64,000 nt of DNA from positions 22,080-86,079 of the forward strand of contig CAISGE010000070.1 in the NCBI GenBank assembly GCA_903884815.1, given 5' to 3'. The position numbers were made by a program, and so were the translations under genes. Positions 1 to 64,000 of the stretch are shown here, one piece after another. This DNA comes from Candidatus Omnitrophota bacterium. GTDB lineage: Bacteria > Omnitrophota > Omnitrophia > Omnitrophales > Aquincolibacteriaceae. Each line of letters begins with the position of its first letter. Within the stretch, counting starts at the first letter, position 1. Below the pieces are notes generated by a model that had not been told where the DNA came from, made no database searches, and saw only the letters and a list, made by a program, of their open reading frames with translations.

Positions 1-2
1 AA

Positions 3-80
3 CAAAAGGGCTCATTCGGCATGATCGTCAAGGCCACCAAGTCCAAGCTGGCGCTTTACCTTCCCAAAAAGCCCGCCTGA
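3..80 (+). CDS. 3' end of an upstream gene, running in from before the window (frame 3: ...GSFGMIVKATKSKLALYLPKKPA*); product unknown
   Basis: Open frame from the window start to TGA at 78-80, with high-GC3 codon usage typical of this genome. There is no recognisable domain in 26 aa. Confidence 0.25.
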   Translation, partial: QKGSFGMIVKATKSKLALYLPKKPA

Positions 81-128
81 TATTAAAATAGCAGGGTGTA
101 TCGAGTAGGTCTTAGAGGAATTCCCAGT

Positions 129-914
129 TCAGAGGGTGCTTTTTTCCTCGATGAAGCCCTGCAGGCTTCGGATCAACCTTTCGGAGGTTCCACAGACAAA
201 AACGGGAAATACAGACGGAACATTCTTCCGAGCCTCCTCCGCAAGGGGAGGCTGACAAACGGCCGCAAATCCCGCGTTCTTGCGCAGCGCCGTCCCGGAA
301 AGCCCCGCCAGGATCTTTTCGATGTCGGACGCCTCGGTATCCTCCCGGTACTGCGTCAGGAAAAAGTCGGGACGGAAATCCGGGATCCGGGCGATCGCGT
401 CGGCTTCATCACTTTCATGCAGGACGGTATGGCCCTGGGACCTGAAAAAATCCGCCACCCGCTCAAAAGTGAAATCCTTTGCGGCGCGGAGAATGATCCT
501 CTTCCGCTTCTCAAAGGCCTTGAGCCGGGCCGCCCTTTCTTCCGCTTCCGGGCCGATCACCTCGTAAACTTTCGCCATCAAGGTCTCCGCATTAAAGGGC
601 TTGCTCAAGAAACTGCAAATATCCCACGTGTCAAAAAAGGCCCGCATGTCCTCGTGCGCCGAAATGATGATGATGGGGATCTGCTTCCGCTTCCCGGCGT
701 GGATCTTCTTGAGCTCATTCCAGAACTCATACCCGGTCAGCCCCGGCATCCTGACATCGGAGATGATCAGGTCCGGCTCTTCGCGCAGGGTCATCGCCAG
801 GGCTTCGGCCCCGTTGCCCGCCTTGAGCACCTCAAAACCGTTGTCCAGGAGGACGTATTCGATGGACTCCACGATCTCCGCCTCGTCATCCACCACCAGG
901 ACCTTATATTTCAT
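129..914 (-). CDS. Response regulator: N-terminal CheY-like receiver domain plus an uncharacterised C-terminal domain
   Basis: Internal start MKYKVLVVDDEAEIVESI...ISDVRMPGLTGYEF...KPF is a canonical REC signature with a phospho-acceptor Asp in ISDVRMP. The upstream 79 aa of the ORF-track ORF lack any signature, so the start was moved to the MKYK Met at 914. Confidence 0.8.
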   Translation of the reverse strand: MKYKVLVVDDEAEIVESIEYVLLDNGFEVLKAGNGAEALAMTLREEPDLIISDVRMPGLTGYEFWNELKKIHAGKRKQIPIIIISAHEDMRAFFDTWDICSFLSKPFNAETLMAKVYEVIGPEAEERAARLKAFEKRKRIILRAAKDFTFERVADFFRSQGHTVLHESDEADAIARIPDFRPDFFLTQYREDTEASDIEKILAGLSGTALRKNAGFAAVCQPPLAEEARKNVPSVFPVFVCGTSERLIRSLQGFIEEKSTL

Positions 915-1189
915 CGCACACGTCTCTCCCGTTATTACAGAATCATCCAAATGACTTCTCCCTCCGAAACAGTCCTTTATCGGCCAACAGCACCCTAAAA
1001 TAGACCTCCAATTTAAACAGGCGGGGTCTGGCTCTATTTTTGATCCTAAGAAATGGTACCTGCCCCTTTTTTTTGATCCCCGGCGCACCGCCTTCCCACC
1101 CCCAAAAACCCCAATATATGCTATAGTTTTCTCGGGAGAATGGCATAACAATAAGGAATAAATTCTATCATCCTGGGAGGGGATCGTTT

Positions 1190-1693
1190 ATGAAAAGCAT
1201 CAAAAAGGGATTCACGCTTGTTGAAGTCTTGATCGTGGTCGTAATCATCGCCATTCTCGCATCACTCATCGTCCCGCGCATGCTGATGCAAACCGAAAAA
1301 GCCAAAGCGGCGGAGGCCATGCAGGCAGTTGGTATTATCAAGCGTGCCGCGGAAAGACTCTACGACTTTTCCGGATCTTTCAATATCCCCAGCCAATATA
1401 ACAGTATTTACACATACCGTCCGGGAATGGGCACTAACACGGGCGATTTCGTGGACCTTGGAGTTACAGGGATGGAGAAGTCACAAAGCTGGGACTTTCA
1501 CTATTGGGTCACCGGTACCGGTACAGGAATGGGAATTCGAGCGAGTAACAACAGCCCTGACGGCACCTACAATGCAATGGTGTACACATATCCTCCCAAT
1601 GCACTGGGTAGCTGGGCCTGCAGCGGCGTATTCAAGGCTATTAATGCCACCGCCAACCATCCTGATAATTCTGATATAGGCTGCACGATTTAA
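1190..1693 (+). CDS. Type IV pilin-like / type II secretion pseudopilin (prepilin N-terminal cleavage/methylation domain protein)
   Basis: MKSIKKGFTLVEVLIVVVIIAILASLIVP: the G|FTLVE prepilin peptidase site with Glu at +5, followed by a hydrophobic helix. RBS GGGAGGGG lies 7 nt upstream of the ATG. Confidence 0.85.
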   Translation: MKSIKKGFTLVEVLIVVVIIAILASLIVPRMLMQTEKAKAAEAMQAVGIIKRAAERLYDFSGSFNIPSQYNSIYTYRPGMGTNTGDFVDLGVTGMEKSQSWDFHYWVTGTGTGMGIRASNNSPDGTYNAMVYTYPPNALGSWACSGVFKAINATANHPDNSDIGCTI

Positions 1694-1766
1694 TAAGATA
1701 GGCTGAATTTGGGCTTGCCTGCCAGCAGGTAGGGATTTGGATTTTAAAAAATAGTGCCTCCCCCCT

Positions 1767-2417
1767 TTAAACCGCAAGGACGTAGAGGAGCATTCCGAGG
1801 CGAGAGCCGAAGAGCTTTTCGGGAGAGAGGCGCAACGGCAGGACGTTCAGGCCACCGGTTTTGAGGATTCGCATACCGTTGTGGAGTTCTTTGAGACGTG
1901 AAGGCGTAAATGGCACTTCCTTGATCCCCGGCATCACAAGGGGCCGGACAAATTCCCACCAGGAATAGCAATTCGGTACAAAGGTCGCAACAATCCCGTT
2001 CTCTTTTTTGAGCATCCTGAAACGATCCATGAGGCGCTGCTGGTCCGCGCTCGAAAAATGCTCGAAAAGTCCGTCCGTAAAAATCAGGTCAAACTTCCCC
2101 GCATAGGACTCCGTCCAACCCTCGCGAAAAAGATCTTCCTGAAGATAGGCCTCGCACTTTCCGTGGGTGTTCTTGCGCGTGATCTCAAGCGAAGCCGCCG
2201 AATGGTCCAGAGACCATACGCGGCAGCCTTTGTTCATAAAATAGGACGAAAAAAATCCCGAGCCGCAACCGGCGTCCAAAACTTCCATGCCTTCGCGGAC
2301 AACATCGTCCAGGACTTCCATGATACGAACCTTGCTCCAGCTTTTTTGAGTAAAACGCCGAGTCCCCGTCGCGCTCCAAAAGCGATCCCAGTTCTCCCTC
2401 TTGACGCCGTGTTCCAT
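1767..2417 (-). CDS. Class I SAM-dependent methyltransferase
   Basis: VLDAGCGSGFFSS (motif I, GxGxG) and DLIFTDGLFEH (motif II region). The start was trimmed to MEHGVK at 2417 so it abuts the stop of the upstream GT2 gene; the longer ORF would overlap that gene. Confidence 0.8.
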   Translation of the reverse strand: MEHGVKRENWDRFWSATGTRRFTQKSWSKVRIMEVLDDVVREGMEVLDAGCGSGFFSSYFMNKGCRVWSLDHSAASLEITRKNTHGKCEAYLQEDLFREGWTESYAGKFDLIFTDGLFEHFSSADQQRLMDRFRMLKKENGIVATFVPNCYSWWEFVRPLVMPGIKEVPFTPSRLKELHNGMRILKTGGLNVLPLRLSPEKLFGSRLGMLLYVLAV

Positions 2418-2418
2418 A

Positions 2419-3393
2419 CTATCTCCGGACCTTAAACCCGAAGCGCAGCACGCCCTGCATCGCGCCCCAGCCCCAGGCAAAACAGCGCGCAAATTGCACG
2501 GGAATGCCATACACCGCCGCTGCCGGATCTCGTTTAAAGATAAAACCGAAATTGTTCAAGCAGGAGACAAAAAGAAAGAAAAAGAGCAATGCCGGAATGA
2601 CGCAAAGGCCACGGACAGGCAACAGGAGAAGCGAAAGCGGCAAAAGACCCGAAGCCAGGACCTGATATTTCGCGAGTCCTCCGGTATATACATCGCCGTT
2701 TCTTTTGTCGGGATGATCATTATAAAGTTTGATACGGTCAAATCCACGGCGCGCCTGATTTTTCATGTAAGGCCAGAACGCCTCGGGATGCTCATGCGCG
2801 ACAATCGCCTCCGGCGCGAACAAAATCTTGTAGCGGCGCGAGATCCGGTAGGTCAGATCCCAGTCCTCCCCGCTCGGAGCTTTGTAGGATTCCTCAAAAC
2901 CACCCATTGCCTCGAGGATCTTTTTCCTTATGGCAAGATTGTAGGCCCCGTGCGCGTCCACCACACCCCGGACATTGCGATAACGCCACGCGATCTCATG
3001 TCCTGCGAAACGGGCGAGGACATTTTCTTCGTTGAAGGTCCGGTAAGTCCCAGCGACACCGGCAATGTCATCGGAGGTGAAAGAGATGAGCAATTTCTCA
3101 ATCCAATCCTTATCCGGGACACAATCCCCGTCGGTAAAGATCACGACATCTGCCTGCGCAGCGCGCCAGGCAATATTACGGGAAGCCGCCGGACCTTGAT
3201 TGGTGTTGCGTATGAGACGGATCAGGGGATGCTGCTTCGCGTAGCTTTCGATCACGCCCGCCGTCCCGTCTTTTGAACCGTCATCCACGAACACGATCTC
3301 CTCCGGCATGCGGGACTGGGCCAAGAGGCTCTCGATAAGCCGAGCTATATGCTTTTCTTCGTTGTAAACCGCGGAGACGACCGCAATTCTCAT
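2419..3393 (-). CDS. Family 2 glycosyltransferase (GT-A fold)
   Basis: MRIAVVSAVYNEEKHIARLIESLLAQ...VFVDDGSKDGT...TDGDCVP is the GT2 signature (DXD/DGD). Start chosen at MRIAVV (3393), which forms an ATGA 4-nt overlap with the upstream B12-rSAM stop. There is a C-terminal TM segment. Confidence 0.85.
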   Translation of the reverse strand: MRIAVVSAVYNEEKHIARLIESLLAQSRMPEEIVFVDDGSKDGTAGVIESYAKQHPLIRLIRNTNQGPAASRNIAWRAAQADVVIFTDGDCVPDKDWIEKLLISFTSDDIAGVAGTYRTFNEENVLARFAGHEIAWRYRNVRGVVDAHGAYNLAIRKKILEAMGGFEESYKAPSGEDWDLTYRISRRYKILFAPEAIVAHEHPEAFWPYMKNQARRGFDRIKLYNDHPDKRNGDVYTGGLAKYQVLASGLLPLSLLLLPVRGLCVIPALLFFFLFVSCLNNFGFIFKRDPAAAVYGIPVQFARCFAWGWGAMQGVLRFGFKVRR

Positions 3394-4886
3394 GACGCCT
3401 TTTCCCGTGTGAGTAGTTTTTTGATGAAGAAGCCGAACCCGTAAAGGATCCGGGAACACTCCTGCGGAGAAACCAGGCATTGCCACAGTTTTCGCAGCAT
3501 GAATAACGGGCGCAGGTAGAACTCATGGTAAGCGCGGTCCGTGAACTTCGCGATTGCCTCGCCGGTCAGTTCGCCCCGGTGGACTTGGGAAGCGTAATAG
3601 CCGCTGCCCCGTAGCCACTCGTCATAATTCTCGGAATCCAGCTCTCCACTCGCCTTCGCTTCTTCATAAGCACGCGTCCCGGGATAGACCATGATCGGGA
3701 AAAACTGCGCGGTGTCGAGATTCATACGCTTGGCCATTTCCAGTGTTCCCCGCATCGTCGCGGGCGTTTCATTCGCGCCGCCGAAAAGGAAACAACCATG
3801 GATCATGATCCCGGCCTCGGCGCAGGCCTTCACGAAACGTTCCCGTATTTGGATCGTGGCGCCGCCTTTTTTCATCTCATCCAGGATCGCCTGGTCCGCG
3901 GACTCGAATCCCACGCAGAAAAGCCGGCAACCTGCTTTTTTCATAAGCTTGAGGAGCGCCACATCGTCAAAATCTGCGCGCGCGTTTCCGGACCACGTCA
4001 CCTTGAGGCCACGTCGCAAGATCTCTTCCGAAAGCTGGCGCATGCGGTCCTTATCGACGGTCAGCGTGTCATCTTCGAACATGATCTCTTTATTGTGAGG
4101 CCAGGTCTTTTGGATAAATTCCATCTCATCGACGACGTCCTTCACGGAACGCGGCCGGTAGCGTTGGCCGGTGATCGTCTGGGGGAAGACGCAGAACGTG
4201 CACTGATAAGGGCAACCGCGGCCGCTGACGATCGTCACCTCAGGATGGAGTTGTGCGCCGTAGCTGTAATGCTCGATCTTTAGAAAATCACGATAGATCA
4301 GACTCGCCCAAGGAATCTCATCCAGATTCTCGTGCCAGGGACGGCGTTCGTTGAGAATAAGCTGTTCATCCAAGCGGTAGGCGATCCCCTGAACGCCGGA
4401 AAGCCCCGCGCGACTCTTCCCCTGATCAAAATGCCGAACAACTTCAAGGATTGTAAAATCGTACTCCCCCACCGCTACTATATCCAGCCTCGACGACATC
4501 TTGAGGGTTTCCAGAGGACGTGCGGTGGGATGCGTCCCCACGAGCATCGTCATGGCCCCCGTCTTTTGAGCCAGCCGTTCCATCGCCTGAACATCATGAA
4601 AGACCGAGGCGGTCACGGTGGTGGCCACGATAAGATCCGGTTGGAATTTCTCGACGCGCTCTTCGGTACGCGCGAGATCATAATCTTTCGCCGGGGCGTC
4701 CAGAAAATCGATCGTAAACCCGTGCTTACGGACCAATCCCGCGGCCAGAGAAAGATAGATGGGATAATAAAGGGTCCCGGAGGGCGCCACACCCGGAGAG
4801 CGGCTTTCCCTTGTGAAACGGGAGTGGTAAGGGATATTCAAGAAAAATACTTTCACGCGTTTGTCCTTTCGCGAGACTGATGCCAC
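3390..4886 (-). CDS. B12-binding domain radical SAM protein (class B rSAM; putative methyltransferase or other C-C chemistry)
   Basis: N-terminal Rossmann-like B12-binding region (LIVATTVTAS...MLVGTHPT), then a radical SAM core GRGCPYQCTFC (CxxxCxxC). GTG start at 4886, with an alternative GTG 10 codons in. Confidence 0.85.
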   Translation of the reverse strand: MASVSRKDKRVKVFFLNIPYHSRFTRESRSPGVAPSGTLYYPIYLSLAAGLVRKHGFTIDFLDAPAKDYDLARTEERVEKFQPDLIVATTVTASVFHDVQAMERLAQKTGAMTMLVGTHPTARPLETLKMSSRLDIVAVGEYDFTILEVVRHFDQGKSRAGLSGVQGIAYRLDEQLILNERRPWHENLDEIPWASLIYRDFLKIEHYSYGAQLHPEVTIVSGRGCPYQCTFCVFPQTITGQRYRPRSVKDVVDEMEFIQKTWPHNKEIMFEDDTLTVDKDRMRQLSEEILRRGLKVTWSGNARADFDDVALLKLMKKAGCRLFCVGFESADQAILDEMKKGGATIQIRERFVKACAEAGIMIHGCFLFGGANETPATMRGTLEMAKRMNLDTAQFFPIMVYPGTRAYEEAKASGELDSENYDEWLRGSGYYASQVHRGELTGEAIAKFTDRAYHEFYLRPLFMLRKLWQCLVSPQECSRILYGFGFFIKKLLTREKAS

Positions 4887-4928
4887 CTTGAGATTCCGGA
4901 AGAACCTGCCTCAATTTTTTGTTATTAT

Positions 4929-5567
4929 ATGCTTCCGGAGGATAAAATCCAAAAGATGAATGCCGCCATGATCTTCCAACCTCTCCTTGCGGGTCTCTCG
5001 GTTGGTGCCTTCTGTCTCACTTACTGCTTCCCCTTCATGGGCGCGTTCTTCGGCGCCGAGCCGCGGGGCCTAAAAAAAGACTTCCGTGTGCTTCTGGAAT
5101 TCTTGTTGGGACGCCTTGCCGGCTATCTTTGCTTCGGACTGCTTGTGGGTTATCTTGGAGAAAGATTCGACCCCCGGTGGCTGCGCCTGGCCACCAACAT
5201 TTCATTCGTTGTTTTATCGCTCGCGCTTTTTCTCTACCTCCTCGGCCTGGTCCGTGAAATCCCTCTTTGCAAAACACCGCGCTGGCTTGAGGGCAAACAC
5301 CCGGCGCTTATGGGGTTCCTGATGGGGATCAACCTTTGCCCCCCGTTCCTCCTTTCTATCACCTATGTTTTTTCACGGCAGAGTCCGCTGTACGGGATGC
5401 TGTACTTCGCGATTTTCTTTCTCTCGAGCTCGGTTTATTTCTTGCCGCTCGTGTTCATCGGACTGGCTTCGCAGGCAAAAGCCTTCCGGAGCATGGCCCG
5501 CACAAGCGGCTTTCTCGTCGCCGGGATCTTTTTCATTTACGGGATCTATTCCCTGATACGGAGTTAG
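4929..5567 (+). CDS. Polytopic membrane protein (about 6 TM; TauE/SafE- or DsbD-like transporter fold), function unknown
   Basis: Hydropathy shows six hydrophobic helices. There is a CxxxC pair in TM1 (FCLTYCF). Assignment rests on ORF length and codon usage only. Confidence 0.55.
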   Translation: MLPEDKIQKMNAAMIFQPLLAGLSVGAFCLTYCFPFMGAFFGAEPRGLKKDFRVLLEFLLGRLAGYLCFGLLVGYLGERFDPRWLRLATNISFVVLSLALFLYLLGLVREIPLCKTPRWLEGKHPALMGFLMGINLCPPFLLSITYVFSRQSPLYGMLYFAIFFLSSSVYFLPLVFIGLASQAKAFRSMARTSGFLVAGIFFIYGIYSLIRS

Positions 5568-5577
5568 GAGACCTTTT

Positions 5578-5883
5578 ATGTGGAAATGGTTTGCCTCAGT
5601 CGACCGTCATGCCCGGTGGATCCTCGCCCTGATCATGCTGCTTTTCATTATCACCGGCCTCGGGATCACCAAAGGCCTCATGGACACGCGGTTGGCTAAA
5701 GAGCTGCATGAGAATATCCTACCGATCCCGTTTTATATTCTGATCATCCTGCATATTTTCTACTCCCTGCCATCGCAACTGCTCCGGTGGAGAGTTTTCA
5801 GAAACGAGCGCACCGCGGAGGCCTATTCACTCCTGACGGCGGCGATCCTGCTCGTCCTCTTCTTCTGGCTGCACTTCCGATGA
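5578..5883 (+). CDS. Small 3-TM membrane protein, hypothetical
   Basis: RBS AGGAGA 8 nt upstream of the ATG. It has three hydrophobic helices. Its TGA overlaps ATGA-style with a possible start of the downstream radical SAM gene. Confidence 0.5.
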   Translation: MWKWFASVDRHARWILALIMLLFIITGLGITKGLMDTRLAKELHENILPIPFYILIILHIFYSLPSQLLRWRVFRNERTAEAYSLLTAAILLVLFFWLHFR

Positions 5884-7016
5884 ATTCCGACAACAGGAAT
5901 CCGCAGCCCCTAGCCTTCTTGCTCCTGTTCCTCCTCCTCGGGACATCGGTCTTTTTTATTTATACCCGTGAACGAGCCCTGCAGGCAGAGCGCACCGAAT
6001 CAGCCACCGCCCATGAAGCCCGGTATTATGAGCCGATACCCCACAGCAACATGCTCCAATGCTTTCTTTGCCCGACACGGTGCGTCCTTTCCTCGGGCCA
6101 GTGGGGCGCCTGCAAGGCGAGGAAGAATATCGGCGGGAAGCTTTATTCGATGGTCTACGGCAAGCTTCCGACCGTGCACGTCGACCCTATCGAGAAAAAA
6201 CCACTTTTCCACTTCCTCCCCGGGAGCCTGGCCTTTTCGATCTCCTCGACAGGGTGCAACATGCGCTGCCTTTTTTGCCAAAATGCCGATATTTCACAGT
6301 GTTTTCCGGGCGACATTCCCACGGAGAACTGGACTCCGGTAGAGGTTGTCAATCGGGCCCTCGCCTCCGGAGCGCAATCGATTGCCTTTACCTACAATGA
6401 ACCCGTGATCAACTATGAGTTCATGCTCGAGACCGCGAGGCTCGCAAAAGTCCGAGGACTCCGTACCGTCGTTATTTCAAATGGCTACATCGAGGATAAA
6501 CCGCTGCGGGAACTCTTGCCATACCTCGATGCCTACAAAGTGGATCTCAAGTCGTTCAGCCAGCATTTCTACAGGAAATACACGGGAGGGACTCTGGACG
6601 CCGTCCTAAAGAGCCTCAAGATCATCAAGGAAAGCGGCGTCTGGCTTGAAATCGTCACGCTCCTTGTCCCCGGAGAAAATGACAGCCCGCAAGAGATCCG
6701 CGCCATGGCTCAATGGATCCGTAAGAATCTCGGCGACAGCGTGCCGCTTCACTTCAGCCGGTTCTTCCCGCAGTACAAATTGCAGAACCTGCCGCCCACG
6801 CCGCCGGAGACGATCGTCAGGGCGCGACGGATCGCGATGGAAGAGGGCCTGAAATTCGTTTATACCGGCAACGTCGCTTATCCGGAAGGTGAGGCGACCT
6901 ATTGCCCCGACTCGAAGGAACAAGTGATCGTCCGCCAAGGTTATTTCATCCTCGCCAACCATTTGAAAAACGGAGCCTGCCCCGATGGAGAAAAAATCCC
7001 TGGTATCTGGAAATAG
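5880..7016 (+). CDS. AmmeMemoRadiSam system radical SAM enzyme (AmmeMemoSam_rS; PflA-like activase family)
   Basis: CFLCPTRCVLSSGQWGAC...GCNMRCLFCQN is the N-terminal Cys cluster plus CxxxCxxC core characteristic of this rSAM family. The start is ambiguous. ATG 5880 overlaps the upstream stop (ATGA) and would add an N-terminal hydrophobic segment (LAFLLLFLLLGTSVFFIY). ATG 6051 (MLQCFLCP) gives a canonical cytoplasmic enzyme of about 321 aa. Confidence 0.85.
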   Translation: MNSDNRNPQPLAFLLLFLLLGTSVFFIYTRERALQAERTESATAHEARYYEPIPHSNMLQCFLCPTRCVLSSGQWGACKARKNIGGKLYSMVYGKLPTVHVDPIEKKPLFHFLPGSLAFSISSTGCNMRCLFCQNADISQCFPGDIPTENWTPVEVVNRALASGAQSIAFTYNEPVINYEFMLETARLAKVRGLRTVVISNGYIEDKPLRELLPYLDAYKVDLKSFSQHFYRKYTGGTLDAVLKSLKIIKESGVWLEIVTLLVPGENDSPQEIRAMAQWIRKNLGDSVPLHFSRFFPQYKLQNLPPTPPETIVRARRIAMEEGLKFVYTGNVAYPEGEATYCPDSKEQVIVRQGYFILANHLKNGACPDGEKIPGIWK

Positions 7017-8598
7017 ACCTGAAATCTCAAATCTCAAATTTCAAATAGCGCTTCTGACCGCCATTCTTTCCCTGGCCTTCACACTCCCGTCCCCCGCGGT
7101 GAAAGCGGCGCCGGAGCCGTCCCGCGTCCGCAAGGCCGCCGTGGCCGGAGGCTTTTATCCGGGGACCCCCAAAGAACTCATCGATTTTGTAGACGCCATG
7201 CTCCGCCAGGCGAACCCGCCCAAGATCGAGGGCCCGATCCTCGCGATCATGGTCCCACACGCCGGATATATCTATTCTGGACCTGTCGCCGCTTATGCCT
7301 ACAAAGAACTTGAGGGCCGCGACATCCGCACCGTGATCCTGATCGGCAACAGTCACCGCCATTATTTTGACGGCATCGGGATCGATGCGAAGGGCGCCTT
7401 CGAAACACCGCTGGGTCTCGTCCCTATCGATGAGGCCTTTGCAGAGAAGCTCCTTGCCGCGGATCCCGCCATCGTCGACCGCCCCGATATTCATGAAGGC
7501 GACCATGTCCTGGAGGTGCAACTTCCCTTCCTCCAGCGCGTTCTGAAATATTTCAAGATCGTGCCTATTCTCTTCAGCGGTGATTCACCCGAACTCGCCC
7601 GGAAGCTCGCCGGAGCCCTTGCCCCACTTCTGGATGAAAAAACACTGGTCGTCGCAAGCACCGACATGTCTCATTATCCGCCGTATGCCGAGGCCGGAGC
7701 CGCCGACAAGAAAACGCTCGACGCCATTCTGACCGGAAAAATGGAGAACCTGGATACCGATCTGAAGTCTCTCGAAACTCAACATGTCCCGCAAGCCGAA
7801 ACCTTTCTCTGCAGCCCGAGCGGCGTCCGTGTCGCGATGCTCCTGTCGCAGAACTTGGGGAAACTTCAGCCCGTTCTTTTGAGATACGCCAATTCGGGAG
7901 ATTCCCCAGCCGGCGAGAAGGGCCGCGTGGTCGGGTACGGCGCGATCGCTTTCGTTGCCCAAACCAGTGCGACACCCGCAACGCCCTCGCCCGCCGCCGC
8001 GGAAAAAGATACGCCCCACCCCCAGAAGCCCGAGGAAGGCATCTTGAAGAAATCCGAGCAAGACGAGCTCCTCCGGATTGCACGCTCGACCGTGGAGAGT
8101 CTCATCAAAACCGGGAAAGTACCAGATATCTCTCCCTCTTCCCCGGCCCTTCAACAACCACTCGGAGCCTTCGTCACTCTTAAGGAACGCGGCCAACTTC
8201 GCGGATGCATCGGCCGGTTTGAACCCACAGAACCACTTTACAAGATCGTTCAACAAATGGCGGTCTCCGCGGCGACCGAGGATCCCCGGTTCAGGCCCGT
8301 GAGTCCCGGTGAGCTGGATAAACTCGAATATGAGATCTCCGTCCTGAGCCCTTTGAGAAAGATTCCTGATGCGAACGCGATCGTGCTTGGAAAACACGGC
8401 GTGACGGTCTCAAAAGGATTCCATCACGGTGTATTCCTCCCTCAGGTTGCGACCGAAACGGGATGGAATAAAGAAGAATTCCTCGACGAACTTTGCAGCC
8501 AGAAAGCCGGCCTTCCACGTGATTGCTGGAAGGATCCGGCGGTGGACCTACAGGTTTTTACAGCCGAGGTCTTTACGGAAGAGAAAAAGAAGAACTAA
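6985..8598 (+). CDS. Fused AmmeMemoRadiSam system protein B (Memo/MEMO1 family) and protein A (AMMECR1 domain), with an N-terminal Sec signal peptide or signal anchor
   Basis: Memo motifs AVAGGFYPG and MVPHAGYIYSG...H. After a Pro/Ala-rich linker comes the AMMECR1 motif GAFVTLKERGQLRGCIGRFEP. The N-terminus (IALLTAILSLAFTLPSPAVKA|AP) looks like a signal peptide. The 5' end overlaps the rSAM gene by 32 nt, and there is no alternative in-frame start. Confidence 0.85.
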   Translation: MEKKSLVSGNRPEISNLKFQIALLTAILSLAFTLPSPAVKAAPEPSRVRKAAVAGGFYPGTPKELIDFVDAMLRQANPPKIEGPILAIMVPHAGYIYSGPVAAYAYKELEGRDIRTVILIGNSHRHYFDGIGIDAKGAFETPLGLVPIDEAFAEKLLAADPAIVDRPDIHEGDHVLEVQLPFLQRVLKYFKIVPILFSGDSPELARKLAGALAPLLDEKTLVVASTDMSHYPPYAEAGAADKKTLDAILTGKMENLDTDLKSLETQHVPQAETFLCSPSGVRVAMLLSQNLGKLQPVLLRYANSGDSPAGEKGRVVGYGAIAFVAQTSATPATPSPAAAEKDTPHPQKPEEGILKKSEQDELLRIARSTVESLIKTGKVPDISPSSPALQQPLGAFVTLKERGQLRGCIGRFEPTEPLYKIVQQMAVSAATEDPRFRPVSPGELDKLEYEISVLSPLRKIPDANAIVLGKHGVTVSKGFHHGVFLPQVATETGWNKEEFLDELCSQKAGLPRDCWKDPAVDLQVFTAEVFTEEKKKN

Positions 8599-10809
8599 AA
8601 GCATATTCACGGCCCCCAAAAGTACCAGCGTATTCAAAACGCCCCAGATCGGGATAAGGAAGCCTGCTGTCAGAAGAGCGCCCAATGCCGAGCCCCCAAG
8701 ATCGGCGGCATAAACGCTTCCGAGAAACTTCCCCTGGCCCTTTAACAGATAAAGGCGATTCGCCACCGGAAAGACCATGCCGGCCCAAAATCCCCCAAGA
8801 AGCGCCACGCCTAAAAAGATGAACTGGGACTCCGCGCGGAGGGAGAACAGGCCGGAGAAAATTCCCTCACAAAGCGGTAGCAGCAACAAGAAGAACGCGG
8901 CATTCGCGAGATGAAGCGCCGCCAAAAGCGGCCTTTCGGATATCTTTCCTGACTTCAGAGCAAGCCAAGTCCCGGCACCGAGTCCCGCCATGAATGCCGT
9001 AATGAGCCAAGCGAGACGATAATAGAGATCTCCGAAGGCCGCCTGAAAGAGATAGATCCCCAAGATCTCGGAAGCCATGAGAGAAAAACCAGCCGATCCC
9101 ATGCTCAAGAGGGCAAGCCGCTGTGTCCGTTTTTCAAAACCTTTTGCCCAAGAACCAAAGAACAAGATCACGAGGAGAAACAGACCCAGGATAGCGGAGA
9201 ATGGAACCCCGCCCAAAACAGAGAATCCCCCGGAAACATGGGGATCAAATTGGCTGAGCCACCTGAGGAAGGCGAAATAACAAACCCTCGGCCGCAAGTC
9301 CGTATTCGTGATCTTCACCGCTGCGTTCCTAAAAACCGCAGCAACCCGCGCCACCCGGTCATTCTCCAACCGGTAACGGATAAAGTCCGCCGTCACGAAA
9401 TCCGTCCGAACTTTTCTCTCTAAAAGTCGCCCGGCCATGACCTTCGCGTCCCATGCAAGCGAGGCATTCGCCGAAGCGATAAAAAAAAGCGTATCCTCGG
9501 GAAGGATGCGGACGAAGGGAAAGACCTGCCGGAGCGTCGCGTCAACCGAGGCACCGAACCGCGCGAGAACCGGCGTCGTAAAATCTGCCGCGAAGGTAAT
9601 GTGAGTCGCAAAAATACCGTCCGGCGCAAGATGCGAACGCACCAGGCGGAAGAACCGTTCCGTGTAATTGCGGTTCACGAGAACAGAAACGGGATCCGGA
9701 AAATTCGAAATGATAACATCGAAAATTCCGCCTTCCGTCCTGAGAAAATCGAGAGGGTCCCGGCTACGGAACTTCACCCGGGGATCGATCAGAGCCTTCT
9801 TAGGCCCCTCAGAAAGGAAGCCGGCGGCGATCTTCGCAATTGCCGGATCAAGCTCAACGGAAACAACCTCCGCGGGCGCGTGCTTCAAGATCTCCTCAAG
9901 CGGTCCGTTAAAACCCGTTCCAAGTATCAGTATCCTGCGGGGAGAGGAATGCGCGAGCATCGGGAAATGCACCAGATATTCACTCGCGAGATCCGCCTGA
10001 TCCGCCCCCAAAAGCAGTCCGTTTTGATAGAAGTCGTGCTGACGCCCCAGGCGTGTGACGGACACATTCCCATGGATGGTGTTCCGGGTTACCAGAAGTT
10101 TTTCATTCGGAAACCGGAACTGGGATGTTTTCTGCTGAATGGCCGAGCTGCCCACCACAAGCCCTATAAGAAAAATAAGCCCTAAAAGGGCCATCGCTAG
10201 CTGATGGGATCTTTTCTCTCCCGCGAGATTGAGGATGAGGGACGCGGCAGTGAAATTCAAAATGGCCAGGATTGCCGCAACACGGAACTCGTTGGCGAAA
10301 ACTAGAAAAAAACTGAAAGCAATACCTCCCGTGACGAACCCCAGGCATTCCCAAAGGTAGGCCCCGCCAACCATTTGAGCCGCATCACCCCTCGAGTCTC
10401 CCGACGCCCGCACTCGGGCCGCAGCTGTAAATTGAATTCCCATCACCCCGCAAAGGGGTACAAGCACCGCGAAAGAATAAATGAGCGACGGAGAAAGTGC
10501 GGGAATGGAGCCGGGCGGTGTGGCAAGTATCATCTTGCCGGAACGAACTAGGAAGATCGCGAGCGGGAAAAGGAGGGCGGACAGGCCATGGCAGAGTCCG
10601 AGAAGTCGGGAGAGGCTCCGTACCTCCGCAGTCGCCCTTGATCCCAACGCGCTCCCGACAGCCGTACCGATGAGCCAGCAAAAGAGTATCCACCCAATGA
10701 AAAACTCGTTGCCGTAGAAACTCATCGCCAGTTCTCGGGTCACCACAACCTGAGAAACGAGGGAAGAGAATCCGAGGACCGTAAAAGAAAAAATGAGGAT
10801 CTTTTTCAT
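8548..10809 (-). CDS. Fused polytopic membrane (MFS-like) domain and spermidine synthase-like (PABS-fold aminopropyltransferase/methyltransferase) protein
   Basis: N-terminal half has at least 8 TM segments. The middle has ILILGTGFNGPLEEILKHAPAEVVSVELDP, a spermidine-synthase-type Rossmann motif. The C-terminal block has additional TM segments. Its 3' end overlaps the convergent Memo-AMMECR1 gene by 51 nt. Confidence 0.8.
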   Translation of the reverse strand: MKKILIFSFTVLGFSSLVSQVVVTRELAMSFYGNEFFIGWILFCWLIGTAVGSALGSRATAEVRSLSRLLGLCHGLSALLFPLAIFLVRSGKMILATPPGSIPALSPSLIYSFAVLVPLCGVMGIQFTAAARVRASGDSRGDAAQMVGGAYLWECLGFVTGGIAFSFFLVFANEFRVAAILAILNFTAASLILNLAGEKRSHQLAMALLGLIFLIGLVVGSSAIQQKTSQFRFPNEKLLVTRNTIHGNVSVTRLGRQHDFYQNGLLLGADQADLASEYLVHFPMLAHSSPRRILILGTGFNGPLEEILKHAPAEVVSVELDPAIAKIAAGFLSEGPKKALIDPRVKFRSRDPLDFLRTEGGIFDVIISNFPDPVSVLVNRNYTERFFRLVRSHLAPDGIFATHITFAADFTTPVLARFGASVDATLRQVFPFVRILPEDTLFFIASANASLAWDAKVMAGRLLERKVRTDFVTADFIRYRLENDRVARVAAVFRNAAVKITNTDLRPRVCYFAFLRWLSQFDPHVSGGFSVLGGVPFSAILGLFLLVILFFGSWAKGFEKRTQRLALLSMGSAGFSLMASEILGIYLFQAAFGDLYYRLAWLITAFMAGLGAGTWLALKSGKISERPLLAALHLANAAFFLLLLPLCEGIFSGLFSLRAESQFIFLGVALLGGFWAGMVFPVANRLYLLKGQGKFLGSVYAADLGGSALGALLTAGFLIPIWGVLNTLVLLGAVNMLLVLLFLFRKDLGCKNL

Positions 10810-10876
10810 CTTTCCCGTTACCCCCGAAGAATCCGCAGAGGCCCGATGCGAAAAAGTTCTAAATCAGACGGCCATT

Positions 10877-11764
10877 TCAGGAGGCTTTCCCTGAAATAAT
10901 ATGGACATCGCTTTGCGGGTAGGGCATGGTGAGTTTTGCCGCAATGAGCGCCTTATGGATCGCAAGATTGATCGCGCAGAGACTCTGGAAATATTTCGTC
11001 GACGGGATCCAGTAGCGGCAGCCGATATCGATCGAGGAGTCCCCAAATTCCTGGAGGCCGACTTGTGGTTTTGGCGTTTGCGCCACATCCTTAAAACTGT
11101 TGATCGTCTTTTCGATCACCTGGATCGCCTTCTCAGGATCATCCGAATAGCTGATCCCCACCATATTCTCCACGATCTTGTACTTGAAGGAATTGTGAAT
11201 GATCTCGCCCACTATATGCTTGTTGGGAATGGTGATCTTAACCCCATCTTCATCCGTCAGGATTGTGGAGGATAACGTGACCTCCTTGACGATCCCGGTC
11301 TGTCCCTGAACCTGGATGTTATCTCCCACGACGAACGGACGGCCCAAAATGATCGAGATACCGGCGCCGTAATTCGAAAGAGGTCCTTGAAGAGCCATGC
11401 TAACCCCGAATGCCCCGGCACCGATCATGGCGATAAAGGGTGTGATCGTGATGCCGAATTTCCCGAGAGCGATGAGGATCGCAAATCCCAGGATCATGAT
11501 CTTTACACAAGATGCAATAAACTTGGCGAGGGTAATATCCACTTTCTTCGCATTGCAAAGCTTTAGAATGACCCTCAAGGCCCAATTCGCGATAAAGTTC
11601 CCGATAATAAGGACAAGAATGGCGCCAATCACTTGAAAACTGTAATTGGTAAGGAACTCCACTGCCGTTTTGATGAACTGTTGCACCGTGCTCATCTCTT
11701 TTTCCATAAATTTCCCCTCTAGAACTTTATGTGCCGTTGTTTGAAGCGCGGAAGATACAGCCAT
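10877..11764 (-). CDS. Mechanosensitive ion channel, MscS family
   Basis: Three TM segments followed by the MscS beta-domain signature (FVVGDNIQVQGQTGIVKEVTLSSTILTDEDGVKITIPN). A strong RBS AAGGAGGT lies 7 nt upstream of the ATG at 11764. Confidence 0.85.
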   Translation of the reverse strand: MAVSSALQTTAHKVLEGKFMEKEMSTVQQFIKTAVEFLTNYSFQVIGAILVLIIGNFIANWALRVILKLCNAKKVDITLAKFIASCVKIMILGFAILIALGKFGITITPFIAMIGAGAFGVSMALQGPLSNYGAGISIILGRPFVVGDNIQVQGQTGIVKEVTLSSTILTDEDGVKITIPNKHIVGEIIHNSFKYKIVENMVGISYSDDPEKAIQVIEKTINSFKDVAQTPKPQVGLQEFGDSSIDIGCRYWIPSTKYFQSLCAINLAIHKALIAAKLTMPYPQSDVHIISGKAS

Positions 11765-11825
11765 GTCATACCTCCTTCATTTTATCACTATTTTGTGAGG
11801 GAAAGAAGCTTCCCAGCGGCGATCT

Positions 11826-13016
11826 TCAGGCTTTCGCTTGAAGAGGTAGTGTAAAAATAAACTTCGATCCTTTACCGAGTTCCGACTCAATCCATATCTT
11901 GCCGCCGTGAAGGTCCACAATATCCTTGGCAATGGAAAGGCCAAGGCCCGTTCCTTCCGCTTTCTCCGTCAGAATGCGCTCGAACTTGTCGAAAAGCTTG
12001 CGCTGATTCTCCGGGCTAATTCCCCCTCCGGTATCCTCCACTTCCACGCGGGCCTCCCCTTCCACTGCAAGAAGCCGCAACACAACCTTACGGCCCTCGG
12101 GCGTGTATTTCAAGGCATTGCTCGTCAGATTCACCACCACCTGGGTCAAACGGTCTTCATCGGCAAGCACTGTCACCGGTTCGGCTGGGATCTCAAGACC
12201 AAACTGGATATTCTTTTTTACCGCCTCCTCCACAAAAGATTCGCGCGTGCCTTTCAGGACGCTCCCGAGATCCACCGTTCCGAGCTCGAGCTTCATTTTC
12301 CCGGCCGCGATCTTGGAAACATCCAGAATATCCTTGATCAAGCGTAGGAGGCGTTTGATGGTTCGAAGCATGATCTCGATCGTCTCCGTTTGCTTCGTCG
12401 TCACGGGCCCGTAAAAACCATCCTGCAGGTTGTCAGCAAACCCTTTCATGATCGCAAGCGGTGATTTGAGTTCGTGGGACACATTGGCCACGAAAGCATC
12501 TTTCTTCTCATCCAGTTCTTTCAGGCGCGTCACATCGAGATAAAGCTGGCGGTCCAAAAGCTGGGACAGTGCAAGAACGATCTCGGTCTCGCTCATAGCT
12601 TTCGGCGCATTGACCGCGGGAGCACTTTCGCGAGCCGGCGTTTTCTTAAGATACATCTCCACCGCAGAGATCAGCGCGGCGCCTTCATCCTTGCCGTAGA
12701 AACCATCCGCACCGGTCTGAAAGCTCCATTTCTGGGGATCCTGGACCACGCCTACGGCATCGCGGGCCGTCATCATAACGATTGGAATGTCCTTCGTGGC
12801 AGGATGATCTTTGAGGAGTCGGCAGACTTGATAACCGTTGATCTTGGGCATATGAACATCGAGAAGGATGAGGTCGGGAATGCGGGAAAATACGGTATTG
12901 ATCGCTTCGATCCCATCCACGGCGGTCAAAACCTCATAACCGCCGTCCTCAAGCTGCACTTTGTACATCTCTCGCACAAGAGAACTATCATCCACCACGA
13001 GAATAATTTTTTTCAC
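11826..13016 (-). CDS. Hybrid sensor histidine kinase with an N-terminal receiver domain (REC-HisKA-HATPase_c)
   Basis: REC: [18 protein letters not shown]...[13 protein letters not shown]. HisKA H-box: [15 protein letters not shown]. HATPase: G-boxes ([19 protein letters not shown]). Confidence 0.85.
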
Positions 13017-13035
13017 AGAGTCCCCCTCGGGTATC

Positions 13036-14040
13036 TCAGCGTACGGACCGGTTTATTTCATCCGCCATAGAATCAAGAGACAGCACGCAGGCGATCGCGC
13101 CTTGATCCACCGCCACTTTATTCATCCCGTAGATCGCGGAGGTCTTCTCATCCTGCGCGATCGTGTGGCCCCCCGCCGCTCGAATAGCTGCAATCCCCTC
13201 CACACCGTCCCGTCCCATACCGGTCATGATCACACCCACCGCCCTGTCCTTATAAATCTCTGCCGCTGAGAGCATCATCACGTCGATCGAGGGAACATGA
13301 AGCATTTTCCGGGACCCATCTTCCTTAAGAACGATCTTCTCTTCCTCATTGACGGTCATATGAACCCCATCCGGCGCAAAATAAACGGTTCCGCTTTTAA
13401 GTGGATCGCCCGCTTTAGCTACCCGGAGACTGAGCGCCGAGGTTAAACTCAACCACTCCACAAGCCCTTGAATGAACCCTGTGGAAATATGCTGGACAAT
13501 AAGAACGCATGCCGGAAGATCGGCGGGCAGTTTTGCGAGAAGGGCTTGCAGCGCCTGAGGCCCCCCTGTTGATACACCCAGGGCCACCACCCGCGTGGCA
13601 GCTTCTCTGTTCGTGACAAGCCTCTTCACTACCGGGCGGATATGCATCCTCCGGAGAGCTTTCACCCGGGAAGCGATCTTCACCTTCAACAGTACTTCCC
13701 CCTTGATCTCATCGAGGTCCCCGGTACTTGCCACAAAATCCATGGCTCCAAAGCTAAGCGCCTTGACGATGATCGGAACTTCCCGGCTGCTGACGATCAC
13801 GATCGGAGTCGGGCACTCTTCCATGATCAGCTCCGTCGCTTCCAATCCTCCCATCACCGGCATGGTTATATCCATGGTGACCACGTCCGGCCTCAAGGCT
13901 AACGTCTTTTCATAGCCTTCTTTCCCGTTGCGGGCCTCGCCAATCACTTCGATCTCAGGGTCCGCACTCAAAATGGTATTCAGCGCCTGGCGCACCAGCG
14001 TCGAATCATCAACAATCAAAACACGGATATTTTTCGGCAT
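13036..14040 (-). CDS. cheB: Chemotaxis response regulator protein-glutamate methylesterase CheB
   Basis: REC domain ([14 protein letters not shown]...[11 protein letters not shown]) plus the CheB methylesterase catalytic domain ([31 protein letters not shown]). Start set at MPKNIRV with RBS AAGGGAA. Confidence 0.9.
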
Positions 14041-14101
14041 AATTCCCTTTATGTTGAAATTCAAAACGCATGCATTGAACTTTTATCTCTAACGCTGCGT
14101 T

Positions 14102-16255
14102 CTACCCCAGCAACCGCTCCATGGTCTCGAGAAGACCTTCGGAGGTGAAATCGCTTTTGAGAAGGTACGCGTTAGCGCCCGCCTCCATTCCCTTGCGTTT
14201 ATCTTCATCGCTTTCGCGGGTGGTCACGATAATGATCGGGACCTCTTTGTAATTCTTTTCCCGGCGCAAGCGCGTCACAAGTTCGAATCCATCCATCCGG
14301 GGCATCAAAACATCCGAGATGACGAGATCGAATTTTTCCTGCGCTGCCTTTTCAAGCGCCTCCTTGCCGTCCCGGGCGATCACCACCGCATAACCCACGG
14401 ATTCGAGAATATTCTTCTCCAGCATGGCGGTAGTCAGTGTGTCCTCAGCGAGCAGAATAGTTTTCTTCTTTTTTCCCGGAGCGGCTTTGGGCTTTGCGGT
14501 CGTCTGGCGAACCACGCCTCCTTCGGCCGAATGGATGATCGAAGGAATATCCAGGATCATAACGACCTTCCCACTCCCCAGGATCGTCGCACCCGCGATG
14601 TGCTTCACGTGCTTCAAAGGGTCGCCCATGCTCTTGGAGATGATCTCCTGACGCCCCATCAGCTCATCCACCAGGATCCCGATCCTTTTTTCGACCGACT
14701 GAACGATCAGTACCGGAAAGAATTTCTTCTCCAAGATCCCTTTCGCGGGAAGCCCAAAGACATCATGCAATTTGACGACCGGCAGGATATGCCCCCGCAC
14801 CGTGATCACATCCTTGGTCTCCACGGTCTTGAGATCCGCGAGATTGATCCGCACCGTTTCGATCACAGAGTCGACCGGGATTGCAAAGATATCACTGCCC
14901 GCCACCACCAGGAGACTTTCGGTGATCGCAAGCGTGAGCGGCAACCGTATGATAAAACTGGTTCCTCGAGCAGGATCGGAAGAAACCTCCACCATGCCCT
15001 TCAACTTGATCACAGTGTCGCGCACCACATCGAGCCCCACCCCGCGCCCGGAAATGTCGGAAACTTCTTCGCGCGTACTGAACCCTGGAGTGAAAAGCAG
15101 CTGAAAGATCTGTTCATCCACCATCGAGGAAATATGTTCCTGGGACACAAGATCCCTGGCCACAGCGATCTCCCGGACCTTGGCAACATCGATACCGCAT
15201 CCGTCATCGGTCACCGAAATGACCACCTGTGAACCTTCTTGGGTTGCCGAAAGCTTGATCCTGCCCGAGGCAGGCTTATTCTGCCTTTTTCTTTCTTCCG
15301 GAGATTCGATCCCGTGGTCCACGGAGTTCCTTAAAAGATGCATCAGGGGCACCTTCATTTCATCCAGGATCGCCTTATCAAGCTGGGTATCCTGACCTTC
15401 GATCACCAGATCAACCTGCTTTCTTTTTTGCTGCGCGAGATCTCTCATCGCCCTGGGAAAGGAGTTGAAAAGATAAGCGACCGGAAGCATGCGGACTTTC
15501 ATCATTTCATCCTGCATGTTCTCCGTCAGAAGATCGATGCGCTCCGTAACCGAGGTCAGATCCTTCATCACGCCACTGAAAACAGCGTAAGCCTCTCCTT
15601 GCGCCTCCGCTTTCACCAGAAGTTCCTTCGAAAGCTCTTCAAGGCGGATCTTGGAGATAAGCAGCTCGCCCGAAAGATTGATCAAACGATTAAGCTTCGC
15701 TATATCCACCCGGACGCTGTCCTCAACAGGTGCCGCAGGAGCAGAAGGAGCCTCGATGGTTTCGGCTTCAGAGATGCCTGAAGCCGGTTCCGGCTTAACC
15801 GAAGGCTCCGTAGCATCAGGAGCCGGGGCCACCGGAGACCGAGGGAGTTCCCCTTCAAATTTTCCGGAAAAAACCTTCTCTGCTAAGGCGCACAAATCCT
15901 CTGTAAGGTCACGGTTGATCCCGCTATCGTTCCAGGTCACTTTGTCTTGAAGCAGCGGCTCGACCACATCGAGACACTTGAATAACATTTCAAAGCAGGT
16001 TTTACTGAGAGAAAGTTCACCGTTTAGGGCCCGCTGGAGACCATCCTCCATTTTGTGAGTGATGTCGGCGATGCGCTTGTAGCCCATCATGGTGGCACCG
16101 CCCTTAATGCTATGGGCCTCGCGCATCATGGAATTCAAAAGTTCACGGTCCGAAGGGGATTTTTCGAGCTTCAACAGCCCCAGGCTGAGGGCCTGGACAC
16201 GTTCTCGTGTCTCGGTCTTGAACTGATCGATGAATTTCGATTTATCAAACGCCAT
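14102..16255 (-). CDS. cheA: Chemotaxis histidine kinase CheA fused to a C-terminal CheY-like receiver (CheA-CheY)
   Basis: Hpt domain with the phospho-His (REAHSIKGGATMMG), dimerisation domain, HATPase (HLLRNSVDHGIE...DDGCGID...GRGVGLDVV) and a CheW-like domain. The C-terminal REC is KTILLAEDTLTTAML...ISDVLMPRMDGFEL...KSDF. Confidence 0.9.
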   Translation of the reverse strand: MAFDKSKFIDQFKTETRERVQALSLGLLKLEKSPSDRELLNSMMREAHSIKGGATMMGYKRIADITHKMEDGLQRALNGELSLSKTCFEMLFKCLDVVEPLLQDKVTWNDSGINRDLTEDLCALAEKVFSGKFEGELPRSPVAPAPDATEPSVKPEPASGISEAETIEAPSAPAAPVEDSVRVDIAKLNRLINLSGELLISKIRLEELSKELLVKAEAQGEAYAVFSGVMKDLTSVTERIDLLTENMQDEMMKVRMLPVAYLFNSFPRAMRDLAQQKRKQVDLVIEGQDTQLDKAILDEMKVPLMHLLRNSVDHGIESPEERKRQNKPASGRIKLSATQEGSQVVISVTDDGCGIDVAKVREIAVARDLVSQEHISSMVDEQIFQLLFTPGFSTREEVSDISGRGVGLDVVRDTVIKLKGMVEVSSDPARGTSFIIRLPLTLAITESLLVVAGSDIFAIPVDSVIETVRINLADLKTVETKDVITVRGHILPVVKLHDVFGLPAKGILEKKFFPVLIVQSVEKRIGILVDELMGRQEIISKSMGDPLKHVKHIAGATILGSGKVVMILDIPSIIHSAEGGVVRQTTAKPKAAPGKKKKTILLAEDTLTTAMLEKNILESVGYAVVIARDGKEALEKAAQEKFDLVISDVLMPRMDGFELVTRLRREKNYKEVPIIIVTTRESDEDKRKGMEAGANAYLLKSDFTSEGLLETMERLLG

Positions 16256-16288
16256 CCGTAGGCCCCAAGATCAAAGCTTAGCTTAATT

Positions 16289-17806
16289 TTACAATTCGAA
16301 ATTGGAAGCGAGTTGCTTCAACTCACCAGCCAAGGCTCTAAGTTGTGTCACTGAAACTTGAGACTGATGGGCACCCGCTGAAATCTGCTTCATGGCTTTG
16401 TCGATACCCATCATGGCATCCGAGATTTGCTTAAAGCCGGAGATCTGCTGGTTCGAGGACATCTGGATCTCCCTAGCCCTTTCCGTGGTCTGCTGCGCAA
16501 GCCCTGCCTCTTCATCCACGCTCAGGATGCTTTGTTCCATGGACATGATCGCGTTCGACATTTCGTGCTGGATCAGCTCGATCAGCGCCGTGATGTCTTT
16601 CGTGGATTTCGCCGTCGAATCAGAGAGCTTCCGGATCTCATCCGCCACCACGGTAAACCCGCGACCCTGTTCCCCGGCGCGCGCCGCCTCGATCGATGCG
16701 TTCACCGCTAAAAGGTTCGTCTGGTCGGCCACGTCATCGATAAGATCCGTGATCTTGCCAATCCGTTGGGATTTTTCACCAAGGGAATTCAGCATCCCGT
16801 TCGTCTTGTCGATGGCCTCTTTGATCTTCGTCATCCCGGCCAGCGCGTGAGCCGCGACCTGCGCGACCTTTTTGATGCTTTCTCCAACGGATTCAGAAGT
16901 CGTCGAGAGCTCCTTTGCCGCCGCCGCGGTCTCCGTAACCGCTGATGACTGCTGAAAGGCGGTGGAAGCCTGTTCCTGAGAAGCCGTAAGTATCTCCTGG
17001 CTTGAAATCGTCATTTGATGCGTGGCATCCTGGACTTTTTTGATAATGGTCCTCAACCCCGCTGTCATATCATTAAAACTTGCCGCCAGAGCGCCAATTT
17101 CGTCGTTCGATTCCACCTTTACTTCTTTTGTAAGATTTGCATTGGCGACCAGATTCACCACGGCAGCCAAGGAATCCAGGGGATTCACGATGAGCCTGTT
17201 AAGGAGAAGAAAAATAGCACCGATCACCGCCAACAGGATCAGAGCCTGCATCAATCCGGCCTTGATCAGATCCCGTCGCATCGCGTCAAGGCTCGGCTGA
17301 AAGACAACCGTCGTCCTCAAGAGCGCCATCACATCACCCACTTGAATGCCCGCGTGACAAGCCATACAGTCCTTCCCAGCGATCAGCGGTGAAATGATAC
17401 GAATGGCTGCACTCCCCCCCACACTTATTGTTTGGCGTATGGGTTGACCGGAATTAAGCGCCTGCAGGTCAAGGTCATCCTTCGTTGGGCTATTCTTGCG
17501 TTCGCCAAGTTCTTTTTCGAGCAACGGAGATCGAACCACGCGGATCTCAGCCACCGACTGAAGCTTGCTTCCCTTATCAAGATAGGCTTCGAGATCGCTT
17601 TGCTGACCGGTCCTCATGAATCCATAGACAGCTTCATGGATCGAATCGGATAAAACATTCGCTCCCTGGATCGCCTGGCGTTTTACGTTCTCATGCGAAG
17701 AGTAAAAGAGCCAACCCATCATCAAAACGCCCCCCAGGAAAAGAATCCCAAATAGCGCGATCATGAACTTGGCGCGAATTCCCATCGCCCCTGCTTTTTT
17801 TGCCAT
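16289..17806 (-). CDS. Methyl-accepting chemotaxis protein with a periplasmic sensor domain carrying a CxxCH heme-c binding motif
   Basis: TM1 (aa 15-35), a periplasmic domain of about 140 aa containing GKDCMACHAG, TM2, HAMP, and the MCP signalling domain (LAVNASIEAARAGEQGRGFTVVADEIRKL). Confidence 0.9.
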   Translation of the reverse strand: MAKKAGAMGIRAKFMIALFGILFLGGVLMMGWLFYSSHENVKRQAIQGANVLSDSIHEAVYGFMRTGQQSDLEAYLDKGSKLQSVAEIRVVRSPLLEKELGERKNSPTKDDLDLQALNSGQPIRQTISVGGSAAIRIISPLIAGKDCMACHAGIQVGDVMALLRTTVVFQPSLDAMRRDLIKAGLMQALILLAVIGAIFLLLNRLIVNPLDSLAAVVNLVANANLTKEVKVESNDEIGALAASFNDMTAGLRTIIKKVQDATHQMTISSQEILTASQEQASTAFQQSSAVTETAAAAKELSTTSESVGESIKKVAQVAAHALAGMTKIKEAIDKTNGMLNSLGEKSQRIGKITDLIDDVADQTNLLAVNASIEAARAGEQGRGFTVVADEIRKLSDSTAKSTKDITALIELIQHEMSNAIMSMEQSILSVDEEAGLAQQTTERAREIQMSSNQQISGFKQISDAMMGIDKAMKQISAGAHQSQVSVTQLRALAGELKQLASNFEL

Positions 17807-17827
17807 TTTGTTCCCGGATCTTTTCAG

Positions 17828-19369
17828 TTAGAGTTTAAATTTTGAGGCAAGCGCCTTGAGTTCTCCGGCCAGAGAGGTGAGCTGCTTGACGGAGACCTGG
17901 GACTGCTGCGCTCCGGCGGCCACCTGCTTCATGGTCTCGTCGATATTCATCATTGCGTCGGCGATCTGCTTGGCGCCCGAGATCTGCTGATGCGTGCTCA
18001 TCGCGATCTCTTTGGATTTTTCGGTTGTCTGCTGCGCAAGCCGGGATTCCTCTTCCACGCTCTGAATGCTGGTTTCCATGGACATGATGGCGTTCGACAT
18101 CTCATGCTGAATGAGCTCGATCAGCGCGGTAATATCCTTCGTGGACTTCGCCGTCGAGTCCGCGAGCTTGCGAATCTCATCGGCCACCACGGTGAATCCG
18201 CGGCCCTGTTCGCCGGCTCGCGCGGCTTCGATCGAAGCGTTTACAGCCAAAAGGTTCGTCTGATCCGCCACGTCATCGATCAGTTCGGTGATCTTTCCGA
18301 TCTTCTGAGACTTTTCGCCCAAAGAATTCAGCATCCCGTTCGTTTTGTCAATCGATTCCTTGATCTTCGACATCCCAGCGAGCGCATGGGCCGCGACCTG
18401 CGCGACCTTTTTGATGCTCTCGCCGACCGTTTCGGAAGTTGTCGAAAGTTCCTTCGCTGCTGCCGTCGTCTCGGTCACCGCAGAGGATTGCTCACGCGCT
18501 GCGGCGGCCTGCTCTTGCGACGCCGCGAGGATCTCCGTGCCGGCGGAAGTGATCTGGCCCGTCGCCTCCTGCAACTTTATGAGTATGATCCTCAGGCCCG
18601 AAACCATATCTGAAAAACTTTTGGCCAGATCCCCGATCTCATCATTCGATGTAGCTTTGATCTCCATCGTCAGATCTGCCGCGGCAAGAGCCTCTGTGGC
18701 TTTCATGAGCAACTTCAAAGGATTTGTGATAGAGCGGGTGATCAACCACGTTAGGACCATGCCCACCCCGAGCGTGAGCAAGGCGAACACGATCAAGACG
18801 GTCCCCAAACGATGGGCTTTAGCATCCTGTTCTTTGATCAGTTTCGCCGTGTGTTCGATGGCGGCCGCGCTGCTATCATCGATCAGCTTCAGGCACTCCG
18901 CGTCATCCCCCGTCGTATCAGCGTCTATCTGCACGACATTGGCACCGGCCGCCGTGACATAGCTTTTCAAAGATTCAAAGTAGCCCTCATTGAGCTTCTT
19001 GTAGGCCTCGTCGAATTTCGCCAGGCGCTGTTTATTCCCCTCACTCAGGAAACAGTACGGGCCATCGGTCAGTTCTTTGGCATCCTTCTGAACCCGCGCG
19101 ATCTGATCCTCAAATTTTGCTTTATAAATAGCCAATTTCTCAGGGTCTTTCCCCTTAAGCAGAAGGTTCTTCCACTCTTTCACCTGCGTCTTGAACTCCG
19201 CCTCCATATTCAGAACGAGGTTGAGCTGTCCAACGCGTTTTTCGGTGAACTCATGGTAATCTCCCACCGTCTGGAGAAAGATCACGACAGAAAAAATCGT
19301 CGCTGCGAACATTAACCCAAATACGCCCCCGAATCCAAACGTCAACTTCTTTCCGATCGTCACACGCAT
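17828..19369 (-). CDS. Methyl-accepting chemotaxis protein with a four-helix-bundle-type periplasmic sensor; tandem paralogue of the upstream MCP
   Basis: TM1, a helical periplasmic domain of about 160 aa, TM2, HAMP, and an MCP signalling domain about 90% identical at the protein level to the neighbouring MCP. Confidence 0.9.
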   Translation of the reverse strand: MRVTIGKKLTFGFGGVFGLMFAATIFSVVIFLQTVGDYHEFTEKRVGQLNLVLNMEAEFKTQVKEWKNLLLKGKDPEKLAIYKAKFEDQIARVQKDAKELTDGPYCFLSEGNKQRLAKFDEAYKKLNEGYFESLKSYVTAAGANVVQIDADTTGDDAECLKLIDDSSAAAIEHTAKLIKEQDAKAHRLGTVLIVFALLTLGVGMVLTWLITRSITNPLKLLMKATEALAAADLTMEIKATSNDEIGDLAKSFSDMVSGLRIILIKLQEATGQITSAGTEILAASQEQAAAAREQSSAVTETTAAAKELSTTSETVGESIKKVAQVAAHALAGMSKIKESIDKTNGMLNSLGEKSQKIGKITELIDDVADQTNLLAVNASIEAARAGEQGRGFTVVADEIRKLADSTAKSTKDITALIELIQHEMSNAIMSMETSIQSVEEESRLAQQTTEKSKEIAMSTHQQISGAKQIADAMMNIDETMKQVAAGAQQSQVSVKQLTSLAGELKALASKFKL

Positions 19370-19392
19370 GATGTCTCTCCTTGTTGTCCGGA

Positions 19393-19911
19393 TTAGGCTT
19401 TTCTTAAATTCCGCATTTCTTCACATTGCAGGACCTTTTCGAGGTCCAGATAGATCAAAATATCGTTGCCATGCGCCACTTGTCCTTTGGTGAAACCGGC
19501 AAGTTTTCCATGAAGGGTCGCGAGCGGTGCCTGGACCTCAGCTTCGTCGATCTCGAGGGTGTCTTGCACACGATCCACCCGGAGGCCAACCGCCTCGCCG
19601 CTCAGATCGGTCACTATGACACGGACTTCGTGGGACTTTCCCACAGGCTCCAGTCCGAAAAAATAATGCAGGTCGAGAATGCTGATGATCTCACCCCGGA
19701 GATTCGCGACGCCGATCACAAAAGAGGGGACATTCGGAACTCGGGTCGTCTCCGGCATTTTCATGACTTCCTTGGCCTGGCGGACATCGATGCAGTAATT
19801 CTCTTTACCGAGTGAAAAGACCAGCACCCGGTGAAACTTCTTATGGGTTACGTCCTCGTAAAGTGCATCCTCTTCGGGATCAATATAAATCTTGTCCTGA
19901 TCCCCGGTCAT
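19393..19911 (-). CDS. cheW: Chemotaxis coupling protein CheW
   Basis: CheW-like domain (FSLGKENYCIDVRQAKEVMKMPETTRVPNVPSFVIGVANLRGEIISILDL). Start trimmed to MTGDQDK (19911), overlapping the upstream cheW stop by 4 nt. Confidence 0.85.
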   Translation of the reverse strand: MTGDQDKIYIDPEEDALYEDVTHKKFHRVLVFSLGKENYCIDVRQAKEVMKMPETTRVPNVPSFVIGVANLRGEIISILDLHYFFGLEPVGKSHEVRVIVTDLSGEAVGLRVDRVQDTLEIDEAEVQAPLATLHGKLAGFTKGQVAHGNDILIYLDLEKVLQCEEMRNLRKA

Positions 19912-20375
19912 GGAGTGTCCTTTTTCTTGATCTCCACACGCTCGTGAACTTTTTGAAGCCCCTCGGACTCCTCGCCGCGCAAAAAGCCGGTGAGATCCAC
20001 CAGAAGCACGAGCTTTCCCTGCCACTTCGTCATCCCCATAAGATAGGCCGCGCTCTGGAGCAAGTCATCAGGTTTCGTGATGTCCTCTGGTTTGACCGTC
20101 ACCACGTCCCTCACCTGATCGACCAGGATGCCGGTCCAATGGTTCTGTATCGTGGTGACCACGATACGGTTCGAGGGAACTTCCTGGGATTTCATGCCAA
20201 GCTTTTTGCGGAGATTGATGAGGGGAATCACGCGGCCGCGAAGGCTGATCACGCCTTCGACAAAAGAGGCGGCCTCGGGCACAGGCGTCACTTTTCGTTT
20301 GCGGATGACTTCGCGGACCTGGGTAATATCCGCCCCGTAATCTTTTTCGCCGACCGAAAAAACGAGGATCTTCAT
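19908..20375 (-). CDS. cheW: Chemotaxis coupling protein CheW (second copy)
   Basis: MKILVFSVGEKDYGADITQVREVI...VISLRGRVIPLINL is a CheW domain. Confidence 0.85.
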   Translation of the reverse strand: MKILVFSVGEKDYGADITQVREVIRKRKVTPVPEAASFVEGVISLRGRVIPLINLRKKLGMKSQEVPSNRIVVTTIQNHWTGILVDQVRDVVTVKPEDITKPDDLLQSAAYLMGMTKWQGKLVLLVDLTGFLRGEESEGLQKVHERVEIKKKDTP

Positions 20376-21895
20376 CAGGACTCCAATTTCAAACGTTCCA
20401 GATTATCGCAGCAAACACTTTTTAGGGTGGCCAGGTTGAACCCGCTGCTTTGCAGGATCATCTGGCTTCTCGGACCGGGCGTTCCTTTGGCAAGCGCCGC
20501 CAGCGTGTTCCGGTACTCCCGGATAGCATCTCCCGTCCGTCCCTCGGTACGTAAGACCTGCGCCATATAAAAGCGGGCCATGACAAAATCCTTGTCGATA
20601 TAAAGCGCCCGGTTCAGATGCTCCTTGGACTCGGCGATCTTCCCCTCTTCAAGGTCCATGCAACCGAGAAGGTAATACGCCGGAGCAAAGAGCGAATCAA
20701 TCGCAAGGGCCTTCCTTAAACGGGCCTTCGCCTCTTCGTGGCGGTTCCGATTGGCACAAATATCCGCCGCCAGGTAGTGTATATCGGCCATCCGGGCCCC
20801 TTCTACAGAGACTTTTTCGATCAGGGCCAACGCCTTGCCATATTCCTTCAGATAGATGAAACGGAGGATCTGCTGACGCACCGACTCGAAATCTTCGGGC
20901 TTCAGCTCCACAGGGTCCTGCTGCTCAATGATAGACGTAAGAGCCGGAAGGGGTATCTCCTCTACGTATTCCTCGATCTCAGGCTCCGATTCCTTCGCCG
21001 TCCAGGACGGAAGGGACTTAGCTTCATCGGACTTACCGACGACTTTGCGGTAATAGATGCCGTCCTGCCAGCTGGCCATACGGAATTTATCTGTCAGGTA
21101 CTGCAGGCTCTCGGAATATCCGAGGAAAAGGTAGCCGGGATCGGTCATGGCCGCGGCGAAATCCTCCATAATCCTGATGGTCGTCTTTGTTTCAAAATAG
21201 ATCGTCACGTTGCGACAGAAGACGATATCTAAACAGGGAGGGTAAGGGTCCCCGACGAGATTCAGAAAACCAAAACGCACCATCCTCTTGATCTCTTCCG
21301 AGATCTTCCATTCTCCACTCTGTTTGGAACCGGCCACCTTTGTAAAATATTTACTGCGATACGGTTCTTCGACGAGGCGCATGGAGTTCTCGTTATAGAT
21401 GCCGCGTTTGGCCTTTTCCATGGCCTCGGAAGAAGCGTCCGTGGCAAGGATCTCAATATCCCAGTCCTCCGGATGAGGAATCGTTTTCATCAAGACCATC
21501 GCGATCGTGTAAGGTTCTTCCCCGGTAGAGCATCCCGCGCTCCAGATCCTGAGAAGCGGTTTTTTTCCATCCCGGCGTTCGAAAGTCTCGCCCATTTTCC
21601 GTTCGATCAGTTCCGGAAGCACTTTATCTTTGAGCGCCAGGAACTGCGGCTCATTACGGAAAAAATAGGTGTGATTGATGGTGAGAAGATTCAGGAGTTC
21701 GCGGAATTCACTTTCTTTCTCTTCGGAGGTCGTCAGATAAAGATAATAGGAGTGAACGGAATCAAAGCCCCGGGACATCATTCTCTGGCTCACTCCGGTC
21801 TCGAGATTGCGCAGGTCATGGTCCCGGAAGTAAAGACCGCAACGGTCGGCAATATGCGTCTTGATCTGATTGCGGAGGTCTTCCGGAAAGTTCAT
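20375..21895 (-). CDS. cheR: Chemotaxis protein methyltransferase CheR with C-terminal TPR repeats
   Basis: CheR N-terminal and SAM-binding domains (HTYFFRNEPQF...RIWSAGCSTGEEPYTIAMVL), followed by three or four TPR-like repeats (YLAADICANRNRHEEAKARLRKALAID...AYYLLGCMDLEEGK). Start set at MNFPEDLRNQ (21895), which avoids overlap with the upstream small gene. Confidence 0.85.
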   Translation of the reverse strand: MNFPEDLRNQIKTHIADRCGLYFRDHDLRNLETGVSQRMMSRGFDSVHSYYLYLTTSEEKESEFRELLNLLTINHTYFFRNEPQFLALKDKVLPELIERKMGETFERRDGKKPLLRIWSAGCSTGEEPYTIAMVLMKTIPHPEDWDIEILATDASSEAMEKAKRGIYNENSMRLVEEPYRSKYFTKVAGSKQSGEWKISEEIKRMVRFGFLNLVGDPYPPCLDIVFCRNVTIYFETKTTIRIMEDFAAAMTDPGYLFLGYSESLQYLTDKFRMASWQDGIYYRKVVGKSDEAKSLPSWTAKESEPEIEEYVEEIPLPALTSIIEQQDPVELKPEDFESVRQQILRFIYLKEYGKALALIEKVSVEGARMADIHYLAADICANRNRHEEAKARLRKALAIDSLFAPAYYLLGCMDLEEGKIAESKEHLNRALYIDKDFVMARFYMAQVLRTEGRTGDAIREYRNTLAALAKGTPGPRSQMILQSSGFNLATLKSVCCDNLERLKLES

Positions 21896-21927
21896 TCGGG
21901 GATGCGTTCTGTCTTGGTCATGAAAAT

Positions 21928-22257
21928 TCACTGCTTGGGGGCGTTGAAGGACTTGTTGAAATCTTGCAATTGTTGTTGAAACTGCTTCTGGATCTGCCGC
22001 GTCTTTTCCTGGAGCTGCCTGGCGAGCACATCCCATTGCTGCTGCAACGTCCTCAAAGTATCCTGGACTTCCGTTTCCACTTTCTTGGAGGTTTCGGTCA
22101 CCTTCATAGCTCCGGTCGAAAGGCTTTCGTCGGCCGTCCCCTTCAACTCCCGGGCGGCCTCACCCGCCTGAGAGCCCAGAGAACTCTGGTCATCGGCATA
22201 GAGTCCTCCTCCCAGGATTCCCATCGCAAGCATCAAGAGTGCCAGCATCCGCTTCAT
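21928..22257 (-). CDS. Small secreted coiled-coil protein (signal peptide plus Gln-rich helix), hypothetical. It is the first gene of the che operon
   Basis: MKRMLALLMLAMGILGGGLYA signal peptide followed by QQQWDVLARQLQEKTRQIQKQFQQQLQ. Its stop is 30 nt from the cheR start on the same strand. Confidence 0.5.
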   Translation of the reverse strand: MKRMLALLMLAMGILGGGLYADDQSSLGSQAGEAARELKGTADESLSTGAMKVTETSKKVETEVQDTLRTLQQQWDVLARQLQEKTRQIQKQFQQQLQDFNKSFNAPKQ

Positions 22258-22340
22258 ATTCGCCCCTCTGGTTATAACCGGGTACGTGTAGGGATCACAG
22301 CATCGATGTTTTCGAGCAACGCCTTACGCCTTGCGCCGTA

Positions 22341-23132
22341 CTAGCCTTTATAGTACCTTTCCGCCTCGGGGATCTCCTTTTGGATATCCGCTACCCGGCG
22401 CGAATCAGCGGGATGGGTCGAAAGAAGCTCCGGCGGTTTTGCCCCTCCCAAAGCGCTCATCCGCTCCCAAAAGGCAACGGCGGTCTTAGGATCGTAACCC
22501 GCCCGCGCCATCAGAATCAAACCAATATGATCCGCCTCGGACTCGTGGCTGCGGCTGTACGGTAAAAGGATGGCGTACTGGGTCCCGGTGCCATAGGCCT
22601 GCATCAGGATCTGCTGCGCAAGAGCCGGCTTCGATTTTGTGAGCTGCGCAAGTCCCATCCCACCCGCCTGAACCACGAGCTCCTGGCTCATGCGCTCGCC
22701 GCCGTGATTCGCAATCGCGTGCGCCACCTCATGGCTCATCACGGTCGCGAGCCCGTTCTCATCCTGGACGACCGGCAATATCCCGGTATAGACCACGATC
22801 TTCCCCCCGGGCATGCAAAAGGCGTTGACGGTCTTGGGATCCTCGATCAGGTTGAATTCCCACTTATAATTAGCCAGATCCTTTTCCATCCCATTCTCTT
22901 TCATGAAAGTCTCCGCCGAGGTCGCGATTTTCTGGCCCACGTCGGTAACCTTCTGCTTCGATGCTGCATCGGTCGAAAGGGTGGCCTTGCTCAAAACATC
23001 TTTGTACCCCTGATCGCTCAAGGTCATAAGTTCCCCTTGGGGGATAAAAGAAAGTTGCTTGCGTCCTGTGATGGGAACCGTGGAACAGCCGATGAGGAAT
23101 AAAAGTGCGGCAAGGCGGGCAATTTTTTTCAC
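22341..23132 (-). CDS. M48-family zinc metallopeptidase lipoprotein
   Basis: HEVAHAIANH (HExxH) plus a downstream E (ESEADHIG). GTG start with RBS GGAGA gives MKKIARLAALLFLIGCST, a lipoprotein signal with lipobox LIGC. Confidence 0.8.
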   Translation of the reverse strand: MKKIARLAALLFLIGCSTVPITGRKQLSFIPQGELMTLSDQGYKDVLSKATLSTDAASKQKVTDVGQKIATSAETFMKENGMEKDLANYKWEFNLIEDPKTVNAFCMPGGKIVVYTGILPVVQDENGLATVMSHEVAHAIANHGGERMSQELVVQAGGMGLAQLTKSKPALAQQILMQAYGTGTQYAILLPYSRSHESEADHIGLILMARAGYDPKTAVAFWERMSALGGAKPPELLSTHPADSRRVADIQKEIPEAERYYKG

Positions 23133-23233
23133 AGTGCATCTCCGTTCATGTGAAGAAGATACGATTTTGGACATTCTCTATTACGAGTGCATATTATACA
23201 ATACGCTTCATTCATCAGGAGAGCAAAATTCAT

Positions 23234-24580
23234 ATGAATTTCCAGCGAAGAGCCGATCGTTCCCTAAGCCTTTTCCTGGCTCTCACTCTTGTTTTTTCCG
23301 GCTGCGTCCACTACCACCCTCGAACCTCGGAGAGGGGGTCTTTTATGAAGCGAGCGCAGACCCAGACCCAGGATGGCGTAACGGTCACTTTGGCGGTCCT
23401 GAGCAATAAAGAAGCGAAAAAATTCTTCGGCACTTCCCTAGCCAAAAGAGAGATCCAACCGGTCTGGCTTGAGATCGACAACCGCAGCAAAATCCCTTAT
23501 TTCCTGATCCCGAGAAACATGGACCCCAACTATTACTCGGCCGAAGAAGCCACCTACCGGGCTCATTTCCGACAAACCCGTCAGTTCCTGGAGGCAGGTC
23601 TCATCGCGATCTTCTTTTTCCCGGCTCTCGCCATGATCCCTGTCAATTATTTCATGATACGCAGGGCCAATCATAAGATGGACAAGGTCTTTGAGGATGT
23701 CTCCATGCATCGCTTCGCGATCATGCCGGGAGAAACACATTCAGGATTCCTTTACACCTCTGTGGACCAGGGCACGAAGCACGTCAAGGTCGACCTGCTC
23801 GGGGAAGGAACACGCAAGATCTTTGATTTTGTCGTCCCGATCCCGGGGATCAAGCCCGATTACACCACCAAAGACCTCGCGGATCGCTATCCGGGTGTAA
23901 AGAACGTGGATTACCTCGAAAAAGAATTGCCCGAACAGCTCGCCAAGATTCCCAGCTGTACAACGGACAAAAAAGGAAAACACAACGGGGACCCGATCAA
24001 CTTGATCGTGATCGGAGAACTCGAGGACCTGGTCACCATCTTCACATCCGCCGGTTGGGATGAAACCTCTTCTCTGACGATGGGTTCAGGATTCGCGATG
24101 GCCAAGGCTTTTTTTACGGGAGATAACGACCGCTATTCTCCCATCAGTCCCCTTTACTATGAAGGGCACTCCCATGACATCGCCTTTCAAAAAAACCGCG
24201 GGAATATCAACCAACGGCTTCACTTCCGTCTCTGGTACACCCCCATGCGTTATGAGAAGAAACCGGTATGGGTGGGTGCCATCAGCCGGGATATCGGCGT
24301 AAAATTCACTCTCAAGACATGGTACATGACGACGCACAGGATCGATCAGAATGTGGATGACTCACGTGATTATCTCCTGGAGGATCTCATGGAGGCGCAA
24401 AAGGTCTCAAGATATGCATTCATCGAAAACAAGGCCCTTGGAGCGACCTCAAAACCGCGAAAAAACCTTACGAATGACCCTTACTTCACGGATGGCCGAC
24501 GACTCGTGATCGAGATCTCCACAGAGGTCAGCCAGCTCAAGTCTTTCGGGTGGGGTACAAAAGCGGAAGCTGTTCTTTAA
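23234..24580 (+). CDS. Lipoprotein of unknown function (about 448 aa; possibly an LssY-C-like domain)
   Basis: Start at MNFQRRADRSLSLFLALTLVFSGC (lipobox FSGC) with an upstream AGGAGA. No catalytic signature recognised. The longer ORF-track N-terminus (from 23105) overlaps the divergent M48 gene. Confidence 0.65.
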   Translation: MNFQRRADRSLSLFLALTLVFSGCVHYHPRTSERGSFMKRAQTQTQDGVTVTLAVLSNKEAKKFFGTSLAKREIQPVWLEIDNRSKIPYFLIPRNMDPNYYSAEEATYRAHFRQTRQFLEAGLIAIFFFPALAMIPVNYFMIRRANHKMDKVFEDVSMHRFAIMPGETHSGFLYTSVDQGTKHVKVDLLGEGTRKIFDFVVPIPGIKPDYTTKDLADRYPGVKNVDYLEKELPEQLAKIPSCTTDKKGKHNGDPINLIVIGELEDLVTIFTSAGWDETSSLTMGSGFAMAKAFFTGDNDRYSPISPLYYEGHSHDIAFQKNRGNINQRLHFRLWYTPMRYEKKPVWVGAISRDIGVKFTLKTWYMTTHRIDQNVDDSRDYLLEDLMEAQKVSRYAFIENKALGATSKPRKNLTNDPYFTDGRRLVIEISTEVSQLKSFGWGTKAEAVL

Positions 24581-24614
24581 GTCCATTTTCCCGATTCTAA
24601 TTCCCCCGGAAGAC

Positions 24615-24652
24615 AAAAAAAAGGCCCGGCAGCTTTCGCTACCGGGCCTTTT
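24615..24652. terminator. Bidirectional intrinsic terminator between the convergent lipoprotein gene and the csp gene
   Basis: A8 run, then GGCCCGG-cagctttcgcta-CCGGGCC hairpin, then TTTT. On the minus strand it reads hairpin + T8 immediately after the csp stop. Confidence 0.6.
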
Positions 24653-24667
24653 CACCTAAGTTGTGCC

Positions 24668-24868
24668 TTAGATCTTCACAACGTTGGAGGCTTGTTCGCC
24701 TTTGGGGCCCTGGGTCACATCGAACTCAACCGAAGCGCCTTCTTCCAAAGACTTGTATCCCTCGCCCTGAATCGCGGTGTGATGAACGAACACATCAGCA
24801 CCACCCTCGCGGGAGATGAATCCATAGCCCTTTGAATTGTTAAACCACTTCACTTTTCCTTGTACCAT
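24668..24868 (-). CDS. Cold-shock protein (CspA family, single cold-shock domain)
   Basis: [34 protein letters not shown] carries the RNP1/RNP2 motifs (KGYGFI, VFVHH). 66 aa. RBS AAGGAG upstream. Confidence 0.9.
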
Positions 24869-24893
24869 GATTGATTTTGCTCCTTTCACTTGA

Positions 24894-24919
24894 ATTATAG
24901 TAACGCATGACAAGTTCAA
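24894..24919 (-). promoter_or_regulatory. Candidate sigma70 promoter for csp (TTGAAC, 14 nt spacer, TATAAT)
   Basis: A perfect -10 TATAAT (reverse-complement of 24894-24899) and a -35-like TTGAAC (reverse-complement of 24914-24919). The spacer is short, so confidence is low. Confidence 0.3.
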
Positions 24920-25008
24920 CCTTCACTACGGTGCAAAAATCAACCTGGTGCAGTTGGAACTAGCCCGCTTTGTTGTCCCCTTCCGGGGTTTGAAAACAGG
25001 GTAAAAAC

Positions 25009-25043
25009 AAAAAAAACCGCAAGGCAAACATTCGACCTTGCGG
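25009..25043 (-). terminator. Intrinsic terminator (minus strand) in the csp upstream region
   Basis: CCGCAAGG-caaacattcga-CCTTGCGG, a perfect 8-bp stem preceded on the plus strand by A8 (equivalent to T8 after the hairpin on the minus strand). Confidence 0.5.
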
Positions 25044-25143
25044 TACAAATCATGTTCTACCTCTTGCTTACTACACCAGGAATATGCATCATCCCGCTCT
25101 TTTTGTCAAATTTTATTTGAGAGTTTTAAGCCATTCGTATTAC

Positions 25144-25176
25144 AAAAAAAGAGGAGACGGCATAAGCCGTCCCCTC
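25144..25176 (-). terminator. Intrinsic terminator for the Ala/Val-rich lipoprotein gene
   Basis: GAGGAGACGGC-ataa-GCCGTCCCCTC, an 11-bp stem with one mismatch, preceded on the plus strand by A7 (T7 after the hairpin on the minus strand), 20 nt past the stop. Confidence 0.55.
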
Positions 25177-25198
25177 TTCTCACAATCCTTGAAAATTT

Positions 25199-25768
25199 CT
25201 ACTGCGCAGCCACAGCATTCACGGAATCTGCCGCCACCGGTTCCGTAACCGCCTCCGCGCCACCTTCCGCCATATCGGTCGCAACAGTTTTCACTTCATC
25301 AACATTACTGGCCACAGGCGCAGTCTCTGCCACAATGGGCTCAGAAACCACCGCTTGAGCCGCGCCGCCAACAACCTCAGTTCCCGCGACAGGTTCCGTC
25401 ACAACGGGTACGGCTTTGGTAACGACCCCCGCCTGCTCAGCGACGCTGGACTTCACATTATCAAGCACAGCACCGGCATCCGCCTTAACTCCTTCGGTCG
25501 CCACGGTCGTATCCGTCACCTGGTCCTGCGACGTTTTGACAGCCTGAGCCGCCTCATCCGCCGCGAGCTTTGCATTTACTTCAGCCTGGGCCCGGGCTTG
25601 GTCGGCGAGTTTCTGCGCATCATCCGTGACCTGCGCGATGTGATCCACCAGAGGCTGCTGCACAGCAACGCTTGCCTGCTCCTGGATAGGTTGTTCTGAT
25701 CTTGAACAGCCTGACAGAACTCCCATGGTCAACGCCAACACCATACAAACGATCAGCACCTTCTTCAT
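25199..25768 (-). CDS. Low-complexity Ala/Val/Gln-rich lipoprotein, hypothetical
   Basis: Start MKKVLIVCMVLALTMGVLSGCS (lipobox LSGC) with RBS AAGGAGA. The mature part is compositionally biased (AQAEVNAKLAADEAAQAV...), consistent with an extended periplasmic linker or tether protein. Confidence 0.6.
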   Translation of the reverse strand: MKKVLIVCMVLALTMGVLSGCSRSEQPIQEQASVAVQQPLVDHIAQVTDDAQKLADQARAQAEVNAKLAADEAAQAVKTSQDQVTDTTVATEGVKADAGAVLDNVKSSVAEQAGVVTKAVPVVTEPVAGTEVVGGAAQAVVSEPIVAETAPVASNVDEVKTVATDMAEGGAEAVTEPVAADSVNAVAAQ

Positions 25769-26042
25769 GGTCTTTCTCCTTTGTTTAATTACAAACCTAA
25801 GCGAGCGATTCTCCGGAACGAACAGCCTAAAAAGGCAGAGGCAAATCATCCAATGCTGTCATAGGCTAACCGATATTTTTTGATATTCAAAGACTTTTCC
25901 GGATTCTCCGGCGCGGGGAAAGCCCCCCTCGATCCATCACTCCAATCCGCTGAAAGAATTTAATCCCAGGCGAGATGAGACGGGTATATAATCCCCGTGT
26001 CCCCCTAGAAAACACTGAGAGCATCTTTAACATCGAAGGAAC

Positions 26043-27047
26043 ATGACCGTGACCACTCGCCGGGAGAAACTACGGAAGAGATTTGCCGCATTCCGTGCTA
26101 AATTCGCGGGCCATTTACTCAGAACTCACCCGCGGGTCATCTTGAAGATCCTTGCCGGCACCCTTCTCTTATTTCCCTGGCTTGTTGTCTCACTCCTCAT
26201 GAGTTTCTCCCGGGTCGCGCACTGGCGCAAGATCTCGGTCTGCAAGGATTTTCTCAAACGACACGCACTCGCTTTCGACGGCGTGGATCGTGAATCTCTA
26301 ACCGTTGAATCCGTCTCGGGCGGAGTCAGTAACTCCAATCAGATCTGGCACTGCCATAAATCCAATGGTGAAGAGATCCGTTTTTTCGTAAAGATCTTTC
26401 TCGCGGCCGGCAGCTTCTGGGCCAAACACCTCGCCTTTGTCAGCCCCTTCCCCGCCATTTACGGCGGAAAAACCCATGAGCGCTTCACGGTGGATATGGT
26501 CAGCCGCGTTCAACTCACCGAGCTTGGCGTCCCGGTCCCCCGCCTCATCGCCTACGACGCTGTCGAAAAAGTCATGGTCACGGAACATATCGTGGGCGAG
26601 ACCGTGGATTCGATCTTGGAGCGGATCGGCGTGCGCCAAACGCTTGGACCCGGTGATGAAGCTGTGATACGGCAGTCCGCGATCGGCCTGGCCAGGATCC
26701 ACCGGGCGGGCTATTCGCTTATCGACACGCAACCCGTCAACTGCATCTGGGTACCGGTAGAGCAGAAGGTCTATTTCACGGATCTGGAATTCTGCGGCCG
26801 CCAGGACAAACGCGTATGGGATATCGGATTCTTCCTGTGCTTTATCGCGGTCAGGCTCTCAGGAAGCGTGAGACAAGAAGTCCGCAGTCTCTTTCTCGAA
26901 AGCTACAAGAATGAACATAAGATCGACCTTGCCAGCGTCTCAGAAGCCGGCGCCCAATTGCAGGAATACATGCCTATTTTCCAGGCCATCCTCGACATCC
27001 GCAGCTTCACCCCGGAAGAACTTTTCGAAGGCCTTATCGCCCCCTGA
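26043..27047 (+). CDS. Membrane-anchored protein kinase-like fold protein (LPS-kinase/Kdo-kinase/RIO-like)
   Basis: N-terminal TM (ILAGTLLLFPWLVVSLLM), then a kinase-like catalytic loop IHRAGYSLIDTQPVN and a DLE(F) metal-binding motif. Assignment by motif only. Confidence 0.55.
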   Translation: MTVTTRREKLRKRFAAFRAKFAGHLLRTHPRVILKILAGTLLLFPWLVVSLLMSFSRVAHWRKISVCKDFLKRHALAFDGVDRESLTVESVSGGVSNSNQIWHCHKSNGEEIRFFVKIFLAAGSFWAKHLAFVSPFPAIYGGKTHERFTVDMVSRVQLTELGVPVPRLIAYDAVEKVMVTEHIVGETVDSILERIGVRQTLGPGDEAVIRQSAIGLARIHRAGYSLIDTQPVNCIWVPVEQKVYFTDLEFCGRQDKRVWDIGFFLCFIAVRLSGSVRQEVRSLFLESYKNEHKIDLASVSEAGAQLQEYMPIFQAILDIRSFTPEELFEGLIAP

Positions 27048-27154
27048 GTCTCCGCCTTAGGATAACGCTCCTGCCCGGGAGTCCCCGGCCCCGAAAATAG
27101 TCCCTTTACCTTTTCCATCCGTTCGAGGATGGACCGCAAAGACTGGAGAAGGGG

Positions 27155-28255
27155 CTACTGGATTACTGTCTTTTGAAGCTCAGGCGCTTCCAGAAGACTC
27201 CCGTAATGAAAAACAGCGCAGAGGCCCGCCCCGGACGCTTCACAAGACTGGAATTCTTTTTTAAAAATCCCGGGTAATTTCAGCAATTTGTAGGCCCCGA
27301 CCCCAAAGTACAATTTGTGAAGATCCGTGACTTTGCTTTGGGCGACCGCGTTCCACCGTCCATATTCCCCCGGGTCCGCGGAATAATTCATCACCGTCAC
27401 AAAATCCACAACTCCCGTGTTGATCCAGGAAGGCCAGTCCTGAAAAGCTTCATAAAGCGCGCGAGAATAGGACATACATCCGGTCGATGACACCTGGATC
27501 GTGGGGCGGATTTTATGCGCGGTCTTGACCAAAAGCTTTAGGAGTTCTGTTACCTGCGCGCGCTTCCAGTCTTTCCAGATCTTGCTTTCCTCTTCGATGG
27601 TCTGAAGCCCTGTCGCTTTCTTGAAGCGAGTTATGTTGATCTCCGTGTAGCCATACCGGGGATGGCTGTCCGGATAGCGGATATAATCAAACTGGATGCC
27701 ATCCAATCGCGGGTGGGCCCCAAGGATCTCCCCGACCATGGCGACAAGCTCCTTGCCTACCCGGGGGTCCCCGGGTTCCAAAAAATACTGATTGTCAATT
27801 TTGTAATCTGCGAGGGTCTTCTTGGTGTCAAGATTCCGGGTCAGAATACTGGGCCCGTATTTCTTGAGGAGTGGGGCATTCTCGTTCGTGCTCAGCGTCA
27901 GGACATTGAGCCAGGCATGCACCTCGATCCCCTCCCGGTGCGCCTCGCGAATGAGAAACTCCAGAGGATCCTCTCCCAAAGCCTTGACGGCCGCATCGTA
28001 GGCGACAACATCACCGATTTTGGAGGGGAACCAGGCCTGGTTGGCGCGATAAATCTGCACAAAAAGGATCCCCACTTGGGCCTTCTTTGCAAAAGCAACC
28101 AACGCCAGCATGTCTTGACGACTTGAAAGTGTCGGTGGACTCTGGATCAGAGAAACAAAAAGGCCGCGCCGCGGAACTTTCGTGCTCCATGCCGGGGACG
28201 TAAAAAGAAAAAGGCTCAGCGCGCATAGAAAGAGAACGAGTATATTTTTTTTCAT
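27155..28255 (-). CDS. Glycoside hydrolase-like family 10 (GHL10/DUF187, YngK-like) secreted protein
   Basis: Signal peptide MKKNILVLFLCALSLFLFTSPAWS. TIM-barrel motifs include HAWLNV and the GHL10-typical DGIQFDYIRYPD. Confidence 0.75.
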   Translation of the reverse strand: MKKNILVLFLCALSLFLFTSPAWSTKVPRRGLFVSLIQSPPTLSSRQDMLALVAFAKKAQVGILFVQIYRANQAWFPSKIGDVVAYDAAVKALGEDPLEFLIREAHREGIEVHAWLNVLTLSTNENAPLLKKYGPSILTRNLDTKKTLADYKIDNQYFLEPGDPRVGKELVAMVGEILGAHPRLDGIQFDYIRYPDSHPRYGYTEINITRFKKATGLQTIEEESKIWKDWKRAQVTELLKLLVKTAHKIRPTIQVSSTGCMSYSRALYEAFQDWPSWINTGVVDFVTVMNYSADPGEYGRWNAVAQSKVTDLHKLYFGVGAYKLLKLPGIFKKEFQSCEASGAGLCAVFHYGSLLEAPELQKTVIQ

Positions 28256-28274
28256 GGAATAGGGCGAGACCACT

Positions 28275-29681
28275 CTAAGCGCCGCTGCGGATCACTTGAA
28301 TGAAAGCATTCACCACATCGGAGCGGAATTGGGTACCACTTACACGATTCAATTCGACAATGGCGGCTTCCATCTTGACAGAGACTCGATAAGGGCGCGT
28401 CGAAGTCATGGCGTCATAGGCGTCCGCGATCCCCACGATCTGGGACGACAGATCGATCTCGTCCCCCTTGAGCCCATCGGGATATCCTTTCCCGTCGACG
28501 CGTTCATGATGGGAGCGGATCACCCGAAGCAGCTCTTCATCGAGCACCGACTTCAGGATTTTCTCGCCTGTCGCGGGATGATCCCGGAGGGCCTGCCATT
28601 CCGAGTCCTCCAATTTTTCTTTCTTGGTCAGAATACTTTCATGGATCATGAGCTTCCCGATATCGTGAAGTTCGGCGACGTAGCGGAGCAGTTCGGCCTT
28701 ATCCAACTCCATCCCGAGCTTTAAGGCTGTCTTGTAACTGAGTTCCGCCACGCGCGCGGAATGGCCCTGGGTGTAGGGATCTTTGGCTTCAAGGGCACGC
28801 ACAAGCGAATGAGTAACTTTAAAAAAATAATCCCGCAGGCGCTCGCGCGATTCTCTGAGCTTTCCCGCCATAATATTGAAGGAATGGGCAAGCTCCCCGA
28901 TCTCATCGCGGGAAGTAAGCTTCACCCGATAGTCCAGATTTCCCGCGCTTAATTGACGCGTTCCCTCCACAAGGCGTCGCACGGGCCCTGAAACGCTTTC
29001 CGAGATCAAAATCCCAAGAACGCAACAAATCAGGATCCCTATAAGAAATACCACCAACATGCGCCGCTTAAGTTCGTCCTGCATCCGGCCTATGTCGTCG
29101 GCCATGATATCCACACCCAGGATCGCCACCGTCTTTCCCGACCGATCCAGAATGGGCGCATACCCCGATAACGTCATCCCCCAAGCATCATGTTCCACGG
29201 CCCGATCCGAAGTGGCGGACATGAATCCCTGTATCATTTCAGGAAAAGCGCGCGCGTCGTATAGATCGCCGGGCCGCGCCGGTTTTCTTTTCCTGTAAGC
29301 CCGGCGCCCGCGGTCGGAGGAAGATTCGACATCGACCAGAAAACGAAGGGCCCCCTCGGTTTCAGTCTTCGAAAGGATGTAGATGTATTGGAGGGGCTCG
29401 TTCATATCAAGAATCTTAATAAGATGCCGGGCGACTTCCCGATACGCGGGGCTTTGAACTCCTCCCCTCTCCATCGGGATCTCCCGAAGATTCTCGGGAT
29501 TAACCGCTACAGCGGCCGTTCCGGCAATCACTTTGAGGAAATTGCGCAATTGCTCGAACTGGGTATTGAGTTCACCTTTGAGAGTGTAAAAATTATGCAA
29601 TCCCATGACCAAGACCATCGCAAGGATCAAAACGAGCGTCACCTTGGTCTTAAAACTGTAAAAAAACGCGTGCCGCATCAT
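28275..29681 (-). CDS. HD-GYP domain c-di-GMP phosphodiesterase with a periplasmic sensor domain and HAMP
   Basis: TM1, a periplasmic domain of about 170 aa, TM2, HAMP (LSAGNLDYRVKLTSRDEIGELAHSFNIMAGKL), and an HD-GYP domain (HSARVAELS...LHDIGKL...SHHERVDGKGYPDGL). First ATG at 29681 with RBS GAGGTG. Confidence 0.85.
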   Translation of the reverse strand: MMRHAFFYSFKTKVTLVLILAMVLVMGLHNFYTLKGELNTQFEQLRNFLKVIAGTAAVAVNPENLREIPMERGGVQSPAYREVARHLIKILDMNEPLQYIYILSKTETEGALRFLVDVESSSDRGRRAYRKRKPARPGDLYDARAFPEMIQGFMSATSDRAVEHDAWGMTLSGYAPILDRSGKTVAILGVDIMADDIGRMQDELKRRMLVVFLIGILICCVLGILISESVSGPVRRLVEGTRQLSAGNLDYRVKLTSRDEIGELAHSFNIMAGKLRESRERLRDYFFKVTHSLVRALEAKDPYTQGHSARVAELSYKTALKLGMELDKAELLRYVAELHDIGKLMIHESILTKKEKLEDSEWQALRDHPATGEKILKSVLDEELLRVIRSHHERVDGKGYPDGLKGDEIDLSSQIVGIADAYDAMTSTRPYRVSVKMEAAIVELNRVSGTQFRSDVVNAFIQVIRSGA

Positions 29682-29705
29682 CAACACCTCACGTGGAAGA
29701 AATCC

Positions 29706-31106
29706 CTACTGCTTGGACTCCTGCTGCCAACCGCCACCAAGCGCGCGATAGAGTTGGACATAATAGAGCAGCTGGGAACCTTGGGTGCGAGCAAGTGCCG
29801 TCTGCGCGCTGTAATACTGCTGGTCGGCATCCAAGACTTCGATGTAACTGGAAAGTCCGCTTTCATATCGAATCAGTGAGAGTTTGGCGGACTCTTTCAG
29901 CGCTGTAACTTGCTTTTCCTGTTCTTCGCGAACTTTCTTTACCTTCTCAATACCCACCAATGAATCCGCCACCTCATGAAACGCGGACACCACCGTCTGT
30001 TTATAGACTGCGACGGACTGCTGCCATTTCGCCTTGGCGCCCTTGTAATTGTAAACATTCTTCCCGCCTTCAAAAAGCGGCATCTTGACATCCCCGCCGA
30101 TCGTCCAAGTATAACCTTCCGAATTAAAAACCTGAGAAGGATGTTCGCCCGCACCGCCCACAAAATTGTTCATATTTAAAAGCGGCATGAACTCCCCCAC
30201 CTTGACGCCCACAGTGGCATTGGCGGCTCGCACGAGTTGTTCCGCTTCCATAATGTCAGGCCGCCGCTTCAATATTTCGGAAGGAAGACCCGAGCCAGGC
30301 ATCTCCGGCACAAAAGATTGCTTGGATAAAGGAGCCGTCCTCTGAATGGGACCCGGATTGCGCCCAAGCAAGGCTGAAAGTTTGTTTTCCAGGATCGAGA
30401 TCTGGCGCTCGATCTCGGGAATATTCGCGGCAGTTTGCTGATAATCGGCCTCGGCCCGGGCCACTTCAAGCCCGGAAGCAGTGCCTCCTTGAAAACGCTT
30501 CTTGAAAAGATCCAGATTGTCGCTCCTCGTCTTCAGGGTCTTCTGGGCGATATCCAATTCAAGATCCAACTCGAGGATCGTGAAGTAGGTTTGAGCCGCA
30601 TCGGCCACAAGGGTCACCATCACGCCGCGACGCGCATCTTCCGTGGCTAAAAATTCCGCTTGGGACGCGTGAATGGACTGACGGATTTTCCCCCAAAGAT
30701 CCACTTCCCAACCTGTGCTGAACCCTCCGTTAAAATTCGAAGTCACATGATCCAAAGTCGGATTAAGAGCTTCCGAATTCCGGTCCCTCGAAGCACCGGT
30801 TGTCAGATCCGTATGAGGCATGATCTGAGACCGTGTCACACCGACTTGAGCGCGCGCCTCATCCACGCGTGCCGCCGCAGCTCGCAAATCGTAATTGTTG
30901 GCCAGAGTTTCACGGATCAATTCCTGCAAATTGGCGTCATTAAAAACTTTCCACCAAGGCAGATTGACCATCGATTCCCCCTGCTCCAGGGTTTTGTAAC
31001 TGCGGTAGCTCTGAGGCAGCTCCATGGCCGGCTCATGATAGCGCGGTCCGATCGCGCAACCGGAAGCGAATAGAACGATGGCAAGAAAGAGGATCACACG
31101 TTTCAT
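29706..31106 (-). CDS. Efflux transporter outer membrane factor lipoprotein, NodT/OprM family
   Basis: Lipoprotein signal MKRVILFLAIVLFASGCA, then the two-repeat TolC-like architecture with NodT-family motifs (LPWWKVFNDANLQELI, ADYQQTAANIPE...). Confidence 0.85.
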   Translation of the reverse strand: MKRVILFLAIVLFASGCAIGPRYHEPAMELPQSYRSYKTLEQGESMVNLPWWKVFNDANLQELIRETLANNYDLRAAAARVDEARAQVGVTRSQIMPHTDLTTGASRDRNSEALNPTLDHVTSNFNGGFSTGWEVDLWGKIRQSIHASQAEFLATEDARRGVMVTLVADAAQTYFTILELDLELDIAQKTLKTRSDNLDLFKKRFQGGTASGLEVARAEADYQQTAANIPEIERQISILENKLSALLGRNPGPIQRTAPLSKQSFVPEMPGSGLPSEILKRRPDIMEAEQLVRAANATVGVKVGEFMPLLNMNNFVGGAGEHPSQVFNSEGYTWTIGGDVKMPLFEGGKNVYNYKGAKAKWQQSVAVYKQTVVSAFHEVADSLVGIEKVKKVREEQEKQVTALKESAKLSLIRYESGLSSYIEVLDADQQYYSAQTALARTQGSQLLYYVQLYRALGGGWQQESKQ

Positions 31107-31136
31107 TGGATATTCTCCTATTAAAGTGACCGGAAC

Positions 31137-32261
31137 TTACTTCGTCACAGCGATTGATTTTCTAAAAAGCACAAGACTGTACAAAAAGAATCCGAGCCCC
31201 GTCGCCCCCACCATCAGGAACTGGGACCAGACCGCGCGAATCCCGCCGCCACGGTAAATGATGATCTGTGAAAAACTGACAAAATGTCTCGAGGGCAAAA
31301 AGAAAGTCAAGCGCTGCAGCCATTGAGGCTGGCTTTCAACGGGCGTCGACCCTCCCGAGAGCAACATCAGCATGAGGATCACCAGAATGATCAAAAGCGC
31401 GAATTGCGCCATCGACCGCGAGGTCGTCCCCAGAAAGATCCCGAGCGCCGTCGCGAAGAAAAGATAAAGGATCACGCCCAAAAACCACAGCAGATGCGAA
31501 CCCGCGAAAGGCACCCTCAAGGCCATCTCGACTACGCCAAAAAGTGAGGCGGCGGTCGCGATCAGAATCACCAGACCGTTGGCCCAAACCTTCGCCACCG
31601 CGATCTCAAATGCGGTCAGAGGCATCACAAGTAAGTGCTCCAGCGTTCCGTGCTCGCGCTCCCGGATTACCGCGGCGCCGGTCAGCACGATCGTCAGAAG
31701 AGAGATCTGATTAATGATGGCCACCACGCTCAGGAACCAGGAGGATACACCGTTGGGATTGAAGAGCTTGCGAACGATCAGATTGACGGGCAAGGCAACC
31801 TTCTCGTCCGTGCGCTTGAGAAAGTTAGAGATGCGCTTATTGATGATATTCTTAATGTAATTCGAACCGATACTGGCCTGTTGCATCGCCGTGGCGTCGA
31901 TATTGATCTGGATCTCCGGATTACGGCCGGCGCGAAGATCGGACTCAAACTGAGGCGGAATGACGACCACAAACATGAACTGCCCTTGATCCATGGTATT
32001 TTCGATCTCGTCGGCATTGATCTTCTTGGGGATCTGGAACCGCGGCGGATAGAACGCATTAAAGATCTCCTTCGACAGGGCCGAACCGTTCTCGTCCACG
32101 AAGGCGATCGAAGCGTTGTTGACTTCATTCGACGTCCCTGTCGCCTGGACATAAACCGCCATCGTGAACGCATAGATGACGAACAGAAGCATGACCTTAT
32201 CGCTCACCAGACTGCGTATCTCCTTCAAGCCCAGCCAAAAAATGTTCTGCAGTGACGCCAT
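31137..32261 (-). CDS. ABC-2 type transporter permease (YhhJ-like)
   Basis: N-terminal TM, a large periplasmic loop, and five C-terminal TM segments with the ABC-2 signature region. It lies immediately downstream of the RbbA-like gene. Confidence 0.85.
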   Translation of the reverse strand: MASLQNIFWLGLKEIRSLVSDKVMLLFVIYAFTMAVYVQATGTSNEVNNASIAFVDENGSALSKEIFNAFYPPRFQIPKKINADEIENTMDQGQFMFVVVIPPQFESDLRAGRNPEIQINIDATAMQQASIGSNYIKNIINKRISNFLKRTDEKVALPVNLIVRKLFNPNGVSSWFLSVVAIINQISLLTIVLTGAAVIREREHGTLEHLLVMPLTAFEIAVAKVWANGLVILIATAASLFGVVEMALRVPFAGSHLLWFLGVILYLFFATALGIFLGTTSRSMAQFALLIILVILMLMLLSGGSTPVESQPQWLQRLTFFLPSRHFVSFSQIIIYRGGGIRAVWSQFLMVGATGLGFFLYSLVLFRKSIAVTK

Positions 32262-32262
32262 G

Positions 32263-35058
32263 TTATTTCTCCTGCTTTCTGAGTCCCAGCATACTGCACC
32301 CCCATAAGATCGGAATACAACAGGCCAGATAAATAAGGTCCGGCATCATGAGCCAGATACTGATCCCCTTGGTATAGGCGCCCACGCTCGAGTGCATGTA
32401 ATAAGTGGTCGGCCAGAACGTACCGAAGAGCCGGGCCCGTCCTATCAGCGTCGAGACCGGCTGCAATAGGCCGGAGAACTGGACAGTCGGCGTGATGGTA
32501 AGGATCGCAGTGACAAAAACCGCCGCGACTTGACTGCTTGTAAACGTCGAGATGACCATCCCGATCCCGGTGGTCGTCGTGACGTAAAGCAACGTACACA
32601 ACGTCAGGAAGAGAAAACTGCCTTTGACCGGCACGCCGAAAATAAACCGCGCCATTGCTGCCAAAATAAAAAAGTTGATCAGTGCGATCGCGATATAGGG
32701 CAATTGTTTTCCAAGGAGATACTCCAGCTTTCCCGTCGGCGTGACATAGAAGTTGATCATGGAGCCAAGCTCCTTTTCCCGTACAATGCTGACCGCCATA
32801 AGGATCGCCGGGATCAGAACGAGCAACAGGGCCGGAACGCTCGGCACGATCGCGAACACGCTTTCAAAAGTCGGATTGTACATGAACCGTTCCTGAAAGG
32901 TCGCGGTGTTCTTCGGCGGGCCGGTTTGCAGTCCCATCGCCGGATTCTGAAGCATCTTATCGTTGACCCCCTGAACATACTGGGCCACGGTCTCGCCGCG
33001 AAAGGTCATCGCACCATCCACCTGTGCCAAAACATCGGGGGCATTCCCTCTCCGGAAGTTCCTGCCAAAGCTAGGAGGGATCTCGAGAAGTACTGAAATA
33101 TCGTCCGCCTGGAGACGGAGCAGGCCCTCGTCAGCCGAACGGACCGGCGGTGTATGTTTAAAATAACGCGGCGATCCGGCGAACTGCTCGAGATAAGCGC
33201 GGCTTTCCGGCGACTGATCGAGATCGTAGGCCGCATAGCGGACGTGTTCGACATCCGTGGTGATCCCAAAGCCGAAAACAAGCATGAGGAGCGCCGATCC
33301 AAAAAAAGAAAAAACAAGTCGCACCGGATCACGCAGGATCTGCATGGTTTCATTGCGGACGTAGGCGAACATACGCACAAGCCGCAACCGGAGCGCAGAC
33401 GGCTTTGAGGCCGTTTTTGAAAGCGCCGGCTGACCGGCCGCCGAGGCAGGACTGGCGGCTTTTTCCTTGTTTTTGATGCCGGCTGCGTCTTCAGCGGCGG
33501 CATCTTCCATGTACCCGATGAACGCATCTTCCAGATTCGTGGCGCCGCGCGTTTCGATCAACTTCTGCGGCGCATCACACGCAAGCACCCTCCCCGCGTT
33601 CATCAGTGAGATCCGGTCACAGCGCATTCCCTCGTTCATGAAATGCGTCGTGATGAAGATTGTCACACCCTGCTTCCTGGAAAGATCGATCAAGAGTTCC
33701 CAGAAGCTGTCCCGGGCGACCGGATCGACGCCGGAAGTGGGTTCATCCAGGATCAGTATTTTGGGTTCATGCAAGACGGCGACCGCCAGCGAAAGCCGCT
33801 GCCGCAGACCCATCGGCAAAGATTCGGCCAGAGAATCAAGATGTGCCCCGAGCCCAAACTTTTCAACAAGCTCCTTGATGCGTTCTTCTGACTTCTTCGA
33901 AGGAATGTGATAAAGGAGCGCGTCCAGAACCAGGTTCTGACGGACGGTGAGTTCGCCGTAGAGAGAGAACGACTGCGTCATATAACCCAGCTTCTTGCGT
34001 ACCTCGATACTGCCGGCCTCCACCGAACTGCCGAAGAGCGTCGCCGTTCCCTCGGTGGGAGGCAAGAGCCCCGTCAGCATCTTCATGGTGGTCGACTTGC
34101 CGCAACCGTTGGAGCCGAGGAATCCGAAGATCTCCCCGCAACCGATCGAAAGGCTGACGTGATCCACGGCGGTAAAACTGCCGAACCGGCGCGTCAGCCC
34201 CTTGGCATCGATGACAACTTCCGCTCCTTCCGTCACAAGCGGCGGTATCGTTAACTCGTTATGCCCTTTGCGTTTTTCTTCCGGGAGCAACCCGATAAAA
34301 CATTTCTCCAGATCTTCCGTGCCTGTCCGCTTCATCAATTCCTTCGGCGTTCCGGTCGCCAGCACGCGTCCGGCATCCATCGCCACGATCCAGTCCCACT
34401 TTTGAGCCTCATCCATGTAAGCCGTGGAGATAAGGACGCTCATACCGGGACGGCCCGCGCGTATATCATCAATAAGCGTCCAGAATTGGCGGCGGGAAAG
34501 AGGATCGACCCCGGTAGTGGGTTCATCAAGAATGAGCAGATCAGGGTCATGGACCAACGCGCCGCAAAGCCCGACCTTTTGCTTCATGCCGCCTGAAAGC
34601 TTGCCTGCGGGGCGACTGGCGAAAGGGCCAAGTCCCGTGGCCTCGAGCAGTTGCTTCACACGGATCGGACGTTCCTCGGCGGATAATCCGAAAAGCTGCG
34701 CCATAAAATCGACGTTGTCATAGACACTGAGTTCCAGATAGAGATTTTTTCCCAACCCTTGAGGCATATACGCGATCCGGGGGCACACAACATTCCGGTG
34801 GCGGATATCGGCCATATCCCCATCGAGAACCGAGACGGTTCCCTGTTGCATCTTTTTGGATCCGGCGATCAGGGCCATGAGTGTCGACTTACCGACGCCG
34901 TCAGGGCCAATAATGCCCACCATGATACCGCTGGGAATATCCAGGGAAATACCGTCCAGCGCGACAGCCTTGCCATAACGGTGAGTGACGTCTTTAACGG
35001 AAACTACAGATTTTCCGGCGGGCACGGTCGAATGCGGCTGAGAAGCGGGAGACACCAT
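32263..35058 (-). CDS. Fused double ABC ATPase and ABC-2 permease (RbbA/YhiH-like ribosome-associated ATPase / exporter subunit)
   Basis: Two complete nucleotide-binding domains: Walker A GPDGVGKST and GSNGCGKST; signatures LSGGMKQK and MGLRQR; Walker B LLILDEPT and ILILDEPT. The C-terminal domain has six TM segments of ABC-2 type. 931 aa, the same architecture as E. coli RbbA. Confidence 0.85.
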   Translation of the reverse strand: MVSPASQPHSTVPAGKSVVSVKDVTHRYGKAVALDGISLDIPSGIMVGIIGPDGVGKSTLMALIAGSKKMQQGTVSVLDGDMADIRHRNVVCPRIAYMPQGLGKNLYLELSVYDNVDFMAQLFGLSAEERPIRVKQLLEATGLGPFASRPAGKLSGGMKQKVGLCGALVHDPDLLILDEPTTGVDPLSRRQFWTLIDDIRAGRPGMSVLISTAYMDEAQKWDWIVAMDAGRVLATGTPKELMKRTGTEDLEKCFIGLLPEEKRKGHNELTIPPLVTEGAEVVIDAKGLTRRFGSFTAVDHVSLSIGCGEIFGFLGSNGCGKSTTMKMLTGLLPPTEGTATLFGSSVEAGSIEVRKKLGYMTQSFSLYGELTVRQNLVLDALLYHIPSKKSEERIKELVEKFGLGAHLDSLAESLPMGLRQRLSLAVAVLHEPKILILDEPTSGVDPVARDSFWELLIDLSRKQGVTIFITTHFMNEGMRCDRISLMNAGRVLACDAPQKLIETRGATNLEDAFIGYMEDAAAEDAAGIKNKEKAASPASAAGQPALSKTASKPSALRLRLVRMFAYVRNETMQILRDPVRLVFSFFGSALLMLVFGFGITTDVEHVRYAAYDLDQSPESRAYLEQFAGSPRYFKHTPPVRSADEGLLRLQADDISVLLEIPPSFGRNFRRGNAPDVLAQVDGAMTFRGETVAQYVQGVNDKMLQNPAMGLQTGPPKNTATFQERFMYNPTFESVFAIVPSVPALLLVLIPAILMAVSIVREKELGSMINFYVTPTGKLEYLLGKQLPYIAIALINFFILAAMARFIFGVPVKGSFLFLTLCTLLYVTTTTGIGMVISTFTSSQVAAVFVTAILTITPTVQFSGLLQPVSTLIGRARLFGTFWPTTYYMHSSVGAYTKGISIWLMMPDLIYLACCIPILWGCSMLGLRKQEK

Positions 35059-35165
35059 AGGTCAGATTTCCCAATTGACGTCGTTCATAAGATCAATCGC
35101 GAGAGCCGTCCGCACGCTTAAGCCTTTTCGTTCTCTGTGATGTTTCGACAGGATCGTTAGGATTC

Positions 35166-36206
35166 TTATTTAACCGCTGTTGCGGATTTTGGAACGGCCG
35201 GCTGAGCGTCTGGGACCCAGAGATTCTGCAACCAACTCGGCCAAACCGCGGAATCCGTCAGCTTCACATAACCCACACCACGGATCCCCGTCTTGACACG
35301 ATCAATGCGGGAAGCGATCAACTCCTTAGGGACTTGGATCTTGACCCGGAACATCAGCTTGTCGCGCTCACTGAGCGTCTCGACCTGTTTGGGAGTGAAT
35401 TGTGCTTCCGGGGACACAAAACTGACAAACCCTTGAGCGGCGCGTCCCGGAGCAAAGTCCACCGTGAGCCTCGCCTCAGCGCCCACCTTAAGGCCGGCCG
35501 CTTGTTGCGAGGGCAGATAGATCTCCATATAGACATCTTCCAGATTGACCAGCGTCAGCGCCTTTCCACCGGCCGCAAGCATTTCGCCGGGCTCAGCCAG
35601 GCGATAAAGAACTCTTCCCATGACCGGGGACTTGAGCGTTGCATCATCGATATGCGTCTGGATCGTCGTTACGTTCGCCTTCGCAACCTCCACTTCCTGC
35701 TTGGCCGTGTTCATCTTCGCTTCCTCTTCCGAGAGGGCAGCCGTATTGGTCGCTAAGGATGTCGTGCGGGCGTCAAATTCACGCTGGGACAGGGCATTTT
35801 GTTCGACAAGTTTCTTCGTGCGGTCATACTCGAGCTTCGCGTTGTCGAGCATGCTCTTCTGTTTGATAGCGGAAAAATTCGCGCTCGCCATACGTTCCTG
35901 TGCCGCTGCGACCCTCAACTTCGCCTCAGCCAACTGGGAATCGAAGGTCGAGGTATCCAGAACAACCAGTACCTGGCCCGGTTTGACGAGGTCCCCTTCG
36001 TCAACGAGGATCTCCTTGACCCTGAGAGCATCCTTGGCAACCGCATCCACCAATTTGGCCTCAATCCTGCCATTCCCCGAGGCGAATCCTTTCGGAAGTT
36101 CCGATTGTTTCGCTTTCAAGTATTGAAAACCAAAAAACGCAATTGCCACAACAGCAACCGCTAGAATGATCCTCTTCAGAGATTTTTTTGAAATGGCTGG
36201 GGACAT
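35166..36206 (-). CDS. HlyD-family membrane fusion (periplasmic adaptor) protein, YhiI-like
   Basis: N-terminal TM anchor, a biotinyl-lipoyl-like hairpin (VKPGQVLVVLD), a long coiled coil, and a C-terminal beta-barrel domain. Confidence 0.85.
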   Translation of the reverse strand: MSPAISKKSLKRIILAVAVVAIAFFGFQYLKAKQSELPKGFASGNGRIEAKLVDAVAKDALRVKEILVDEGDLVKPGQVLVVLDTSTFDSQLAEAKLRVAAAQERMASANFSAIKQKSMLDNAKLEYDRTKKLVEQNALSQREFDARTTSLATNTAALSEEEAKMNTAKQEVEVAKANVTTIQTHIDDATLKSPVMGRVLYRLAEPGEMLAAGGKALTLVNLEDVYMEIYLPSQQAAGLKVGAEARLTVDFAPGRAAQGFVSFVSPEAQFTPKQVETLSERDKLMFRVKIQVPKELIASRIDRVKTGIRGVGYVKLTDSAVWPSWLQNLWVPDAQPAVPKSATAVK

Positions 36207-36426
36207 GGGAGGCTCCTTAAGGGTTGACGATCAGAAGAAACAATCAGCATTTAGCGGCTCGTTGCAAGTGAGTCCTAACTGTCTTTGTATACAGATCGAG
36301 TTACAAGGAGAAACTTAACGACATACTAATCACAAGTGCTTTTGCACACAAGCTGAAAAGTCATGAGACCGCGAAAAATACACGGAAAGGAAAGAGGGCC
36401 AGTGTGTCAGGCGAGGGTCGCACTGA

Positions 36427-37176
36427 TCAGGCGGCTTTTTTTGTTGCGAGGGCTTCTATTTTACGGAGAAGATCACTGCTTTCCTTATAAGAAAGGATCT
36501 TCTCCCCGTCAAAAGACTTCATTGCTTCAAGGGACAGCGACTCTTTACAATAAACAAAAAAAGGAGTCTCCGCAACGGCGGGGCTTAGGCGAACCTCCAG
36601 AGCGATTTTGCGGGGATCAAAGATGTGCTCGTCTTCCCAGAACTGGCAAAAAACCATTTGGGGCTTTGATTTCTTGATCAACTGTGCCGCGTCCGCCTCG
36701 TGAAGGGCGGTGAGTACCTGAAAGTCGAACTTCCCCAGAAGATCCCGGATCTTGTTGACCAGAAGATCCTCAACCCCGGCAAGTACCACACATTTGGCCG
36801 AGTCTCCCCCCGGCTGCGCGCAGCCGATCAGGGCCTCGATCCGGCTGATAAGGAGCTTGCTTTCAAGAGGTTTTGGCAGAAATTCGATGTTACTGATGCC
36901 ATCAAAAAAATCCCGCATACCGCCGCGCGAAGAAATAATGATGGCCGGAATGTCCTTCGTCAGAGGATCCTTGCGGAGGATTTGCATTGCTTCGTAGCCA
37001 CTCATGATCGGCATCAGGACGTCCATGACGATCAAGTGGGGCTTCTCTTGCCGGGTGATCCCAAGGGCTTCTTCCCCATTAAAGGCAGAACAAACCTCAA
37101 AACCCGCGGCAGTGAGCCTTGGGGCGAGCAGTTGCACCATGAGGGGATCATCGTCAACGACCAGTATCTTCTTCAA
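36427..37176 (-). CDS. Response regulator with tandem receiver-like domains (second one degenerate), no output domain
   Basis: REC1: MKKILVVDDDPLMVQLL...VMDVLMPIMSGYE...KPL. The second half is REC-like in length and periodicity but lacks a clear acceptor Asp. Confidence 0.8.
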   Translation of the reverse strand: MKKILVVDDDPLMVQLLAPRLTAAGFEVCSAFNGEEALGITRQEKPHLIVMDVLMPIMSGYEAMQILRKDPLTKDIPAIIISSRGGMRDFFDGISNIEFLPKPLESKLLISRIEALIGCAQPGGDSAKCVVLAGVEDLLVNKIRDLLGKFDFQVLTALHEADAAQLIKKSKPQMVFCQFWEDEHIFDPRKIALEVRLSPAVAETPFFVYCKESLSLEAMKSFDGEKILSYKESSDLLRKIEALATKKAA

Positions 37177-37215
37177 AACGGCCCGTCCTTTACGAAGGGT
37201 TTAAAAAATGTCTTT

Positions 37216-37650
37216 TTACTTTTTTTCGCGCAAGCTCTTAAGGAAAAGGTAAAGAATGTCGGTAACGGTCGTGATCCCGACCACGCGCTTGCTGTCATCC
37301 ACGATCGGCATGCAGCCCAATTTATTTTGGGCCATGACCTCCACGGCTTTCTCGAGGGAGTCATCCGGCCCAAGCGAATAGACCTTCTGAATGACATGCT
37401 GTTTCAGAATATACTTGGTCAACTCCACGGGATCATATAAATACGCGCCATCAGGCGCCTTCTTCGGGGACGCAATACGATTCAGGTCCCGCTGGGAAAT
37501 GATCCCCAGGATCTGTCCCTGAGCATTCACGATCGGGAGATGCCGGATATCCCTTTTTTGAAAGATCTCCGCGACCTTGCAAAAGGGCTCATCGATATTT
37601 AAAGTGACGGGATCTTTGGTCATGATGTCTCTTAAGAGGATATTTTTCAT
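37216..37650 (-). CDS. CBS domain pair protein
   Basis: Two CBS motifs (IMTKDPVTLNIDEP...HLPIVN; VYSLGPDDSLEKAVEVMAQNKLGCMPIVDD). Confidence 0.8.
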   Translation of the reverse strand: MKNILLRDIMTKDPVTLNIDEPFCKVAEIFQKRDIRHLPIVNAQGQILGIISQRDLNRIASPKKAPDGAYLYDPVELTKYILKQHVIQKVYSLGPDDSLEKAVEVMAQNKLGCMPIVDDSKRVVGITTVTDILYLFLKSLREKK

Positions 37651-37887
37651 GATGTCCTTTCCTTGGCCCGATCTGGACTGTATCCAGAAGAGGGATTGAT
37701 TTTTTCACTATAATTATAGCACTTCAATCTTAATCGTCCGTGATAATTTCAAGAATGATATTTCTTACGGGACACGAAGGATTATCGTCCGCTTGCCGCA
37801 AGAGTTAAGAAGTTTCTATGCGGCGTTCGAGAAACCCTTAACTTTTTCGATAAACGCTCCCAACCCCGCCGGGCGCTCGATCCAATC

Positions 37888-39369
37888 TCAGGAAAGAGAA
37901 TCGATCTGTTTCTCGAGGGCCAACAGGGTTTCTTCAAGATATTTCGAACGGGCCTGAGCCTTCGCGAGCATTTCTTTTCCCCGTTTCAACTCTTCTTCGA
38001 GGCGAACCTTTTCATCAAAGCTGCTCCGAAGCTGAGCCGCTTCGTTCTCGAGCTCCACGCATCGTTTCCGAAGCTCCTCCAATTGCGAGACTGTCTGGTT
38101 CGCGCTTTCTTCAAGCTCCTTGATCCTCGCCTCAGCGAGGGCTGCCGCTTCGCTCATTTTGGCGACTTTCTGAGAAAAAAGTTCCTTTTCTTGCTCCAAC
38201 GCAGCGATGCGCTCGGCGCGATCTCTGATTTCCATCCCGAGATGCTGATTCTCCCCTTCAAGAACGAGGATCTGATCCCTCAAGGCCACGACCGGCGCGA
38301 CAGCCTCTTTCAGATGGGACTGAAGTCCCGCAATTTCGGCATCCTTCCCGGTAAGCGCTGCGGCAATAGTTTGTTTTTCATTTTCCGACCGCTCTTTTTC
38401 CGACCGCGCCATTTCAAATCGTCCGTTCGCTTCTTGAAGACTTGCTTCCAGGGCGAGGCTTTGAGCCTTCACCGACTCAACGGATGCGAGCGCCTCTTGC
38501 AACCGGGACTGAAGTCCCGCAATTTCGGCATCTCTCCCAGCTAGTTCCTCAGCAAAGTTTTTTCTTTCGAGATCCCAACGCTCTTTCTCATTTTCAGACC
38601 GTTGCTCTTCTCTCGCGGCCAGACCGCGGAGTCGCTCCTGCTCGAGGAAATCAGCTTCTCTCTCGGAGCGGGCCTTCTCCAACCGCGCAATCTCGTTTTG
38701 ATATTCCGCGCATTTTTGCTCGAGGGCCGACACCTGGGCGCGCGGCGCCTCGATCAAGATCTCGAGACCGCCTATTTTTCGCGCAAGACGCGCTTCCTCT
38801 TCGTGAGCATGCTTGAGTTCTTCGGCAAGGCGATGGTTCTCGGCCTCGAGGGATTTCCTTTTGCCTTCCTCGTCGGCCTGAGCTTGTCTTCTTTTTTCCT
38901 CCGCGTCCGCGAACCGCTTGGCGTAAGCAAATTCTTTTTCGGAAAATTCCGCGTGGGCCTTTTTCTCAGCGGCAAGCTCCGCCTCGAGCCCCTGGCACTT
39001 CTTTTCCAATTCCTCGTACGGACTTACGATTTTCGAATGCCCGGAACGCTCCTGGGGTAAATCCGGGGGCAATTCGGGCGGAGCTTGATCCTCCGGAAGG
39101 AATGGCTCGGGGAGGCCCGAGGCTTGCACGCTCGGAGCAGACGGTGCCTCATGAGGAATGGCAGGGTGCTGCACACCCTCTTTTTTCTCCAAAAGATCGA
39201 TGAGATTCATCAGTTCCATCAGATCCACGGAGACGGGAACATCCCCCGATCCTTTTTTGGAAGGATCGGCTTGTTTGGAATAATGATCAAGAAGGGCGTC
39301 CGCCATCGGCTTCGAAATGCGTCCGTTTTGAACCCATTCACGGATCTGGTCGTCGTAGGAGGCGGTCAT
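37888..39369 (-). CDS. Coiled-coil protein with internal tandem repeats, hypothetical
   Basis: Heptad-rich sequence of about 490 aa. It contains repeated LAGRDAEIAGLQSRLQEA / LTGKDAEIAGLQSHLKEA units that are also repeated at the DNA level. The N-terminus is unique. No enzymatic motif. Confidence 0.6.
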   Translation of the reverse strand: MTASYDDQIREWVQNGRISKPMADALLDHYSKQADPSKKGSGDVPVSVDLMELMNLIDLLEKKEGVQHPAIPHEAPSAPSVQASGLPEPFLPEDQAPPELPPDLPQERSGHSKIVSPYEELEKKCQGLEAELAAEKKAHAEFSEKEFAYAKRFADAEEKRRQAQADEEGKRKSLEAENHRLAEELKHAHEEEARLARKIGGLEILIEAPRAQVSALEQKCAEYQNEIARLEKARSEREADFLEQERLRGLAAREEQRSENEKERWDLERKNFAEELAGRDAEIAGLQSRLQEALASVESVKAQSLALEASLQEANGRFEMARSEKERSENEKQTIAAALTGKDAEIAGLQSHLKEAVAPVVALRDQILVLEGENQHLGMEIRDRAERIAALEQEKELFSQKVAKMSEAAALAEARIKELEESANQTVSQLEELRKRCVELENEAAQLRSSFDEKVRLEEELKRGKEMLAKAQARSKYLEETLLALEKQIDSLS

Positions 39370-39600
39370 GATGTTGGTATATTACCTTGCTATGCCATTC
39401 TTTCAAACAAAAATGGCTTAGAGACAATGCGGGGCAAGTTAAAACATCCGCGAAGAGCGTCCCCTCTTTTCCCCGTGTGGGAGAGGATTAAGGTGAGGGG
39501 GGAAATGCCCGTTGACCATTGTTGGTCATGGCGTTTTGTGCCTAGCCTCTGTGCGGGGAGCGTCGTCATCATGACTCCGTACGCCTTACGCCGTACGAAA

Positions 39601-41310
39601 TTAAGGCGCCGTCCTCCCAACCCGGCCCCCGAAGTTGCCGACACGGGTGGCGTCCTCGAGGGCCGCGGTCTCGCGGTCCGAGACTCCCGCGCTGTCGGCA
39701 CCGCTGTAACCATCCCCGCCGCGAAACCCGGAGCCTGCGGCACCGGTCACTTCGCCGGAACTATAGCCCGGCCAGTCCGCGACATCGGCGTTGCCGTTCG
39801 TACTCAGCGCCCCGTCCCCATGCGTGCCCGTGAATGCCCGCCCCGTGGCATTCCCCACCGTCACGGTTCTCTCGCTTTCATTGCCGGTCAGGTCCAGATT
39901 GCCGTAATAACCCGCGCCGGATTTCTCGCGTGTATCAGACGACCCTGTTGCAAAGATACCCACGCGTAAGGGACCAGAATCCCCGTCGCCATTGGTGAAG
40001 CCTGCATAGTTGTAATTGCAGTTAGCGCCCCCAGTGGCGCAGTACTCGGTGCCGTCTTCCGTGCCGCTGATCGTATCGCATGCCGTGATATTCGTCGTGC
40101 CCCAGGCATATTCCCCCGCCACGGGAGCCTCGGGACCGCGCGCGGCCTTCTCGAATTCTAGCTCCGTGATCGGCCTTAAGCCCGCCCAGTCCGCGTACGC
40201 CATCAGATCCGGCCAGGAGATATCACTCGCCGCGCGGGAATCACGGGAGCCGGTATTAAAGATCACGCGGGCCGGCGAAGTGCCGTTCCCCGTCGTCGGG
40301 CACTGTATCGTGTTGCGGTTAGGGGAGCCATCGCTATCGACCATCACGAAGTTATTCGCTACGGCGTCTCCGGAAATATCGGACGCTACGCGCGTTTGCT
40401 GCTGGGTGCGGGTGAGTGTGTTCAGAAAGCGGACGTACTGGCCCTGGGACATTTCATATTTCATGAGATAAAACGCGCCGTAGCCTTTCGGGAATGCCGC
40501 GGGGATCGTAAAAATTTCGTCGGTGTTGGCTTCTCCTGAATTGCCCCCGCTTTGGTACTGCCAGTTGCCCGAGGAATTCGTGGTCGTGATCTCACTCTCG
40601 CTTGTGATGCCCCAGAGACTGTTGCCTGCCAAACCTAAAGAATTAGCAGAAGCACCGTCTCCCGCGGTAAAAGAACCTTCGGGGATATACACCATCTCGA
40701 TCGCGAAAAGGCGGAACTTCATGCCCGATTGCGTCGCCTGCGTGTCGCTCACCCCGTCCGCGCCGTAATCCCACACGAGTTGCGTGCCGGTCTTGGAAAC
40801 CGTCCCGGTGTCCCCAAAATTCTGAAGCTGAACAAAGGCGCCTTTCTTGTCGCTCGGAACAAAAATATCAATGGAAGGACTACCGGAGCCATGGGTAAAA
40901 AGCCCACCGATCGTCATGTGATGCCAGGTGCCGGTACCGCCGTCGGCGCAATCCGAGAGGCAATATTTTCCGAACACCCACACCGCGTCGTTACTCGTCG
41001 CATTGTACCAGGCGTTGTCCCAGGAAATATCGAACTGAACCGCGATGGTGTTCAGGAGGGCGTTCTTGTTGAGAAGTTTGGCGTTGGCGAAAGCAACGTT
41101 ATTGGCGGAAGCCACGGGGGAGAGAAAGAAACAAAGCGCGACGGCAAGAATCGAAGGTTTAAGAGACCCAAGGAAATACCCGTCATTCTGACCTATTGTT
41201 TTCTTGCAAAAGCAAGAGAGAGGGAAAAATCTCTCTTGAGATCCTTCGCCCTCTGCGGGGCTCAGGATGACGGCGGTTTCGCTTTTTCCCGCGCCACGAA
41301 CGAGACTCAT
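39601..41310 (-). CDS. Secreted FGE-sulfatase (SUMF1-like) domain protein with a Gly/Asp-rich C-terminal region
   Basis: Hydrophobic signal-like segment at aa 49-69. FGE-fold motifs MKYEMSQGQYVRFLN and RPITELEFEKAARGPEAPVAGEYAWG. C-terminal G/D/S-rich low complexity. The only in-frame ATG is at 41310; there is no SD upstream, and the (GA)15 repeat lies 11 nt upstream. Confidence 0.75.
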   Translation of the reverse strand: MSLVRGAGKSETAVILSPAEGEGSQERFFPLSCFCKKTIGQNDGYFLGSLKPSILAVALCFFLSPVASANNVAFANAKLLNKNALLNTIAVQFDISWDNAWYNATSNDAVWVFGKYCLSDCADGGTGTWHHMTIGGLFTHGSGSPSIDIFVPSDKKGAFVQLQNFGDTGTVSKTGTQLVWDYGADGVSDTQATQSGMKFRLFAIEMVYIPEGSFTAGDGASANSLGLAGNSLWGITSESEITTTNSSGNWQYQSGGNSGEANTDEIFTIPAAFPKGYGAFYLMKYEMSQGQYVRFLNTLTRTQQQTRVASDISGDAVANNFVMVDSDGSPNRNTIQCPTTGNGTSPARVIFNTGSRDSRAASDISWPDLMAYADWAGLRPITELEFEKAARGPEAPVAGEYAWGTTNITACDTISGTEDGTEYCATGGANCNYNYAGFTNGDGDSGPLRVGIFATGSSDTREKSGAGYYGNLDLTGNESERTVTVGNATGRAFTGTHGDGALSTNGNADVADWPGYSSGEVTGAAGSGFRGGDGYSGADSAGVSDRETAALEDATRVGNFGGRVGRTAP

Positions 41311-41318
41311 GAGTTTTT

Positions 41319-41352
<34 letters not shown>

Positions 41353-41465
41353 GCGTGCTGATCATAAACAGAATCTCCTAAGGATCGTGTACTAAGAATG
41401 ATAAGTTCACCTGCCGGCGCCGAAAATCCAGACTATGCCGACATACTAACGAAGGATAGACACCT

Positions 41466-43061
41466 CTACAAGGGAGATTCCCGGAGTGTGATCTCGGGGC
41501 GGTTCTCCTGAAAATTCCGGAGAAGCCATTCGCTTAAGAAAAGCACCACCCGCCGCCCCTGCTCATCCCGGGCCAGTGCAACTCCGTACGAAAGAGAATC
41601 CGCCAAAGCGGCGTCGCTCAGATCGCTTTCCGCCCACCGAAGTATTTTCCAAGGAAGCATCTCCAGCGTCGATTCGGCGCCATATTCCTCCTTCAAGCGA
41701 TACTGCAATACCTCATACTGAAGAGGACCCACGGCCCCGAGAAGCGCGGCATTCGGATTGAACGGCTTGATCCAGCTGAACACCTGGACGATGTCTTCGG
41801 CCAGCAAATGCTCCACTCCTTTGCGGAAGGGCTTGTACTTTCCCGGAGAGGGATTACTGATCTGAGCAAAGCATTCGGGCGCAAAACGCGGAATGCTGTT
41901 AAAGGTGATCGTGGGATCTTCGCTCACCGTATCCCCGACGCGAAAATCGGATTTCACCGCGAAGCCGACGATATCGCCTGGATAAGCTTCATTCACGGTC
42001 TCGCGGCTTTGGCCAAGAAGCGTATGCGATCCCGCGATCCGGATGCTTTTGCCCGTGCGTGTGTGATAAACATCCATGTCCCGGAGAAACTTCCCCGAAC
42101 AAATACGCAGAAACGCGATCCTGTCGCGGTGGAGAGGGTTCATATTGGTCTGGATCTTGAAAATAAAACCGGAAAAAGCCTTCTGCGTCACGGGGATGAC
42201 ACGATCCCCGGCTTTTCTTTCTGCCGGTCCGGCGGAATATTTGATAAAACCATCAAGCAGGAGTTGGACGCCGAAATTATTGGCGGCACTTCCAAAAAAT
42301 ACCGGTGTAGTCTTGCCTTGCAGCACGGACTCCGGGGAAAAACCGACATGGGCCGTGTCGAGAAGTTCCAATTCCTCGGCCGCATGGGCATACGATTGCT
42401 CGTCGATGATCGCCTTGACCGAGGGATCATTAAAACCGTGGATCGACACCGGCGCTTTGTAGGCACCACCCGGGACTTTCTCAAAAAGATGCACCTCCTT
42501 ATGGAGACGATCGTAAACCCCTTTAAACTCCCTGCCGCTTCCGAGAGGCCAATTCACCGGATAAGCGTGGATCCCCAGGACGGTTTCCAACTCATCGATC
42601 AGCGCCAAAGGCGACAGGCCGGGACGGTCAAGCTTGTTCATGAAAGTAAAGATCGGAATCCCCCGGTGCCGGCAGATCTCAAAAAGCTTGCGGGTCTGGC
42701 TCTCGATGCCTTTACCGGAATCGATCACCATCACGACGGCGTCGACCGCCATGAGTACCCGGTAGGTGTCTTCGGAGAAATCTTTGTGTCCCGGTGTGTC
42801 AAGAAGGTTCACGCGCCAGGGACCGTAATCGAACTGAAGCAGGGTGGAGCTGATGGAGATACCGCGCTTTTTCTCCATCTCCATCCAGTCAGAGGCCGTC
42901 TCCCGCTGCTGCTTGCGGGCGGTCACCGAACCCGCGAGCTGCACCGCTCCTCCATAGAGAAGGAATTTCTCGGTCAACGTCGTCTTTCCGGCATCCGGAT
43001 GCGAAATAATGGCAAACGTCCGCCGTCGGGTGATCTCGTCTTGCATATTTCCTGGCTGCAT
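41466..43061 (-). CDS. prfC: Peptide chain release factor 3 (RF3), translational GTPase
   Basis: EITRRRTFAIISHPDAGKTTLTEKFLLYGGAVQLAGSV...DTPGHKDFSEDTYRVL...NKLDR gives G1-G4 motifs and overall RF3 colinearity. 531 aa. Confidence 0.9.
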   Translation of the reverse strand: MQPGNMQDEITRRRTFAIISHPDAGKTTLTEKFLLYGGAVQLAGSVTARKQQRETASDWMEMEKKRGISISSTLLQFDYGPWRVNLLDTPGHKDFSEDTYRVLMAVDAVVMVIDSGKGIESQTRKLFEICRHRGIPIFTFMNKLDRPGLSPLALIDELETVLGIHAYPVNWPLGSGREFKGVYDRLHKEVHLFEKVPGGAYKAPVSIHGFNDPSVKAIIDEQSYAHAAEELELLDTAHVGFSPESVLQGKTTPVFFGSAANNFGVQLLLDGFIKYSAGPAERKAGDRVIPVTQKAFSGFIFKIQTNMNPLHRDRIAFLRICSGKFLRDMDVYHTRTGKSIRIAGSHTLLGQSRETVNEAYPGDIVGFAVKSDFRVGDTVSEDPTITFNSIPRFAPECFAQISNPSPGKYKPFRKGVEHLLAEDIVQVFSWIKPFNPNAALLGAVGPLQYEVLQYRLKEEYGAESTLEMLPWKILRWAESDLSDAALADSLSYGVALARDEQGRRVVLFLSEWLLRNFQENRPEITLRESPL

Positions 43062-43078
43062 TGCTTATCTTCTTTCGA

Positions 43079-43249
43079 TTATTTTTTGTTATCGCTGCTC
43101 TGCAAAAGAGAGACGACCGTATCCAACTGCGCGGATATCTTCTTAAGCGCGTCGAGCTGCTCCCGCGCCATCCGCTCCTGTTTTTCCTGCATCTGCTTGG
43201 CTTCCCCCGCAAGTTTCGCCATATCACCCAGCTTGCTCATATCGAACAT
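43079..43249 (-). CDS. Small 56-aa ORF, not in the ORF track; hypothetical, with a YbaB/EbfC-like N-terminal motif
   Basis: Reverse-complement translation gives MFDMSKLGDMAKLAGEAKQMQEKQERMAREQLDALKKISAQLDTVVSLLQSSDNKK*. RBS GGGAGG lies 5 nt upstream of the ATG. Coordinates may be off by +/-1. Confidence 0.3.
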   Translation of the reverse strand: MFDMSKLGDMAKLAGEAKQMQEKQERMAREQLDALKKISAQLDTVVSLLQSSDNKK

Positions 43250-43341
43250 AGAACCTCCCGTAAATAGATTTAAATACGATTCGGCTTATACTGGAAAAGA
43301 GAGACAGTGTAAGTGATTCCAAAGGAACTGAGGAAGAAACT

Positions 43342-44538
43342 TTATCCGCCACCGCTCTGTTTTTTCAGGGCCACCTGGAGCTGTTCCGGGGTGATCGCCC
43401 CTTCCGCGGTGAGGATCTCCCCAAGCTTCTTACGCTCGGGGGAATCCTTGGGAAGGGTGAAAAAGAACGTGGTGCCTTTTCCAAACTCGCTTTCGACCCC
43501 GATCTTCCCGCCATGGCGTTCCACGATCTCTTTACTGATCGAAAGCCCCAACCCAGTCCCTTTTTCAACACCGAGGGCCGGCTTGCCAAACTGCTCAAAT
43601 TTACTGAAGACCTTGCCTAATTCCTCAGGCGCGATCCCGCAGCCCGTATCCTTCACGGCGCACCGGACTTCCGCCGGAGACTCCGAGACAGAGATCTCCA
43701 CAAAACCTTCCTGGCAAAATTTCAGAGAATTGCTCAAGAGGTTCGTGAACACCCGCGTGATCTTGTCTTTATCCGCGCAAACCTGCACGACCTCCGCAGA
43801 CAAAGCGGTCTTAAGTTGCAACCCCTTTTTCCGCGCCACCTCTTCAAAGAGACCCGCGACTTCCCGGACAACATCGTTGATATTAAAAAGGGTTTTCACT
43901 TCCTTGGCTTTTCCCGCTTCCAGTTTCGCGATCGCCAACAGATCGTCCGTGATCCTGAAGAGGCGCGCCACCGAGTTCATGACCATCTCGAGAATATTCT
44001 TTTGATCCTCAGGCCCCTTCGCTGCGACACTGTTATAAACGATCCGAACCAACTCCTGGATCGCGAACAAAGGATTCCTGAGCTCATGGCTGACCACGTT
44101 CACAAAATGATCACGCATGCCCATCAGTTTTTTTCGCTCGTTCGCGTAAGCCAGGGCACGCAAAAGCCCCCGTTCATCCACCTGCCCCTTGATCAGATAA
44201 TCCTGGGCGCCTTTCGAAACGGCCTCGATCGCCACCCCTTCGTCCAGGACATTCCCGGTCCACAAAATGATCGGAAGCCCGGGAGCGTTCTTGGCGAAGG
44301 CCTGATAGATCTCAAGACCAAAGGCATCCGGCACCTTGAGGTCGCTTAAAATAATGTCGAAGGTTTCTTTTTTAAGGAGCTCCAGGGCCTGGGCGAGGGT
44401 TTCGCCGCGGGAGACCACATACTTCAGTGTCTTGGAATGGCGTAGAGAGCGCGTCACCCACTGAGCGTCCACTTCATCATCCTCGAGAAGCAGGAGACGC
44501 AGCGGAGCGTCTTCTTTCTTTTCCGCATCCTCACTCAT
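43342..44538 (-). CDS. Hybrid histidine kinase: REC-HisKA-HATPase_c with a C-terminal T2SSE_N/MshEN-like module
   Basis: REC: LRLLLLEDDEVDAQWV...LSDLKVPDAFGLE. H-box: VSHELRNPLFAIQ. HATPase: [19 protein letters not shown]. The final 25 aa, LGEILTAEGAITPEQLQVALKKQ, resemble the MshEN/GspE N-terminal c-di-GMP-binding motif. Confidence 0.85.
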   Translation of the reverse strand: MSEDAEKKEDAPLRLLLLEDDEVDAQWVTRSLRHSKTLKYVVSRGETLAQALELLKKETFDIILSDLKVPDAFGLEIYQAFAKNAPGLPIILWTGNVLDEGVAIEAVSKGAQDYLIKGQVDERGLLRALAYANERKKLMGMRDHFVNVVSHELRNPLFAIQELVRIVYNSVAAKGPEDQKNILEMVMNSVARLFRITDDLLAIAKLEAGKAKEVKTLFNINDVVREVAGLFEEVARKKGLQLKTALSAEVVQVCADKDKITRVFTNLLSNSLKFCQEGFVEISVSESPAEVRCAVKDTGCGIAPEELGKVFSKFEQFGKPALGVEKGTGLGLSISKEIVERHGGKIGVESEFGKGTTFFFTLPKDSPERKKLGEILTAEGAITPEQLQVALKKQSGGG

Positions 44539-44587
44539 CTCGATGCCACCCTTTCAGGATCTCTTGTTTATCGCAGGTCGAACTCGT

Positions 44588-45001
44588 TTAGGAGGGAAGC
44601 TCGCTCGTCCGCCAATAGGCCGCGATAGTTTCCATGACGGAAAGATACTTGCCCGCGTCCACGGGCTTGATCATATACCCCGCGACCCCCAGCTTGAAAG
44701 CCTTCGCGCGGTCCGACTCCTCCCGGAACGTGCTCAGGATCACCACGGGGATCTTCAGCAGATCGGGATCGTGTTTAAGCTTGTCCAGAAATTCCAGCCC
44801 GTTCATGACCGGCATATCGATGTCGGAAAGGATCACCGCCGGAAGCGCGTTCAGATTGGCACGAAGCCACTCCAGCCCCTTGGCCCCGTTCTCGCAAACG
44901 ATCAGAGGGTTCTTGATGTTCAGTTCCTTCAAGGCGCGCTTGATCGCCGTCACATCGATCTCATCGTCTTCCAGTAAAAGAATAGACCTTCCGTCCTTCA
45001 T
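44588..45001 (-). CDS. Single-domain CheY-like response regulator
   Basis: SILLLEDDEIDVTAIKRALKE...ILSDIDMPVMNGLEFL...KPV. 137 aa. Confidence 0.85.
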   Translation of the reverse strand: MKDGRSILLLEDDEIDVTAIKRALKELNIKNPLIVCENGAKGLEWLRANLNALPAVILSDIDMPVMNGLEFLDKLKHDPDLLKIPVVILSTFREESDRAKAFKLGVAGYMIKPVDAGKYLSVMETIAAYWRTSELPS

Positions 45002-45025
45002 CGCACGCTCCTATGCATCCCGCAG

Positions 45026-46906
45026 TTATTTAGGCCAGGTAAAGAAAAAACGGCTTCCCTCGCCGAGCTTGGATTCTATCCAAACGCGTCCGCCCCGCAA
45101 CTCAATAATTCTCTTCACAAGCGCCAGGCCCACACCGGTGTTTTCAGTCCCCACTTCCGCGCCCAGCGTCTGGAATAATTTGAAGATCTTTTCGAAATTC
45201 TTGGGATCGATCCCCGTCCCGTTATCCTCGACACAGAATTGCCACGCGTCCTTCTGCTCTTCGCAGCGGACCTTGATCTCACCTTGCGGTTTGTCCGAAA
45301 ACTTCATGGCATTCGAGATCAGATTTTGGAAGACCTGATGCATCCTGACCCGAGGACACTTCACGGTCGGCAGCGTTCCGTCGATCGCGATATGGATGCG
45401 CGGAGGCGGGTTCAAGTTCTCAATGATCTCCTTGACCAGAAGATTCATGTCGGCCAGTTCCTCGTCGCCTTCCACATTCCCGACCCGGGAATATTGCAGG
45501 ATCCCGCTGATCAGGGCATCCATCCGGAGAGCACGACTCCTCAAGAGATCGAGTTGATGTTTGCCTTCGTCATCGAACTTGTCGGCGTAATCTTCCTTGA
45601 GCCAGGTCGATACGGAAGTGATCCCGCGAAGAGGCGCCTTGAGATCGTGAGAAACAACATACGCGAAATCCTCGAGTTCCTTGTTCGAACGCTGCAGTTG
45701 CAGGGCCATCGCATTCAACTGATCCCGTGACGCCGTCGTTTTCGCCAAGTGAGCCGTCATCCGGTCGAAGGAGCGCGAAAGATCGCCGATCTCATCACGC
45801 GAACTCATGGCCACGGTGTAGTCCCAATTCCCGTTTCCGATAATTTCGGTCCCCTTCTGTAGTATCTGGATGGGGTTGGAGATCGAACGTGAGATCAGGA
45901 TCGACGCGAAAATGGTCAAGCCCATGGTGATCACCAAAATAGTAATGAGATTTTTCCGCAATAGATTGATCGGGGCAAACACTTCCTCGGCGTCAACCTT
46001 CACGATGATCCCCCATCCAAAGAACGGGACGTAGCGCCAAACCTCCAGGACTTCTTTCCCCCGGTAATCGATAGAGATCCCCTGACCTTTCTTACCCTGA
46101 ACGGCCTGAACCAAGGGGGCCTCCGGATCCGCATCAATATTTACCTTGCGCTTAAAGACCGCGGAGGGATCATGCCGGGTCGGGGCCACAAAGACCACCT
46201 GATTCCCGACCTTGGTGCCGATCACGGTCTCGCCTGTTTCCCCCAACCCGCGGTAGTCGCTTGCCAACGCGTAGATCTCCTTCGTATTCAACCGGACCAT
46301 GGCGATCCCGATCATTTTCCCGGATTTCAGGAACGGGGTCGCCATAAAGACCTCGGGCTCGTTCATCCCGCGGAGAAATTCAAACTCCGAAACCTCGGTC
46401 GCAAGCAGCGTGCTGGCCAGGTCAAAGACTTTGGCGGCGGCAGAATCGTGCAAGGGACCTATTTTGTAATTCACACCGAGATCCTGTTTCCGGTTGAGGG
46501 AAAAAATAACCACCCCGTCCGGCGTGATAAACGAGAGATCCTGAAATCCCGTGATCGCCTGGTAGCGGGAAAAACCGGGCCGGACCTTTCCTTCCACGAC
46601 CGCATAGTCGGGAGACTTCAAGCCGCTTTGCTGAGCTGCCTCTTCCAATATCTCCAGCGCCCGGATGGCGGAGGGCTGCAGGACAAGCAGTTCCAAAGTC
46701 CGCTGTGTCTCGCGGATATAAGTCTCAATGTTACTGACACGCTCAACCGTCATGACCACCAGCTTGTTCATGATCTCATGCTGGAGCTGTTCCTTGCCCC
46801 GGTCATTCGCCAGATAGACGATCACCGCCAAAGGCACCAGAGTGATCAACAAAAACCAGCCGGTGAGCTTGGTCGCGATCTTCGGCTTGAGAAAATCCTT
46901 GAGCAT
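45026..46906 (-). CDS. Sensor histidine kinase with a large periplasmic (Cache-like) domain, HAMP, HisKA and HATPase_c
   Basis: TM1, a periplasmic domain of about 290 aa, TM2, HAMP, H-box VSHDLKAPLRGI, and HATPase N/G boxes (NLISNAMKF, DNGTGID, GVGLALV). Start at the second ATG (46906), with RBS GGAGA 5 nt upstream, overlapping the upstream TGA. Confidence 0.85.
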   Translation of the reverse strand: MLKDFLKPKIATKLTGWFLLITLVPLAVIVYLANDRGKEQLQHEIMNKLVVMTVERVSNIETYIRETQRTLELLVLQPSAIRALEILEEAAQQSGLKSPDYAVVEGKVRPGFSRYQAITGFQDLSFITPDGVVIFSLNRKQDLGVNYKIGPLHDSAAAKVFDLASTLLATEVSEFEFLRGMNEPEVFMATPFLKSGKMIGIAMVRLNTKEIYALASDYRGLGETGETVIGTKVGNQVVFVAPTRHDPSAVFKRKVNIDADPEAPLVQAVQGKKGQGISIDYRGKEVLEVWRYVPFFGWGIIVKVDAEEVFAPINLLRKNLITILVITMGLTIFASILISRSISNPIQILQKGTEIIGNGNWDYTVAMSSRDEIGDLSRSFDRMTAHLAKTTASRDQLNAMALQLQRSNKELEDFAYVVSHDLKAPLRGITSVSTWLKEDYADKFDDEGKHQLDLLRSRALRMDALISGILQYSRVGNVEGDEELADMNLLVKEIIENLNPPPRIHIAIDGTLPTVKCPRVRMHQVFQNLISNAMKFSDKPQGEIKVRCEEQKDAWQFCVEDNGTGIDPKNFEKIFKLFQTLGAEVGTENTGVGLALVKRIIELRGGRVWIESKLGEGSRFFFTWPK

Positions 46907-46908
46907 GC

Positions 46909-48150
46909 TCATCTCCTGGGGTTCGCCCACTTTTGCCCCCAACTCTGATAAAGATCTTCCATAAACTTCTCCCACTCCGCCTTAAGCTTACTCAGCGGGT
47001 AGGGCACGGGACGAACCGGCTTCCCGGAAGTCCAGACGATCGAGAACTGCCCGTCTTCCTTAATGACCCCGATCCTCACCGTTTTCCAGGTATGCTGCGT
47101 CCCGGGATCGACGTACACAATGCCTTCCGGGGCCGAGAAGCTTTGGCCCTGGATGGTTTTGCGCACGGCGTTCACATCTTCTGTCGCCGCATCCTCCACG
47201 GCCTGGGCCCACAAGTACACCCCCACATAGCCCGCTTCGACCGGATCATCGATCACGCGGTTTGCTCCGTATTTCTTCTTAAAGGCCGCCACAAAAACCT
47301 TATTTTCCTCTGAGGCAATACTCTGGAAATAATTCCGGGATCCGTAATTACCGGCGACGGTCTTCGGATCCATCCCTGTGAGTTCCTGTTCTCCGAGACT
47401 GAAGGAAAGCGTGGGGAGCCTGTCCGGTGTCACGCCGGCCCTGCGCAACTCCGTAAAAAAAGCGGCATTCGTATCCCCGGTCAGGGTATTGAGAATGACA
47501 TCCGGCTTTGAGTTGAAGATATTCTGAATCACGCCCGCGACATCCTTGGTGCCGGGCAGAAGATAGTCTTCTCCCACGATCTCCCCGCCCAGCGCGTTCG
47601 CCTGAGCTTTGATGATCTCATGGGCCGCGTGTGAAAAAAGGTAGTCGGAACCGACAAGAAAAAGACGCTTCCACCCCTTGTCAAAACACCACTTCACTGC
47701 GGGAAGGATCTGCTGGTTGGGGGCCGCTCCGGTGTAAATGATGTTCGGGGATTGCTCAAGGCCTTCATATTGGACAGGATAGATCAGAAGATGATTGTAT
47801 TTCTCAAAGAGAGGCTTGAGGGCCTTGCGGCTTTCCGAGGTCCAGCCGCCAAAGACCACGCAGACTTTTTCTTTTGTGATCAGCCGCTCGGCCTCGGCGG
47901 AAAAAGTAGCCCAATCGGATCTTCCATCAGCGATAACGGGTTGGATCCTGCGCCCCAGCAGGCCGCCCCGGGCATTGATCTCCTCGATGGCCATGAGCGT
48001 CGCGTCCTTGACAGAGGTTTCAATGGGCGCCATCGCCCCGCTCATCGAGAAAAGAACCCCCACCTTGATCGGCTCCCCGATCGCGACCTTCCCGCAGCCG
48101 AGGCTCCCCAAAAGCACCGCGAGCACTGCGGCGATGACCTTCAAACGCAT
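46909..48150 (-). CDS. Periplasmic solute-binding protein, LivJ/UrtA/AmiC-type (type I PBP fold), first gene of the phosphorelay operon
   Basis: Lipoprotein-type signal MRLKVIAAVLAVLLGSLGCG with RBS GGGAGG. Type I PBP motifs include KVGVLFSMSG, VVFGGWTSESRKA and a UrtA-like C-terminus (TQHTWKTVRIGVIKEDGQFSIVW). Confidence 0.8.
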   Translation of the reverse strand: MRLKVIAAVLAVLLGSLGCGKVAIGEPIKVGVLFSMSGAMAPIETSVKDATLMAIEEINARGGLLGRRIQPVIADGRSDWATFSAEAERLITKEKVCVVFGGWTSESRKALKPLFEKYNHLLIYPVQYEGLEQSPNIIYTGAAPNQQILPAVKWCFDKGWKRLFLVGSDYLFSHAAHEIIKAQANALGGEIVGEDYLLPGTKDVAGVIQNIFNSKPDVILNTLTGDTNAAFFTELRRAGVTPDRLPTLSFSLGEQELTGMDPKTVAGNYGSRNYFQSIASEENKVFVAAFKKKYGANRVIDDPVEAGYVGVYLWAQAVEDAATEDVNAVRKTIQGQSFSAPEGIVYVDPGTQHTWKTVRIGVIKEDGQFSIVWTSGKPVRPVPYPLSKLKAEWEKFMEDLYQSWGQKWANPRR

Positions 48151-48249
48151 GCTTGAACCTCCCGCTCCGTGGACCTTGCGTGCCAAACGTTTACCTTTAT
48201 AGAACCGGATCATAGGAAATTCAAGCGGTTTTAGAGAAAAATGCCGCAT

Positions 48250-50040
48250 TTATTTCTCCTTTTGAACTGTAAACCCAGAAACCATCCGGCCAGGCACCCT
48301 CAGCCTTAAGTGCGCGTCAAAATAGGGGGTGCAAGGCAGCGGCGAATCCCAACATGCATCCCCGCGCCTTGGAGTGTACACCGCGAACCCGGAGACTGTG
48401 ATTCGTCTATTTAAAGATGCGGCGGGGATCACATGCCATCCCGCGTTCGAAACCTGCAGAATCTTCCTATTGTGAATGAACGCGTTGCTCAAAAGAAGAA
48501 CGCTCCCCATACAAAAAATAGTACCCACTGTCACAATAAACATTCCCCTACGGATATTCCCCTGGGCGGCCACAAAAAATAAAAGGATCGAACTTATTGC
48601 AGCCAGAAAAAAACACGCGGCAGAAAACCTTGGGTCAGGGGCGGTAAAGAACCAATAGACCAGGGATGCCACGGGAGGAAGCAAAATGGCCCATTCCAGA
48701 TCATACGGCCGCCTCGCTTTTGTGAGACGGGCCACACCCGCAGCGATCAGGCAAAAGGAAGCGGTCCACAGAACGGGATAAATCACGTCGATCCTGTGAT
48801 ACTTCGCTATTCTGTGAAGCCAGGGGTTCAGCCATGCCCAACTGCTCAGGACATCCTGCCAGGGGACCCTCGGCATCCGGGCCCAACTATAGACCCAATT
48901 GGCTGTATCTATGATTTTCTCTTTGGGCACGGCCCAATCAACAGCCACCCAACCGATCGTGGATGGAAAAAGCGGCACTCCGGAAAGGATAATACCTCTC
49001 AGGCACCAGACCGGGATCGCGAGAACCGCAGGCATAAGGAAACGAAAAACGCCTTTCAAGGAAGAAGGGTGTGATGTTCTCCACGCGTAGGCAGAAGTAA
49101 AACCGAGGATCACTGAGGAAAAAGCCAGATTGCTCAGTTTTACCGTCACAGCCGTCGCGGCCAAGACGACGAGAACCGTCGCTCGATAGCGCTGAGCTTT
49201 TTGTCCCTGGAGCCATTCGGCGATCCCGTGGGCAAGCAGGATAAACATAGTCAATTGCAGAAGCGCCGAGGCCAGATCCGCCGTCGCTGAAGCGATCCCG
49301 TCTGAGAACAACGCAATAAACACAAGGATCGGCAGCAAGAAAAGATCCGAAATATACCGGAAAGGATGTTCTAGCATGAGCCGTGATGGCTGACGGATGA
49401 CGGACGCGACAGAGGGAAAAAGGGTTGCCAAAACAATCAGGAAAAGGAAGCTATTGGCGAGTGAACATCCGTGTCCAAAGTAGGGATATAAGTTGAGCGC
49501 GGCAACATACGTGAAAAATGAGTGATTGAAAGCCAGTCTCCCATGAAGGTTGCCAAGTCCGGGAACGATCGGGTAAGTGTTGATCCAACGGATCGTATTC
49601 AAGTAATACAGCCCCAGATCCCAGTGCGTCGGGGGCAGCATGGATCTCGAAGCAATCCAAACGGCAACCCCCAGAAACAAGACCACGCCAATCGCGAGCA
49701 AGATCAGCTCCCCCTGGCTAACAAAATAACTCCGCACGCCCGGCCGAGTCTGAAGGATCGCAAAAACAAAGCCCAAGGCAAACACAGGGATGGAAACATA
49801 AGCTGTGAGGGAGAAGAAAAAATGCGCTATCTGAAATAGCAAAAGCGTGAAAGCCCAACCCAGCCAAACGGGAAGTGCGAAGGATTCAGGCTTTTCATTC
49901 GAAACACCTAAGCAGAACGCGGCGACTCGCCCCCAACCGTAATAGGAAACGCCAAGAAGCAGATAGGCAAAAAGCATGCAACAAAGCGCCGAGATATGCG
50001 TCATGTGGGGCATCGTAGGCCACTCATCCTTTAAAATCAA
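48250..50040 (-). CDS. Large polytopic membrane protein (at least 12 TM), hypothetical; possible GT-C-type glycosyltransferase or polymerase
   Basis: Hydropathy only. No conserved catalytic motif identified. It is in an operon with the downstream GT-C gene. Confidence 0.55.
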   Translation of the reverse strand: MILKDEWPTMPHMTHISALCCMLFAYLLLGVSYYGWGRVAAFCLGVSNEKPESFALPVWLGWAFTLLLFQIAHFFFSLTAYVSIPVFALGFVFAILQTRPGVRSYFVSQGELILLAIGVVLFLGVAVWIASRSMLPPTHWDLGLYYLNTIRWINTYPIVPGLGNLHGRLAFNHSFFTYVAALNLYPYFGHGCSLANSFLFLIVLATLFPSVASVIRQPSRLMLEHPFRYISDLFLLPILVFIALFSDGIASATADLASALLQLTMFILLAHGIAEWLQGQKAQRYRATVLVVLAATAVTVKLSNLAFSSVILGFTSAYAWRTSHPSSLKGVFRFLMPAVLAIPVWCLRGIILSGVPLFPSTIGWVAVDWAVPKEKIIDTANWVYSWARMPRVPWQDVLSSWAWLNPWLHRIAKYHRIDVIYPVLWTASFCLIAAGVARLTKARRPYDLEWAILLPPVASLVYWFFTAPDPRFSAACFFLAAISSILLFFVAAQGNIRRGMFIVTVGTIFCMGSVLLLSNAFIHNRKILQVSNAGWHVIPAASLNRRITVSGFAVYTPRRGDACWDSPLPCTPYFDAHLRLRVPGRMVSGFTVQKEK

Positions 50041-50145
50041 CAGCCGTTGCCCTTATAAATCGGGAACCCTAAATAACTCCTTGTACGAAAGGGCCTGATC
50101 TTGTAACAAGAATCCGCGATCCCCTATTTCGGAATGATGAACCTT

Positions 50146-51834
50146 TCAAGTCGTGGGCACAGCTTTGCCATATTTTTTCACTTTTACTACGGCGCAGATA
50201 GGAACCCCATCCACCGTGACCGTGTGCACCGTCCCAGGCGGCGGCCACCGCCCCTGACGAAAATCTTCGGGAGAAAGATATCTCGAAAGTTTGATCACAT
50301 AATCTGCGTCGTCCTTGGAATGACTCAGAACATACCTTCCGGCGAGCCCGCGCAATAGATAATAGGCCACTTGGGGGGGTTCTCCGTCCGAGGCAATACG
50401 GACCGGTCCGGTCCCTCCTTGTTTCTGACAATCGCTTGCCAGCCACTGCGCCGCTTGCTTCAAACCATTCCCCCAATAATCAGTCTCATAGCGCCCATAA
50501 GCACCCCGTATCCCGCCCACCCAAGGATTAAAATAAACGTATTCATTCGGATGATTCCTCACCATCCACCCCACCGGCTCCACCGCGAACACCATAAGCA
50601 GCAACCCTCCGAGGATCTTCTCCCGCCGGGTCTTGAACCACGCGAAAAGCTCCTGCCATCCCAGCACCGACAGGATCACAAGCGTCGGGTAAATAAAAAG
50701 AAAATGACGCCAGCTATCATAAAGGATCGATCTCCGGAGCATCGCGTAAATAACCGGGAGGACCGTCACCATAAGGATCAGCAGCAAATAACGGCCCGGG
50801 ATCTTTTTCAAAACAGAACCGAAACGGATCGCCGACAGCACTAATCCCGCCTGTACGAACAAAGGAATGGTGATCAGCATCCAAACGGGGATATAAAACC
50901 AGGGAGCTGCGTTCAGCCAGACTGTCTGACCGTTGAAGAGCATGGATCCCTGGACGGCGGCCCGGAAGTAAGAAAGTTCCTCAAGCCCCTTCAACGGGTG
51001 GTGTATCGGATCGATCAATCCGTAAGGCCAAAAGATAAATCCCAGAAAATAACCGGCTCCAAGGACCCACAGGACTTTCAGAAAGGTATTCCGCGGCACA
51101 CGGAATTCCTTCTGCCTCAGGACACCTAGAAGCCACGATACAAAGAGAAAGAAAAACAAGAAGCAGAAGAGAATGAATGCCGCGCTAGCCCGGATATTGA
51201 CCGCTATCGCGATCCCGAGGGCAAGCACGGAAGCGGCTGCGAAGGAGGGTCGGGGCCAAGCTTTTAAAAAGCGTGTCATGCCGTAGATAGAAAAAATATA
51301 CGCGGCGGCAAACGGTATGTCCTTGGGATTATTCATCGAGTGCCCTAGGAAACAAGGCGTGACGATCAGGAACAAAAAGGTCAGAGATGCCGCCCGCCAT
51401 CCGGCCAGTTCCTTGGCCAGAAGTCCCGCGAATAGCATGGCAGACCACCCAAAGCAAGCGTTAAGAAAATGCCGGGATTCATAATAATATGGCAGGTAGA
51501 GCTCGAACGGAGGGTTGGAGAAGATCATTTGGGAAAGGTTATGATGCCAGAGGCCGTAGAGAAGATTCGCCATGGCATCGAAAAGAGCCCCATAGAGATA
51601 TTGGACGCCGAAGAAAACAAAACACTCTTTCGCCGCCCCTCCCGTGGCAAGAAAGCGAAGCACAAGCCTCCCGTAGTGGTCGCTGATCCAGTCATCCCAG
51701 GTGATTCCGAAATCCCGCGAGATGAAAAGCATGAATATAAGCGCCACTCCGGCAAGCGCCCAAAAAAGAGCCTTAGAGAAAGACTCTTGGGAAAGTCCTG
51801 GGGATATATTCGTTCTTTCGATTTGTGCCAGCAT
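50146..51834 (-). CDS. GT-C fold membrane glycosyltransferase (PMT/ArnT-like, GT39/GT83 type)
   Basis: An N-terminal TM bundle with an acidic first periplasmic loop (RDFGITWDDWISDHYG), at least 11 TM, and a C-terminal soluble domain of about 150 aa, the PMT/ArnT-like topology. Confidence 0.7.
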   Translation of the reverse strand: MLAQIERTNISPGLSQESFSKALFWALAGVALIFMLFISRDFGITWDDWISDHYGRLVLRFLATGGAAKECFVFFGVQYLYGALFDAMANLLYGLWHHNLSQMIFSNPPFELYLPYYYESRHFLNACFGWSAMLFAGLLAKELAGWRAASLTFLFLIVTPCFLGHSMNNPKDIPFAAAYIFSIYGMTRFLKAWPRPSFAAASVLALGIAIAVNIRASAAFILFCFLFFFLFVSWLLGVLRQKEFRVPRNTFLKVLWVLGAGYFLGFIFWPYGLIDPIHHPLKGLEELSYFRAAVQGSMLFNGQTVWLNAAPWFYIPVWMLITIPLFVQAGLVLSAIRFGSVLKKIPGRYLLLILMVTVLPVIYAMLRRSILYDSWRHFLFIYPTLVILSVLGWQELFAWFKTRREKILGGLLLMVFAVEPVGWMVRNHPNEYVYFNPWVGGIRGAYGRYETDYWGNGLKQAAQWLASDCQKQGGTGPVRIASDGEPPQVAYYLLRGLAGRYVLSHSKDDADYVIKLSRYLSPEDFRQGRWPPPGTVHTVTVDGVPICAVVKVKKYGKAVPTT

Positions 51835-51867
51835 TCAATCCAACCCTTTATCTTTCGAAACCACGCC

Positions 51868-51947
51868 TCTCGGACACACGATCACGCCCTAGTTATCGGC
51901 TGCCTCAGAACATGAGATTAGGCACATTCTAAGCAAAAGATCCCGGA
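51868..51947. repeat. About 75-bp intergenic repeat element, copy A (upstream of the GT-C gene)
   Basis: cacgccctagttatcggctgcctcagaacatgagattaggcacattctaagcaaaagatcccgg matches 59596-59678 at about 90% identity. It contains an imperfect palindrome ctcagaacatg...cacattctaag. Confidence 0.6.
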
Positions 51948-52068
51948 AAAGCATCAAAGTTGGCCGTAGCCTGGCCAAGAACAATTGGAAGAGGTTTTCA
52001 ATTAATGGGAAGGTCAGCATATTGAGCTGATATTCGTAAATTTCTACACATCCGAACGATGTTCTTTT

Positions 52069-55000
52069 TTAATTCCCTTTGATCTTCCGACTGGCTTCCC
52101 CGGCCGCGGCATCAACCTGCATGATGAATTCATCTTCGCTCAGGCCACCCAATATCTGCTTCACTTGTTGAGGATTCGCACGAATAAGTCTGGCCTTCTC
52201 CAAAAGTGCGGGGTCGATCCTGGCGATCTTGTCGAGATCCGCTACCTTGCCACCTTTCTTTAGGATCTCCAGATTTTTAGCGGCCTCTTGAAGAGCAAGC
52301 GCTTTATCGGCCCTCTCAAGAGCCTTGGACGCTTTTTCAGCCGTAAGTTCATCCGTTTTGGAAAGGGCCTCTTTTTGCTTTTTCATGATACTTTCTGCTT
52401 CTCCAGGCTTAACCTTGGGAGAATCTTCTCCGGCAAGCTCAGTCAGCTCTTTCTCAAGACTTTGTTTCTTCGCCGCTACGGAGTGGGCCTCACGGGGGCT
52501 TGCGCCCGGCATCGATTCGTCAAGCCTCTTGATCTCCTTTTCAAGAAGATCTTTCCGGATAAGAAGGTCCTGGTCCGTCATCGCCTGCCCGGAGGTCTTG
52601 TAAGATTTAATCTCACCTTCCTCCACTTTGAAAAACTTTGTCTTCCCCTGAACAGCCTGCCGTGTCTCTACGAATCCCCTTGCATAAGCATCGCCTGGGC
52701 CAGCCGACAGCCCAGAGCCGTTATAAATCTGGGATCGCACATCGTGAGCACTCAGACCCCTGGCCCTCAGGCTCGTATCCATAAAAGATTCTTGAGCCTC
52801 TGCGAGTTTTTTACAGAGCTCCCTGTCGGCCTTCATGAGATCCCCGCCATGATATTTGTCGGCGTAAACCTTTAAGGTCGATTCTTCGAAATTCGGACGC
52901 ACTGTAAAATCCGCGTCCGTATTGATCGAGGCGACCCTGCCGGTAGCGCTTGAACCGCTGTCTCCCGCCATCACTTCTTTGATCTGCACGCCTTCTTTTC
53001 CCTGGAACTCCTTTATCGTTTTCTTCATGCCCTCATCAAAGGCCTCGTTGACTTCTTTGTTGATCACGCTATTTATCTTTTTCACTTCATTTTTTCCAAG
53101 CTGGCCCAGACCCTCGAGTTGTATCATTTCGCCCCTTCCCGCGCCCGGGAAAAGCTCTTTGATCGCCTTGGCTTGCGTCGCTTCGTCTTTAATGCCCAAG
53201 GCTTTTTGAATTGCCATCTTTTTTCTAACAAGTTCTTTACTCAAGCCTTCTGTCCCAACCTCAGGGGCCATGCCGAGCGCCTTCCGAACCCCTCGGGATG
53301 CCGCGCCGCCCGCCCACGTGAAAAGACCCGAGGCCATCTGTCCGCCGGCCTCCTGTCCGATCATCGTAAGAGCCGTAATAGCAGCAGAGTCCATGATCGA
53401 CCGACCCTTTCGGAGATTATCGACCATGGTATAACCGGCGCCTGCTCCGGTATACGCGACTTCCGACCATCCCAGCGTTGCACCCCCAATAAGCATCCGC
53501 GCGGCCATCGATTTGATCGACATCCCTCCTTCGGCATCTTCACCCGTCACGATCTCACGGGCGGTCATCTGGGCCGTAGCCGTCATGGTCGACCGGGAAT
53601 ACCAGCGCGAATCGCGCGCGGCCTGGTCCATATCCTTTTCAAGCCCGTTCAGCTTGTCACGGAGCTCATCCTCTTTTTTGCGAAGGGCCGCAGTCTGCGC
53701 ACGCCTTGTCTCCGCTTCCCTTATCTCCTGTTTTGTCTTTCGGATATCTTCGGACATTTGTTTGAGTTCAGCCTGGCGTTTCTGGTCCGAGGCCTGATTG
53801 GCGGCCTGGAACTTCTGGTAGTTCGCATCCCTTTCTTTGGCTTCGCTTTCGCTGACCCATCCCCATTGATCCGTATACACTTTCCCTTCCTGGATCATTG
53901 CAAAGTCGGTCTCATAAATCTCGGGCTTCACCCATCCTCCGCCGGCCACGGGCGACCAGACAAGCCCCTGCTCATTCCTGTCTCCGGATTGCGGACCGGT
54001 TGGGACTGGTGCAGCGGCCTGAGGCTGCGAAGGACCGCCTTGTAACGTAATCGGCGGTAATTTTTCGCTATTGTCAGGTTCCGGATTCCAAAAATCTTCC
54101 GCCAAAGTCAGCGGCGGCGGCACATCAGCCTCGGGCTCAGACATTTCATCGGCTAATGTTTTTTGCGCTTCCGAAGAAGCAGCTGATTTAAAAAATACGG
54201 AAGTGTCCATATTTTTCAATTCGTTGAACACCGCCATAATTTGTTCTTCTGCTCCTGGGGTCATCTCAAGGACACTTACCCTATCAACGACATCGGGATT
54301 ATATTCACACCGAAAATAAACATTCTTGAAGCGAATGGCCCACCTCACACCCGATAACTGCCTATGCGGCCAAGTACCGCGGGTCCCAGGGTCAACAAAC
54401 GTGGCAATGGCACCACTGTCCCCGAGTCCGGGATTGTTATTGATGTTGGTTTCAAAATACGTGTCCGTTTTGCGCCAATCATCAATCTGCCAGCCGATCT
54501 CTTTTTCGATTCTTTCTTCGCTTTCTTTTCCTGGGGCTCGAAAAGAAATATCGAAATGGAGCACATAACTATCCTTTTTCCAGCCGGACGCCGCATTAAA
54601 AAGCGGCAAACTGCGGGCCGAATAGCGAAGCTCCATTTCCGGGGAGGCGCCGTCAAAGCCTCTCACTTGAAGGTTGATGTCATCCGCCCTGATGTATCCG
54701 ATATTTTTAACGAGCGGCTTAAGAGAATTTGGTAACCGGTCATAATGGGGGTTATCCGATCGAAAGATCTTTTTCCAATCCTCGGTCTGCATGGCCTTCT
54801 GAAGAGGCTCGTACACTGTTTTATTAGGGTCGAAAGACTGCCCATTGTGAGCTTCTTGGTATAGTTTAGGACTCTCATCGATCCTGATCCGGGCCACGAT
54901 CCCATTATTCCGGATATAACAAAAATGTTCTTTCCCATTGTAATTGGTAGCCGTCCACTGAAACACCTGACTTTCTTCAGCGGGAAGCGGCGCAGACCCT

Positions 55001-57408
55001 ATAAAAACAGGCTTTTTCCAATCGTTCGCTAAATGATGCCCTCCCGTCGCTTCGTCGTAATCGTGTTTATCCATGTGGCCCCATAGGGCTCTCGGACTGT
55101 AAAAATGGACTAATACGCTCGCGTTCCATGTGGTCACTGCAATTGTTTTGGGAGCTATTTCTTGTACGGTATAGTCGATGTCCGCCACTCCATCATAAGT
55201 GTCTTCCGCACCAGTCGACTGGATTTTGGACTTGCCAGGTATAACGAAATTTTTCAGCACATTAGGGACGCGATAACCTTCAAATAAATTTGCATCAACA
55301 ACCGGGTCACGGTTCTCCCATGTTTTTCCGGACATATCAAAAGTGAAATCTTCGACGACTTCTTGCCCGGGCTTTCCGGTAGTTTTTCCGACTTTGAGTG
55401 ACACCGGAAACGACTGAGCCGCATTCCCTGTTTGAATGTCGATCACTTGCAATGCAGCCTGGTAATCGCCGAGCTCCAGCATCGCAAGATCACAGGAAAC
55501 CGTTGCTTTCAATTTTTGGCCCGGGGCAATGGATCCCTTTTCGGAATTAACGGTCACCCATTTTTCGGAAGCCTTCCATTGATATTCCAGGTTCTTGCTT
55601 CCTTGATACAGCATTTCAAATGTTTGGGGTTGGACTACGCGGCCGCGTGTTCCAGCAAACGCCAGCTGTGCCGGCACAAAAATTATTTTTTTTTCTTCCT
55701 TAAGAACTAAAACAGCTTCAACCGTCAGCGTTTGCTTTTCACCGTATTCAATTACAATACGCCCGGGCTGCGGTCCGGCCGGAAGGTCCCCGGGCTTGAA
55801 CGCGACTTCGATCGTCTGCTGCTGTCCGGCATTGACCTGGCCCACGGCAGGAACTTCCATCCATGGAACATCCGAGCTGATCTTGTACGAAACGGTTTCA
55901 TTGCCGGAATTTCTCAGCACAAGAATTTTCGTCGGGACCGTTTCTCCCTTTTTAGCTTCGACTTGAAACTTGGCCATATCCAAAGACAAGGCTCCTCCTG
56001 CAACAATGATCAATTTCACTGGAAGTTTCTGCGGGCTGTTCTCGGCGTTGGGATCCGTGACCTGGATCGTGGCCAGATGTTCGCCAACCGGGAGGCCGGA
56101 AGTATGGACCTTTATATCGATCTGCGCCGAATCACCTTTTTCGAGCTTTCCGGAAACAGTGCCGAGCTCCAGCCACGGAGCGTCTTTGACGCATTGGAAA
56201 TTCAATGTTCCGTCACCGTCGTTTTTGATGACAAAATTGCCGCTTCCTTCGAGAGCTTTTCCGGCTTTGGCCTTGAAATCCAGTTTTTCCGCATCGATCG
56301 CTATCACCGGCGGCACGGTAAGCTTGAACTTGACTGGGATCTTCTTCAAAGTTTTCGCGGCTTCGTCCGTGATCACGATTTCACTGGTCTGCTCGCCGGG
56401 TTGAAGCTGTTTTGTTTCATAGTTGATCGTGAGAACGACCTCCTCTCCCCCCTGCAGCGTCTTCGAGGCGGGCATCACAGAAAACCAGGGATCTTTTGCT
56501 GTAGCTTTAATCGTAACAACGGAAGAACTTGTGTTTACAACGCGGAGGATCTGAGGATTGACCGGTTTTCCCTTTACTCCCTCAGCGGACAATTCCTGGG
56601 CGCTTAGCGAAAGAACATCGTTCGTCATCACAAAAGCCGTTACCTGGATATTTTGCGGACTGTTCTCTGCGCCCGGAGCAGTTACCGTGATCGTAGCAAC
56701 GTGAGCTCCGGCGGACATCGCGGAAGTTTTCATCTTGATTGTTGCGGAAGCGGACTGATTGCCGGAGATCTGCCCATTCGCAGGTTCCGCTGCCATCCAC
56801 GCACTCCCATCGTCCGCCGAGAAAGCCAAGCGAAGCGAATAATTCAACATCCCGGCTCCCAGGTTCTGGATCATGAACGTCTGATCGCTCGCGTTTTCTC
56901 CTTGACGGAATTTTGCACTCAACTGTTTTTGATCCAGCGCGAGCACGGCTCCGGGAAGCATCTCCAGCCGCACAAGCACGGTACGGGGACTGTTCTGGGC
57001 GTTCGCATCTTCGATCACGACCGGCGCCACATAATTCCCCTCTTTAAGATCCGCGGTCTTGAAGCGAAGGTTGATCTTCTGCTCCGATCCGGCCGAGGAA
57101 GTTCCCTGTTCCGGGATCACTTCGAGCCAGGACATCGTTGACTTGACCGTAAAATTGAGCGTGCCCGCTCCGGTATTTCTAACGCTGAAGCTCGCGTCCT
57201 GGGTATTCTCTCCGATAACCCCCCGCACTTTGACTTCTGGAACGCTCGTTTCAATAAAAGACTTGGAAGCGTCTGGAGGCGTACCCGAGGTGGCAGTTTT
57301 CAGCACCTGTACCGCTTTATCCAAAAAACTAGAAAAACCCGGCGGCAGGATCATAAAAAAACATACTATTGCGGCGAAAAAAAACGGGATCGTTTTGGGA
57401 ACTTTCAT
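52069..57408 (-). CDS. Giant secreted protein (1779 aa): signal peptide, at least 5 tandem Ig-like (BACON/ASH-type beta-sandwich) repeats, then a C-terminal region of about 1000 aa of unknown function with coiled-coil and Gly-zipper segments
   Basis: MKVPKTIPFFFAAIVCFFMILPPG signal. Repeated units of about 100 aa share ...NxGAGxLNF..K....WLE.....G.L..G....I.......G.Y.A.V.I...NA.NSP... motifs. The C-terminal part has a charged coiled coil (QKRQAELKQMSEDIRKTKQEIREAETRR) and GxxxG-rich segments. Confidence 0.8.
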   Translation of the reverse strand: MKVPKTIPFFFAAIVCFFMILPPGFSSFLDKAVQVLKTATSGTPPDASKSFIETSVPEVKVRGVIGENTQDASFSVRNTGAGTLNFTVKSTMSWLEVIPEQGTSSAGSEQKINLRFKTADLKEGNYVAPVVIEDANAQNSPRTVLVRLEMLPGAVLALDQKQLSAKFRQGENASDQTFMIQNLGAGMLNYSLRLAFSADDGSAWMAAEPANGQISGNQSASATIKMKTSAMSAGAHVATITVTAPGAENSPQNIQVTAFVMTNDVLSLSAQELSAEGVKGKPVNPQILRVVNTSSSVVTIKATAKDPWFSVMPASKTLQGGEEVVLTINYETKQLQPGEQTSEIVITDEAAKTLKKIPVKFKLTVPPVIAIDAEKLDFKAKAGKALEGSGNFVIKNDGDGTLNFQCVKDAPWLELGTVSGKLEKGDSAQIDIKVHTSGLPVGEHLATIQVTDPNAENSPQKLPVKLIIVAGGALSLDMAKFQVEAKKGETVPTKILVLRNSGNETVSYKISSDVPWMEVPAVGQVNAGQQQTIEVAFKPGDLPAGPQPGRIVIEYGEKQTLTVEAVLVLKEEKKIIFVPAQLAFAGTRGRVVQPQTFEMLYQGSKNLEYQWKASEKWVTVNSEKGSIAPGQKLKATVSCDLAMLELGDYQAALQVIDIQTGNAAQSFPVSLKVGKTTGKPGQEVVEDFTFDMSGKTWENRDPVVDANLFEGYRVPNVLKNFVIPGKSKIQSTGAEDTYDGVADIDYTVQEIAPKTIAVTTWNASVLVHFYSPRALWGHMDKHDYDEATGGHHLANDWKKPVFIGSAPLPAEESQVFQWTATNYNGKEHFCYIRNNGIVARIRIDESPKLYQEAHNGQSFDPNKTVYEPLQKAMQTEDWKKIFRSDNPHYDRLPNSLKPLVKNIGYIRADDINLQVRGFDGASPEMELRYSARSLPLFNAASGWKKDSYVLHFDISFRAPGKESEERIEKEIGWQIDDWRKTDTYFETNINNNPGLGDSGAIATFVDPGTRGTWPHRQLSGVRWAIRFKNVYFRCEYNPDVVDRVSVLEMTPGAEEQIMAVFNELKNMDTSVFFKSAASSEAQKTLADEMSEPEADVPPPLTLAEDFWNPEPDNSEKLPPITLQGGPSQPQAAAPVPTGPQSGDRNEQGLVWSPVAGGGWVKPEIYETDFAMIQEGKVYTDQWGWVSESEAKERDANYQKFQAANQASDQKRQAELKQMSEDIRKTKQEIREAETRRAQTAALRKKEDELRDKLNGLEKDMDQAARDSRWYSRSTMTATAQMTAREIVTGEDAEGGMSIKSMAARMLIGGATLGWSEVAYTGAGAGYTMVDNLRKGRSIMDSAAITALTMIGQEAGGQMASGLFTWAGGAASRGVRKALGMAPEVGTEGLSKELVRKKMAIQKALGIKDEATQAKAIKELFPGAGRGEMIQLEGLGQLGKNEVKKINSVINKEVNEAFDEGMKKTIKEFQGKEGVQIKEVMAGDSGSSATGRVASINTDADFTVRPNFEESTLKVYADKYHGGDLMKADRELCKKLAEAQESFMDTSLRARGLSAHDVRSQIYNGSGLSAGPGDAYARGFVETRQAVQGKTKFFKVEEGEIKSYKTSGQAMTDQDLLIRKDLLEKEIKRLDESMPGASPREAHSVAAKKQSLEKELTELAGEDSPKVKPGEAESIMKKQKEALSKTDELTAEKASKALERADKALALQEAAKNLEILKKGGKVADLDKIARIDPALLEKARLIRANPQQVKQILGGLSEDEFIMQVDAAAGEASRKIKGN

Positions 57409-57411
57409 GAT

Positions 57412-57840
57412 TTAAACTCCGAGAAGTGAGTAATGAAAGGTGTAACCCATGGCAACCGCCAGGGCTTCGATCTTTTGTCGGATGCAAGCATAATCGAATT
57501 GGTAAGCGTAGTTTTTCCCGAAGAGCGCGGACTGCTCTTCGATCGTGCCTTCCCGGGGCTTCCCCCAACCGGTTTTATAGGTTTCCGTCTTAAATCCAAA
57601 ACCGGGCGTGTCGTCAACGTTTCCCATGGATAATCCGGATCCGCTCTCCTTGAGCATCTCCGTAAAGCGAAGTTCTTTTTTGGATTCATCGAAACGGAAC
57701 CGGGCAAGGTAGGTAATTTTCTTGCTGCTCAAAAACGCCTTCCGCTCGGCAAGAAGGCCGTCCAGAATAAAAATATTTTTTTCTTCTTTAAGGGTTAATG
57801 GCAGGTCCGCGATGGCCTTCCGGATCTCTTCTTTCAACAC
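57412..57840 (-). CDS. Small 142-aa protein co-transcribed upstream of the giant protein, hypothetical
   Basis: Its stop lies 4 nt before the start of the giant gene. It has no signal peptide and no recognised motif. Confidence 0.5.
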   Translation of the reverse strand: MLKEEIRKAIADLPLTLKEEKNIFILDGLLAERKAFLSSKKITYLARFRFDESKKELRFTEMLKESGSGLSMGNVDDTPGFGFKTETYKTGWGKPREGTIEEQSALFGKNYAYQFDYACIRQKIEALAVAMGYTFHYSLLGV

Positions 57841-58092
57841 ACCGCCTCCCTTTTCCCCGATAAAAAATCGGATGGAGCGACTATGCTATACCGTGCACCC
57901 ACAGCCATCTCATTGACACAGTGCTAGTTATCGACAACTCCAAATCTGATATTGATGAAATCCAAGAAAAAAAACCTCGCGAAAAAAGAAAGCGATAAAA
58001 ACGCTTACAACGGCTTCGCTGTAAGCCTTTTATCTGCAAAAAGAACAAAATCGGGGCAAAAGGATTGGGACCTTCGACCACGCGCACCCCTT

Positions 58093-58101
58093 CCCCCCCC
58101 C
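58093..58101. repeat. C9 homopolymer (G9 on the minus strand) in the intergenic region upstream of the giant-protein operon
   Basis: ccccttCCCCCCCCCtactc read directly from the sequence; it is about 250 nt upstream of the start of the small partner gene. Confidence 0.9.
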
Positions 58102-58118
58102 TACTCTCAACTGACTCG

Positions 58119-58532
58119 CTACCGCTGAGGAGGATGCAAGAACCGGAATTGCCCCCTGGCAGGCCCCGACGTTGCAATCGCGACCATTTCGCCCTTCTTA
58201 TTGAAACGCACCGTGACCTTACTCTTTTCCTCGCTTGTAGTGGAGGTTGCGGCGAATGTCCCGAACGCCCCCATTTGCCCCGTTGTCGTAGTATCGCCGC
58301 GATCCACTACATCATAAATCCATATTTCGCCGCCATCTTCGACCACTTCTTTGGCTGTCGGTTGCCCCACCTGCATGATCAGTTCGCTTTTTGTCATCCC
58401 CTGAGCAACGCATGCATTGAGATTGGTGTTGAGCGCCACTTGGGATTCTTTGTTCCATGTATCCATGTTGACACACCCAGCGCTAAAGAAAGGCAACATC
58501 AAACATGCCACAATAAAAGCCGATGTTCTCAC
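58119..58532 (-). CDS. BamE/SmpA-OmlA-like outer membrane lipoprotein
   Basis: Lipoprotein signal LMLPFFSAGC, then GMTKSELIMQVGQPTAKEV...GEIWIY resembling the BamE fold motif (G-x-TK-x-x-V-x-x-x-G-x-P). Similarity-based, moderate. Confidence 0.55.
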   Translation of the reverse strand: MRTSAFIVACLMLPFFSAGCVNMDTWNKESQVALNTNLNACVAQGMTKSELIMQVGQPTAKEVVEDGGEIWIYDVVDRGDTTTTGQMGAFGTFAATSTTSEEKSKVTVRFNKKGEMVAIATSGPARGQFRFLHPPQR

Positions 58533-58705
58533 ATGCGCCTCCCATTATTTATATTGGCAGCAATCTGGGGATAATCCATTTCCTCGTCGTTCCCCATTCC
58601 GATAAGTCTTTGCAAGGTTTTCTTTGTATCAATTTCCACCCTATTGCTCATACCTTTTATTGCCCTTAAACAGCCTCATCCCCAACCGCTCGAACCCCAA
58701 CTCTC

Positions 58706-59521
58706 TTAGATTCGCAATGTGATCCCGGCAGAAACTGAATTTTCATCAACAAATCGTCCTTCCACAGAAAGGCTCACGAATTTCCCGATCCCGATATCCA
58801 TGCCGACGAATGGCCCGAATTTATATTGGCTTTGATCTCTCGATTTACCATTGATTCCCGATCCCGATGCGGTAAAAGCAGCGCCTTTTGAAATGGCATC
58901 CATGTCTGAATACTTACCCCCGAAGTAGGGAGTCACTGTAAAATCCTTACTGAGTTTGAATTCCTGAGACACGCCCAGGGCAGTTTGCCATTCTAACCAT
59001 GTTGCATTTACGACTCCGTCTGTTATGTCCTGGCCTATAAACTTGTCCAGTTGAGTTCGTGTTCGACGGAACTTCGAATCAGAAAAAATCTGCAGGTCCT
59101 TAGCTTGACTCGAGAAAACCTTCTGTTTGAAAAGAATTACTTTCGCCCCGAGGCCCCAAGCAAAACTAGCCCCATATTCAAAAGAATCCCGGGTTGCTCC
59201 GACCGGTGCACGCGCTGCCATCTTCGCACTACCAAGTTCGATATAAGGCTCCACCCGATCCATGATGTCGCAGGAGATCTTTGCGAGGAACCAGTGCACA
59301 TGAGCTTTAGGATCACCTGTCTTGGGCCTCAAATCACGGTTCTCGTAATCGTAAACAAAACTTGCCTTCAAAGGGCTCTTCCCAATCTTCGGGATCTCCA
59401 AAAGGCCTCCCTCGGGTGTCGCCACATCGCTCGTGGGACCAACGGAAGCGGCTAGGGCTGACCCAATGGAACAGTGCGCAATGAGCAGCGACGCGCCTAC
59501 AAATACAATCAGTTTTTTCAT
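58706..59521 (-). CDS. Outer membrane beta-barrel protein (porin/OMP-like), hypothetical
   Basis: Start MKKLIVFVGASLLIAHCSIGSALA with RBS GGGAGG 4 nt upstream. It has alternating amphipathic beta-strand pattern throughout and an aromatic/hydrophobic C-terminus (ITLRI). Confidence 0.65.
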   Translation of the reverse strand: MKKLIVFVGASLLIAHCSIGSALAASVGPTSDVATPEGGLLEIPKIGKSPLKASFVYDYENRDLRPKTGDPKAHVHWFLAKISCDIMDRVEPYIELGSAKMAARAPVGATRDSFEYGASFAWGLGAKVILFKQKVFSSQAKDLQIFSDSKFRRTRTQLDKFIGQDITDGVVNATWLEWQTALGVSQEFKLSKDFTVTPYFGGKYSDMDAISKGAAFTASGSGINGKSRDQSQYKFGPFVGMDIGIGKFVSLSVEGRFVDENSVSAGITLRI

Positions 59522-59595
59522 TTTTCCTCCCAAAAGATTGGTCTAATTGGAATACGTTTGTATCATTTCAAAGTCGAATACCAACGTTAATGATT

Positions 59596-59678
59596 CCCGA
59601 TCCACACCACGCCTTAGTTATCGGCTGCCTCAGGACATGAGATTAGTCACATTCTAAGCAAAAGATCACGCGAAACCC
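59596..59678. repeat. About 75-bp intergenic repeat element, copy B (upstream of the OMP gene)
   Basis: cacgccttagttatcggctgcctcaggacatgagattagtcacattctaagcaaaagatcacgcg. See copy A. Confidence 0.6.
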
Positions 59679-59994
59679 AACGGGCAATAAAAAAGCTCAC
59701 AGCGGATAAGCTGTGAGCCTTTTAATTGCGATGGGAACCATCGGCCGCACGTACCCCACGTGAGACGCTCCCGCTTTCTGCAATTTCACAACACGCATGT
59801 CGACTCGACCAAGCCCTCGGCAGATCTGATTTTCGACTGCATCCTCAGAAGGACTGAGCAACGTTTGATGAACCAGAAAAGGTCTTGAGGTAATCAAACA
59901 AGATATCACTCCGGTGCGGCGCGCACATCTCAACCACGAATAGCCGCGCCGTGGAAATGCTTCAGGGAGGGGGCTGCGCCAGCAGACCGGCTGG

Positions 59995-60705
59995 TCATTT
60001 GTTTTGCACAGGCTCTTCAGCAGGCTGTCGGTCCAGGACGTTCGCGGGATCAAATTCAATGACCGCTGCCTGCCATACACTACCCCGAACCCTCGTTTCT
60101 TCCTTTTTGAAGGATTGGGGGTCGGGATCGAACTCAATCTTGAAATGACGCGGACTTTCTTTTATATCTTCCCTTACGATCAGGCGAAGGGTTTTCGGCA
60201 TTCGTGGAAAGTCGGAGATCTCGAACTTTTGATCATCGGATCTACCTGAATCAAAATTGCCCGAGGTTCCATCATATCCGTGATAATCAAGGCGAATAAT
60301 ATTCGGATCCTCGGATTCGAAATACTTTCTGAAAGAACGACACGCCTCAGCCGGCTCACATTCGAAAGAGTCAATAAGCAGGCGCACGGACCGATAGACG
60401 GGGAAAATGCCATAGGTGCATTTCGTGCTTGCCCATCCCAACAGGCCGTAGTCCGTTTTGCACCGTCTCAAGGTGATTCCTTTCAAGGCGCGAAGCAAGA
60501 TAGTGTACAGGTGCATCTTCGGTACGTCTTTACTTAGGGTATCCGGAGAATGTGGATTTTTAAAGCAAGGTACTGCGTGCTCATAATAAACACGGATCAC
60601 TTCCTTGGCCGACCCATCGAATGGGAAGCTGCAAAGAAGGCATCCGAAAAGTAACAGAATCTTCAGGGACAAAGGTGCCGATGCAGAAGCGTTCCAGGGG
60701 ATCAT
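59995..60705 (-). CDS. Hypothetical secreted protein (236 aa) in the lower-GC segment
   Basis: N-terminal hydrophobic signal (LSLKILLLFGCLLCSFPF). No motif recognised, and codon usage differs from the core genes. Confidence 0.45.
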   Translation of the reverse strand: MIPWNASASAPLSLKILLLFGCLLCSFPFDGSAKEVIRVYYEHAVPCFKNPHSPDTLSKDVPKMHLYTILLRALKGITLRRCKTDYGLLGWASTKCTYGIFPVYRSVRLLIDSFECEPAEACRSFRKYFESEDPNIIRLDYHGYDGTSGNFDSGRSDDQKFEISDFPRMPKTLRLIVREDIKESPRHFKIEFDPDPQSFKKEETRVRGSVWQAAVIEFDPANVLDRQPAEEPVQNK

Positions 60706-60835
60706 ATCAAGAATGCCAAGAAATCAGCCGCACGCGCGCACTTGCCCTAAGAAGACAAGGCTTATCGAGGTCGGCATAACTCTTGGCAGACAAAATGGAG
60801 AGAATGCTCACGGAAGATCAAAAAGCCTTTCCCGT

Positions 60836-62425
60836 CTAATTCGGCCGCATATCCAGAGATTTAACATGGTATTTAAAAATCCTCAGCCCGCTTAAAGTAG
60901 TTTTTGTTAAAAACTCAAAACGGGCATCACTATCCGCCGCTTTTTTGAGGGCATCAAAATTCATTTTCCAATAAACATCTTCGATTAAATAAAAAACCTT
61001 CGTCTTCTGTCTTCGGACAAGGGAGTAAAGACTTCCTTTGCGATATCTGAAAATACGCAAATCAGGAAATTTCTTTTTTGATTTTTTAAACTGTTCCTGA
61101 TGGTAACGAAGGCTGATAGCGGACGCGGTCGTGAGAACGACAACAGGATCCCCTTCCACGGACTGGTCTTTATCAAAATAGTCGACGGCTGAGCGCCAAT
61201 CTTCATTGGGTTTATACACCGACCAAATTTCCTTCGAACCACAACTCAAACTTCCATCCATCGCGGCCGCACCCAAAATCGCCAACAGGGTGTAAGCGGA
61301 AAAACGGAGCCACCGACGCTTAAAGTGAGTCGCTCCTTTGCCTACAGCGATATAAAAGAACGGCAAAAGAATCAAAGCATAACGTTCTATGTAAAGATGA
61401 GGCCATTGAAGCGATAAGAGGATCAGAGTCAGAGGCAGCGCAAAAAGGTAAAGGCACAAATCGATTCTCCTGGTCTCCCTGACTTGAGCAATAAGGCCCT
61501 TCGTGAAAAGATACGCGAAGAAAAACTGCGAAAAAAGCAAATAAGGCTGCCCCAGCAGACTCTTCAGTTGTTCGTGCGAATAAGGGTTGATCGGCCAAAT
61601 GGCGTTGCCCATTGAAAACCAGTTAAAAAAAAGCATCCATCCCTCAAAAGGTGTAAATGCTCTTAAAAAAAAGGCTCCCGACAAAATCGGGACAAGCGTA
61701 ATCTTCGATTTAACGATTAAAAAACAAAGCGGGAAAATAAAAATAGAAGAATTCAAACCCCAAACCAGGAATTTCACGCGCTTGTTCTTTTCGGACAACA
61801 CCAGGCATGAAAACACTACGACAAGAACAATAACGAACCAATGCGTAAAAACCGCGATGAGCAGAGAAAGAAAGTAAACCGCGCACCAACCCCCAATGCG
61901 ACCTTTTTCTTTGATTTTGTAAAATGAGTAAACACTCATCAAGGCGAGCAATAAAAGCATCGAGTAAGGCACGGCTTCACGAGAGTACCAAACATGAACA
62001 GGCGAGAGGGCTAACAAAAATGAAGCGATCATCGCGCTCAGTCGATCTGTCAATTTTAATGCGACAAGGTAAATCAACACGATCGATAAAATGCCGCAAA
62101 GAAAAGGAAGCATTCTCACGGAAAGTTCGGAGTCGCCAAACAGTCGGACCCAAAAAGACATCAGGAGTGGATAAAAAGGTGCCGCGGGGTCCTCCCAAAT
62201 CCGATTCCACATCCCCCCGAACAAGGTTCGAAACCCCACAAGCGTTGAATACCCCACTTCGTCATACCAAAAGCTTCGTGTTAACCCCTGCATCCGAAGA
62301 ACCACTCCGAGCAGAATAATTCCGACTAAAAGAAACTTTGAATGTTTACTCAAAATGGAGTTATCGTCTGTCATTGTTCCATTCCGCGATTGCACAAAGC
62401 CCCAACTTCTTTCTTGAAGATTCAT
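60836..62425 (-). CDS. GT-C fold membrane glycosyltransferase of the PMT/ArnT (GT39/GT83) family
   Basis: First periplasmic loop RSFWYDEVGYS carries a PMT/ArnT-like Asp-Glu (DE) motif. Multiple TM segments follow, then a C-terminal soluble domain. The real start may be the internal MTDDNS (62374). Confidence 0.75.
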   Translation of the reverse strand: MNLQERSWGFVQSRNGTMTDDNSILSKHSKFLLVGIILLGVVLRMQGLTRSFWYDEVGYSTLVGFRTLFGGMWNRIWEDPAAPFYPLLMSFWVRLFGDSELSVRMLPFLCGILSIVLIYLVALKLTDRLSAMIASFLLALSPVHVWYSREAVPYSMLLLLALMSVYSFYKIKEKGRIGGWCAVYFLSLLIAVFTHWFVIVLVVVFSCLVLSEKNKRVKFLVWGLNSSIFIFPLCFLIVKSKITLVPILSGAFFLRAFTPFEGWMLFFNWFSMGNAIWPINPYSHEQLKSLLGQPYLLFSQFFFAYLFTKGLIAQVRETRRIDLCLYLFALPLTLILLSLQWPHLYIERYALILLPFFYIAVGKGATHFKRRWLRFSAYTLLAILGAAAMDGSLSCGSKEIWSVYKPNEDWRSAVDYFDKDQSVEGDPVVVLTTASAISLRYHQEQFKKSKKKFPDLRIFRYRKGSLYSLVRRQKTKVFYLIEDVYWKMNFDALKKAADSDARFEFLTKTTLSGLRIFKYHVKSLDMRPN

Positions 62426-63033
62426 TCATCATTTCCAGGATTATTCTGAGACTACGCGGCTGAAAGTAGCTTTCATGATCAAATGAGTTTTTAAAAAGGA
62501 TCCACTCCACGGGAACTTCACGCCAAAATAGCCTGTTAGAATTGCCATCCTCAAATAAAACAGCGGATGGTTTTCACCCACCCGTTGCTTGGGCAATCTG
62601 AGACATAGGTTACACCATATGCTGGAAACATCGGTAGGACTTTTGGGGAATGCTGGCATAACGGAGTGGACCATGTCCTAAGAGAGAATGTTCTCGCGGC
62701 CACCCATGAAATCTGTCGGACGGGTATTGCTGATTGAAAAATCACTCCTCTTTGCAAGGAGTTTGGCATTCTGAGAAAGGAAGATTATAAGTTTTGGGGC
62801 CGTTATCACGAAGCGAACCTGCACTGTTCAATGGATCGGACGTTCTGATACGCCCATCGGCTGCCCATGCAGGTCAAGAAAGAAATTTTTCAAGTTAAGA
62901 GAGACAAACCTTCCCAGCGTACGCCAAAGACCCGGGAAATCCGCAAAAGAAAATATCCCGAGGTAAAGGCTCCGCAAGTAGACCGGCCGGGAATGAGATC
63001 TGGAGAAAATTTGAAAGGCTCGGCGTGTGTTTT

Positions 63034-63687
63034 TTAAATAGCGGATCGGTTTAAGAAAAAATCGTGGACAGTTTCCAACCCCTGAAACGGAAAATAGGAC
63101 TTCCCTTCACGCTCGAGATATTGCGCCAAGTCACTCTTTGCAAATACAATTTCCGCCTCCATCGCCGGACAAACATCCGACATCCCGTCGCCTACGTAAA
63201 TCCGGGTTTTACCCGCGTTTTTCAGAAGATGAATTTTTTTACAATGCGCACATTTGGGGCAATCCGGCGAGAGAAAAGGAAAGGAAGGAATTAGCCTGTC
63301 GCGCTCAAATTCCAAACGATTGGCAAAGACAGGAATGTCCGGAATGCCATGGTGATTCAAAACGGTCTGAATAAGCCATGAGAAGCTATCGCTAACGATC
63401 ATGGACGGTATCTGATTTTGGTTCAGATATCCAAGAAGTTTCACGAAGGAATGATCGATGGGAATATTGGTGATCAATCGGATCAAATCTTCCCGTTTGA
63501 CGCGAACCCCTTTTAGCTGAATTTCTAGGCACTCGCGAGATCCTATTTGCCCGGACCGCCAGGCAACCTCAGCGGGTTTCCAATCGTTATTGATCGAAAA
63601 TCTTTCGATGACGGCACCTAACACATCCACGCATGTGATCGTATTGTCGAAATCAAAAAAAATGATCGGTTTATTAAGGAAGGCCAT
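63034..63687 (-). CDS. HAD-superfamily phosphatase (MtnX/phosphoserine phosphatase-like subfamily IB) with a Cys4 cluster
   Basis: Start MAFLNKPIIFFDFDNTIT (HAD motif I, DxDxT) with RBS AAGGGG. Motif III is GDGMSD. It also has a CPKCAHC plus upstream C cluster. Confidence 0.7.
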   Translation of the reverse strand: MAFLNKPIIFFDFDNTITCVDVLGAVIERFSINNDWKPAEVAWRSGQIGSRECLEIQLKGVRVKREDLIRLITNIPIDHSFVKLLGYLNQNQIPSMIVSDSFSWLIQTVLNHHGIPDIPVFANRLEFERDRLIPSFPFLSPDCPKCAHCKKIHLLKNAGKTRIYVGDGMSDVCPAMEAEIVFAKSDLAQYLEREGKSYFPFQGLETVHDFFLNRSAI

Positions 63688-64000
63688 TAGAACGCCCCTT
63701 GTCTCCCGTGGCATGCAGGCAACACGGCTTGATCCGAAAGAGGCAGGCACTCATTAAAGAAATCCACCATTTTCTGAGCTGCTTTTTCCCTTTCTTGATC
63801 GGCCGTGATCACGTGATAAGAATCATACAAGTACATGATCTCTTTCTTTAAAGATCCGACGCGATCATAAATGTATTTCGAATTTTTGATGCTGGTCATA
63901 TCATCTTCATAGGCTTGGACCATCAGCACGGGAGCCTTCACCCTCGGAAGTCTACCCTTCACGCGGTTGATCACTTTTCTTAGCTCGCAATATAAAGTCA
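63687..64000 (-). CDS. Alpha/beta hydrolase (esterase/lipase-type), C-terminal part only; the gene continues beyond the window end
   Basis: The frame stays open to position 64000. ...KAPVLMVQAYEDDMTS...YDSYHVI is the typical C-terminal acid and His region of alpha/beta-hydrolase carboxylesterases. Confidence 0.55.
   Translation of the reverse strand, partial: TLYCELRKVINRVKGRLPRVKAPVLMVQAYEDDMTSIKNSKYIYDRVGSLKKEIMYLYDSYHVITADQEREKAAQKMVDFFNECLPLSDQAVLPACHGRQGAF

What the first reader, a model, noticed from the sequence alone, without database searches (positions are those of the whole stretch)
1767..4886. Translationally coupled B12-radical SAM / GT2 glycosyltransferase / SAM-methyltransferase triad, back-to-back with the AmmeMemoRadiSam block
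Three enzymes sit on the minus strand with 4-nt (ATGA) overlaps between successive genes:
- a B12-binding radical SAM enzyme
- a GT2 glycosyltransferase
- a class I SAM-methyltransferase

This looks like a single modification pathway, for example methylation or glycosylation of a lipid, sugar or peptide. It diverges from the membrane/AmmeMemoRadiSam genes with only about 42 bp between the divergent starts, so regulation may be shared. No substrate gene such as a precursor peptide is evident, so the target is unknown.
Basis: partly seen in the sequence, partly recalled or inferred. Interest (0 to 1): 0.55.

Follow-up and report, generated by a model that had tools for sequence, protein, structure and literature searches.

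The report
HpnJ-like radical SAM sugar-tailoring operon
Three tightly packed genes in an uncultured Omnitrophota bacterium form a widely conserved but uncharacterised enzyme set, related to a hopanoid-lipid sugar-remodelling pair, that most likely builds an unusual methylated sugar at the membrane for decorating the cell surface.

Summary
The three genes are real: a B12-binding radical SAM enzyme (3390-4856), a membrane GT2 glycosyltransferase (2419-3393) and a class I methyltransferase (1767-2417), all on the minus strand. Only the first junction is an ATGA overlap. The second is TAG-t-ATG.

They do belong together. The radical SAM enzyme is HpnJ-like (332 bits on the HpnJ model, cut-off 578) and falls in a sister clade of true HpnJ. 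Three clades of such enzymes are each followed directly by a membrane GT2: the window's clade, a candidate-phyla-radiation (CPR) type, and true HpnJ with HpnI.

The methyltransferase family is small. It occurs fused to the GT2 and, elsewhere, fused to the radical SAM enzyme.

In other phyla the cassette sits beside:
- GacI/GacJ-like polyprenyl-phosphate sugar synthases
- GT-C transferases (STT3, PMT_2, DUF2142, GT87)
- type IV pilus operons, in three loci

Adjacency to the AmmeMemoRadiSam block is lineage-level synteny only.

Best reading: a membrane-associated cassette that transfers, radically remodels and methylates a probably lipid-linked sugar for a surface glycoconjugate. Substrate and chemistry are inferred, not shown. 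It is a new variant of a known kind and moderately interesting.

The parts
3390..4856 (-). HpnJ-like cobalamin-dependent (class B) radical SAM enzyme, 488 aa. The longest ORF extends to GTG 4886.
   Evidence: Pfam finds B12-binding plus Radical_SAM. The best NCBIfam model is HpnJ TIGR03471 at 331.7 bits, full length, against a cut-off of 577.6. The CxxxCxxC motif (C215/C219/C222) is invariant. The AF2 model's closest folds are TsrM, AprD4, OxsB and TokK. An NJ tree places it in a sister clade of true HpnJ.
2419..3393 (-). Membrane-anchored GT2 glycosyltransferase, 324 aa, with a GT-A domain plus C-terminal helices.
   Evidence: Pfam gives Glycos_transf_2, Glyco_tranf_2_3 and Glyco_transf_21. 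The best NCBIfam models are MftF (135.8, cut-off 280) and EpsD (112.8); HpnI scores only 25.4. The AF2 model has pLDDT 93.5. By Foldseek the top E-value is PcManGT 6YV7 and the best TM-score is 0.74 to Chlorella virus hyaluronan synthase. A hydrophobic segment spans residues 245-288.
1767..2417 (-). Class I SAM-dependent methyltransferase, 216 aa, from a small family carrying SWSK and FVPN..SWW motifs.
   Evidence: Pfam gives Methyltransf_25/11/23. Only 18 cluster representatives reach E<=1e-30 among 1.84 billion. It is fused to the GT2 in P0159 and P0214, to a B12-rSAM in P0361, and to an Alg13-like domain in P0368.
3390..3393 (-). ATGA stop/start overlap between the rSAM and the GT2.
   Evidence: Read directly from the sequence. 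Stop/start overlaps at this junction are also seen in the gene tables of L092-L096, L177, L180 and HpnJ-like relatives.
2415..2421 (-). GT2 stop TAG, one spacer base, then the MTase ATG. It is not an overlap. A GGAGA ribosome-binding site lies within the end of the GT2 gene.
   Evidence: Read directly from the sequence.
4857..4928 (.). Divergent intergenic region between the rSAM start and the DsbD_2-like gene. It presumably holds the operon promoter.
   Evidence: The promoter scan found nothing above the level of shuffled sequence.
1190..1693 (+). Type IV pilin/pseudopilin-like gene convergent with the MTase. It is a possible, unproven link to the cassette.
   Evidence: It has an N_methyl motif and GspG/ComGC-like hits. 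Related cassettes are embedded in pilus operons in L092, L095 and L180. This pilin is absent next to the cassette in other Omnitrophota.

Best explanation
The three genes form one operon encoding a membrane-associated sugar-tailoring cassette.

**Proposed steps (all inferred).**
1. The GT2 has a minimal cellulose-synthase-like fold with C-terminal membrane helices. It transfers a sugar from a nucleotide donor onto a membrane-anchored acceptor, most likely a polyprenyl-phosphate-linked sugar.
2. The upstream, translationally coupled HpnJ-like cobalamin radical SAM enzyme remodels that sugar by 5'-deoxyadenosyl-radical chemistry. By analogy with its sister clade HpnJ this would be a carbocycle-forming ring contraction. 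C-methylation or deoxygenation are the alternatives.
3. The class I methyltransferase adds an O- or N-methyl group.
4. The product is then flipped across the membrane and used by a GT-C type transferase encoded elsewhere in the genome to decorate a surface glycan or protein.

**Shown here.**
- gene structure and family assignments
- deep conservation of the rSAM->GT2 pair
- fusions of the MTase with each partner
- a glycan, GT-C or pilus context in other lineages

**Inferred.** The acceptor, the order of the steps, the radical chemistry and the final target.
For: **1. The rSAM is HpnJ-like.**
- It aligns full-length to the HpnJ model at 331.7 bits. The next best model is BchE at 156.
- It falls in a sister clade of HpnJ in an NJ tree.
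- Relatives from Fibrobacter, Lawsonia and CPR-type loci score 355-376 bits. True HpnJ scores 832.

**2. The rSAM->GT2 order recurs in three clades that are 31-36% identical to one another.**
- True hpnJ-hpnI-hpnL-like-hpnK in Burkholderia.
- The CPR-type clade: L092, L093, L095, L096, L177 and L180.
- The window's clade: outside the genus Fibrobacter, 28 of 48 loci have the GT2 as the very next gene and 33 have it within 3 kb.

**3. Fusion proteins link all three enzymes.**
- GT2-MTase: P0159 and P0214. The MTase part of P0159 is 53% identical to the window's.
- B12-rSAM-MTase: P0361.

**4. The triad recurs** in L008, L010, L097, L177, L178, L180 and L182/L183.

**5. Context elsewhere points to lipid-linked sugars.**
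- A short GT2 whose best model is PpgS (129.7 bits), paired with DUF2304. This matches the GacI/GacJ GlcNAc-P-undecaprenol synthase pair (bioRxiv 10.1101/180810).
- GT-C enzymes: STT3/AglB, PMT_2, DUF2142 and GT87.
- BacA, sugar-nucleotide enzymes and WbaP-like priming transferases.

**6. The GT2 model** resembles membrane GT2s that act on membrane-held acceptors: PcManGT and hyaluronan synthase, TM-score 0.74.

**7. On-lipid sugar modification has precedents.** HpnI/K/J (PMC13459092) and DprE1/E2 with TfpW.
Against: - No substrate or product is known for any member of this clade. HpnJ's own reaction rests on a knockout only.
- The window itself has no GacI/GacJ pair, no flippase and no adjacent GT-C. 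The nearest GT-C genes (PMT_2) are 45-58 kb away.
- The GT2 is not related to HpnI beyond the shared fold (BLASTP E 0.05). It did not match GtrB, DPMS or ArnC-type polyprenyl-phosphate transferases among the top 50 fold hits.
- In Fibrobacter the rSAM stands without the GT2.
- The rSAM could act on a nucleotide-linked sugar rather than a lipid-linked one. Fom3, which acts on a CMP-linked substrate, co-clusters with HpnJ in the published network (PMC9204698).
- The structural neighbours include methylases, the diol dehydratase AprD4 and a ring-contracting enzyme (OxsB), so the fold does not fix the chemistry.
Confidence: 0.55

Rival explanations
1. Same cassette, but the radical SAM enzyme is a cobalamin-dependent C-methyltransferase that makes a branched-chain sugar (as MoeK5 or GenK do). 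It is not a ring-contracting enzyme. The class I enzyme then adds a second, O- or N-linked methyl group.
For: Most characterised class B radical SAM enzymes are methylases. HpnJ co-clusters with the methylases Fom3 and MoeK5 in the published sequence network (PMC9204698). Structural neighbours include TsrM, MgmA, CysS and TokK. The Lawsonia plasmid locus carries the homologue among five class I methyltransferases, which suggests a heavily methylated glycan.
Against: The nearest family by a wide margin is HpnJ, a proposed non-methylase. No sequence feature tested here separates methylases from non-methylases.
Confidence: 0.3
2. The radical SAM enzyme modifies the soluble nucleotide-activated sugar first. 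The GT2 then transfers the already modified sugar. Nothing is remodelled on a lipid.
For: Fom3, a network neighbour of HpnJ, works on a CMP-linked substrate. The rSAM gene lies upstream of the GT2 in all three clades. Sugar-nucleotide enzymes flank many loci.
Against: The only genetically studied relatives act after the sugar is on the lipid: HpnJ, and by analogy calditol synthase. The MTase and the rSAM are fused to, or coupled with, a membrane-anchored GT2.
Confidence: 0.2
3. The cassette modifies the head group of a bulk membrane lipid, that is a glycolipid on a diacylglycerol, ether lipid or polyol lipid. This would be analogous to HpnI/HpnJ on bacteriohopanetetrol or calditol synthase on archaeal tetraethers. 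It would not act on a polyprenyl-phosphate donor.
For: The rSAM belongs to a sister clade of HpnJ and shows the same rSAM->GT2 order. The GT2 hits Glyco_transf_21, the ceramide glucosyltransferase-type family, above its cut-off. LPG_synthase_TM (HpnL-like) genes lie near some cassettes.
Against: The cassette is common in CPR bacteria and DPANN archaea. These are generally held, from outside knowledge, to lack lipid synthesis of their own. It co-occurs there with GacI/GacJ-like synthases and GT-C transferases, which use polyprenyl-phosphate sugars.
Confidence: 0.15
4. It is the ordinary hopanoid side-chain pathway (HpnI/HpnJ), making bacteriohopanetetrol cyclitol ether.
For: HpnJ is the best-scoring model.
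Against: The score is 331.7 against a cut-off of 577.6, while true HpnJ scores 832. The GT2 scores 25 bits on HpnI against a cut-off of 310. No hpnK or other hopanoid gene was found among the ORFs of at least 150 aa scanned in the 64-kb window. A survey reports HpnI and HpnJ domains only in genomes that also have SHC and HpnH (bioRxiv 10.1101/2025.07.29.667474). The clade occurs in archaea and in CPR-type loci.
Confidence: 0.02
5. It is a peptide (RiPP) tailoring set whose precursor gene was missed. Alternatively, the three genes are unrelated and merely adjacent.
For: Some B12-rSAMs methylate RiPPs. Weak hits to ApyD and rSAM_ocin_1 appear.
Against: Those hits are far below their cut-offs. 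The gene tables and ORF families of the loci examined showed no recurring small gene beside the cassette that could encode a precursor. The conserved neighbours are glycan genes. Fusions and cross-phylum synteny exclude chance adjacency.
Confidence: 0.03

Closest known systems
HpnJ / HpnI (with HpnK and HpnL): hopanoid side-chain glucosamine-to-cyclitol-ether pathway
   Same: Both have a B12-binding radical SAM enzyme of the same subfamily, aligning full-length to the HpnJ model. In both, a membrane GT2 follows immediately in the same order. Some related cassettes also carry an HpnL-like LPG_synthase_TM gene.
   Different: The window's rSAM scores below the HpnJ cut-off and sits in a separate clade about 36% identical to HpnJ. 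The GT2 is not HpnI. There is no HpnK deacetylase. A class I methyltransferase is added. The hosts are Omnitrophota, CPR-type bacteria, DPANN archaea and Fibrobacterota, for which no hopanoid genes were seen here.
GacI/GacJ/GacL and PpgS/Rv3632/Rv3779: polyprenyl-phosphate HexNAc synthase, small DUF2304 partner and GT-C transferase
   Same: In many related loci the cassette lies directly beside a PpgS/GacI-like short GT2, a DUF2304 protein and a GT-C enzyme (bioRxiv 10.1101/180810).
   Different: Those systems contain no radical SAM enzyme, no second membrane GT2 and no methyltransferase. The window itself lacks the GacI/GacJ-like pair.
Three-component extracytoplasmic glycosylation systems with on-lipid sugar editing (Gtr, Arn, the DprE1/E2-TfpW pilin arabinosylation system, and the pentofuranose systems of Kelly et al. 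2024)
   Same: The logic matches: build a sugar on a polyprenyl phosphate, edit it there, flip it, then transfer it by GT-C. TfpW gives a precedent for pilins as the target. Three related cassettes sit inside type IV pilus operons.
   Different: In the known systems the editing enzymes are epimerases, deformylases or oxidoreductases, never a cobalamin radical SAM enzyme. No flippase or GT-C is adjacent in the window.
Sugar-modifying class B and B12-like radical SAM enzymes (MoeK5, GenK, Fom3, AprD4, OxsB)
   Same: They share the domain architecture and fold. They act on sugars or sugar-like substrates. MoeK5 and Fom3 co-cluster with HpnJ in the published network.
   Different: Sequence similarity is low: the AprD4 model scores 65 bits and the PhpK family 113 bits, against 332 for HpnJ. 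They belong to antibiotic pathways in actinomycetes, not to surface-glycan loci.

Membership tests
HpnJ (NCBIfam TIGR03471, equivalog) | Whole-protein score at or above the curated cut-off of 577.6 bits | tested here: not met
   331.7 bits, aligned full-length. True Burkholderia HpnJ scores 832.
HpnJ (NCBIfam TIGR03471, equivalog) | Partnered with HpnI (TIGR03472) and HpnK in a hopanoid (SHC/HpnH) genome | tested here: not met
   The adjacent GT2 scores 25.4 bits on HpnI against a cut-off of 310, and BLASTP against HpnI gives E=0.05. No hpnK, shc or hpnH was found among the ORFs of at least 150 aa scanned in the 64-kb window. The rest of the genome could not be examined.
HpnJ (NCBIfam TIGR03471, equivalog) | Catalyses ring contraction of a lipid-bound hexosamine | not testable with these tools
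   This needs biochemistry. Even for HpnJ it is inferred from a knockout.
Cobalamin-dependent (class B) radical SAM enzymes | N-terminal B12-binding Rossmann domain plus a radical SAM core with CxxxCxxC | tested here: met
   PF02310 scores 46.5 (cut-off 32.1) and PF04055 scores 67.2 (cut-off 29.5). C215/C219/C222 are invariant. Foldseek top hits are TsrM, AprD4, MgmA, OxsB, CysS and TokK.
Cobalamin-dependent (class B) radical SAM enzymes | Actually binds cobalamin | not testable with these tools
   AprD4, a close structural match, has the same domain without needing cobalamin for its reaction. Binding cannot be decided from sequence.
GT2 glycosyltransferases, membrane-integrated 'minimal cellulose-synthase-like' type | GT-A domain with a DxD motif, plus interface and transmembrane helices after a Q-x-x-R-W-like motif | tested here: met
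   PF00535 scores 119.9. TDGD, GEDWD and Q213-x-x-R216 are invariant; the W position of the motif is a glycine in the consensus. The AF2 model has pLDDT 93.5 with four C-terminal helices. Foldseek gives PcManGT at E 5e-14 and hyaluronan synthase at TM 0.74.
GtrB/ArnC/DPMS-type polyprenyl-phosphate glycosyltransferases | Sequence or fold closest to GtrB, ArnC or DPMS | tested here: not met
   The ArnC model scores 41 bits against a cut-off of 529. None of these enzymes is among the top 50 structural matches.
MftF mycofactocin glycosyltransferase (TIGR03965) | Score at or above 280 bits, and mycofactocin genes nearby | tested here: not met
   135.8 bits. No mft genes were seen in the window.
Class I SAM-dependent methyltransferases | Rossmann-fold SAM-binding domain with the glycine-rich motif I | tested here: met
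   Several Methyltransf_* models score above their cut-offs. The motif LDAGCGSG is conserved: L47, D48 and G50-x-G52-S53-G54 are invariant, A49 and C51 vary.
Three-component (polyprenyl-phosphate sugar synthase + flippase + GT-C) glycosylation system | All components encoded together | tested here: inconclusive
   Met in related loci L092, L093, L095, L177 and L180. In the window there is no GacI/GacJ pair and no flippase. The GT-C genes lie only at 50146-51834 and 60836-62425.
AmmeMemoRadiSam system | The triad is part of, or co-inherited with, the AmmeMemoRadiSam genes | tested here: not met
   Adjacency occurs only in Omnitrophota relatives: L009, P0137, and at a distance in L010 and L182. 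It was not found in any fetched locus from other phyla that was screened for it.

The most novel reading that the evidence does not exclude
The cassette makes a previously unseen kind of sugar on a polyprenyl-phosphate carrier. The sugar would be a radical-SAM-remodelled (carbocyclic or C-branched) and methylated residue. GT-C or oligosaccharyltransferase enzymes would then attach it to type IV pilins and other surface proteins in Omnitrophota, CPR bacteria and DPANN archaea. This would be the first role for HpnJ-type chemistry outside hopanoids, and a new class of protein glycan in the uncultured majority of microbes.
Probability: 0.2. Interest if true: 0.8.

Novelty: new variant of a known kind. 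Interest (0 to 1): 0.55.

Why it matters
- **HpnJ chemistry is unproven.** HpnJ is one of the few cobalamin radical SAM enzymes proposed not to methylate, and its reaction has never been shown in vitro.
- **The relatives are numerous and unstudied.** This analysis finds a large set of HpnJ relatives outside hopanoid producers. More than 5,000 proteins reach E<=1e-20, a total that also includes more distant B12 radical SAM enzymes. The relatives examined outside Fibrobacterota are nearly always paired with a membrane GT2, and are tied by gene fusions to a dedicated methyltransferase.
- **Tractable test systems exist.** Homologues occur in cultivable Fibrobacter, Nitrospira relatives and a Lawsonia intracellularis plasmid.
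- **It predicts unusual surface sugars.** The predicted sugars are in Omnitrophota, CPR bacteria and DPANN archaea, organisms whose surface structures, including pili, are thought to mediate their host-attached lifestyles.

Tried and rejected
1. **Metagenome scan with the MTase alignment.** One back-translated pattern was the generic SAM motif, so 78 of the 80 loci were unrelated methyltransferases. Only L097 and L098 were useful.
2. **PDB sequence search with the rSAM.** It gave only distant hits (AprD4, TsrM, MgmA), so no structure of a close relative exists.
3. **Promoter and terminator scan of 1100-5200.** Counts did not exceed those of shuffled sequence. No regulatory claim is made.
4. 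**Search of the whole window for GacI-like, DUF2304, LPG_synthase_TM and cassette-linked polytopic proteins.** None was found. The window's PMT_2 proteins and its 596-aa membrane protein are unrelated to those beside cassettes elsewhere.
5. **Pilin comparison.** The window pilin shares only the N-terminal helix with the pilins next to related cassettes. There is no evidence for a shared glycosylation site.
6. **Lawsonia MTase against the window MTase.** Not orthologous.
7. **An LPG_synthase_TM-like neighbour in Fibrobacteria loci.** I suspected this from reading the sequence, but phmmer did not confirm it, so it is not claimed.
8. **Literature searches** for a cobalamin radical SAM enzyme in undecaprenyl-linked polysaccharide synthesis, and for Omnitrophota with radical SAM and glycosyltransferase. 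Neither found a description of this cassette.
9. **RiPP and hopanoid readings.** Both rejected, as set out under the rival explanations.

Full report
**1. Observation**

ORF listing and direct reading of the minus strand confirm three consecutive genes:
- a 488-aa B12-binding radical SAM protein at 3390-4856 (the longest ORF reaches GTG 4886)
- a 324-aa GT2 at 2419-3393
- a 216-aa class I methyltransferase at 1767-2417

Pfam supports each assignment above its gathering score.

The rSAM/GT2 junction is a genuine ATGA overlap (3393-3390). The GT2/MTase junction is TAG-t-ATG, a one-base spacer with a GGAGA ribosome-binding site. The 'two ATGA overlaps' claim is therefore half right.

Homologues begin MKV.. 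and gene callers mostly aa. The divergent gap to the DsbD_2-like gene is thus 72-99 bp, not 42 bp.

The same locus is found at 100% identity on many metagenomic contigs. The nearest named relatives are Candidatus Omnitrophota MAGs.

**2. What the radical SAM enzyme is**

NCBIfam places it nearest HpnJ: 331.7 bits over the full length, against a curated cut-off of 577.6. The next best model is BchE at 156.

| Protein | Score on the HpnJ model |
|---|---|
| True HpnJ (Burkholderia) | 832 |
| Lawsonia homologue | 376 |
| Fibrobacter intestinalis homologue | 366 |
| CPR-type homologue (L095) | 355 |
| Window rSAM | 331.7 |

(Scores other than the window's are.)

A neighbour-joining tree rooted on BchE puts true HpnJ as the sister of a clade that holds the window protein. 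That clade also holds relatives from Fibrobacterota, Nitrospirota, Thermodesulfovibrionales, Planctomycetota, WOR-3, Deltaproteobacteria, Iainarchaeia and other archaea, and Lawsonia.

Pairwise BLAST shows three groups that are 31-36% identical to one another:
- A: the window type
- B: the CPR type
- C: true HpnJ

The CxxxCxxC motif is invariant. The AF2 model (pLDDT 81) matches TsrM, AprD4, MgmA, OxsB, CysS and TokK. This confirms the class B fold but does not fix the chemistry.

**3. The pair rSAM->GT2 is ancient**

In a true hopanoid locus the order is hpnJ, hpnI (a GT2), an HpnL-like LPG_synthase_TM gene, then hpnK.

In group A, 73 genome loci were evaluated:
- The 25 loci of the Fibrobacter-genus type lack an adjacent GT2.
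- Of the other 48, 28 have a GT2 as the very next gene and 33 have one within 3 kb.

In group B every locus examined has the GT2 directly downstream of the rSAM, most with overlapping stop and start codons.

One point is odd. The window's GT2 is 50-57% identical to GT2s that pair with group B enzymes. It is only 33-36% identical to GT2s that pair with group A enzymes of other phyla. The partners have therefore been re-assorted within the superfamily while the pairing itself was kept.

The GT2 is not HpnI (25 bits on the HpnI model; BLASTP E 0.05). Its AF2 model (pLDDT 93.5) has a GT-A domain followed by four helices. Its best matches are PcManGT and Chlorella virus hyaluronan synthase (TM 0.74). 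It does not match GtrB or DPMS.

**4. The methyltransferase belongs to the set**

Its family is small and specific: 18 cluster representatives at E<=1e-30 among 1.84 billion proteins, and 496 proteins at E<=1e-15 in the larger collection.

It occurs in several arrangements:
- fused C-terminally to the window-type GT2 (P0159, P0214; 53% identity)
- fused C-terminally to a group B rSAM (P0361)
- fused to an Alg13-like domain (P0368)
- as a separate gene after the GT2 in L008, L010, L097, L177, L178, L180 and L182/L183
- before the GT2 in L098

It is absent from some Omnitrophota relatives (L006, L007, L009, P0137). It is therefore an accessory component, but a dedicated one.

**5. Context**

Nothing in the window's own surroundings speaks to the substrate. 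The neighbours are chemotaxis, efflux and two-component genes.

Elsewhere the cassette sits in glycan loci.

| Locus | Genes around the cassette |
|---|---|
| L095, L096, L177 | short PpgS/AglJ-like GT2 plus DUF2304 directly upstream of the rSAM |
| L092 | the same pair upstream; T2SSE, T2SSF, two pilins and STT3/AglB run co-directionally into the cassette |
| L093 | the short GT2 and DUF2304 lie upstream with one gene between them; PMT_2 nearby |
| L095 | cassette embedded in a type IV pilus cluster; a 563-aa polytopic protein directly after three pilins |
| L177 | DUF2142 and BacA |
| L178 | GT87 |
| L180 | T2SSE, T2SSF, pilin, a Wzy_C/TPR protein and PMT_2 run into the cassette; DUF2304 plus short GT2 divergent; prepilin peptidase nearby |
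| Lawsonia plasmid (L086) | GT2s, DUF2304 x2, a SIS-domain protein, a second rSAM, five class I methyltransferases, a HAD-IIIA hydrolase, a GHMP kinase and DUF2142 |

- The short GT2 of L095 scores best on PpgS. That short GT2 plus DUF2304 is the GacI/GacJ (PpgS/Rv3632) arrangement, which makes HexNAc-P-polyprenol for GT-C enzymes (bioRxiv 10.1101/180810).
- Archaeal and other group A loci carry WbaP-like priming transferases, GT4s, GT9s, Alg13/14-like genes and sugar-nucleotide enzymes. These identifications come from reading the sequences.
- Three cassettes (L092, L095, L180) are therefore embedded in type IV pilus operons.
- The window has a pilin-like gene convergent with the MTase (1190-1693). 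That gene is missing beside the cassette in other Omnitrophota and shares only the N-terminal helix with the other pilins.

**6. The AmmeMemoRadiSam neighbour**

The divergent arrangement with DsbD_2, a small membrane protein, the AmmeMemoRadiSam rSAM and the Memo-AMMECR1 fusion is seen in close Omnitrophota relatives only (L009, P0137). In L010 and L182/L183 several genes (L182/L183: CBS, thioredoxin, DUF6901 and two small ORFs without a Pfam match) lie in between. It was not found in any fetched locus from another phylum that was screened for it. This is conserved synteny within a lineage, not evidence of a shared function.

**7. Mechanism**

I commit to a membrane-associated cassette that transfers, radically remodels and methylates a sugar destined for a surface glycoconjugate. 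Most probably the sugar sits on a polyprenyl-phosphate carrier that a GT-C enzyme later uses.

Precedents for editing a sugar after it is on the lipid:
- HpnI/K/J (PMC13459092; PMC9204698)
- calditol synthase (PMC9092360)
- DprE1/E2 with TfpW pilin arabinosylation (bioRxiv 10.1101/2020.04.19.049825)
- the three-component systems of Kelly et al. (PMC11127046)

The radical step could be a ring contraction as proposed for HpnJ, a C-methylation as in MoeK5 or GenK, or a deoxygenation as in AprD4. Sequence and fold do not decide between them. The rSAM might also act on the nucleotide sugar before transfer.

**8. Novelty and verdict**

I found no description of this cassette in the searchable literature.

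It is not a member of HpnJ, HpnI, MftF or any other curated family tested. It works within a known logic, lipid-linked sugar tailoring for extracytoplasmic glycosylation, with a new enzymatic ingredient. I rate it a new variant of a known kind.

Interest is moderate (0.55). The association is robust and broad, and it makes HpnJ-type chemistry testable in new systems. No substrate, product or phenotype is in hand.

Noticed in passing
window 4929-8598 (+): The AmmeMemoRadiSam block looks membrane- or periplasm-oriented. It comprises a DsbD_2-like membrane protein, a 101-aa membrane protein, and an AmmeMemoRadiSam rSAM with an N-terminal hydrophobic segment (MNSDNRNPQPLAFLLLFLLLGTSVFFIY). It also has a fused Memo+AMMECR1 protein (537 aa) whose N-terminus resembles a signal peptide (..ALLTAILSLAFTLPSPAVKAAPE). 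An exported Memo-AMMECR1 fusion next to a DsbD-like electron conduit would be unusual for this still-uncharacterised system.
   Followed up: partly
L086 (Lawsonia intracellularis plasmid 1, NC_008012.1, 7082-26518): The 27-kb plasmid of this obligate intracellular pig pathogen is largely a glycan locus. It holds a 38%-identical homologue of the window rSAM, a second radical SAM gene and five class I methyltransferases. It also holds GT2s, two DUF2304 genes, a SIS-domain protein, a HAD-IIIA hydrolase, a GHMP kinase and DUF2142. This suggests a heavily methylated surface sugar, possibly made from a heptose-type precursor.
   Followed up: partly
L092 3193-9632; L095 5444-16950; L180 1-12645: In three unrelated metagenomic lineages the related five-gene module sits inside type IV pilus operons. 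The module is short GT2, DUF2304, B12-rSAM, GT2 and MTase. In each case it lies next to a candidate pilin glycosyltransferase: STT3/AglB, a 563-aa polytopic protein, or Wzy_C/TPR plus PMT_2.
   Followed up: partly
window 48250-51834 and 60836-62425 (-): Two PMT_2-type GT-C glycosyltransferases (562 and 529 aa) and a 596-aa, roughly 12-helix membrane protein without a Pfam match lie here. They are candidate users of lipid-linked sugar donors. They are 45-58 kb from the triad and unrelated to the polytopic proteins beside cassettes elsewhere.
   Followed up: partly
window 52069-57408 (-): A giant 1779-aa protein made of BACON_2 and Ig-like (HYDIN/CFA65/Cep192-type) repeats, presumably a surface or adhesion protein.
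   Followed up: no
window 8548-10809 (-): A 753-aa protein with many predicted membrane helices around a spermidine-synthase-like domain (fused MFS/SpdSyn type). It is conserved next to the AmmeMemoRadiSam block in Omnitrophota relatives.
   Followed up: no
window 11826-22036 (-): A complete chemotaxis-type signalling operon: a response-regulator/histidine-kinase hybrid, CheB, a CheA-CheW-receiver hybrid, two MCPs, CheW and a CheR-TPR fusion. It is syntenic with the triad region across Omnitrophota relatives.
   Followed up: no
window 60001-64000: G+C content drops to about 0.45-0.46, against about 0.53 for the rest of the window. The drop spans a PMT_2 gene and a HAD-type phosphatase, so this may be an acquired segment.
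   Followed up: no
L027-L085 (Fibrobacter loci), upstream of the rSAM: In the genus Fibrobacter the homologous rSAM lacks an adjacent GT2. It is constantly preceded by a MORN/YwqK-like repeat lipoprotein. Further upstream lies a DedA/VTT-like membrane protein, identified only by reading the sequence. That family has been linked to polyprenyl-phosphate recycling.
   Followed up: no
(window GT2 against its partners): The window's GT2 and MTase are closest to those that pair with the CPR-type rSAM clade (50-57% identity). Yet its rSAM belongs to a different clade, about 31% identical to the CPR type. This implies that partners were exchanged within the superfamily, or that part of the cassette was transferred horizontally.
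   Followed up: partly

Follow-up and report, generated by a model that had tools for sequence, protein, structure and literature searches.

Predicted export signals and membrane partners of an AmmeMemoRadiSam operon in Candidatus Omnitrophota

The AmmeMemoRadiSam system combines AMMECR1 (protein A), Memo (protein B), and a radical SAM enzyme encoded by adjacent genes, and its function is itself unknown; AMMECR1 was still termed functionally uncharacterized in texts of 2019 and 2026. The human homologs, MEMO1 and AMMECR1, are separate cytosolic proteins without a radical SAM partner, whereas the locus described here encodes both domains in one fused, putatively exported protein that has such a partner. 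The same three families are recognized over curated cut-offs, with adjacent genes, as in the canonical system. The differences are that A and B form a single polypeptide, a common sub-type, that the fusion bears a predicted export signal and the radical SAM enzyme a predicted membrane helix, and that a DsbD_2-family protein, a miniprotein with three transmembrane helices (3-TM), and a SpeE-like protein are conserved alongside. No description of an envelope-facing AmmeMemoRadiSam variant was found in the searchable literature.

Further points of comparison exist for the radical SAM enzyme. Its closest solved structure is PflA (E = 4.7e-13), and the glycyl-radical activases are its nearest characterized families. 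It differs from these by an extra N-terminal CxxCxxxC and a membrane helix (or Tat or Sec signal, among its orthologs), by scores far under the family cut-offs (69.9 vs 231.75), and by the lack of a glycyl-radical enzyme partner. AtsB and the other anaerobic sulfatase-maturing enzymes (anSMEs) also pair a radical SAM enzyme functionally with a protein that reaches the periplasm, but they are cytoplasmic SPASM-domain proteins, whereas many of the orthologs considered here have export signals of their own, and nothing indicates that the fusion serves as a substrate. Finally, in Rieske-type Tat Fe-S proteins an N-terminal helix that is not cleaved holds a cofactor-loaded domain outside the membrane, which provides a precedent for such a topology. 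Radical SAM orthologs likewise carry Tat motifs, but the enzyme studied here has neither a twin arginine (RR) nor KR and is not matched by the TIGR01409 Tat model; in most members of its clade, KK precedes the helix.

Operon layout and protein families

The window is a stretch of 64,000 nucleotides from a Candidatus Omnitrophota bacterium. Its positions 4929-8598 hold, on the plus strand, four tightly coupled genes, encoding in order the DsbD_2-family six-TM protein, the 101-aa 3-TM miniprotein, the radical SAM enzyme, and the Memo-AMMECR1 fusion; all ORFs of the preliminary description were confirmed at the coordinates given there. The operon is translationally coupled. A 10-nt gap separates the first two genes, with AGGAG 8 nt ahead of the miniprotein start, the miniprotein stop and the radical SAM start share an ATGA overlap, and the first 32 nt of the fusion gene overlap the radical SAM 3' end in a different frame, with GGAG 9 nt 5' of ATG 6985. 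The system extends past 8598 to one convergent partner, the SpeE-like gene on the minus strand (8548-10809), whose 3' end runs 51 nt into the fusion gene.

The preliminary description had inferred, without database searches, that all three AmmeMemoRadiSam components were present, and the HMM searches bear this out far over the cut-offs. TIGR04337 matches the radical SAM ORF with 356.6 bits (cut-off 220), in agreement with PF04055, and the fusion is matched by TIGR04336 at residues 49-323 (247.7 bits, cut-off 26) and by TIGR04335 at residues 361-530 (188.3 bits, cut-off 99), in agreement with PF01875 and PF01871. The three signature proteins are present and intact, including the Memo metal ligands, the AMMECR1 LRGCIG motif, and both radical SAM cysteine motifs.

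The fusion (6985-8598, 537 aa) begins with a putative export signal (residues 1-41, 6985-7107), assigned from the sequence, the AF2 model, and the homologs, followed by the Memo domain (7129-7953), a Pro/Ala/Thr-rich linker (7954-8064), and the AMMECR1 domain (8065-8574). The AF2 model shows a detached N-terminal helix (17-31) and then a disordered stretch, two confident domains (pLDDT about 90 or higher for Memo), and a disordered, Pro/Ala-rich segment at residues 328-350 of the linker (pLDDT below 50), which is variable in length and sequence in alignment A1. The Memo domain is homologous to human MEMO1 (3bcz, E = 4e-14) over an alignment spanning PHAGY, SH, and DxxH, and it keeps the His/His/Asp/His/Cys metal-ligand positions as H92, H124, D227, H230, and C276, with invariant columns taken from alignment A1. 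The AMMECR1 domain is homologous to archaeal PH0010 (1vaj, E = 1.3e-35), its other PDB relatives being MM0484 and ST0229, and its LRGCIG motif, with C408, is invariant in A1. The order of domains and the Pro/Ala linker are thus as proposed previously, but, contrary to what had been thought, the fusion as such is not unusual: at least 598 GTDB species have it, and JGI already labels it 'protein B/protein A'. The outstanding feature is the export signals.

Translation of the radical SAM ORF could begin at either GTG 5787 or ATG 5880. The form on record (P0121, 378 aa, 100% identical) starts at the ATGA-coupled 5880, giving a gene at 5880-7016 whose product includes a hydrophobic helix at about residues 10-28 (5907-5963), an auxiliary CxxCxxxC at residues 61-68 (6060-6083), and the CxxxCxxC motif at residues 126-133 (6255-6278).

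The six-TM CxxxC protein noticed earlier is real and matches PF13386, DsbD_2 (65.8 bits), an assignment that depends on this single Pfam model. Its start is more likely ATG 4956 (203 aa, 4956-5567) than the previously used ATG 4929 (212 aa, the longest ORF), since the 203-aa form is on record (P0241) and homologs align from there. In alignments A3 and A4, C20, C24, and P26 of the first helix (CxxxCxP) and C128-P129-P130 in the fourth helix region are invariant (203-aa numbering). Six helices and an invariant Cys followed by Pro in the first and fourth helix regions are shared with the CcdA/DsbD carriers (the clan of PF02683 and PF13386), but the first helix has a CxxxC pair instead of a single Cys. 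Although the AF2 model is all-helical (pLDDT 75.5), no significant PDB match was found by fold or sequence, including to solved CcdA or DsbD, and Foldseek did not return a CcdA-like match. In NCBI and JGI records, these proteins go under the name 'sulfite exporter TauE/SafE'.

The miniprotein (5578-5883) belongs to no family in the Pfam or NCBIfam libraries, and its own family is small, with only 80 cluster representatives in 1.84 billion proteins. Two histidines on one helix, H44 (78/79 homologs) and H59 (77/78), are near invariant, and their spacing of about 15 residues matches that of di-heme membrane cytochromes b. Moreover, a C-terminal Cyt-b5 domain (PF00173) was matched in all nine longer homologs tested, eight of them over the gathering score.

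The convergent gene encodes a 753-aa 'fused MFS/spermidine synthase'-like polytopic membrane protein, in which a spermidine-synthase-like Rossmann domain of about 300 residues separates two transmembrane helix bundles. It matches NF037959 (54.9 bits, cut-off 40) and PF01564 and has the architecture of membrane-bound aminopropyltransferases (NF037959, PRK03612), with which it shares the ribose-binding Glu (VE[LI][DN]P). In contrast to these enzymes, it scores under the equivalog cut-offs (165 vs 472), its canonical acidic catalytic residues are not conserved, namely the [DE] position of GGG[DE]G and the leading Asp of DxxDP, and it has an extra C-terminal helix bundle and a genomic tie to exported AmmeMemoRadiSam loci. 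Judged from the K+R bias of the loops, the soluble domain faces away from the cytoplasm in 19-22 of 28 homologs.

N-terminal signals and conserved neighbors

Localization was assigned for all proteins from hydropathy, charge, and motif heuristics together with comparative evidence, and whether the fusion signal is cleaved or serves as an anchor was judged on these grounds only. In the predicted Sec-type signal of the fusion, a basic n-region is followed by the hydrophobic core IALLTAILSLAFTL and then by PSPAVKA↓AP, where V occupies position -3 and A position -1. Of 120 close homologs, at least 108 retain such a hydrophobic segment, and 24 of these have a lipobox (PROSITE PS51257 pattern); among more distant relatives, lipoprotein lipoboxes or N-terminal anchors take its place. 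Such replacements make sense only for exported proteins, which supports export of the fusion. The radical SAM enzyme is likewise predicted to have a conserved N-terminal transmembrane helix, retained in 119 of 120 homologs, whose starts thus lie ahead of the hydrophobic region and not beyond it. Both N-terminal features had been read from the single sequence in the preliminary description, and the homologs uphold them.

We surveyed 79 GTDB loci encoding a B-A fusion. In 63 the fusion is of the exported type and in 16 it lacks a signal, so the exported type is the majority form among the surveyed fusions and not a one-off. At exported-type loci, the radical SAM N-terminus is a Tat signal, a Sec-like signal or anchor, or nothing. 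Tat-type N-termini (SRRxFL-type) occur at 24 loci from other phyla, three of them over the cut-off of TIGR01409 and five more under it, and the orthologs in other phyla remain TIGR04337 proteins (349-379 bits). Sec-like signals or anchors occur at nine loci, and the enzymes of L010, L015, and L027 show canonical cleavable signals (LVA↓D, VSA↓D, and VFA↓L, respectively).

The co-directional membrane proteins pointed out previously are syntenic in Omnitrophota, Verrucomicrobiota, and Planctomycetes-like MAGs. Across phyla the arrangement DsbD_2/(miniprotein)/radical SAM/B-A/convergent SpeE-like reappears, the same cassette being found in a Verrucomicrobiota MAG (L002), L083, and L087. DsbD_2 adjoins the radical SAM and B-A genes in L001-L005, L010, L015, L027, L083, and L087. 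The miniprotein, likewise real, has the identical position in L002, L005, and L087 and is absent from some otherwise identical cassettes (L003, L004, and L083). DsbD_2 is present in 8/9 loci with a non-Tat hydrophobic radical SAM N-terminus compared to 0/24 Tat-type loci (Fisher p = 6e-7), and the SpeE-like gene neighbors 33/63 exported-type B-A loci compared to 0/16 of the cytoplasmic type (p = 9e-5); these statistics ignore phylogeny and were not corrected for it. In de novo clustering, the SpeE-like gene was the only widely recurrent neighbor besides B-A and radical SAM.

Possible location of the radical SAM chemistry

This layout, conserved across many phyla, suggests that radical SAM chemistry takes place at the cell membrane or outside it. 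We consider it probable, although by no means certain, that the operon and its convergent partner encode an envelope-located, envelope-facing AmmeMemoRadiSam variant with its own transmembrane redox supply. The steps of such a mechanism are inferred and become less certain from the fusion to the radical SAM enzyme, the carriers, the SpeE-like protein, and the substrate. Sec would move the fusion out, and it would act, as a soluble or an N-terminally tethered protein, in the periplasm or on the outside of the cytoplasmic membrane. The radical SAM enzyme would sit at that membrane too, and its catalytic domain would most likely also face outward, on an uncleaved signal anchor, because orthologs in other phyla have Tat or cleavable Sec-type signals. 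Exported enzymes would be cut off from cytoplasmic reductants, and the operon would therefore bring its own transmembrane carriers: the DsbD_2 protein as a cysteine-based carrier, either a CcdA-like thiol/disulfide relay or possibly a metal carrier, and the miniprotein as a second one. The SpeE-like protein may bind a SAM-type nucleoside and supply or present a cofactor or substrate at the membrane. The substrate might be a membrane-bound or envelope molecule of undetermined chemical identity, from which the radical SAM enzyme would abstract hydrogen before the metal-dependent Memo and the Cys-containing AMMECR1 domains finish the reaction. Against this explanation, we know of no mechanism by which a Sec-exported protein could be loaded with an Fe-S cluster or by which SAM and a low-potential reductant could be made available outside the cytoplasm, and b-type hemes and thiol relays probably lack the reducing power that a radical SAM cluster requires.

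It is also conceivable, although we are inclined to doubt it, that the radical SAM domain stays in the cytoplasm, where an N-out helix would tether it to the inner side of the membrane, and only the fusion is exported. Fe-S assembly, SAM, and flavodoxin or ferredoxin would then be at hand in the cytoplasm, and an intermediate that is flipped or embedded in the membrane would join both sides. The DsbD_2 protein and the miniprotein would serve the fusion, keeping Cys276 and Cys408 or its metal reduced, and not the radical SAM enzyme. To our knowledge, all characterized radical SAM enzymes are cytoplasmic, which counts for this arrangement, and a literature search found nothing to the contrary. 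The absence of a Tat motif from the enzyme also speaks for it, and K+R residues alone are more abundant after the helix than before it (3 vs 1 in the window, means of 2.79 vs 2.14), which favors a cytoplasmic catalytic domain. At six loci (L014, L042, L060, L063, L065, and L080), the radical SAM enzyme beside an exported fusion has no N-terminal signal, indicating that the two need not occupy one compartment and that separation by the membrane is tolerated. At L085, again in support, an exported thioredoxin-fold protein with WCGWC adjoins a lipoprotein-type fusion; a thioredoxin-like partner is not consistently near DsbD_2 loci. Nevertheless, the Tat and cleavable Sec-type signals of orthologs are hard to explain in this way, and the KK before the helix, together with an N flank of more positive net charge than the C flank in 104/120 homologs, disfavors translocation of the N-tail. 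Moreover, DsbD_2 follows the type of radical SAM N-terminus and does not simply track the exported fusion, which is present in all those loci. Since helix direction rests on heuristics and comparative evidence, the side of the membrane faced by the radical SAM domain is unresolved.

Either topology is compatible with a further hypothesis, which we regard as unlikely, that the PflA-like radical SAM enzyme modifies the fusion before or after its export and that the mature fusion is the working envelope enzyme. The anSMEs, which modify periplasm-bound sulfatases, are a precedent, the closest families and solved structure are protein-activating enzymes (PflA, YjjW, NrdG), and all three kinds of radical SAM N-terminus beside an exported fusion can be accommodated. 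The invariant RVVGYGA at the end of the Memo domain (alignment A1) even resembles the glycyl-radical fingerprint RVxGY, but VVGY forms a core β-strand in the AF2 model (E316-325, pLDDT about 90) and no exposed loop. A glycyl-radical-enzyme fold is absent, the low activase-family scores given above also argue against this hypothesis, and the SpeE-like partner is left without a role. Alternatively, starts chosen too far upstream could make ordinary cytoplasmic AmmeMemoRadiSam components look exported, as the two candidate starts of the radical SAM ORF and the position of the fusion start inside the preceding gene might suggest. We judge this very improbable: there is no ATG between 6985 and the Memo domain, and the sole GTG, 7099, lacks a ribosome-binding site. 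For each of the two proteins, over 100 homologs preserve the hydrophobic segment at the level of protein sequence, and distant relatives carry lipoboxes or Tat motifs in its place. Genuine cytoplasmic fusions, the 16 without a signal, look different and begin only 0-25 residues ahead of the Memo domain.

Operon structure and family assignment

Four consecutive forward-strand ORFs lie within positions 4929-8598 of the window, and these genes are tightly coupled. Called as the longest form, as were all ORFs here, the first (4929-5567) encodes the 6-TM DsbD_2 protein with 212 residues; starting from the internal ATG at 4956, it has the 203 residues of the form on record, to which the homologues align. 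It is followed by the gene of a 101-aa miniprotein (5578-5883), with AGGAG 8 nt before it, whose stop codon overlaps, in an ATGA, with the radical SAM start at 5880, inside an ORF spanning 5787-7016. The gene for the Memo (protein B)-AMMECR1 (protein A) fusion (6985-8598, 537 aa), with GGAG 9 nt upstream of its ATG at 6985, overlaps the radical SAM gene by 32 nt. On the opposite strand, the gene of a 753-aa polytopic protein (SpeE-like protein, 8548-10809) converges on the fusion gene with an overlap of 51 nt. A tail-to-tail overlap of these two genes, of about 45-51 nt (8548-8598 in the window), is kept in several Omnitrophota loci (also L001, L004, L005, and L083, where L numbers denote the loci compared).

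All three AmmeMemoRadiSam components recognized in the preliminary description were confirmed by the curated models it had named, each above its cut-off, and Pfam agrees. Protein A matches TIGR04335 at 188.3 bits (cut-off 99; fusion residues 361-530) and PF01871 at 194.7 bits, protein B matches TIGR04336 at 247.7 bits (cut-off 26; residues 49-323) and PF01875 at 181.7 bits, and the radical SAM enzyme matches TIGR04337 at 356.6 bits (cut-off 220). The Memo domain aligns to human MEMO1 with the His/His/Asp/His positions retained and Cys276 invariant across homologues, and the AMMECR1 domain, which matches PH0010, retains LRGCIG. The radical SAM enzyme, whose nearest solved structure is PflA, contains CNMRCLFC (CxxxCxxC) at residues 126-133 and an auxiliary CFLCPTRC (CxxCxxxC) at residues 61-68. 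The AF2 model of the fusion (pLDDT 83.9) comprises an isolated N-terminal helix (17-31) and two confident globular domains, with a disordered linker (328-350). The components are encoded together in the window, and the radical SAM gene likewise adjoins the B-A gene in about 45 of the surveyed loci. By every defining feature tested, the window system is a member of AmmeMemoRadiSam.

The fusion of B and A had been considered unusual, but all 120 best homologues are B-A fusions, named 'protein B/protein A' by JGI. A scan of one genome per GTDB species retrieved at least 598 relatives in many phyla, including Omnitrophota, Planctomycetes, Bacteroidales (with Prevotella), Acidobacteriota, Latescibacterota, Zixibacteria, Anaerolineae, and Syntrophales. 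The best-matching named homologues come from Candidatus Omnitrophota MAGs.

Some irregularities were observed in the reading frames. An A6 run (6991-6996), a potential slippage site, is located exactly where the radical SAM and fusion frames overlap. A 900-aa radical SAM-B-A triple fusion (P0049, in L083) was rejected as evidence on topology: at its junction (L083:7080-7110) the run has A5 where the window has A6, with no other difference, and this missing A, which merges the two genes into a single ORF, is a probable assembly or sequencing error. The radical SAM gene of two Omnitrophota MAGs is interrupted at one and the same place (L006:6450-6760 and L022:6590-6880): an upstream ORF in another frame ends in '...PKEAKYY(K/R)V..E*' and the main ORF restarts just before 'CLLCP'. 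In L022, the upstream ORF also encodes an N-terminal transmembrane helix. A genuine split gene, recoding, and an assembly error made twice are all possible. Beyond the SpeE-like gene, the reverse strand (10877-20025) carries an MscS-type channel gene and a chemotaxis-like cluster (histidine kinase/response regulator, CheB, CheA, and two MCPs), assigned by Pfam through L001, a locus identical to the window; these genes show no apparent connection with the system.

N-terminal sequences of the fusion and of the radical SAM enzyme

A Sec signal peptide had been proposed for the fusion. By inspection, as SignalP was not run, the N-terminus contains the three Sec regions, i.e. basic residues (K3, K4, R11, and K18), a hydrophobic stretch (IALLTAILSLAFTL), and then VKA|A, and a hydrophobic segment precedes the Memo domain in at least 108 of 120 homologues. 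A type I signal calls for a basic n-region, 10-15 hydrophobic residues, and small residues at -3 and -1, and these observations are consistent with such a putative signal, whether cleaved or kept as an anchor. In the nearest relatives, a conserved LLSLAFTF is followed by LPGEKKE; since no AxA site is present, these N-termini may be uncleaved anchors. Further homologues have a longer N-terminal helix, and 24 of the 120, more distant relatives such as P0075, P0079, and P0082, contain the PROSITE PS51257 lipobox, with endings such as ...LLLASC and ...LMISCGSS. Lipoboxes are meaningful only on translocated proteins. The fusion in the window does not itself meet the PS51257 pattern for a lipoprotein signal, its N-terminus being devoid of Cys.

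Among the 79 loci of the GTDB scan whose fusion was typed, 63 encode an exported-type fusion, with a hydrophobic or lipobox N-terminus, and the other 16 (cytoplasmic-type) start 0-25 non-hydrophobic residues before the Memo domain, which makes them two clearly different classes. Hydrophobic segments were assigned with a 12-residue Kyte-Doolittle window of at least 1.9 and motif rules; these thresholds are arbitrary, and no dedicated signal or topology predictor was used. For the predicted export of the fusion, this comparative evidence is stronger than the N-terminal features of the window protein alone.

The start at 5880, suggested because it adds an N-terminal hydrophobic helix to the radical SAM enzyme, proved to be that of the 378-aa form on record, and a hydrophobic core of about 20 residues, usually with KK before and RRE after it, is kept in 119 of 120 homologues. 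Judging from these sequences, we conclude that the predicted helix is a real, conserved membrane anchor. The window enzyme does not qualify for a Tat signal, which calls for the twin-arginine motif S/T-R-R-x-F-L-K before a moderately hydrophobic region: its N-terminus (MNSDNRNPQPLAF...) lacks RR and has no TIGR01409 match. Three other N-terminal states were found in a wider survey of the TIGR04337 family, in which all ten tested proteins scored 349-379 bits. Tat-type signals occur in 24 loci, e.g. MISRREFLATTARSASTAAGAALFPASALA, SSRRDFLESAAKLGAALGAAALA, and NNRRDFIKKGMIGVGG, with KRxFLK in some Bacteroidales. This count rests on a motif rule; TIGR01409 is a short model, and of the N-termini tested only three exceed its cut-off (L046, 18.5 bits; L018, 20.2 bits; L069, 21.0 bits), five more being below it. 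Cleavable Sec-type signals are present in three loci (L015, VSA|D; L010, LVA|D; L027, VFA|L), and in about six loci, from Prevotella and some other Bacteroidales, the enzyme has no extension and an in-frame stop lies just upstream. The signal-less enzyme of Prevotella is paired with a lipoprotein fusion, and carriers of the Tat type include Prolixibacteraceae and Bacteroidales.

Ten of the Tat-signal TIGR04337 enzymes, from Acidobacteriota, Latescibacterota, Syntrophales, and Ignavibacteria-like MAGs, also contain an insertion with an invariant CxxCH between the 'ARYW' and CxxCxxxC motifs, in the N-terminal 100 residues or so of the radical SAM ORFs (L035, L038, L040, L045, L046, L048, L049, L069, L071, and L073). 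CxxCH is the haem-c attachment motif, and it is odd on a Tat substrate, given that haem is normally attached covalently after Sec export.

Membrane proteins encoded with the system

The two co-directional membrane proteins of the preliminary description are indeed part of the cassette, whose full order recurs in L002, from a Verrucomicrobiota MAG. The 6-TM protein is assigned to PF13386 (DsbD_2; 65.8 bits, cut-off 24.9), with invariant C20, C24, and C128, each with prolines nearby, and invariant CxxxCxP and CPP motifs. This subfamily is small, with 209 matches at E <= 1e-5, and at least 40 of the 120 listed matches apparently come from the same source as a listed B-A or radical SAM homologue, according to indirect record matching. 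Of the nine loci in which the radical SAM N-terminus is hydrophobic but not of the Tat type, eight contain DsbD_2, compared to none of the 24 Tat-type loci (p = 6e-7); DsbD_2 is also found in L083 and L087. Neither this test nor the one for the SpeE-like gene takes shared ancestry into account. A profile search of the PDB gave no sequence match to DsbD_2, and Foldseek found no match to its AF2 model at E < 0.3; a CcdA-like mechanism is thus only inferred from the Pfam assignment and the Cys pattern. In L087:4313-8619 (MAG GCA_015233495.1), DsbD_2, the miniprotein, the radical SAM enzyme, and a convergent SpeE-like gene occur with no Memo-AMMECR1 gene within the 10-kb locus; the accessory module can thus accompany the radical SAM enzyme without the fusion.

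In L085, the gene directly upstream of a lipoprotein-type fusion (L085:5486-5944) encodes a thioredoxin-fold protein of 152 residues, which has a WCGWC active site and a hydrophobic N-terminus; no radical SAM gene is adjacent. A complete thiol relay through such a neighbour was considered and set aside, since thioredoxin-fold genes are found near the fusion in only a handful of the surveyed loci.

The miniprotein has 3 TM segments and no family in the libraries searched, and its own family amounts to only 80 cluster representatives among 1.84 billion proteins. Some cassettes that are identical in other respects (L003, L004, and L083) lack it. H44 and H59, about 15 residues apart in the second helix, are nearly invariant. 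Membrane di-haem cytochromes b are recognized by a transmembrane helix with two His at a spacing of about 13-15 residues. Roughly one third of the homologues have at least 200 residues, and a cytochrome b5 domain is matched at the C-terminus of all nine of those tested, in eight cases with a score that exceeds the Pfam gathering threshold. The miniprotein is a putative minimal di-haem cytochrome b, if dimeric, with both haem binding and dimerization being inferred only.

De novo clustering of all neighbouring ORFs revealed no widely conserved partner beyond one, a polytopic family of 700-850 residues with a spermidine-synthase-like domain, to which the SpeE-like protein belongs. Its gene adjoins 33 of the 63 exported-type fusions and none of the 16 cytoplasmic-type ones (Fisher p = 9e-5, without phylogenetic correction). 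The protein meets NF037959 ('fused MFS/spermidine synthase', 54.9, cut-off 40) but not the SpeE equivalogs TIGR00417 (76, cut-off 249.55) and PRK03612 (165, cut-off 472). The ribose-binding Glu is retained. Neither the acidic residue of GGG[DE]G nor the first Asp of DxxDP is preserved: the window protein reads GTGFNG and SNFPDP, and these positions vary across 28 orthologues. The SpeE-like protein is probably not a canonical aminopropyltransferase, as far as its motifs can tell. By a crude count of K+R in the loops, its soluble domain would lie on the non-cytoplasmic side in 19-22 of the 28 orthologues.

Proposed mechanism and alternatives

The analysis establishes a complete system, conserved targeting sequences on its components, and conserved membrane partners; compared to the described AmmeMemoRadiSam system, the variant in the window is envelope-targeted and has three extra membrane partners. 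The overall interpretation given in the preliminary description is supported. The fusion itself is ordinary, and the interesting parts are the localization, the partner set, and the Tat/Sec/DsbD_2 pattern. From there on, we infer that the fusion would act outside the cytoplasmic membrane and that the radical SAM enzyme would be held at the same membrane, probably facing the same side. DsbD_2, as a thiol relay or a metal carrier, and the miniprotein may carry reducing power across the membrane, a role that depends on the inferred DsbD_2 mechanism and haem binding. This would answer the objection, raised in the preliminary description, that radical SAM enzymes need cytoplasmic reducing equivalents. 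DsbD_2 is found only with radical SAM enzymes of the non-Tat type, which is consistent with its being needed where export does not deliver the enzyme already folded and loaded. Delivery or retention at the membrane of a SAM-type ligand, or of the substrate, would best be assigned to the SpeE-like protein.

The main alternative is that only the fusion is exported and the radical SAM domain stays in the cytoplasm. To our knowledge, all characterized radical SAM enzymes are cytoplasmic and require Fe-S assembly, SAM, and low-potential electrons, and all of these needs favour a cytoplasmic domain, as do the signal-less enzymes of the Prevotella-type loci. The charges around the helix are ambiguous: K+R counts, slightly higher after the helix, suggest that the domain is inside, whereas the net charge, more positive on the N-terminal flank in 104 of 120 homologues, suggests N-in with the domain outside, and given this conflict the positive-inside analysis was not used to decide. 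The side of the catalytic domain remains unsettled, but the Tat-type and Sec-type signals predicted on orthologues tip the balance towards the outside.

Either topology would also accommodate a protein-maturase model on the pattern of sulfatase maturation, but support for it is weak. In the segment VVGYGAI (7927-7947; fusion residues 315-321), V315, V316, G317, and Y318 are invariant in 14 diverse fusions. Read from the Arg before it (RVVGYGA), the segment is similar to RVxGY, the glycyl-radical fingerprint, and the radical SAM partner resembles PflA. Against this model, the AF2 model places the RVVGY motif in a buried beta-strand, which weakens the case for a glycyl-radical site. The enzyme also fails the PflA-family activase models TIGR02493 and TIGR02494 (69.9 bits, cut-off 231.75, and 53.7 bits, cut-off 174.35, respectively), and no glycyl-radical-enzyme fold is present in the operon.

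An outward-facing system is our favoured, though unsettled, reading. In its full form, the whole AmmeMemoRadiSam pathway would operate on the periplasmic face of the membrane in many phyla, with the radical SAM enzyme arriving there by folded Tat export or by a Sec-type insertion (Omnitrophota, Verrucomicrobiota, and Planctomycetes), the latter relying on dedicated membrane proteins: Cys-based DsbD_2 as a carrier, a di-haem cytochrome b of minimal size, and an MFS-SpeE-like protein for transport of a SAM-type cofactor through the membrane. Taken as a whole, this proposal is tentative, and we consider it somewhat more doubtful than probable.

Conservation of MEMO1 and AMMECR1 extends from archaea to humans, where both have links to disease, and AMMECR1 is still called uncharacterized in the literature searched. 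We know of no biochemical function for the ancestral three-protein system. In the searchable literature, 'AmmeMemoRadiSam' appears in gene lists only, and no functional study of the system was found. One paper mentions 'Memo-Ammecr1 systems', citing Burroughs et al. 2019, J Biol Chem 294:10211. The literature searched, which did not cover Burroughs et al. 2019, contained nothing relevant on exported, Tat-dependent, or periplasmic radical SAM enzymes. If confirmed, the orthologues with textbook Tat or Sec signals would provide the first demonstrated case of radical SAM enzymes acting outside the cytoplasm, and the route by which SAM, clusters, and electrons get to them would then need explaining.

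The consistent predicted export or anchoring of the components narrows the substrate search to the membrane and envelope, and the recruited, presumably SAM-binding polytopic protein and putative transmembrane electron carriers narrow it likewise, providing concrete, testable partners. Memo has reportedly been linked to the modification of nucleotide bases and aliphatic isoprenoids. The most economical guess for the substrate is a membrane-bound lipid/isoprenoid or an envelope component. Divergent from the operon, the reverse strand encodes a B12-binding radical SAM protein (3390-4886), most similar to the hopanoid-associated HpnJ (331.7 bits, below the cut-off of 577.6), and a family-2 glycosyltransferase (2419-3486). 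Homologues of both genes are also found near the cassette in L003 and L004, a neighbourhood that hints at lipid or envelope modification.

Follow-up and report, generated by a model that had tools for sequence, protein, structure and literature searches.

We found a chemoreceptor whose periplasmic part is probably a single-Cache sensor carrying one covalent c-type heme (the sCache_heme or GSU0582/GSU0935 family), with output to a CheA-REC hybrid kinase. The gene lies in a stretch of 64,000 nucleotides, which is called the window here. The heme-c sensor feature is real, but it belongs to an already described and widespread sensor family. This family, sCache_heme, was structurally characterised in 2008. 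Going by sequence and predicted fold, the sensor is a member of it (Pfam PF21563/PF11845), because CxxCH is conserved in relatives, a profile of these relatives reaches the Geobacter structures 3B42 and 3B47, and the AlphaFold model has a single-Cache fold. The receptor is a further environmental member, apparently of lake metagenome origin, of a family whose redox-active, gas-binding cofactor lies on the outer side of the cytoplasmic membrane. It represents no new mechanism class. Structures and spectroscopy are available for the family, as is a family-wide survey. The features of the receptor and its gene cluster are collected in Table 1.

Table 1. Coordinates of the heme-c chemoreceptor, its parts and the surrounding chemosensory genes, in window positions
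Feature	Position	Strand	Basis or remark
Heme-c chemoreceptor gene (505 aa; alternative start 17785 gives 498 aa): TM1, sCache_heme sensor, TM2, HAMP, MCP signalling domain	16289..17806	-	ORF and Pfam
TM1, about residues 14-36	17699..17767	-	Kyte-Doolittle window >1.6
Predicted single-Cache sensor domain in the periplasm, with heme insertion, residues 36-185	17252..17701	-	AF2, Foldseek, subfamily profile vs PDB
Met64 codon, candidate distal (sixth) heme ligand	17615..17617	-	Aligns with Met60 of GSU0935
CMACH: C147, C150, H151	17354..17368	-	Predicted thioether Cys and proximal His ligand of c-type heme
TM2, about residues 183-206	17189..17260	-	Kyte-Doolittle window >1.6
HAMP, residues 201-252	17051..17206	-	Pfam PF00672, E 5e-12
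Cytoplasmic methyl-accepting/kinase-control domain, residues 253-505	16289..17050	-	PF00015; as long as that of E. coli Tar
Tandem paralogous MCP, 513 aa, unrelated and probably all-helical sensor	17828..19369	-	Identity to heme MCP, low-confidence model
CheW, 172 aa as called	19393..19911	-	PF01584
CheW, 155 aa	19908..20375	-	PF01584, E 8e-37
CheR methyltransferase carrying TPR repeats at its C-terminus (506 aa in the public call, 553 aa as ORF)	20375..22036	-	PF01739 and TPR
CheA-REC hybrid kinase (Hpt, dimerisation, HATPase, CheW-like, receiver)	14102..16255	-	Pfam; NCBIfam CheA 1e-117, below curated cutoff
CheB methylesterase (REC and CheB_methylest)	13036..14064	-	Pfam, NCBIfam
REC-HisKA-HATPase kinase, probable output or relay of the cluster	11826..13016	-	Pfam; position conserved in L012

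The first-pass annotation had placed a CxxCH motif in the periplasmic loop of this methyl-accepting chemotaxis protein (MCP). Translation bears this out, since the reverse complement of 17368..17354 reads TGT ATG GCT TGT CAC, or C-M-A-C-H, within IAGKDCMACHAGIQ. The loop, said to be about 140 aa long between two transmembrane helices, is ~146 aa by hydropathy. Its lack of further Cys residues extends to the whole protein, which has exactly two, both inside CMACH (residues 147-151). Two ATG codons are possible starts, at 17806 (505 aa) and at 17785 (498 aa), and both are among the public gene calls; therefore, residue numbers may shift by 7. An identical heme MCP gene is called on 12 public metagenome contigs.

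CMACH is the sole C-x(2-4)-C-H among the window's 42 credible ORFs. With the window's own composition (C 0.98%, H 1.6%), the number of CxxCH motifs expected by chance is 2.3e-4 for the loop and 0.03 over all 18,888 residues of the window. Two short ORFs containing CxxCH, at 59051..59455 (+) and 63138..63374 (+), are antisense to real genes and were therefore dismissed. An unrelated CAHCK occurs in the ORF at 63034..63750. Rfam and tRNA scans of the window gave no matches.

Homologues keep the motif, and so the refuting condition named in the first-pass annotation, a lack of conserved CxxCH among them, does not hold. Word-indexed protein searches gave only 2-3 relatives, and an exhaustive HMMER search of 1.84 billion representatives was needed to reveal the family, which comprises 552 clusters at 50% identity in this branch alone. 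Among the best 150 of these 552 relatives, 143 have a heme motif at the same position, as CxxCH in 138 cases and as CxxxCH in 5. The other seven are five fragments that end before the motif and two sequences in which it is degenerate. An alignment of 144 sensor domains, the query included, reveals a conserved core consisting of M64 (74%, or 107 of the 144), G67 (96%), D110 (83%), R136 (83%), P140 (97%) and G157 (87%). In the relatives, the sensor is joined to MCP, histidine kinase, GGDEF and HD-GYP modules. The idea that heme-c sensors on chemoreceptors are rare is correct insofar as few have been studied experimentally. However, the family is large, as indicated by the 552 clusters of this branch and by a 2026 survey (Deshpande et al.) that reported >5,000-20,000 sequences and found the domain in >50% of the genomes of several phyla (PMC12889525).

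Single-sequence comparisons of the sensor fall short of formal thresholds. The match to PF21563 (Mcp40H-20_sensor) has an E-value of 8.7e-6 but, at 26.4 bits, misses the gathering score of 27, and that to PF11845 is weak (E 0.044, 14.6 bits against 24.1). Direct phmmer against the PDB finds 3B42 at E 0.044, which is insignificant alone. It is therefore the profile and the fold that carry the claim of homology. A subfamily profile matches 3B42 (E 5e-15) and 3B47 (E 1.4e-13) along almost the entire domain and brings CxxCH and Met60 into register, and CMACH aligns with the CQSCH of both structures and with His144 of GSU0935. Among the relatives, PF21563 matches 48 of 83 and PF11845 matches 23 of 83. 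Thus, a sizeable branch of the sCache_heme family falls under current Pfam thresholds, and automatic annotation therefore yields an MCP with an "unknown sensor".

A structure prediction had been suggested as a check for a heme-c sensor fold. The AF2 model of the sensor (pLDDT 93.3, pTM 0.84) has a single-Cache fold, and its elements run from a long helix through a helix, a strand, further helices and two strands to the short CxxCH helix, followed by a strand and the helix leading to TM2. In the model, the strands span residues 50-57, 88-94, 97-107 and 124-133, and the motif-bearing helix spans 110-114. By definition, sCache_heme domains have a short inserted helix between beta3 and beta4 that bears CXXCH (PMC12889525), and the model likewise has the motif on a short helix between the third and fourth strands. 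The best Foldseek matches are 3B42 (3.4e-6), the WalK sCache domain, 3B47 and Tll0287 (5B82), and CitA is also among the matches. The superposition on 5B82 has a TMq of 0.59 and an rmsd of 3.6 Å over 165 columns. Together, motif conservation, profile homology and predicted fold support the initial proposal of a c-type heme site in an MCP periplasmic sensor akin to those of Geobacter.

The rest of the receptor is that of a methyl-accepting chemotaxis protein, with HAMP (PF00672) and an MCP signalling domain (PF00015, residues 328-490, E 8e-38) that has the conserved hairpin tip. The sensor is predicted to be extracytoplasmic from the hydrophobic segments that flank it, the positive charges before TM1 and the HAMP domain after TM2; the N-terminus is placed inside because K/R residues precede TM1. 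Residues 188-505 match residues 198-515 of E. coli Tar and of citrate-transducer models. Given that the spans are equal, the length class is that of Tar, which we take to be the one named 36H. A regular expression for the classical methylation-site consensus finds no site in the heme MCP and one in the neighbouring MCP.

Geobacter sulfurreducens GSU0935 and GSU0582 (3B42, 3B47) share the layout of TM, one-CxxCH sensor of ~135-150 aa, TM, HAMP and MCP. Their sensors are homologous to the query and are its best structural match, and the proximal His and the position of the distal Met60 are common to both. However, structural alignments give only 17-20% sequence identity to the query sensor. The Geobacter proteins are of class 40H according to the Pfam family name, whereas the query's cytoplasmic domain has the length of Tar and does not fit 40H. 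The query gene also differs in lying inside a CheA-REC / CheR-TPR / REC-HK cluster. The Geobacter crystals contain a domain-swapped dimer, while our model is a monomer.

Within the sCache_heme family (DUF3365/Tll0287-like, PF11845; PMC12889525), with which the query is predicted to share the extracytoplasmic Cache fold and the CXXCH helix between beta3 and beta4, it belongs to "Cluster 2", whose members are fused to signalling outputs. The relative P0002 (46% sensor identity) consists of only sensor and HAMP, like the NO-binding Cache_heme-HAMP receptor of Pseudomonas azotoformans. In the P. azotoformans domain, the distal ligand is inferred to be more exchangeable (possibly water; PMC12889525), whereas the query has a conserved Met. 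Tll0287 of Thermosynechococcus has the same fold and a heme covalently bound via CxxCH. However, Tll0287 stands alone, has Cys/His ligation and has been proposed to play a redox role (PMC12889525), while the query lacks a third Cys and is fused to a chemoreceptor.

The comparison with Geobacter also suggests what is sensed. In 3B42, the counterpart of Met64 is chain residue 26; this is Met60, because His144 is chain residue 110. Met60 is the distal ligand in GSU0935 (PMC8396549). Given that Gly stands in place of Met64 in 21% of the aligned sensor domains of the family, a distal Met ligand is not universal in the family. In GSU0582 and GSU0935, the heme changes between a reduced low-spin His/Met form and an oxidised high-spin form, with Em values of -156 and -251 mV, and NO and CO bind reversibly (PMC8396549). 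A signalling-type sCache_heme domain bound NO with a slow off-rate and formed no stable O2 complex (PMC12889525). By analogy, redox state or nitric oxide is most likely what this chemoreceptor senses; the physiological signals of Geobacter-type sensors may be redox potential, NO, CO or, indirectly, O2.

On the Geobacter model, the heme would be linked after Sec export by thioether bonds to C147 and C150, with H151 as the proximal ligand. Met64, which lies in the N-terminal helical segment (the first predicted helix, before the loop to the second), would be the sixth ligand of the ferrous iron, and would be released when the heme is oxidised or binds NO or CO. The change in ligation and spin state could then shift the N-terminal helices that continue into the transmembrane segments, and HAMP would pass this shift to the kinase-control tip and so alter CheA-REC kinase activity. 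The neighbouring MCP, whose tip is almost identical, probably sits in the same receptor array and provides a second, non-heme input. CheR-TPR and CheB would supply adaptation, and the most likely target of the phosphoryl signal would be the REC-histidine kinase encoded alongside, not a flagellar motor.

Alternatively, the heme could be present, but serve in direct O2 sensing of the aerotaxis type or in a small cytochrome that trades electrons with a periplasmic partner, with no Met release in response to redox state or NO. We consider this unlikely. The source contigs apparently come from lake metagenomes, going by their record names, and oxygen gradients would be relevant there. By its general description, DcrA of Desulfovibrio vulgaris, a methyl-accepting protein proposed to sense O2 or redox potential, has a periplasmic c-type heme like the one predicted here. 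Stand-alone sCache_heme members behave as redox proteins, but both these and the signalling-type proteins tested autoxidised and formed no stable O2 complex (PMC12889525). Moreover, like the Geobacter sensors, the query combines a complete TM-HAMP-MCP output with the conserved Met, which favours Met-release sensing of redox state or NO.

It is less probable still that no heme is attached and that the two Cys residues form a thiol-disulfide redox switch or bind a metal (Zn/Cu), even though CxxC does such jobs in other periplasmic proteins. Neither the window nor the ~9 kb that adjoin it at either end contain Ccm/Ccs maturation genes or other c-type cytochromes; the lack of maturation genes there would fit such a site. 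A DsbD_2 protein is encoded at 4929..5567, but is not specific evidence for cytochrome c maturation. We rejected the thiol and metal sites because the His that follows the second Cys matches the Cys pair in conservation (143/150), because five relatives have CxxxCH, a known heme-c motif, in its place, and because homology and fold match domains that were crystallised with covalent heme. That the CxxCH arose by chance in a Cache domain of the usual small-molecule-binding kind has a negligible probability, as only the formally sub-threshold Pfam score speaks for it, while the motif is expected 2.3e-4 times in the loop and is conserved across hundreds of divergent relatives.

The tandem neighbour of the heme MCP is 75% identical to it over the C-terminal 318 residues, which align without gaps, and the sensors have no similarity. 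The first-pass annotation described the two signalling domains as near-identical. This applies to the kinase-control tip (residues 308-427), where identity is 93-97%, but not to the 318 residues as a whole. Recent gene conversion between the two genes was rejected, since identity at third codon positions is only 50-63% even in the conserved tip. The neighbour's sensor, which the first-pass annotation described as a helical bundle, has no Pfam or PDB match. A single-sequence model has four helices at a pLDDT of 46, a low-confidence result that makes a bundle plausible.

The surrounding genes resemble the Wsp system of Pseudomonas (WspA-F and WspR), which has an MCP, two CheW proteins, a CheR with TPR, a CheA-REC hybrid and CheB. 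The query cluster has the same parts list (CheA-REC, CheR-TPR, two CheW, CheB and receptor); no CheY, CheZ or flagellar genes are adjacent to it. However, the Wsp output is the REC-GGDEF protein WspR, while the gene after CheB in the query cluster encodes REC-HisKA-HATPase and is not a WspR. Wsp also has one receptor with a surface or envelope-stress input, whereas the query cluster has two receptors, a heme-c sensor input and a different gene order. The CheB protein scores 327.7 bits against a cutoff of 342 with the NCBIfam subfamily model NF009206, and 320.5 against 293 with NF001965. The operon and the shared tip support the earlier suggestion that the two MCPs feed the same pathway. However, chemotaxis in the sense of motility is not established, because the cluster looks Wsp-type with a REC-histidine-kinase output, and it may not control motility.

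It is possible, though on the doubtful side, that the divergent heme-c Cache branch of this receptor is the dedicated, conserved input of a Wsp-like, non-motility phosphorelay. In such a relay, the heme MCP would signal to CheA-REC, then to the REC-histidine kinase and on to regulators, so that periplasmic redox state or NO would set a cellular programme (c-di-GMP, pili or gene expression), and accessory receptors would be swapped between lineages. The branch has about 24 clusters at E<1e-30, mostly missed by standard Pfam thresholds. If the proposal is correct, this would be an "alternative cellular function" chemosensory pathway with a defined heme-c redox input; we found no such pathway described. 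The conserved association with a CheA-REC / REC-kinase cluster yields a concrete hypothesis, open to testing, as to what these receptors regulate. The same operon order with a heme MCP occurs in L012 (71% sensor identity) and in the P0003 contig (66%), and L017, which is more distantly related (P0019, matching the profile at E 4e-39), has the same parts in a different order. The heme MCP is directly upstream of CheA-REC in all four loci, that is, the query, L012, P0003 and L017. The partner receptors differ, with a dCache receptor in L012 and several MCPs in L017. In L017, a longer REC-HK (546 aa) follows CheR-TPR, and a GGDEF protein is encoded two genes further on.

Positions 17368..17354 of the reverse strand read TGT ATG GCT TGT CAC and encode C-M-A-C-H, inside ...SPLIAGKDCMACHAGIQVGD..., in a chemoreceptor (MCP) that we call the heme MCP. 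A second in-frame ATG at 17785, 7 codons downstream, yields a 498-aa form used in some public gene calls; residue numbers here follow the 505-aa form. The protein has two cysteines, both within CMACH. In the other credible ORFs of the window, C-x(2-4)-C-H does not occur; an unrelated CAHCK is found in the ORF at 63034..63750. Given the window's own amino-acid composition, 2.3e-4 CxxCH motifs would be expected by chance in the loop, and 0.03 across all 18,888 residues. Hydropathy analysis detects hydrophobic segments at about residues 14-36 and 183-206. Because the first is preceded by Lys/Arg and the second is followed by HAMP (201-252) and MCP signalling (328-490) domains in Pfam, the motif-bearing stretch of ~146 residues is predicted to be periplasmic. 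The periplasm is where c-type heme attachment takes place. The first-pass annotation had described a CxxCH in the periplasmic loop of an MCP with no other cysteine there, and sequence, cysteine count, hydropathy and Pfam confirm every detail.

The sensor's match to PF21563 (Mcp40H-20_sensor) lies just under threshold (26.4 versus 27 bits, E 8.7e-6), and that to PF11845 (Tll0287-like) is weak. Compared directly with PDB sequences, its top two matches are the heme-c domains of Geobacter sulfurreducens, with CxxCH in register and non-significant E-values (3B42, 0.044; 3B47, 0.56). Since word-indexed protein searches yielded almost no relatives, a profile built from three sequences was used with HMMER to search 1.84 billion cluster representatives exhaustively. 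At E<=1e-3 it retrieved 552 clusters, of which 92 reach <=1e-10 and 24 reach <=1e-30. Among the best 150 of the 552, 138 have CxxCH at the equivalent site and five (P0036, P0097, P0106, P0109 and P0135) have CxxxCH, a known heme-c variant. Another five are fragments that stop before or inside the motif, and two (P0068, CQRYH; P0115, CMIHH) have lost the second cysteine. The motif is thus kept in homologues, as a heme site would require. One relative, P0094 (452 aa, six CxxCH), is a multiheme protein containing the heme-sensor domain.

When 144 sensor domains are aligned, query included, the best-conserved positions besides C147, C150 and H151 are P140 (97%), G67 (96%), G157 (87%), D110 (83%), R136 (83%) and M64. 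A profile built from 44 sequences of this set matches 3B42 (GSU0935; 5e-15) and 3B47 (GSU0582; 1.4e-13) over nearly the whole domain. The axial ligands of GSU0935 are proximal His144 and distal Met60 (PMC8396549). Given that His144 is chain residue 110 of 3B42, Met60 is chain residue 26, which aligns with M64 of the heme MCP. This position is Met in 74% of the 144 domains and mostly Gly in the remainder.

An AlphaFold2 model of the sensor, made with the family alignment, has a mean pLDDT of 93.3 and a pTM of 0.84. From the N-terminus, it runs through two helices (the first one long), a strand, two short helices, two more strands, a helix of five residues, the final strand and a helix that continues into TM2. 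The start of CMACH lies on the helix of five residues (model residues 110-114, protein residues 145-149). Structure prediction and a structural search had been proposed as a check for a heme-c sensor fold, and in a Foldseek search of the PDB the top match is 3B42 (E 3.4e-6), with a high rmsd, as expected from the domain-swapped dimer of the crystal form. Further matches are, in order, the single-Cache domain of WalK, 3B47, Tll0287 (5B82; TMq 0.59, rmsd 3.6 A) and CitA/DcuS-type sensors.

The closest known proteins are GSU0935 and GSU0582, which share the architecture, a homologous sensor and the positions of the proximal His and distal Met. They differ in that structure-based sensor identity is low (17-20%) and in the genomic setting. 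In length, the cytoplasmic domain corresponds to that of E. coli Tar (residues 188-505 versus model positions 198-515), not to the 40-heptad class in the Pfam name. A 2026 survey of the family of these Geobacter domains, sCache_heme, covers >5,000-20,000 sequences with CXXCH conserved in 99%; in Desulfobacterota, Nitrospirota and other phyla, over half of the genomes encode the domain (PMC12889525). The supposed rarity of heme-c chemoreceptor sensors is overstated: few members of the family have been studied, but many exist. The heme MCP, correctly read at first pass, adds one member to an already described family.

Outputs among 83 full-length relatives comprise 57 MCPs, 14 histidine kinases, 4 GGDEF proteins and 1 HD-GYP protein, indicating a modular input domain, as in the survey (PMC12889525). 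The branch holding the window protein, P0003, P0004 and others lies below Pfam gathering thresholds, so automatic annotation leaves the sensor nameless; P0003, 66% identical, matches neither PF21563 nor PF11845 at E<=1e-3. Another relative, P0002 (268 aa; loci L014 and L015; sensor identity 46%), is arranged as TM, heme sensor, TM and HAMP without an output domain, like the Cache_heme-HAMP receptor of a May 2026 preprint. It adjoins an alginate-export-like outer-membrane protein.

The heme MCP belongs to a co-directional che cluster, near which no CheY, CheZ or flagellar genes occur.

Genes of the che cluster containing the heme MCP
Product	Coordinates	Strand	Remark
CheR with C-terminal TPR repeats	20375..22036	-	
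CheW	19908..20375	-	
CheW	19393..19911	-	
Neighbour MCP	17828..19369	-	513 aa
Heme MCP	16289..17806	-	505 aa; contains CMACH
CheA fused to receiver domain (CheA-REC)	14102..16255	-	
CheB	13036..14064	-	
REC-HisKA-HATPase kinase	11826..13016	-	

A 4-nt overlap joins the two CheW genes, and CheR abuts CheW, consistent with translational coupling. The longest ORFs of one CheW (19393..20025; 210 aa) and of CheR (553 aa) exceed the public gene calls (172 and 506 aa).

The sensors of the two tandem MCPs show no similarity, and their last 318 residues align without gaps at 75% identity. A near-identical signalling domain, as first proposed, is thus accurate for the kinase-control tip (residues 308-427; 93-97%), but not for the whole 318 residues. 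In the tip, nucleotide identity is 80-86% and third-position identity 50-63%. These values indicate an old duplication under strong constraint and argue against a recent gene conversion. The neighbour's sensor matches nothing in Pfam or among PDB sequences, and a single-sequence prediction gives four long helices at pLDDT 46, so that the suggested helical bundle is a plausible but tentative reading.

The same operon occurs in relatives. Locus L012, from a MAG, has a heme sensor of 71% identity and a partner receptor with a dCache sensor. After its che cluster, 16919..20293 encodes four tandem single-domain (CheY-like) receivers and an MshE-type ATPase (MshEN and T2SSE), which hint at an output related to pili or c-di-GMP; in the window, this position is occupied by an MscS channel gene. 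On the P0003 contig (sensor identity 66%) gene order is identical, with a 119-aa 23S_rRNA_IVP-family gene inserted between CheA-REC and CheB in an otherwise conserved operon. In locus L017 (P0019; profile E 4e-39) these parts are present but rearranged: four MCPs, the heme MCP last and immediately upstream of CheA-REC, then CheB, CheW, CheR-TPR, REC-HK, REC and a PAS-GAF-GGDEF protein.

In the Geobacter sensors, oxidised heme is high-spin and reduced heme is low-spin His/Met, the Met is displaced reversibly by NO and CO, and midpoint potentials are -156 and -251 mV (PMC8396549). A signalling-type sCache_heme domain releases NO at a rate typical of NO sensors and does not form a stable complex with O2 (PMC12889525). 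From these properties we infer that C147 and C150 would be thioether-linked to heme with H151 and M64 as axial ligands, and that M64 would be released on oxidation or on NO or CO binding. M64 is predicted to sit on the N-terminal helical segment continuous with TM1, and its release would cause a displacement that TM2 and HAMP relay to the kinase-control tip. Because the tips of both MCPs are nearly identical and of equal length, they are expected to form one array together with CheA-REC and both CheW proteins, in which a signal from redox state or gas would be integrated with a second one from the neighbour MCP.

CheA-REC, CheR-TPR, the REC-histidine kinase after CheB and the lack of nearby CheY, CheZ and flagellar genes make the system more Wsp-like than flagellar. 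We take it to resemble the Wsp-type "alternative cellular function" systems, although the REC-GGDEF output that defines Wsp is absent from the window's cluster. A tentative and rather doubtful proposal is that the sub-threshold branch serves as the dedicated heme-c input to a conserved chemosensory phosphorelay unrelated to motility. The source records are metagenome assemblies, and their "BUCK21" prefix suggests that they may belong to the stratified-lake data set of Buck et al. 2021 (PMC8121793). The part of the 213-kb source scaffold that was covered, the window plus ~9 kb past each end, has neither Ccm/Ccs genes nor further c-type cytochromes. Although its Pfam description reads "cytochrome c biogenesis protein transmembrane region", a DsbD_2-family membrane protein (4929..5567, +) is too unspecific to count as evidence of heme-c maturation. 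Its gene has a B12-binding radical SAM gene on one side and, on the other, at 5787..8598 (+), a radical SAM gene followed by a fused Memo-AMMECR1 gene. The latter two represent the trio called AmmeMemoRadiSam, with two of its parts joined in one 537-aa protein.

Elsewhere in the window, 28275..36206 (-) encodes a HAMP-HD-GYP-type (HD_5) protein, whose ~230-aa N-terminal sensor has no family assignment, directly upstream of an OEP/ABC-2/fused ABC ATPase-permease/HlyD efflux set. At 45026..48249 (-), a dCache-HAMP histidine kinase gene overlaps the end of a Peripla_BP_5 solute-binding gene (E 1e-148) by ~65 nt, which suggests that the sensor kinase is coupled to the binding protein; after this pair comes a REC-HK (43342..44538). 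Finally, 52069..57408 (-) encodes a 1,779-aa protein of BACON_2 and Ig-like (HYDIN/CFAP65/Cep192-type) repeats, flanked by PMT_2 glycosyltransferases and small ORFs without a family match.
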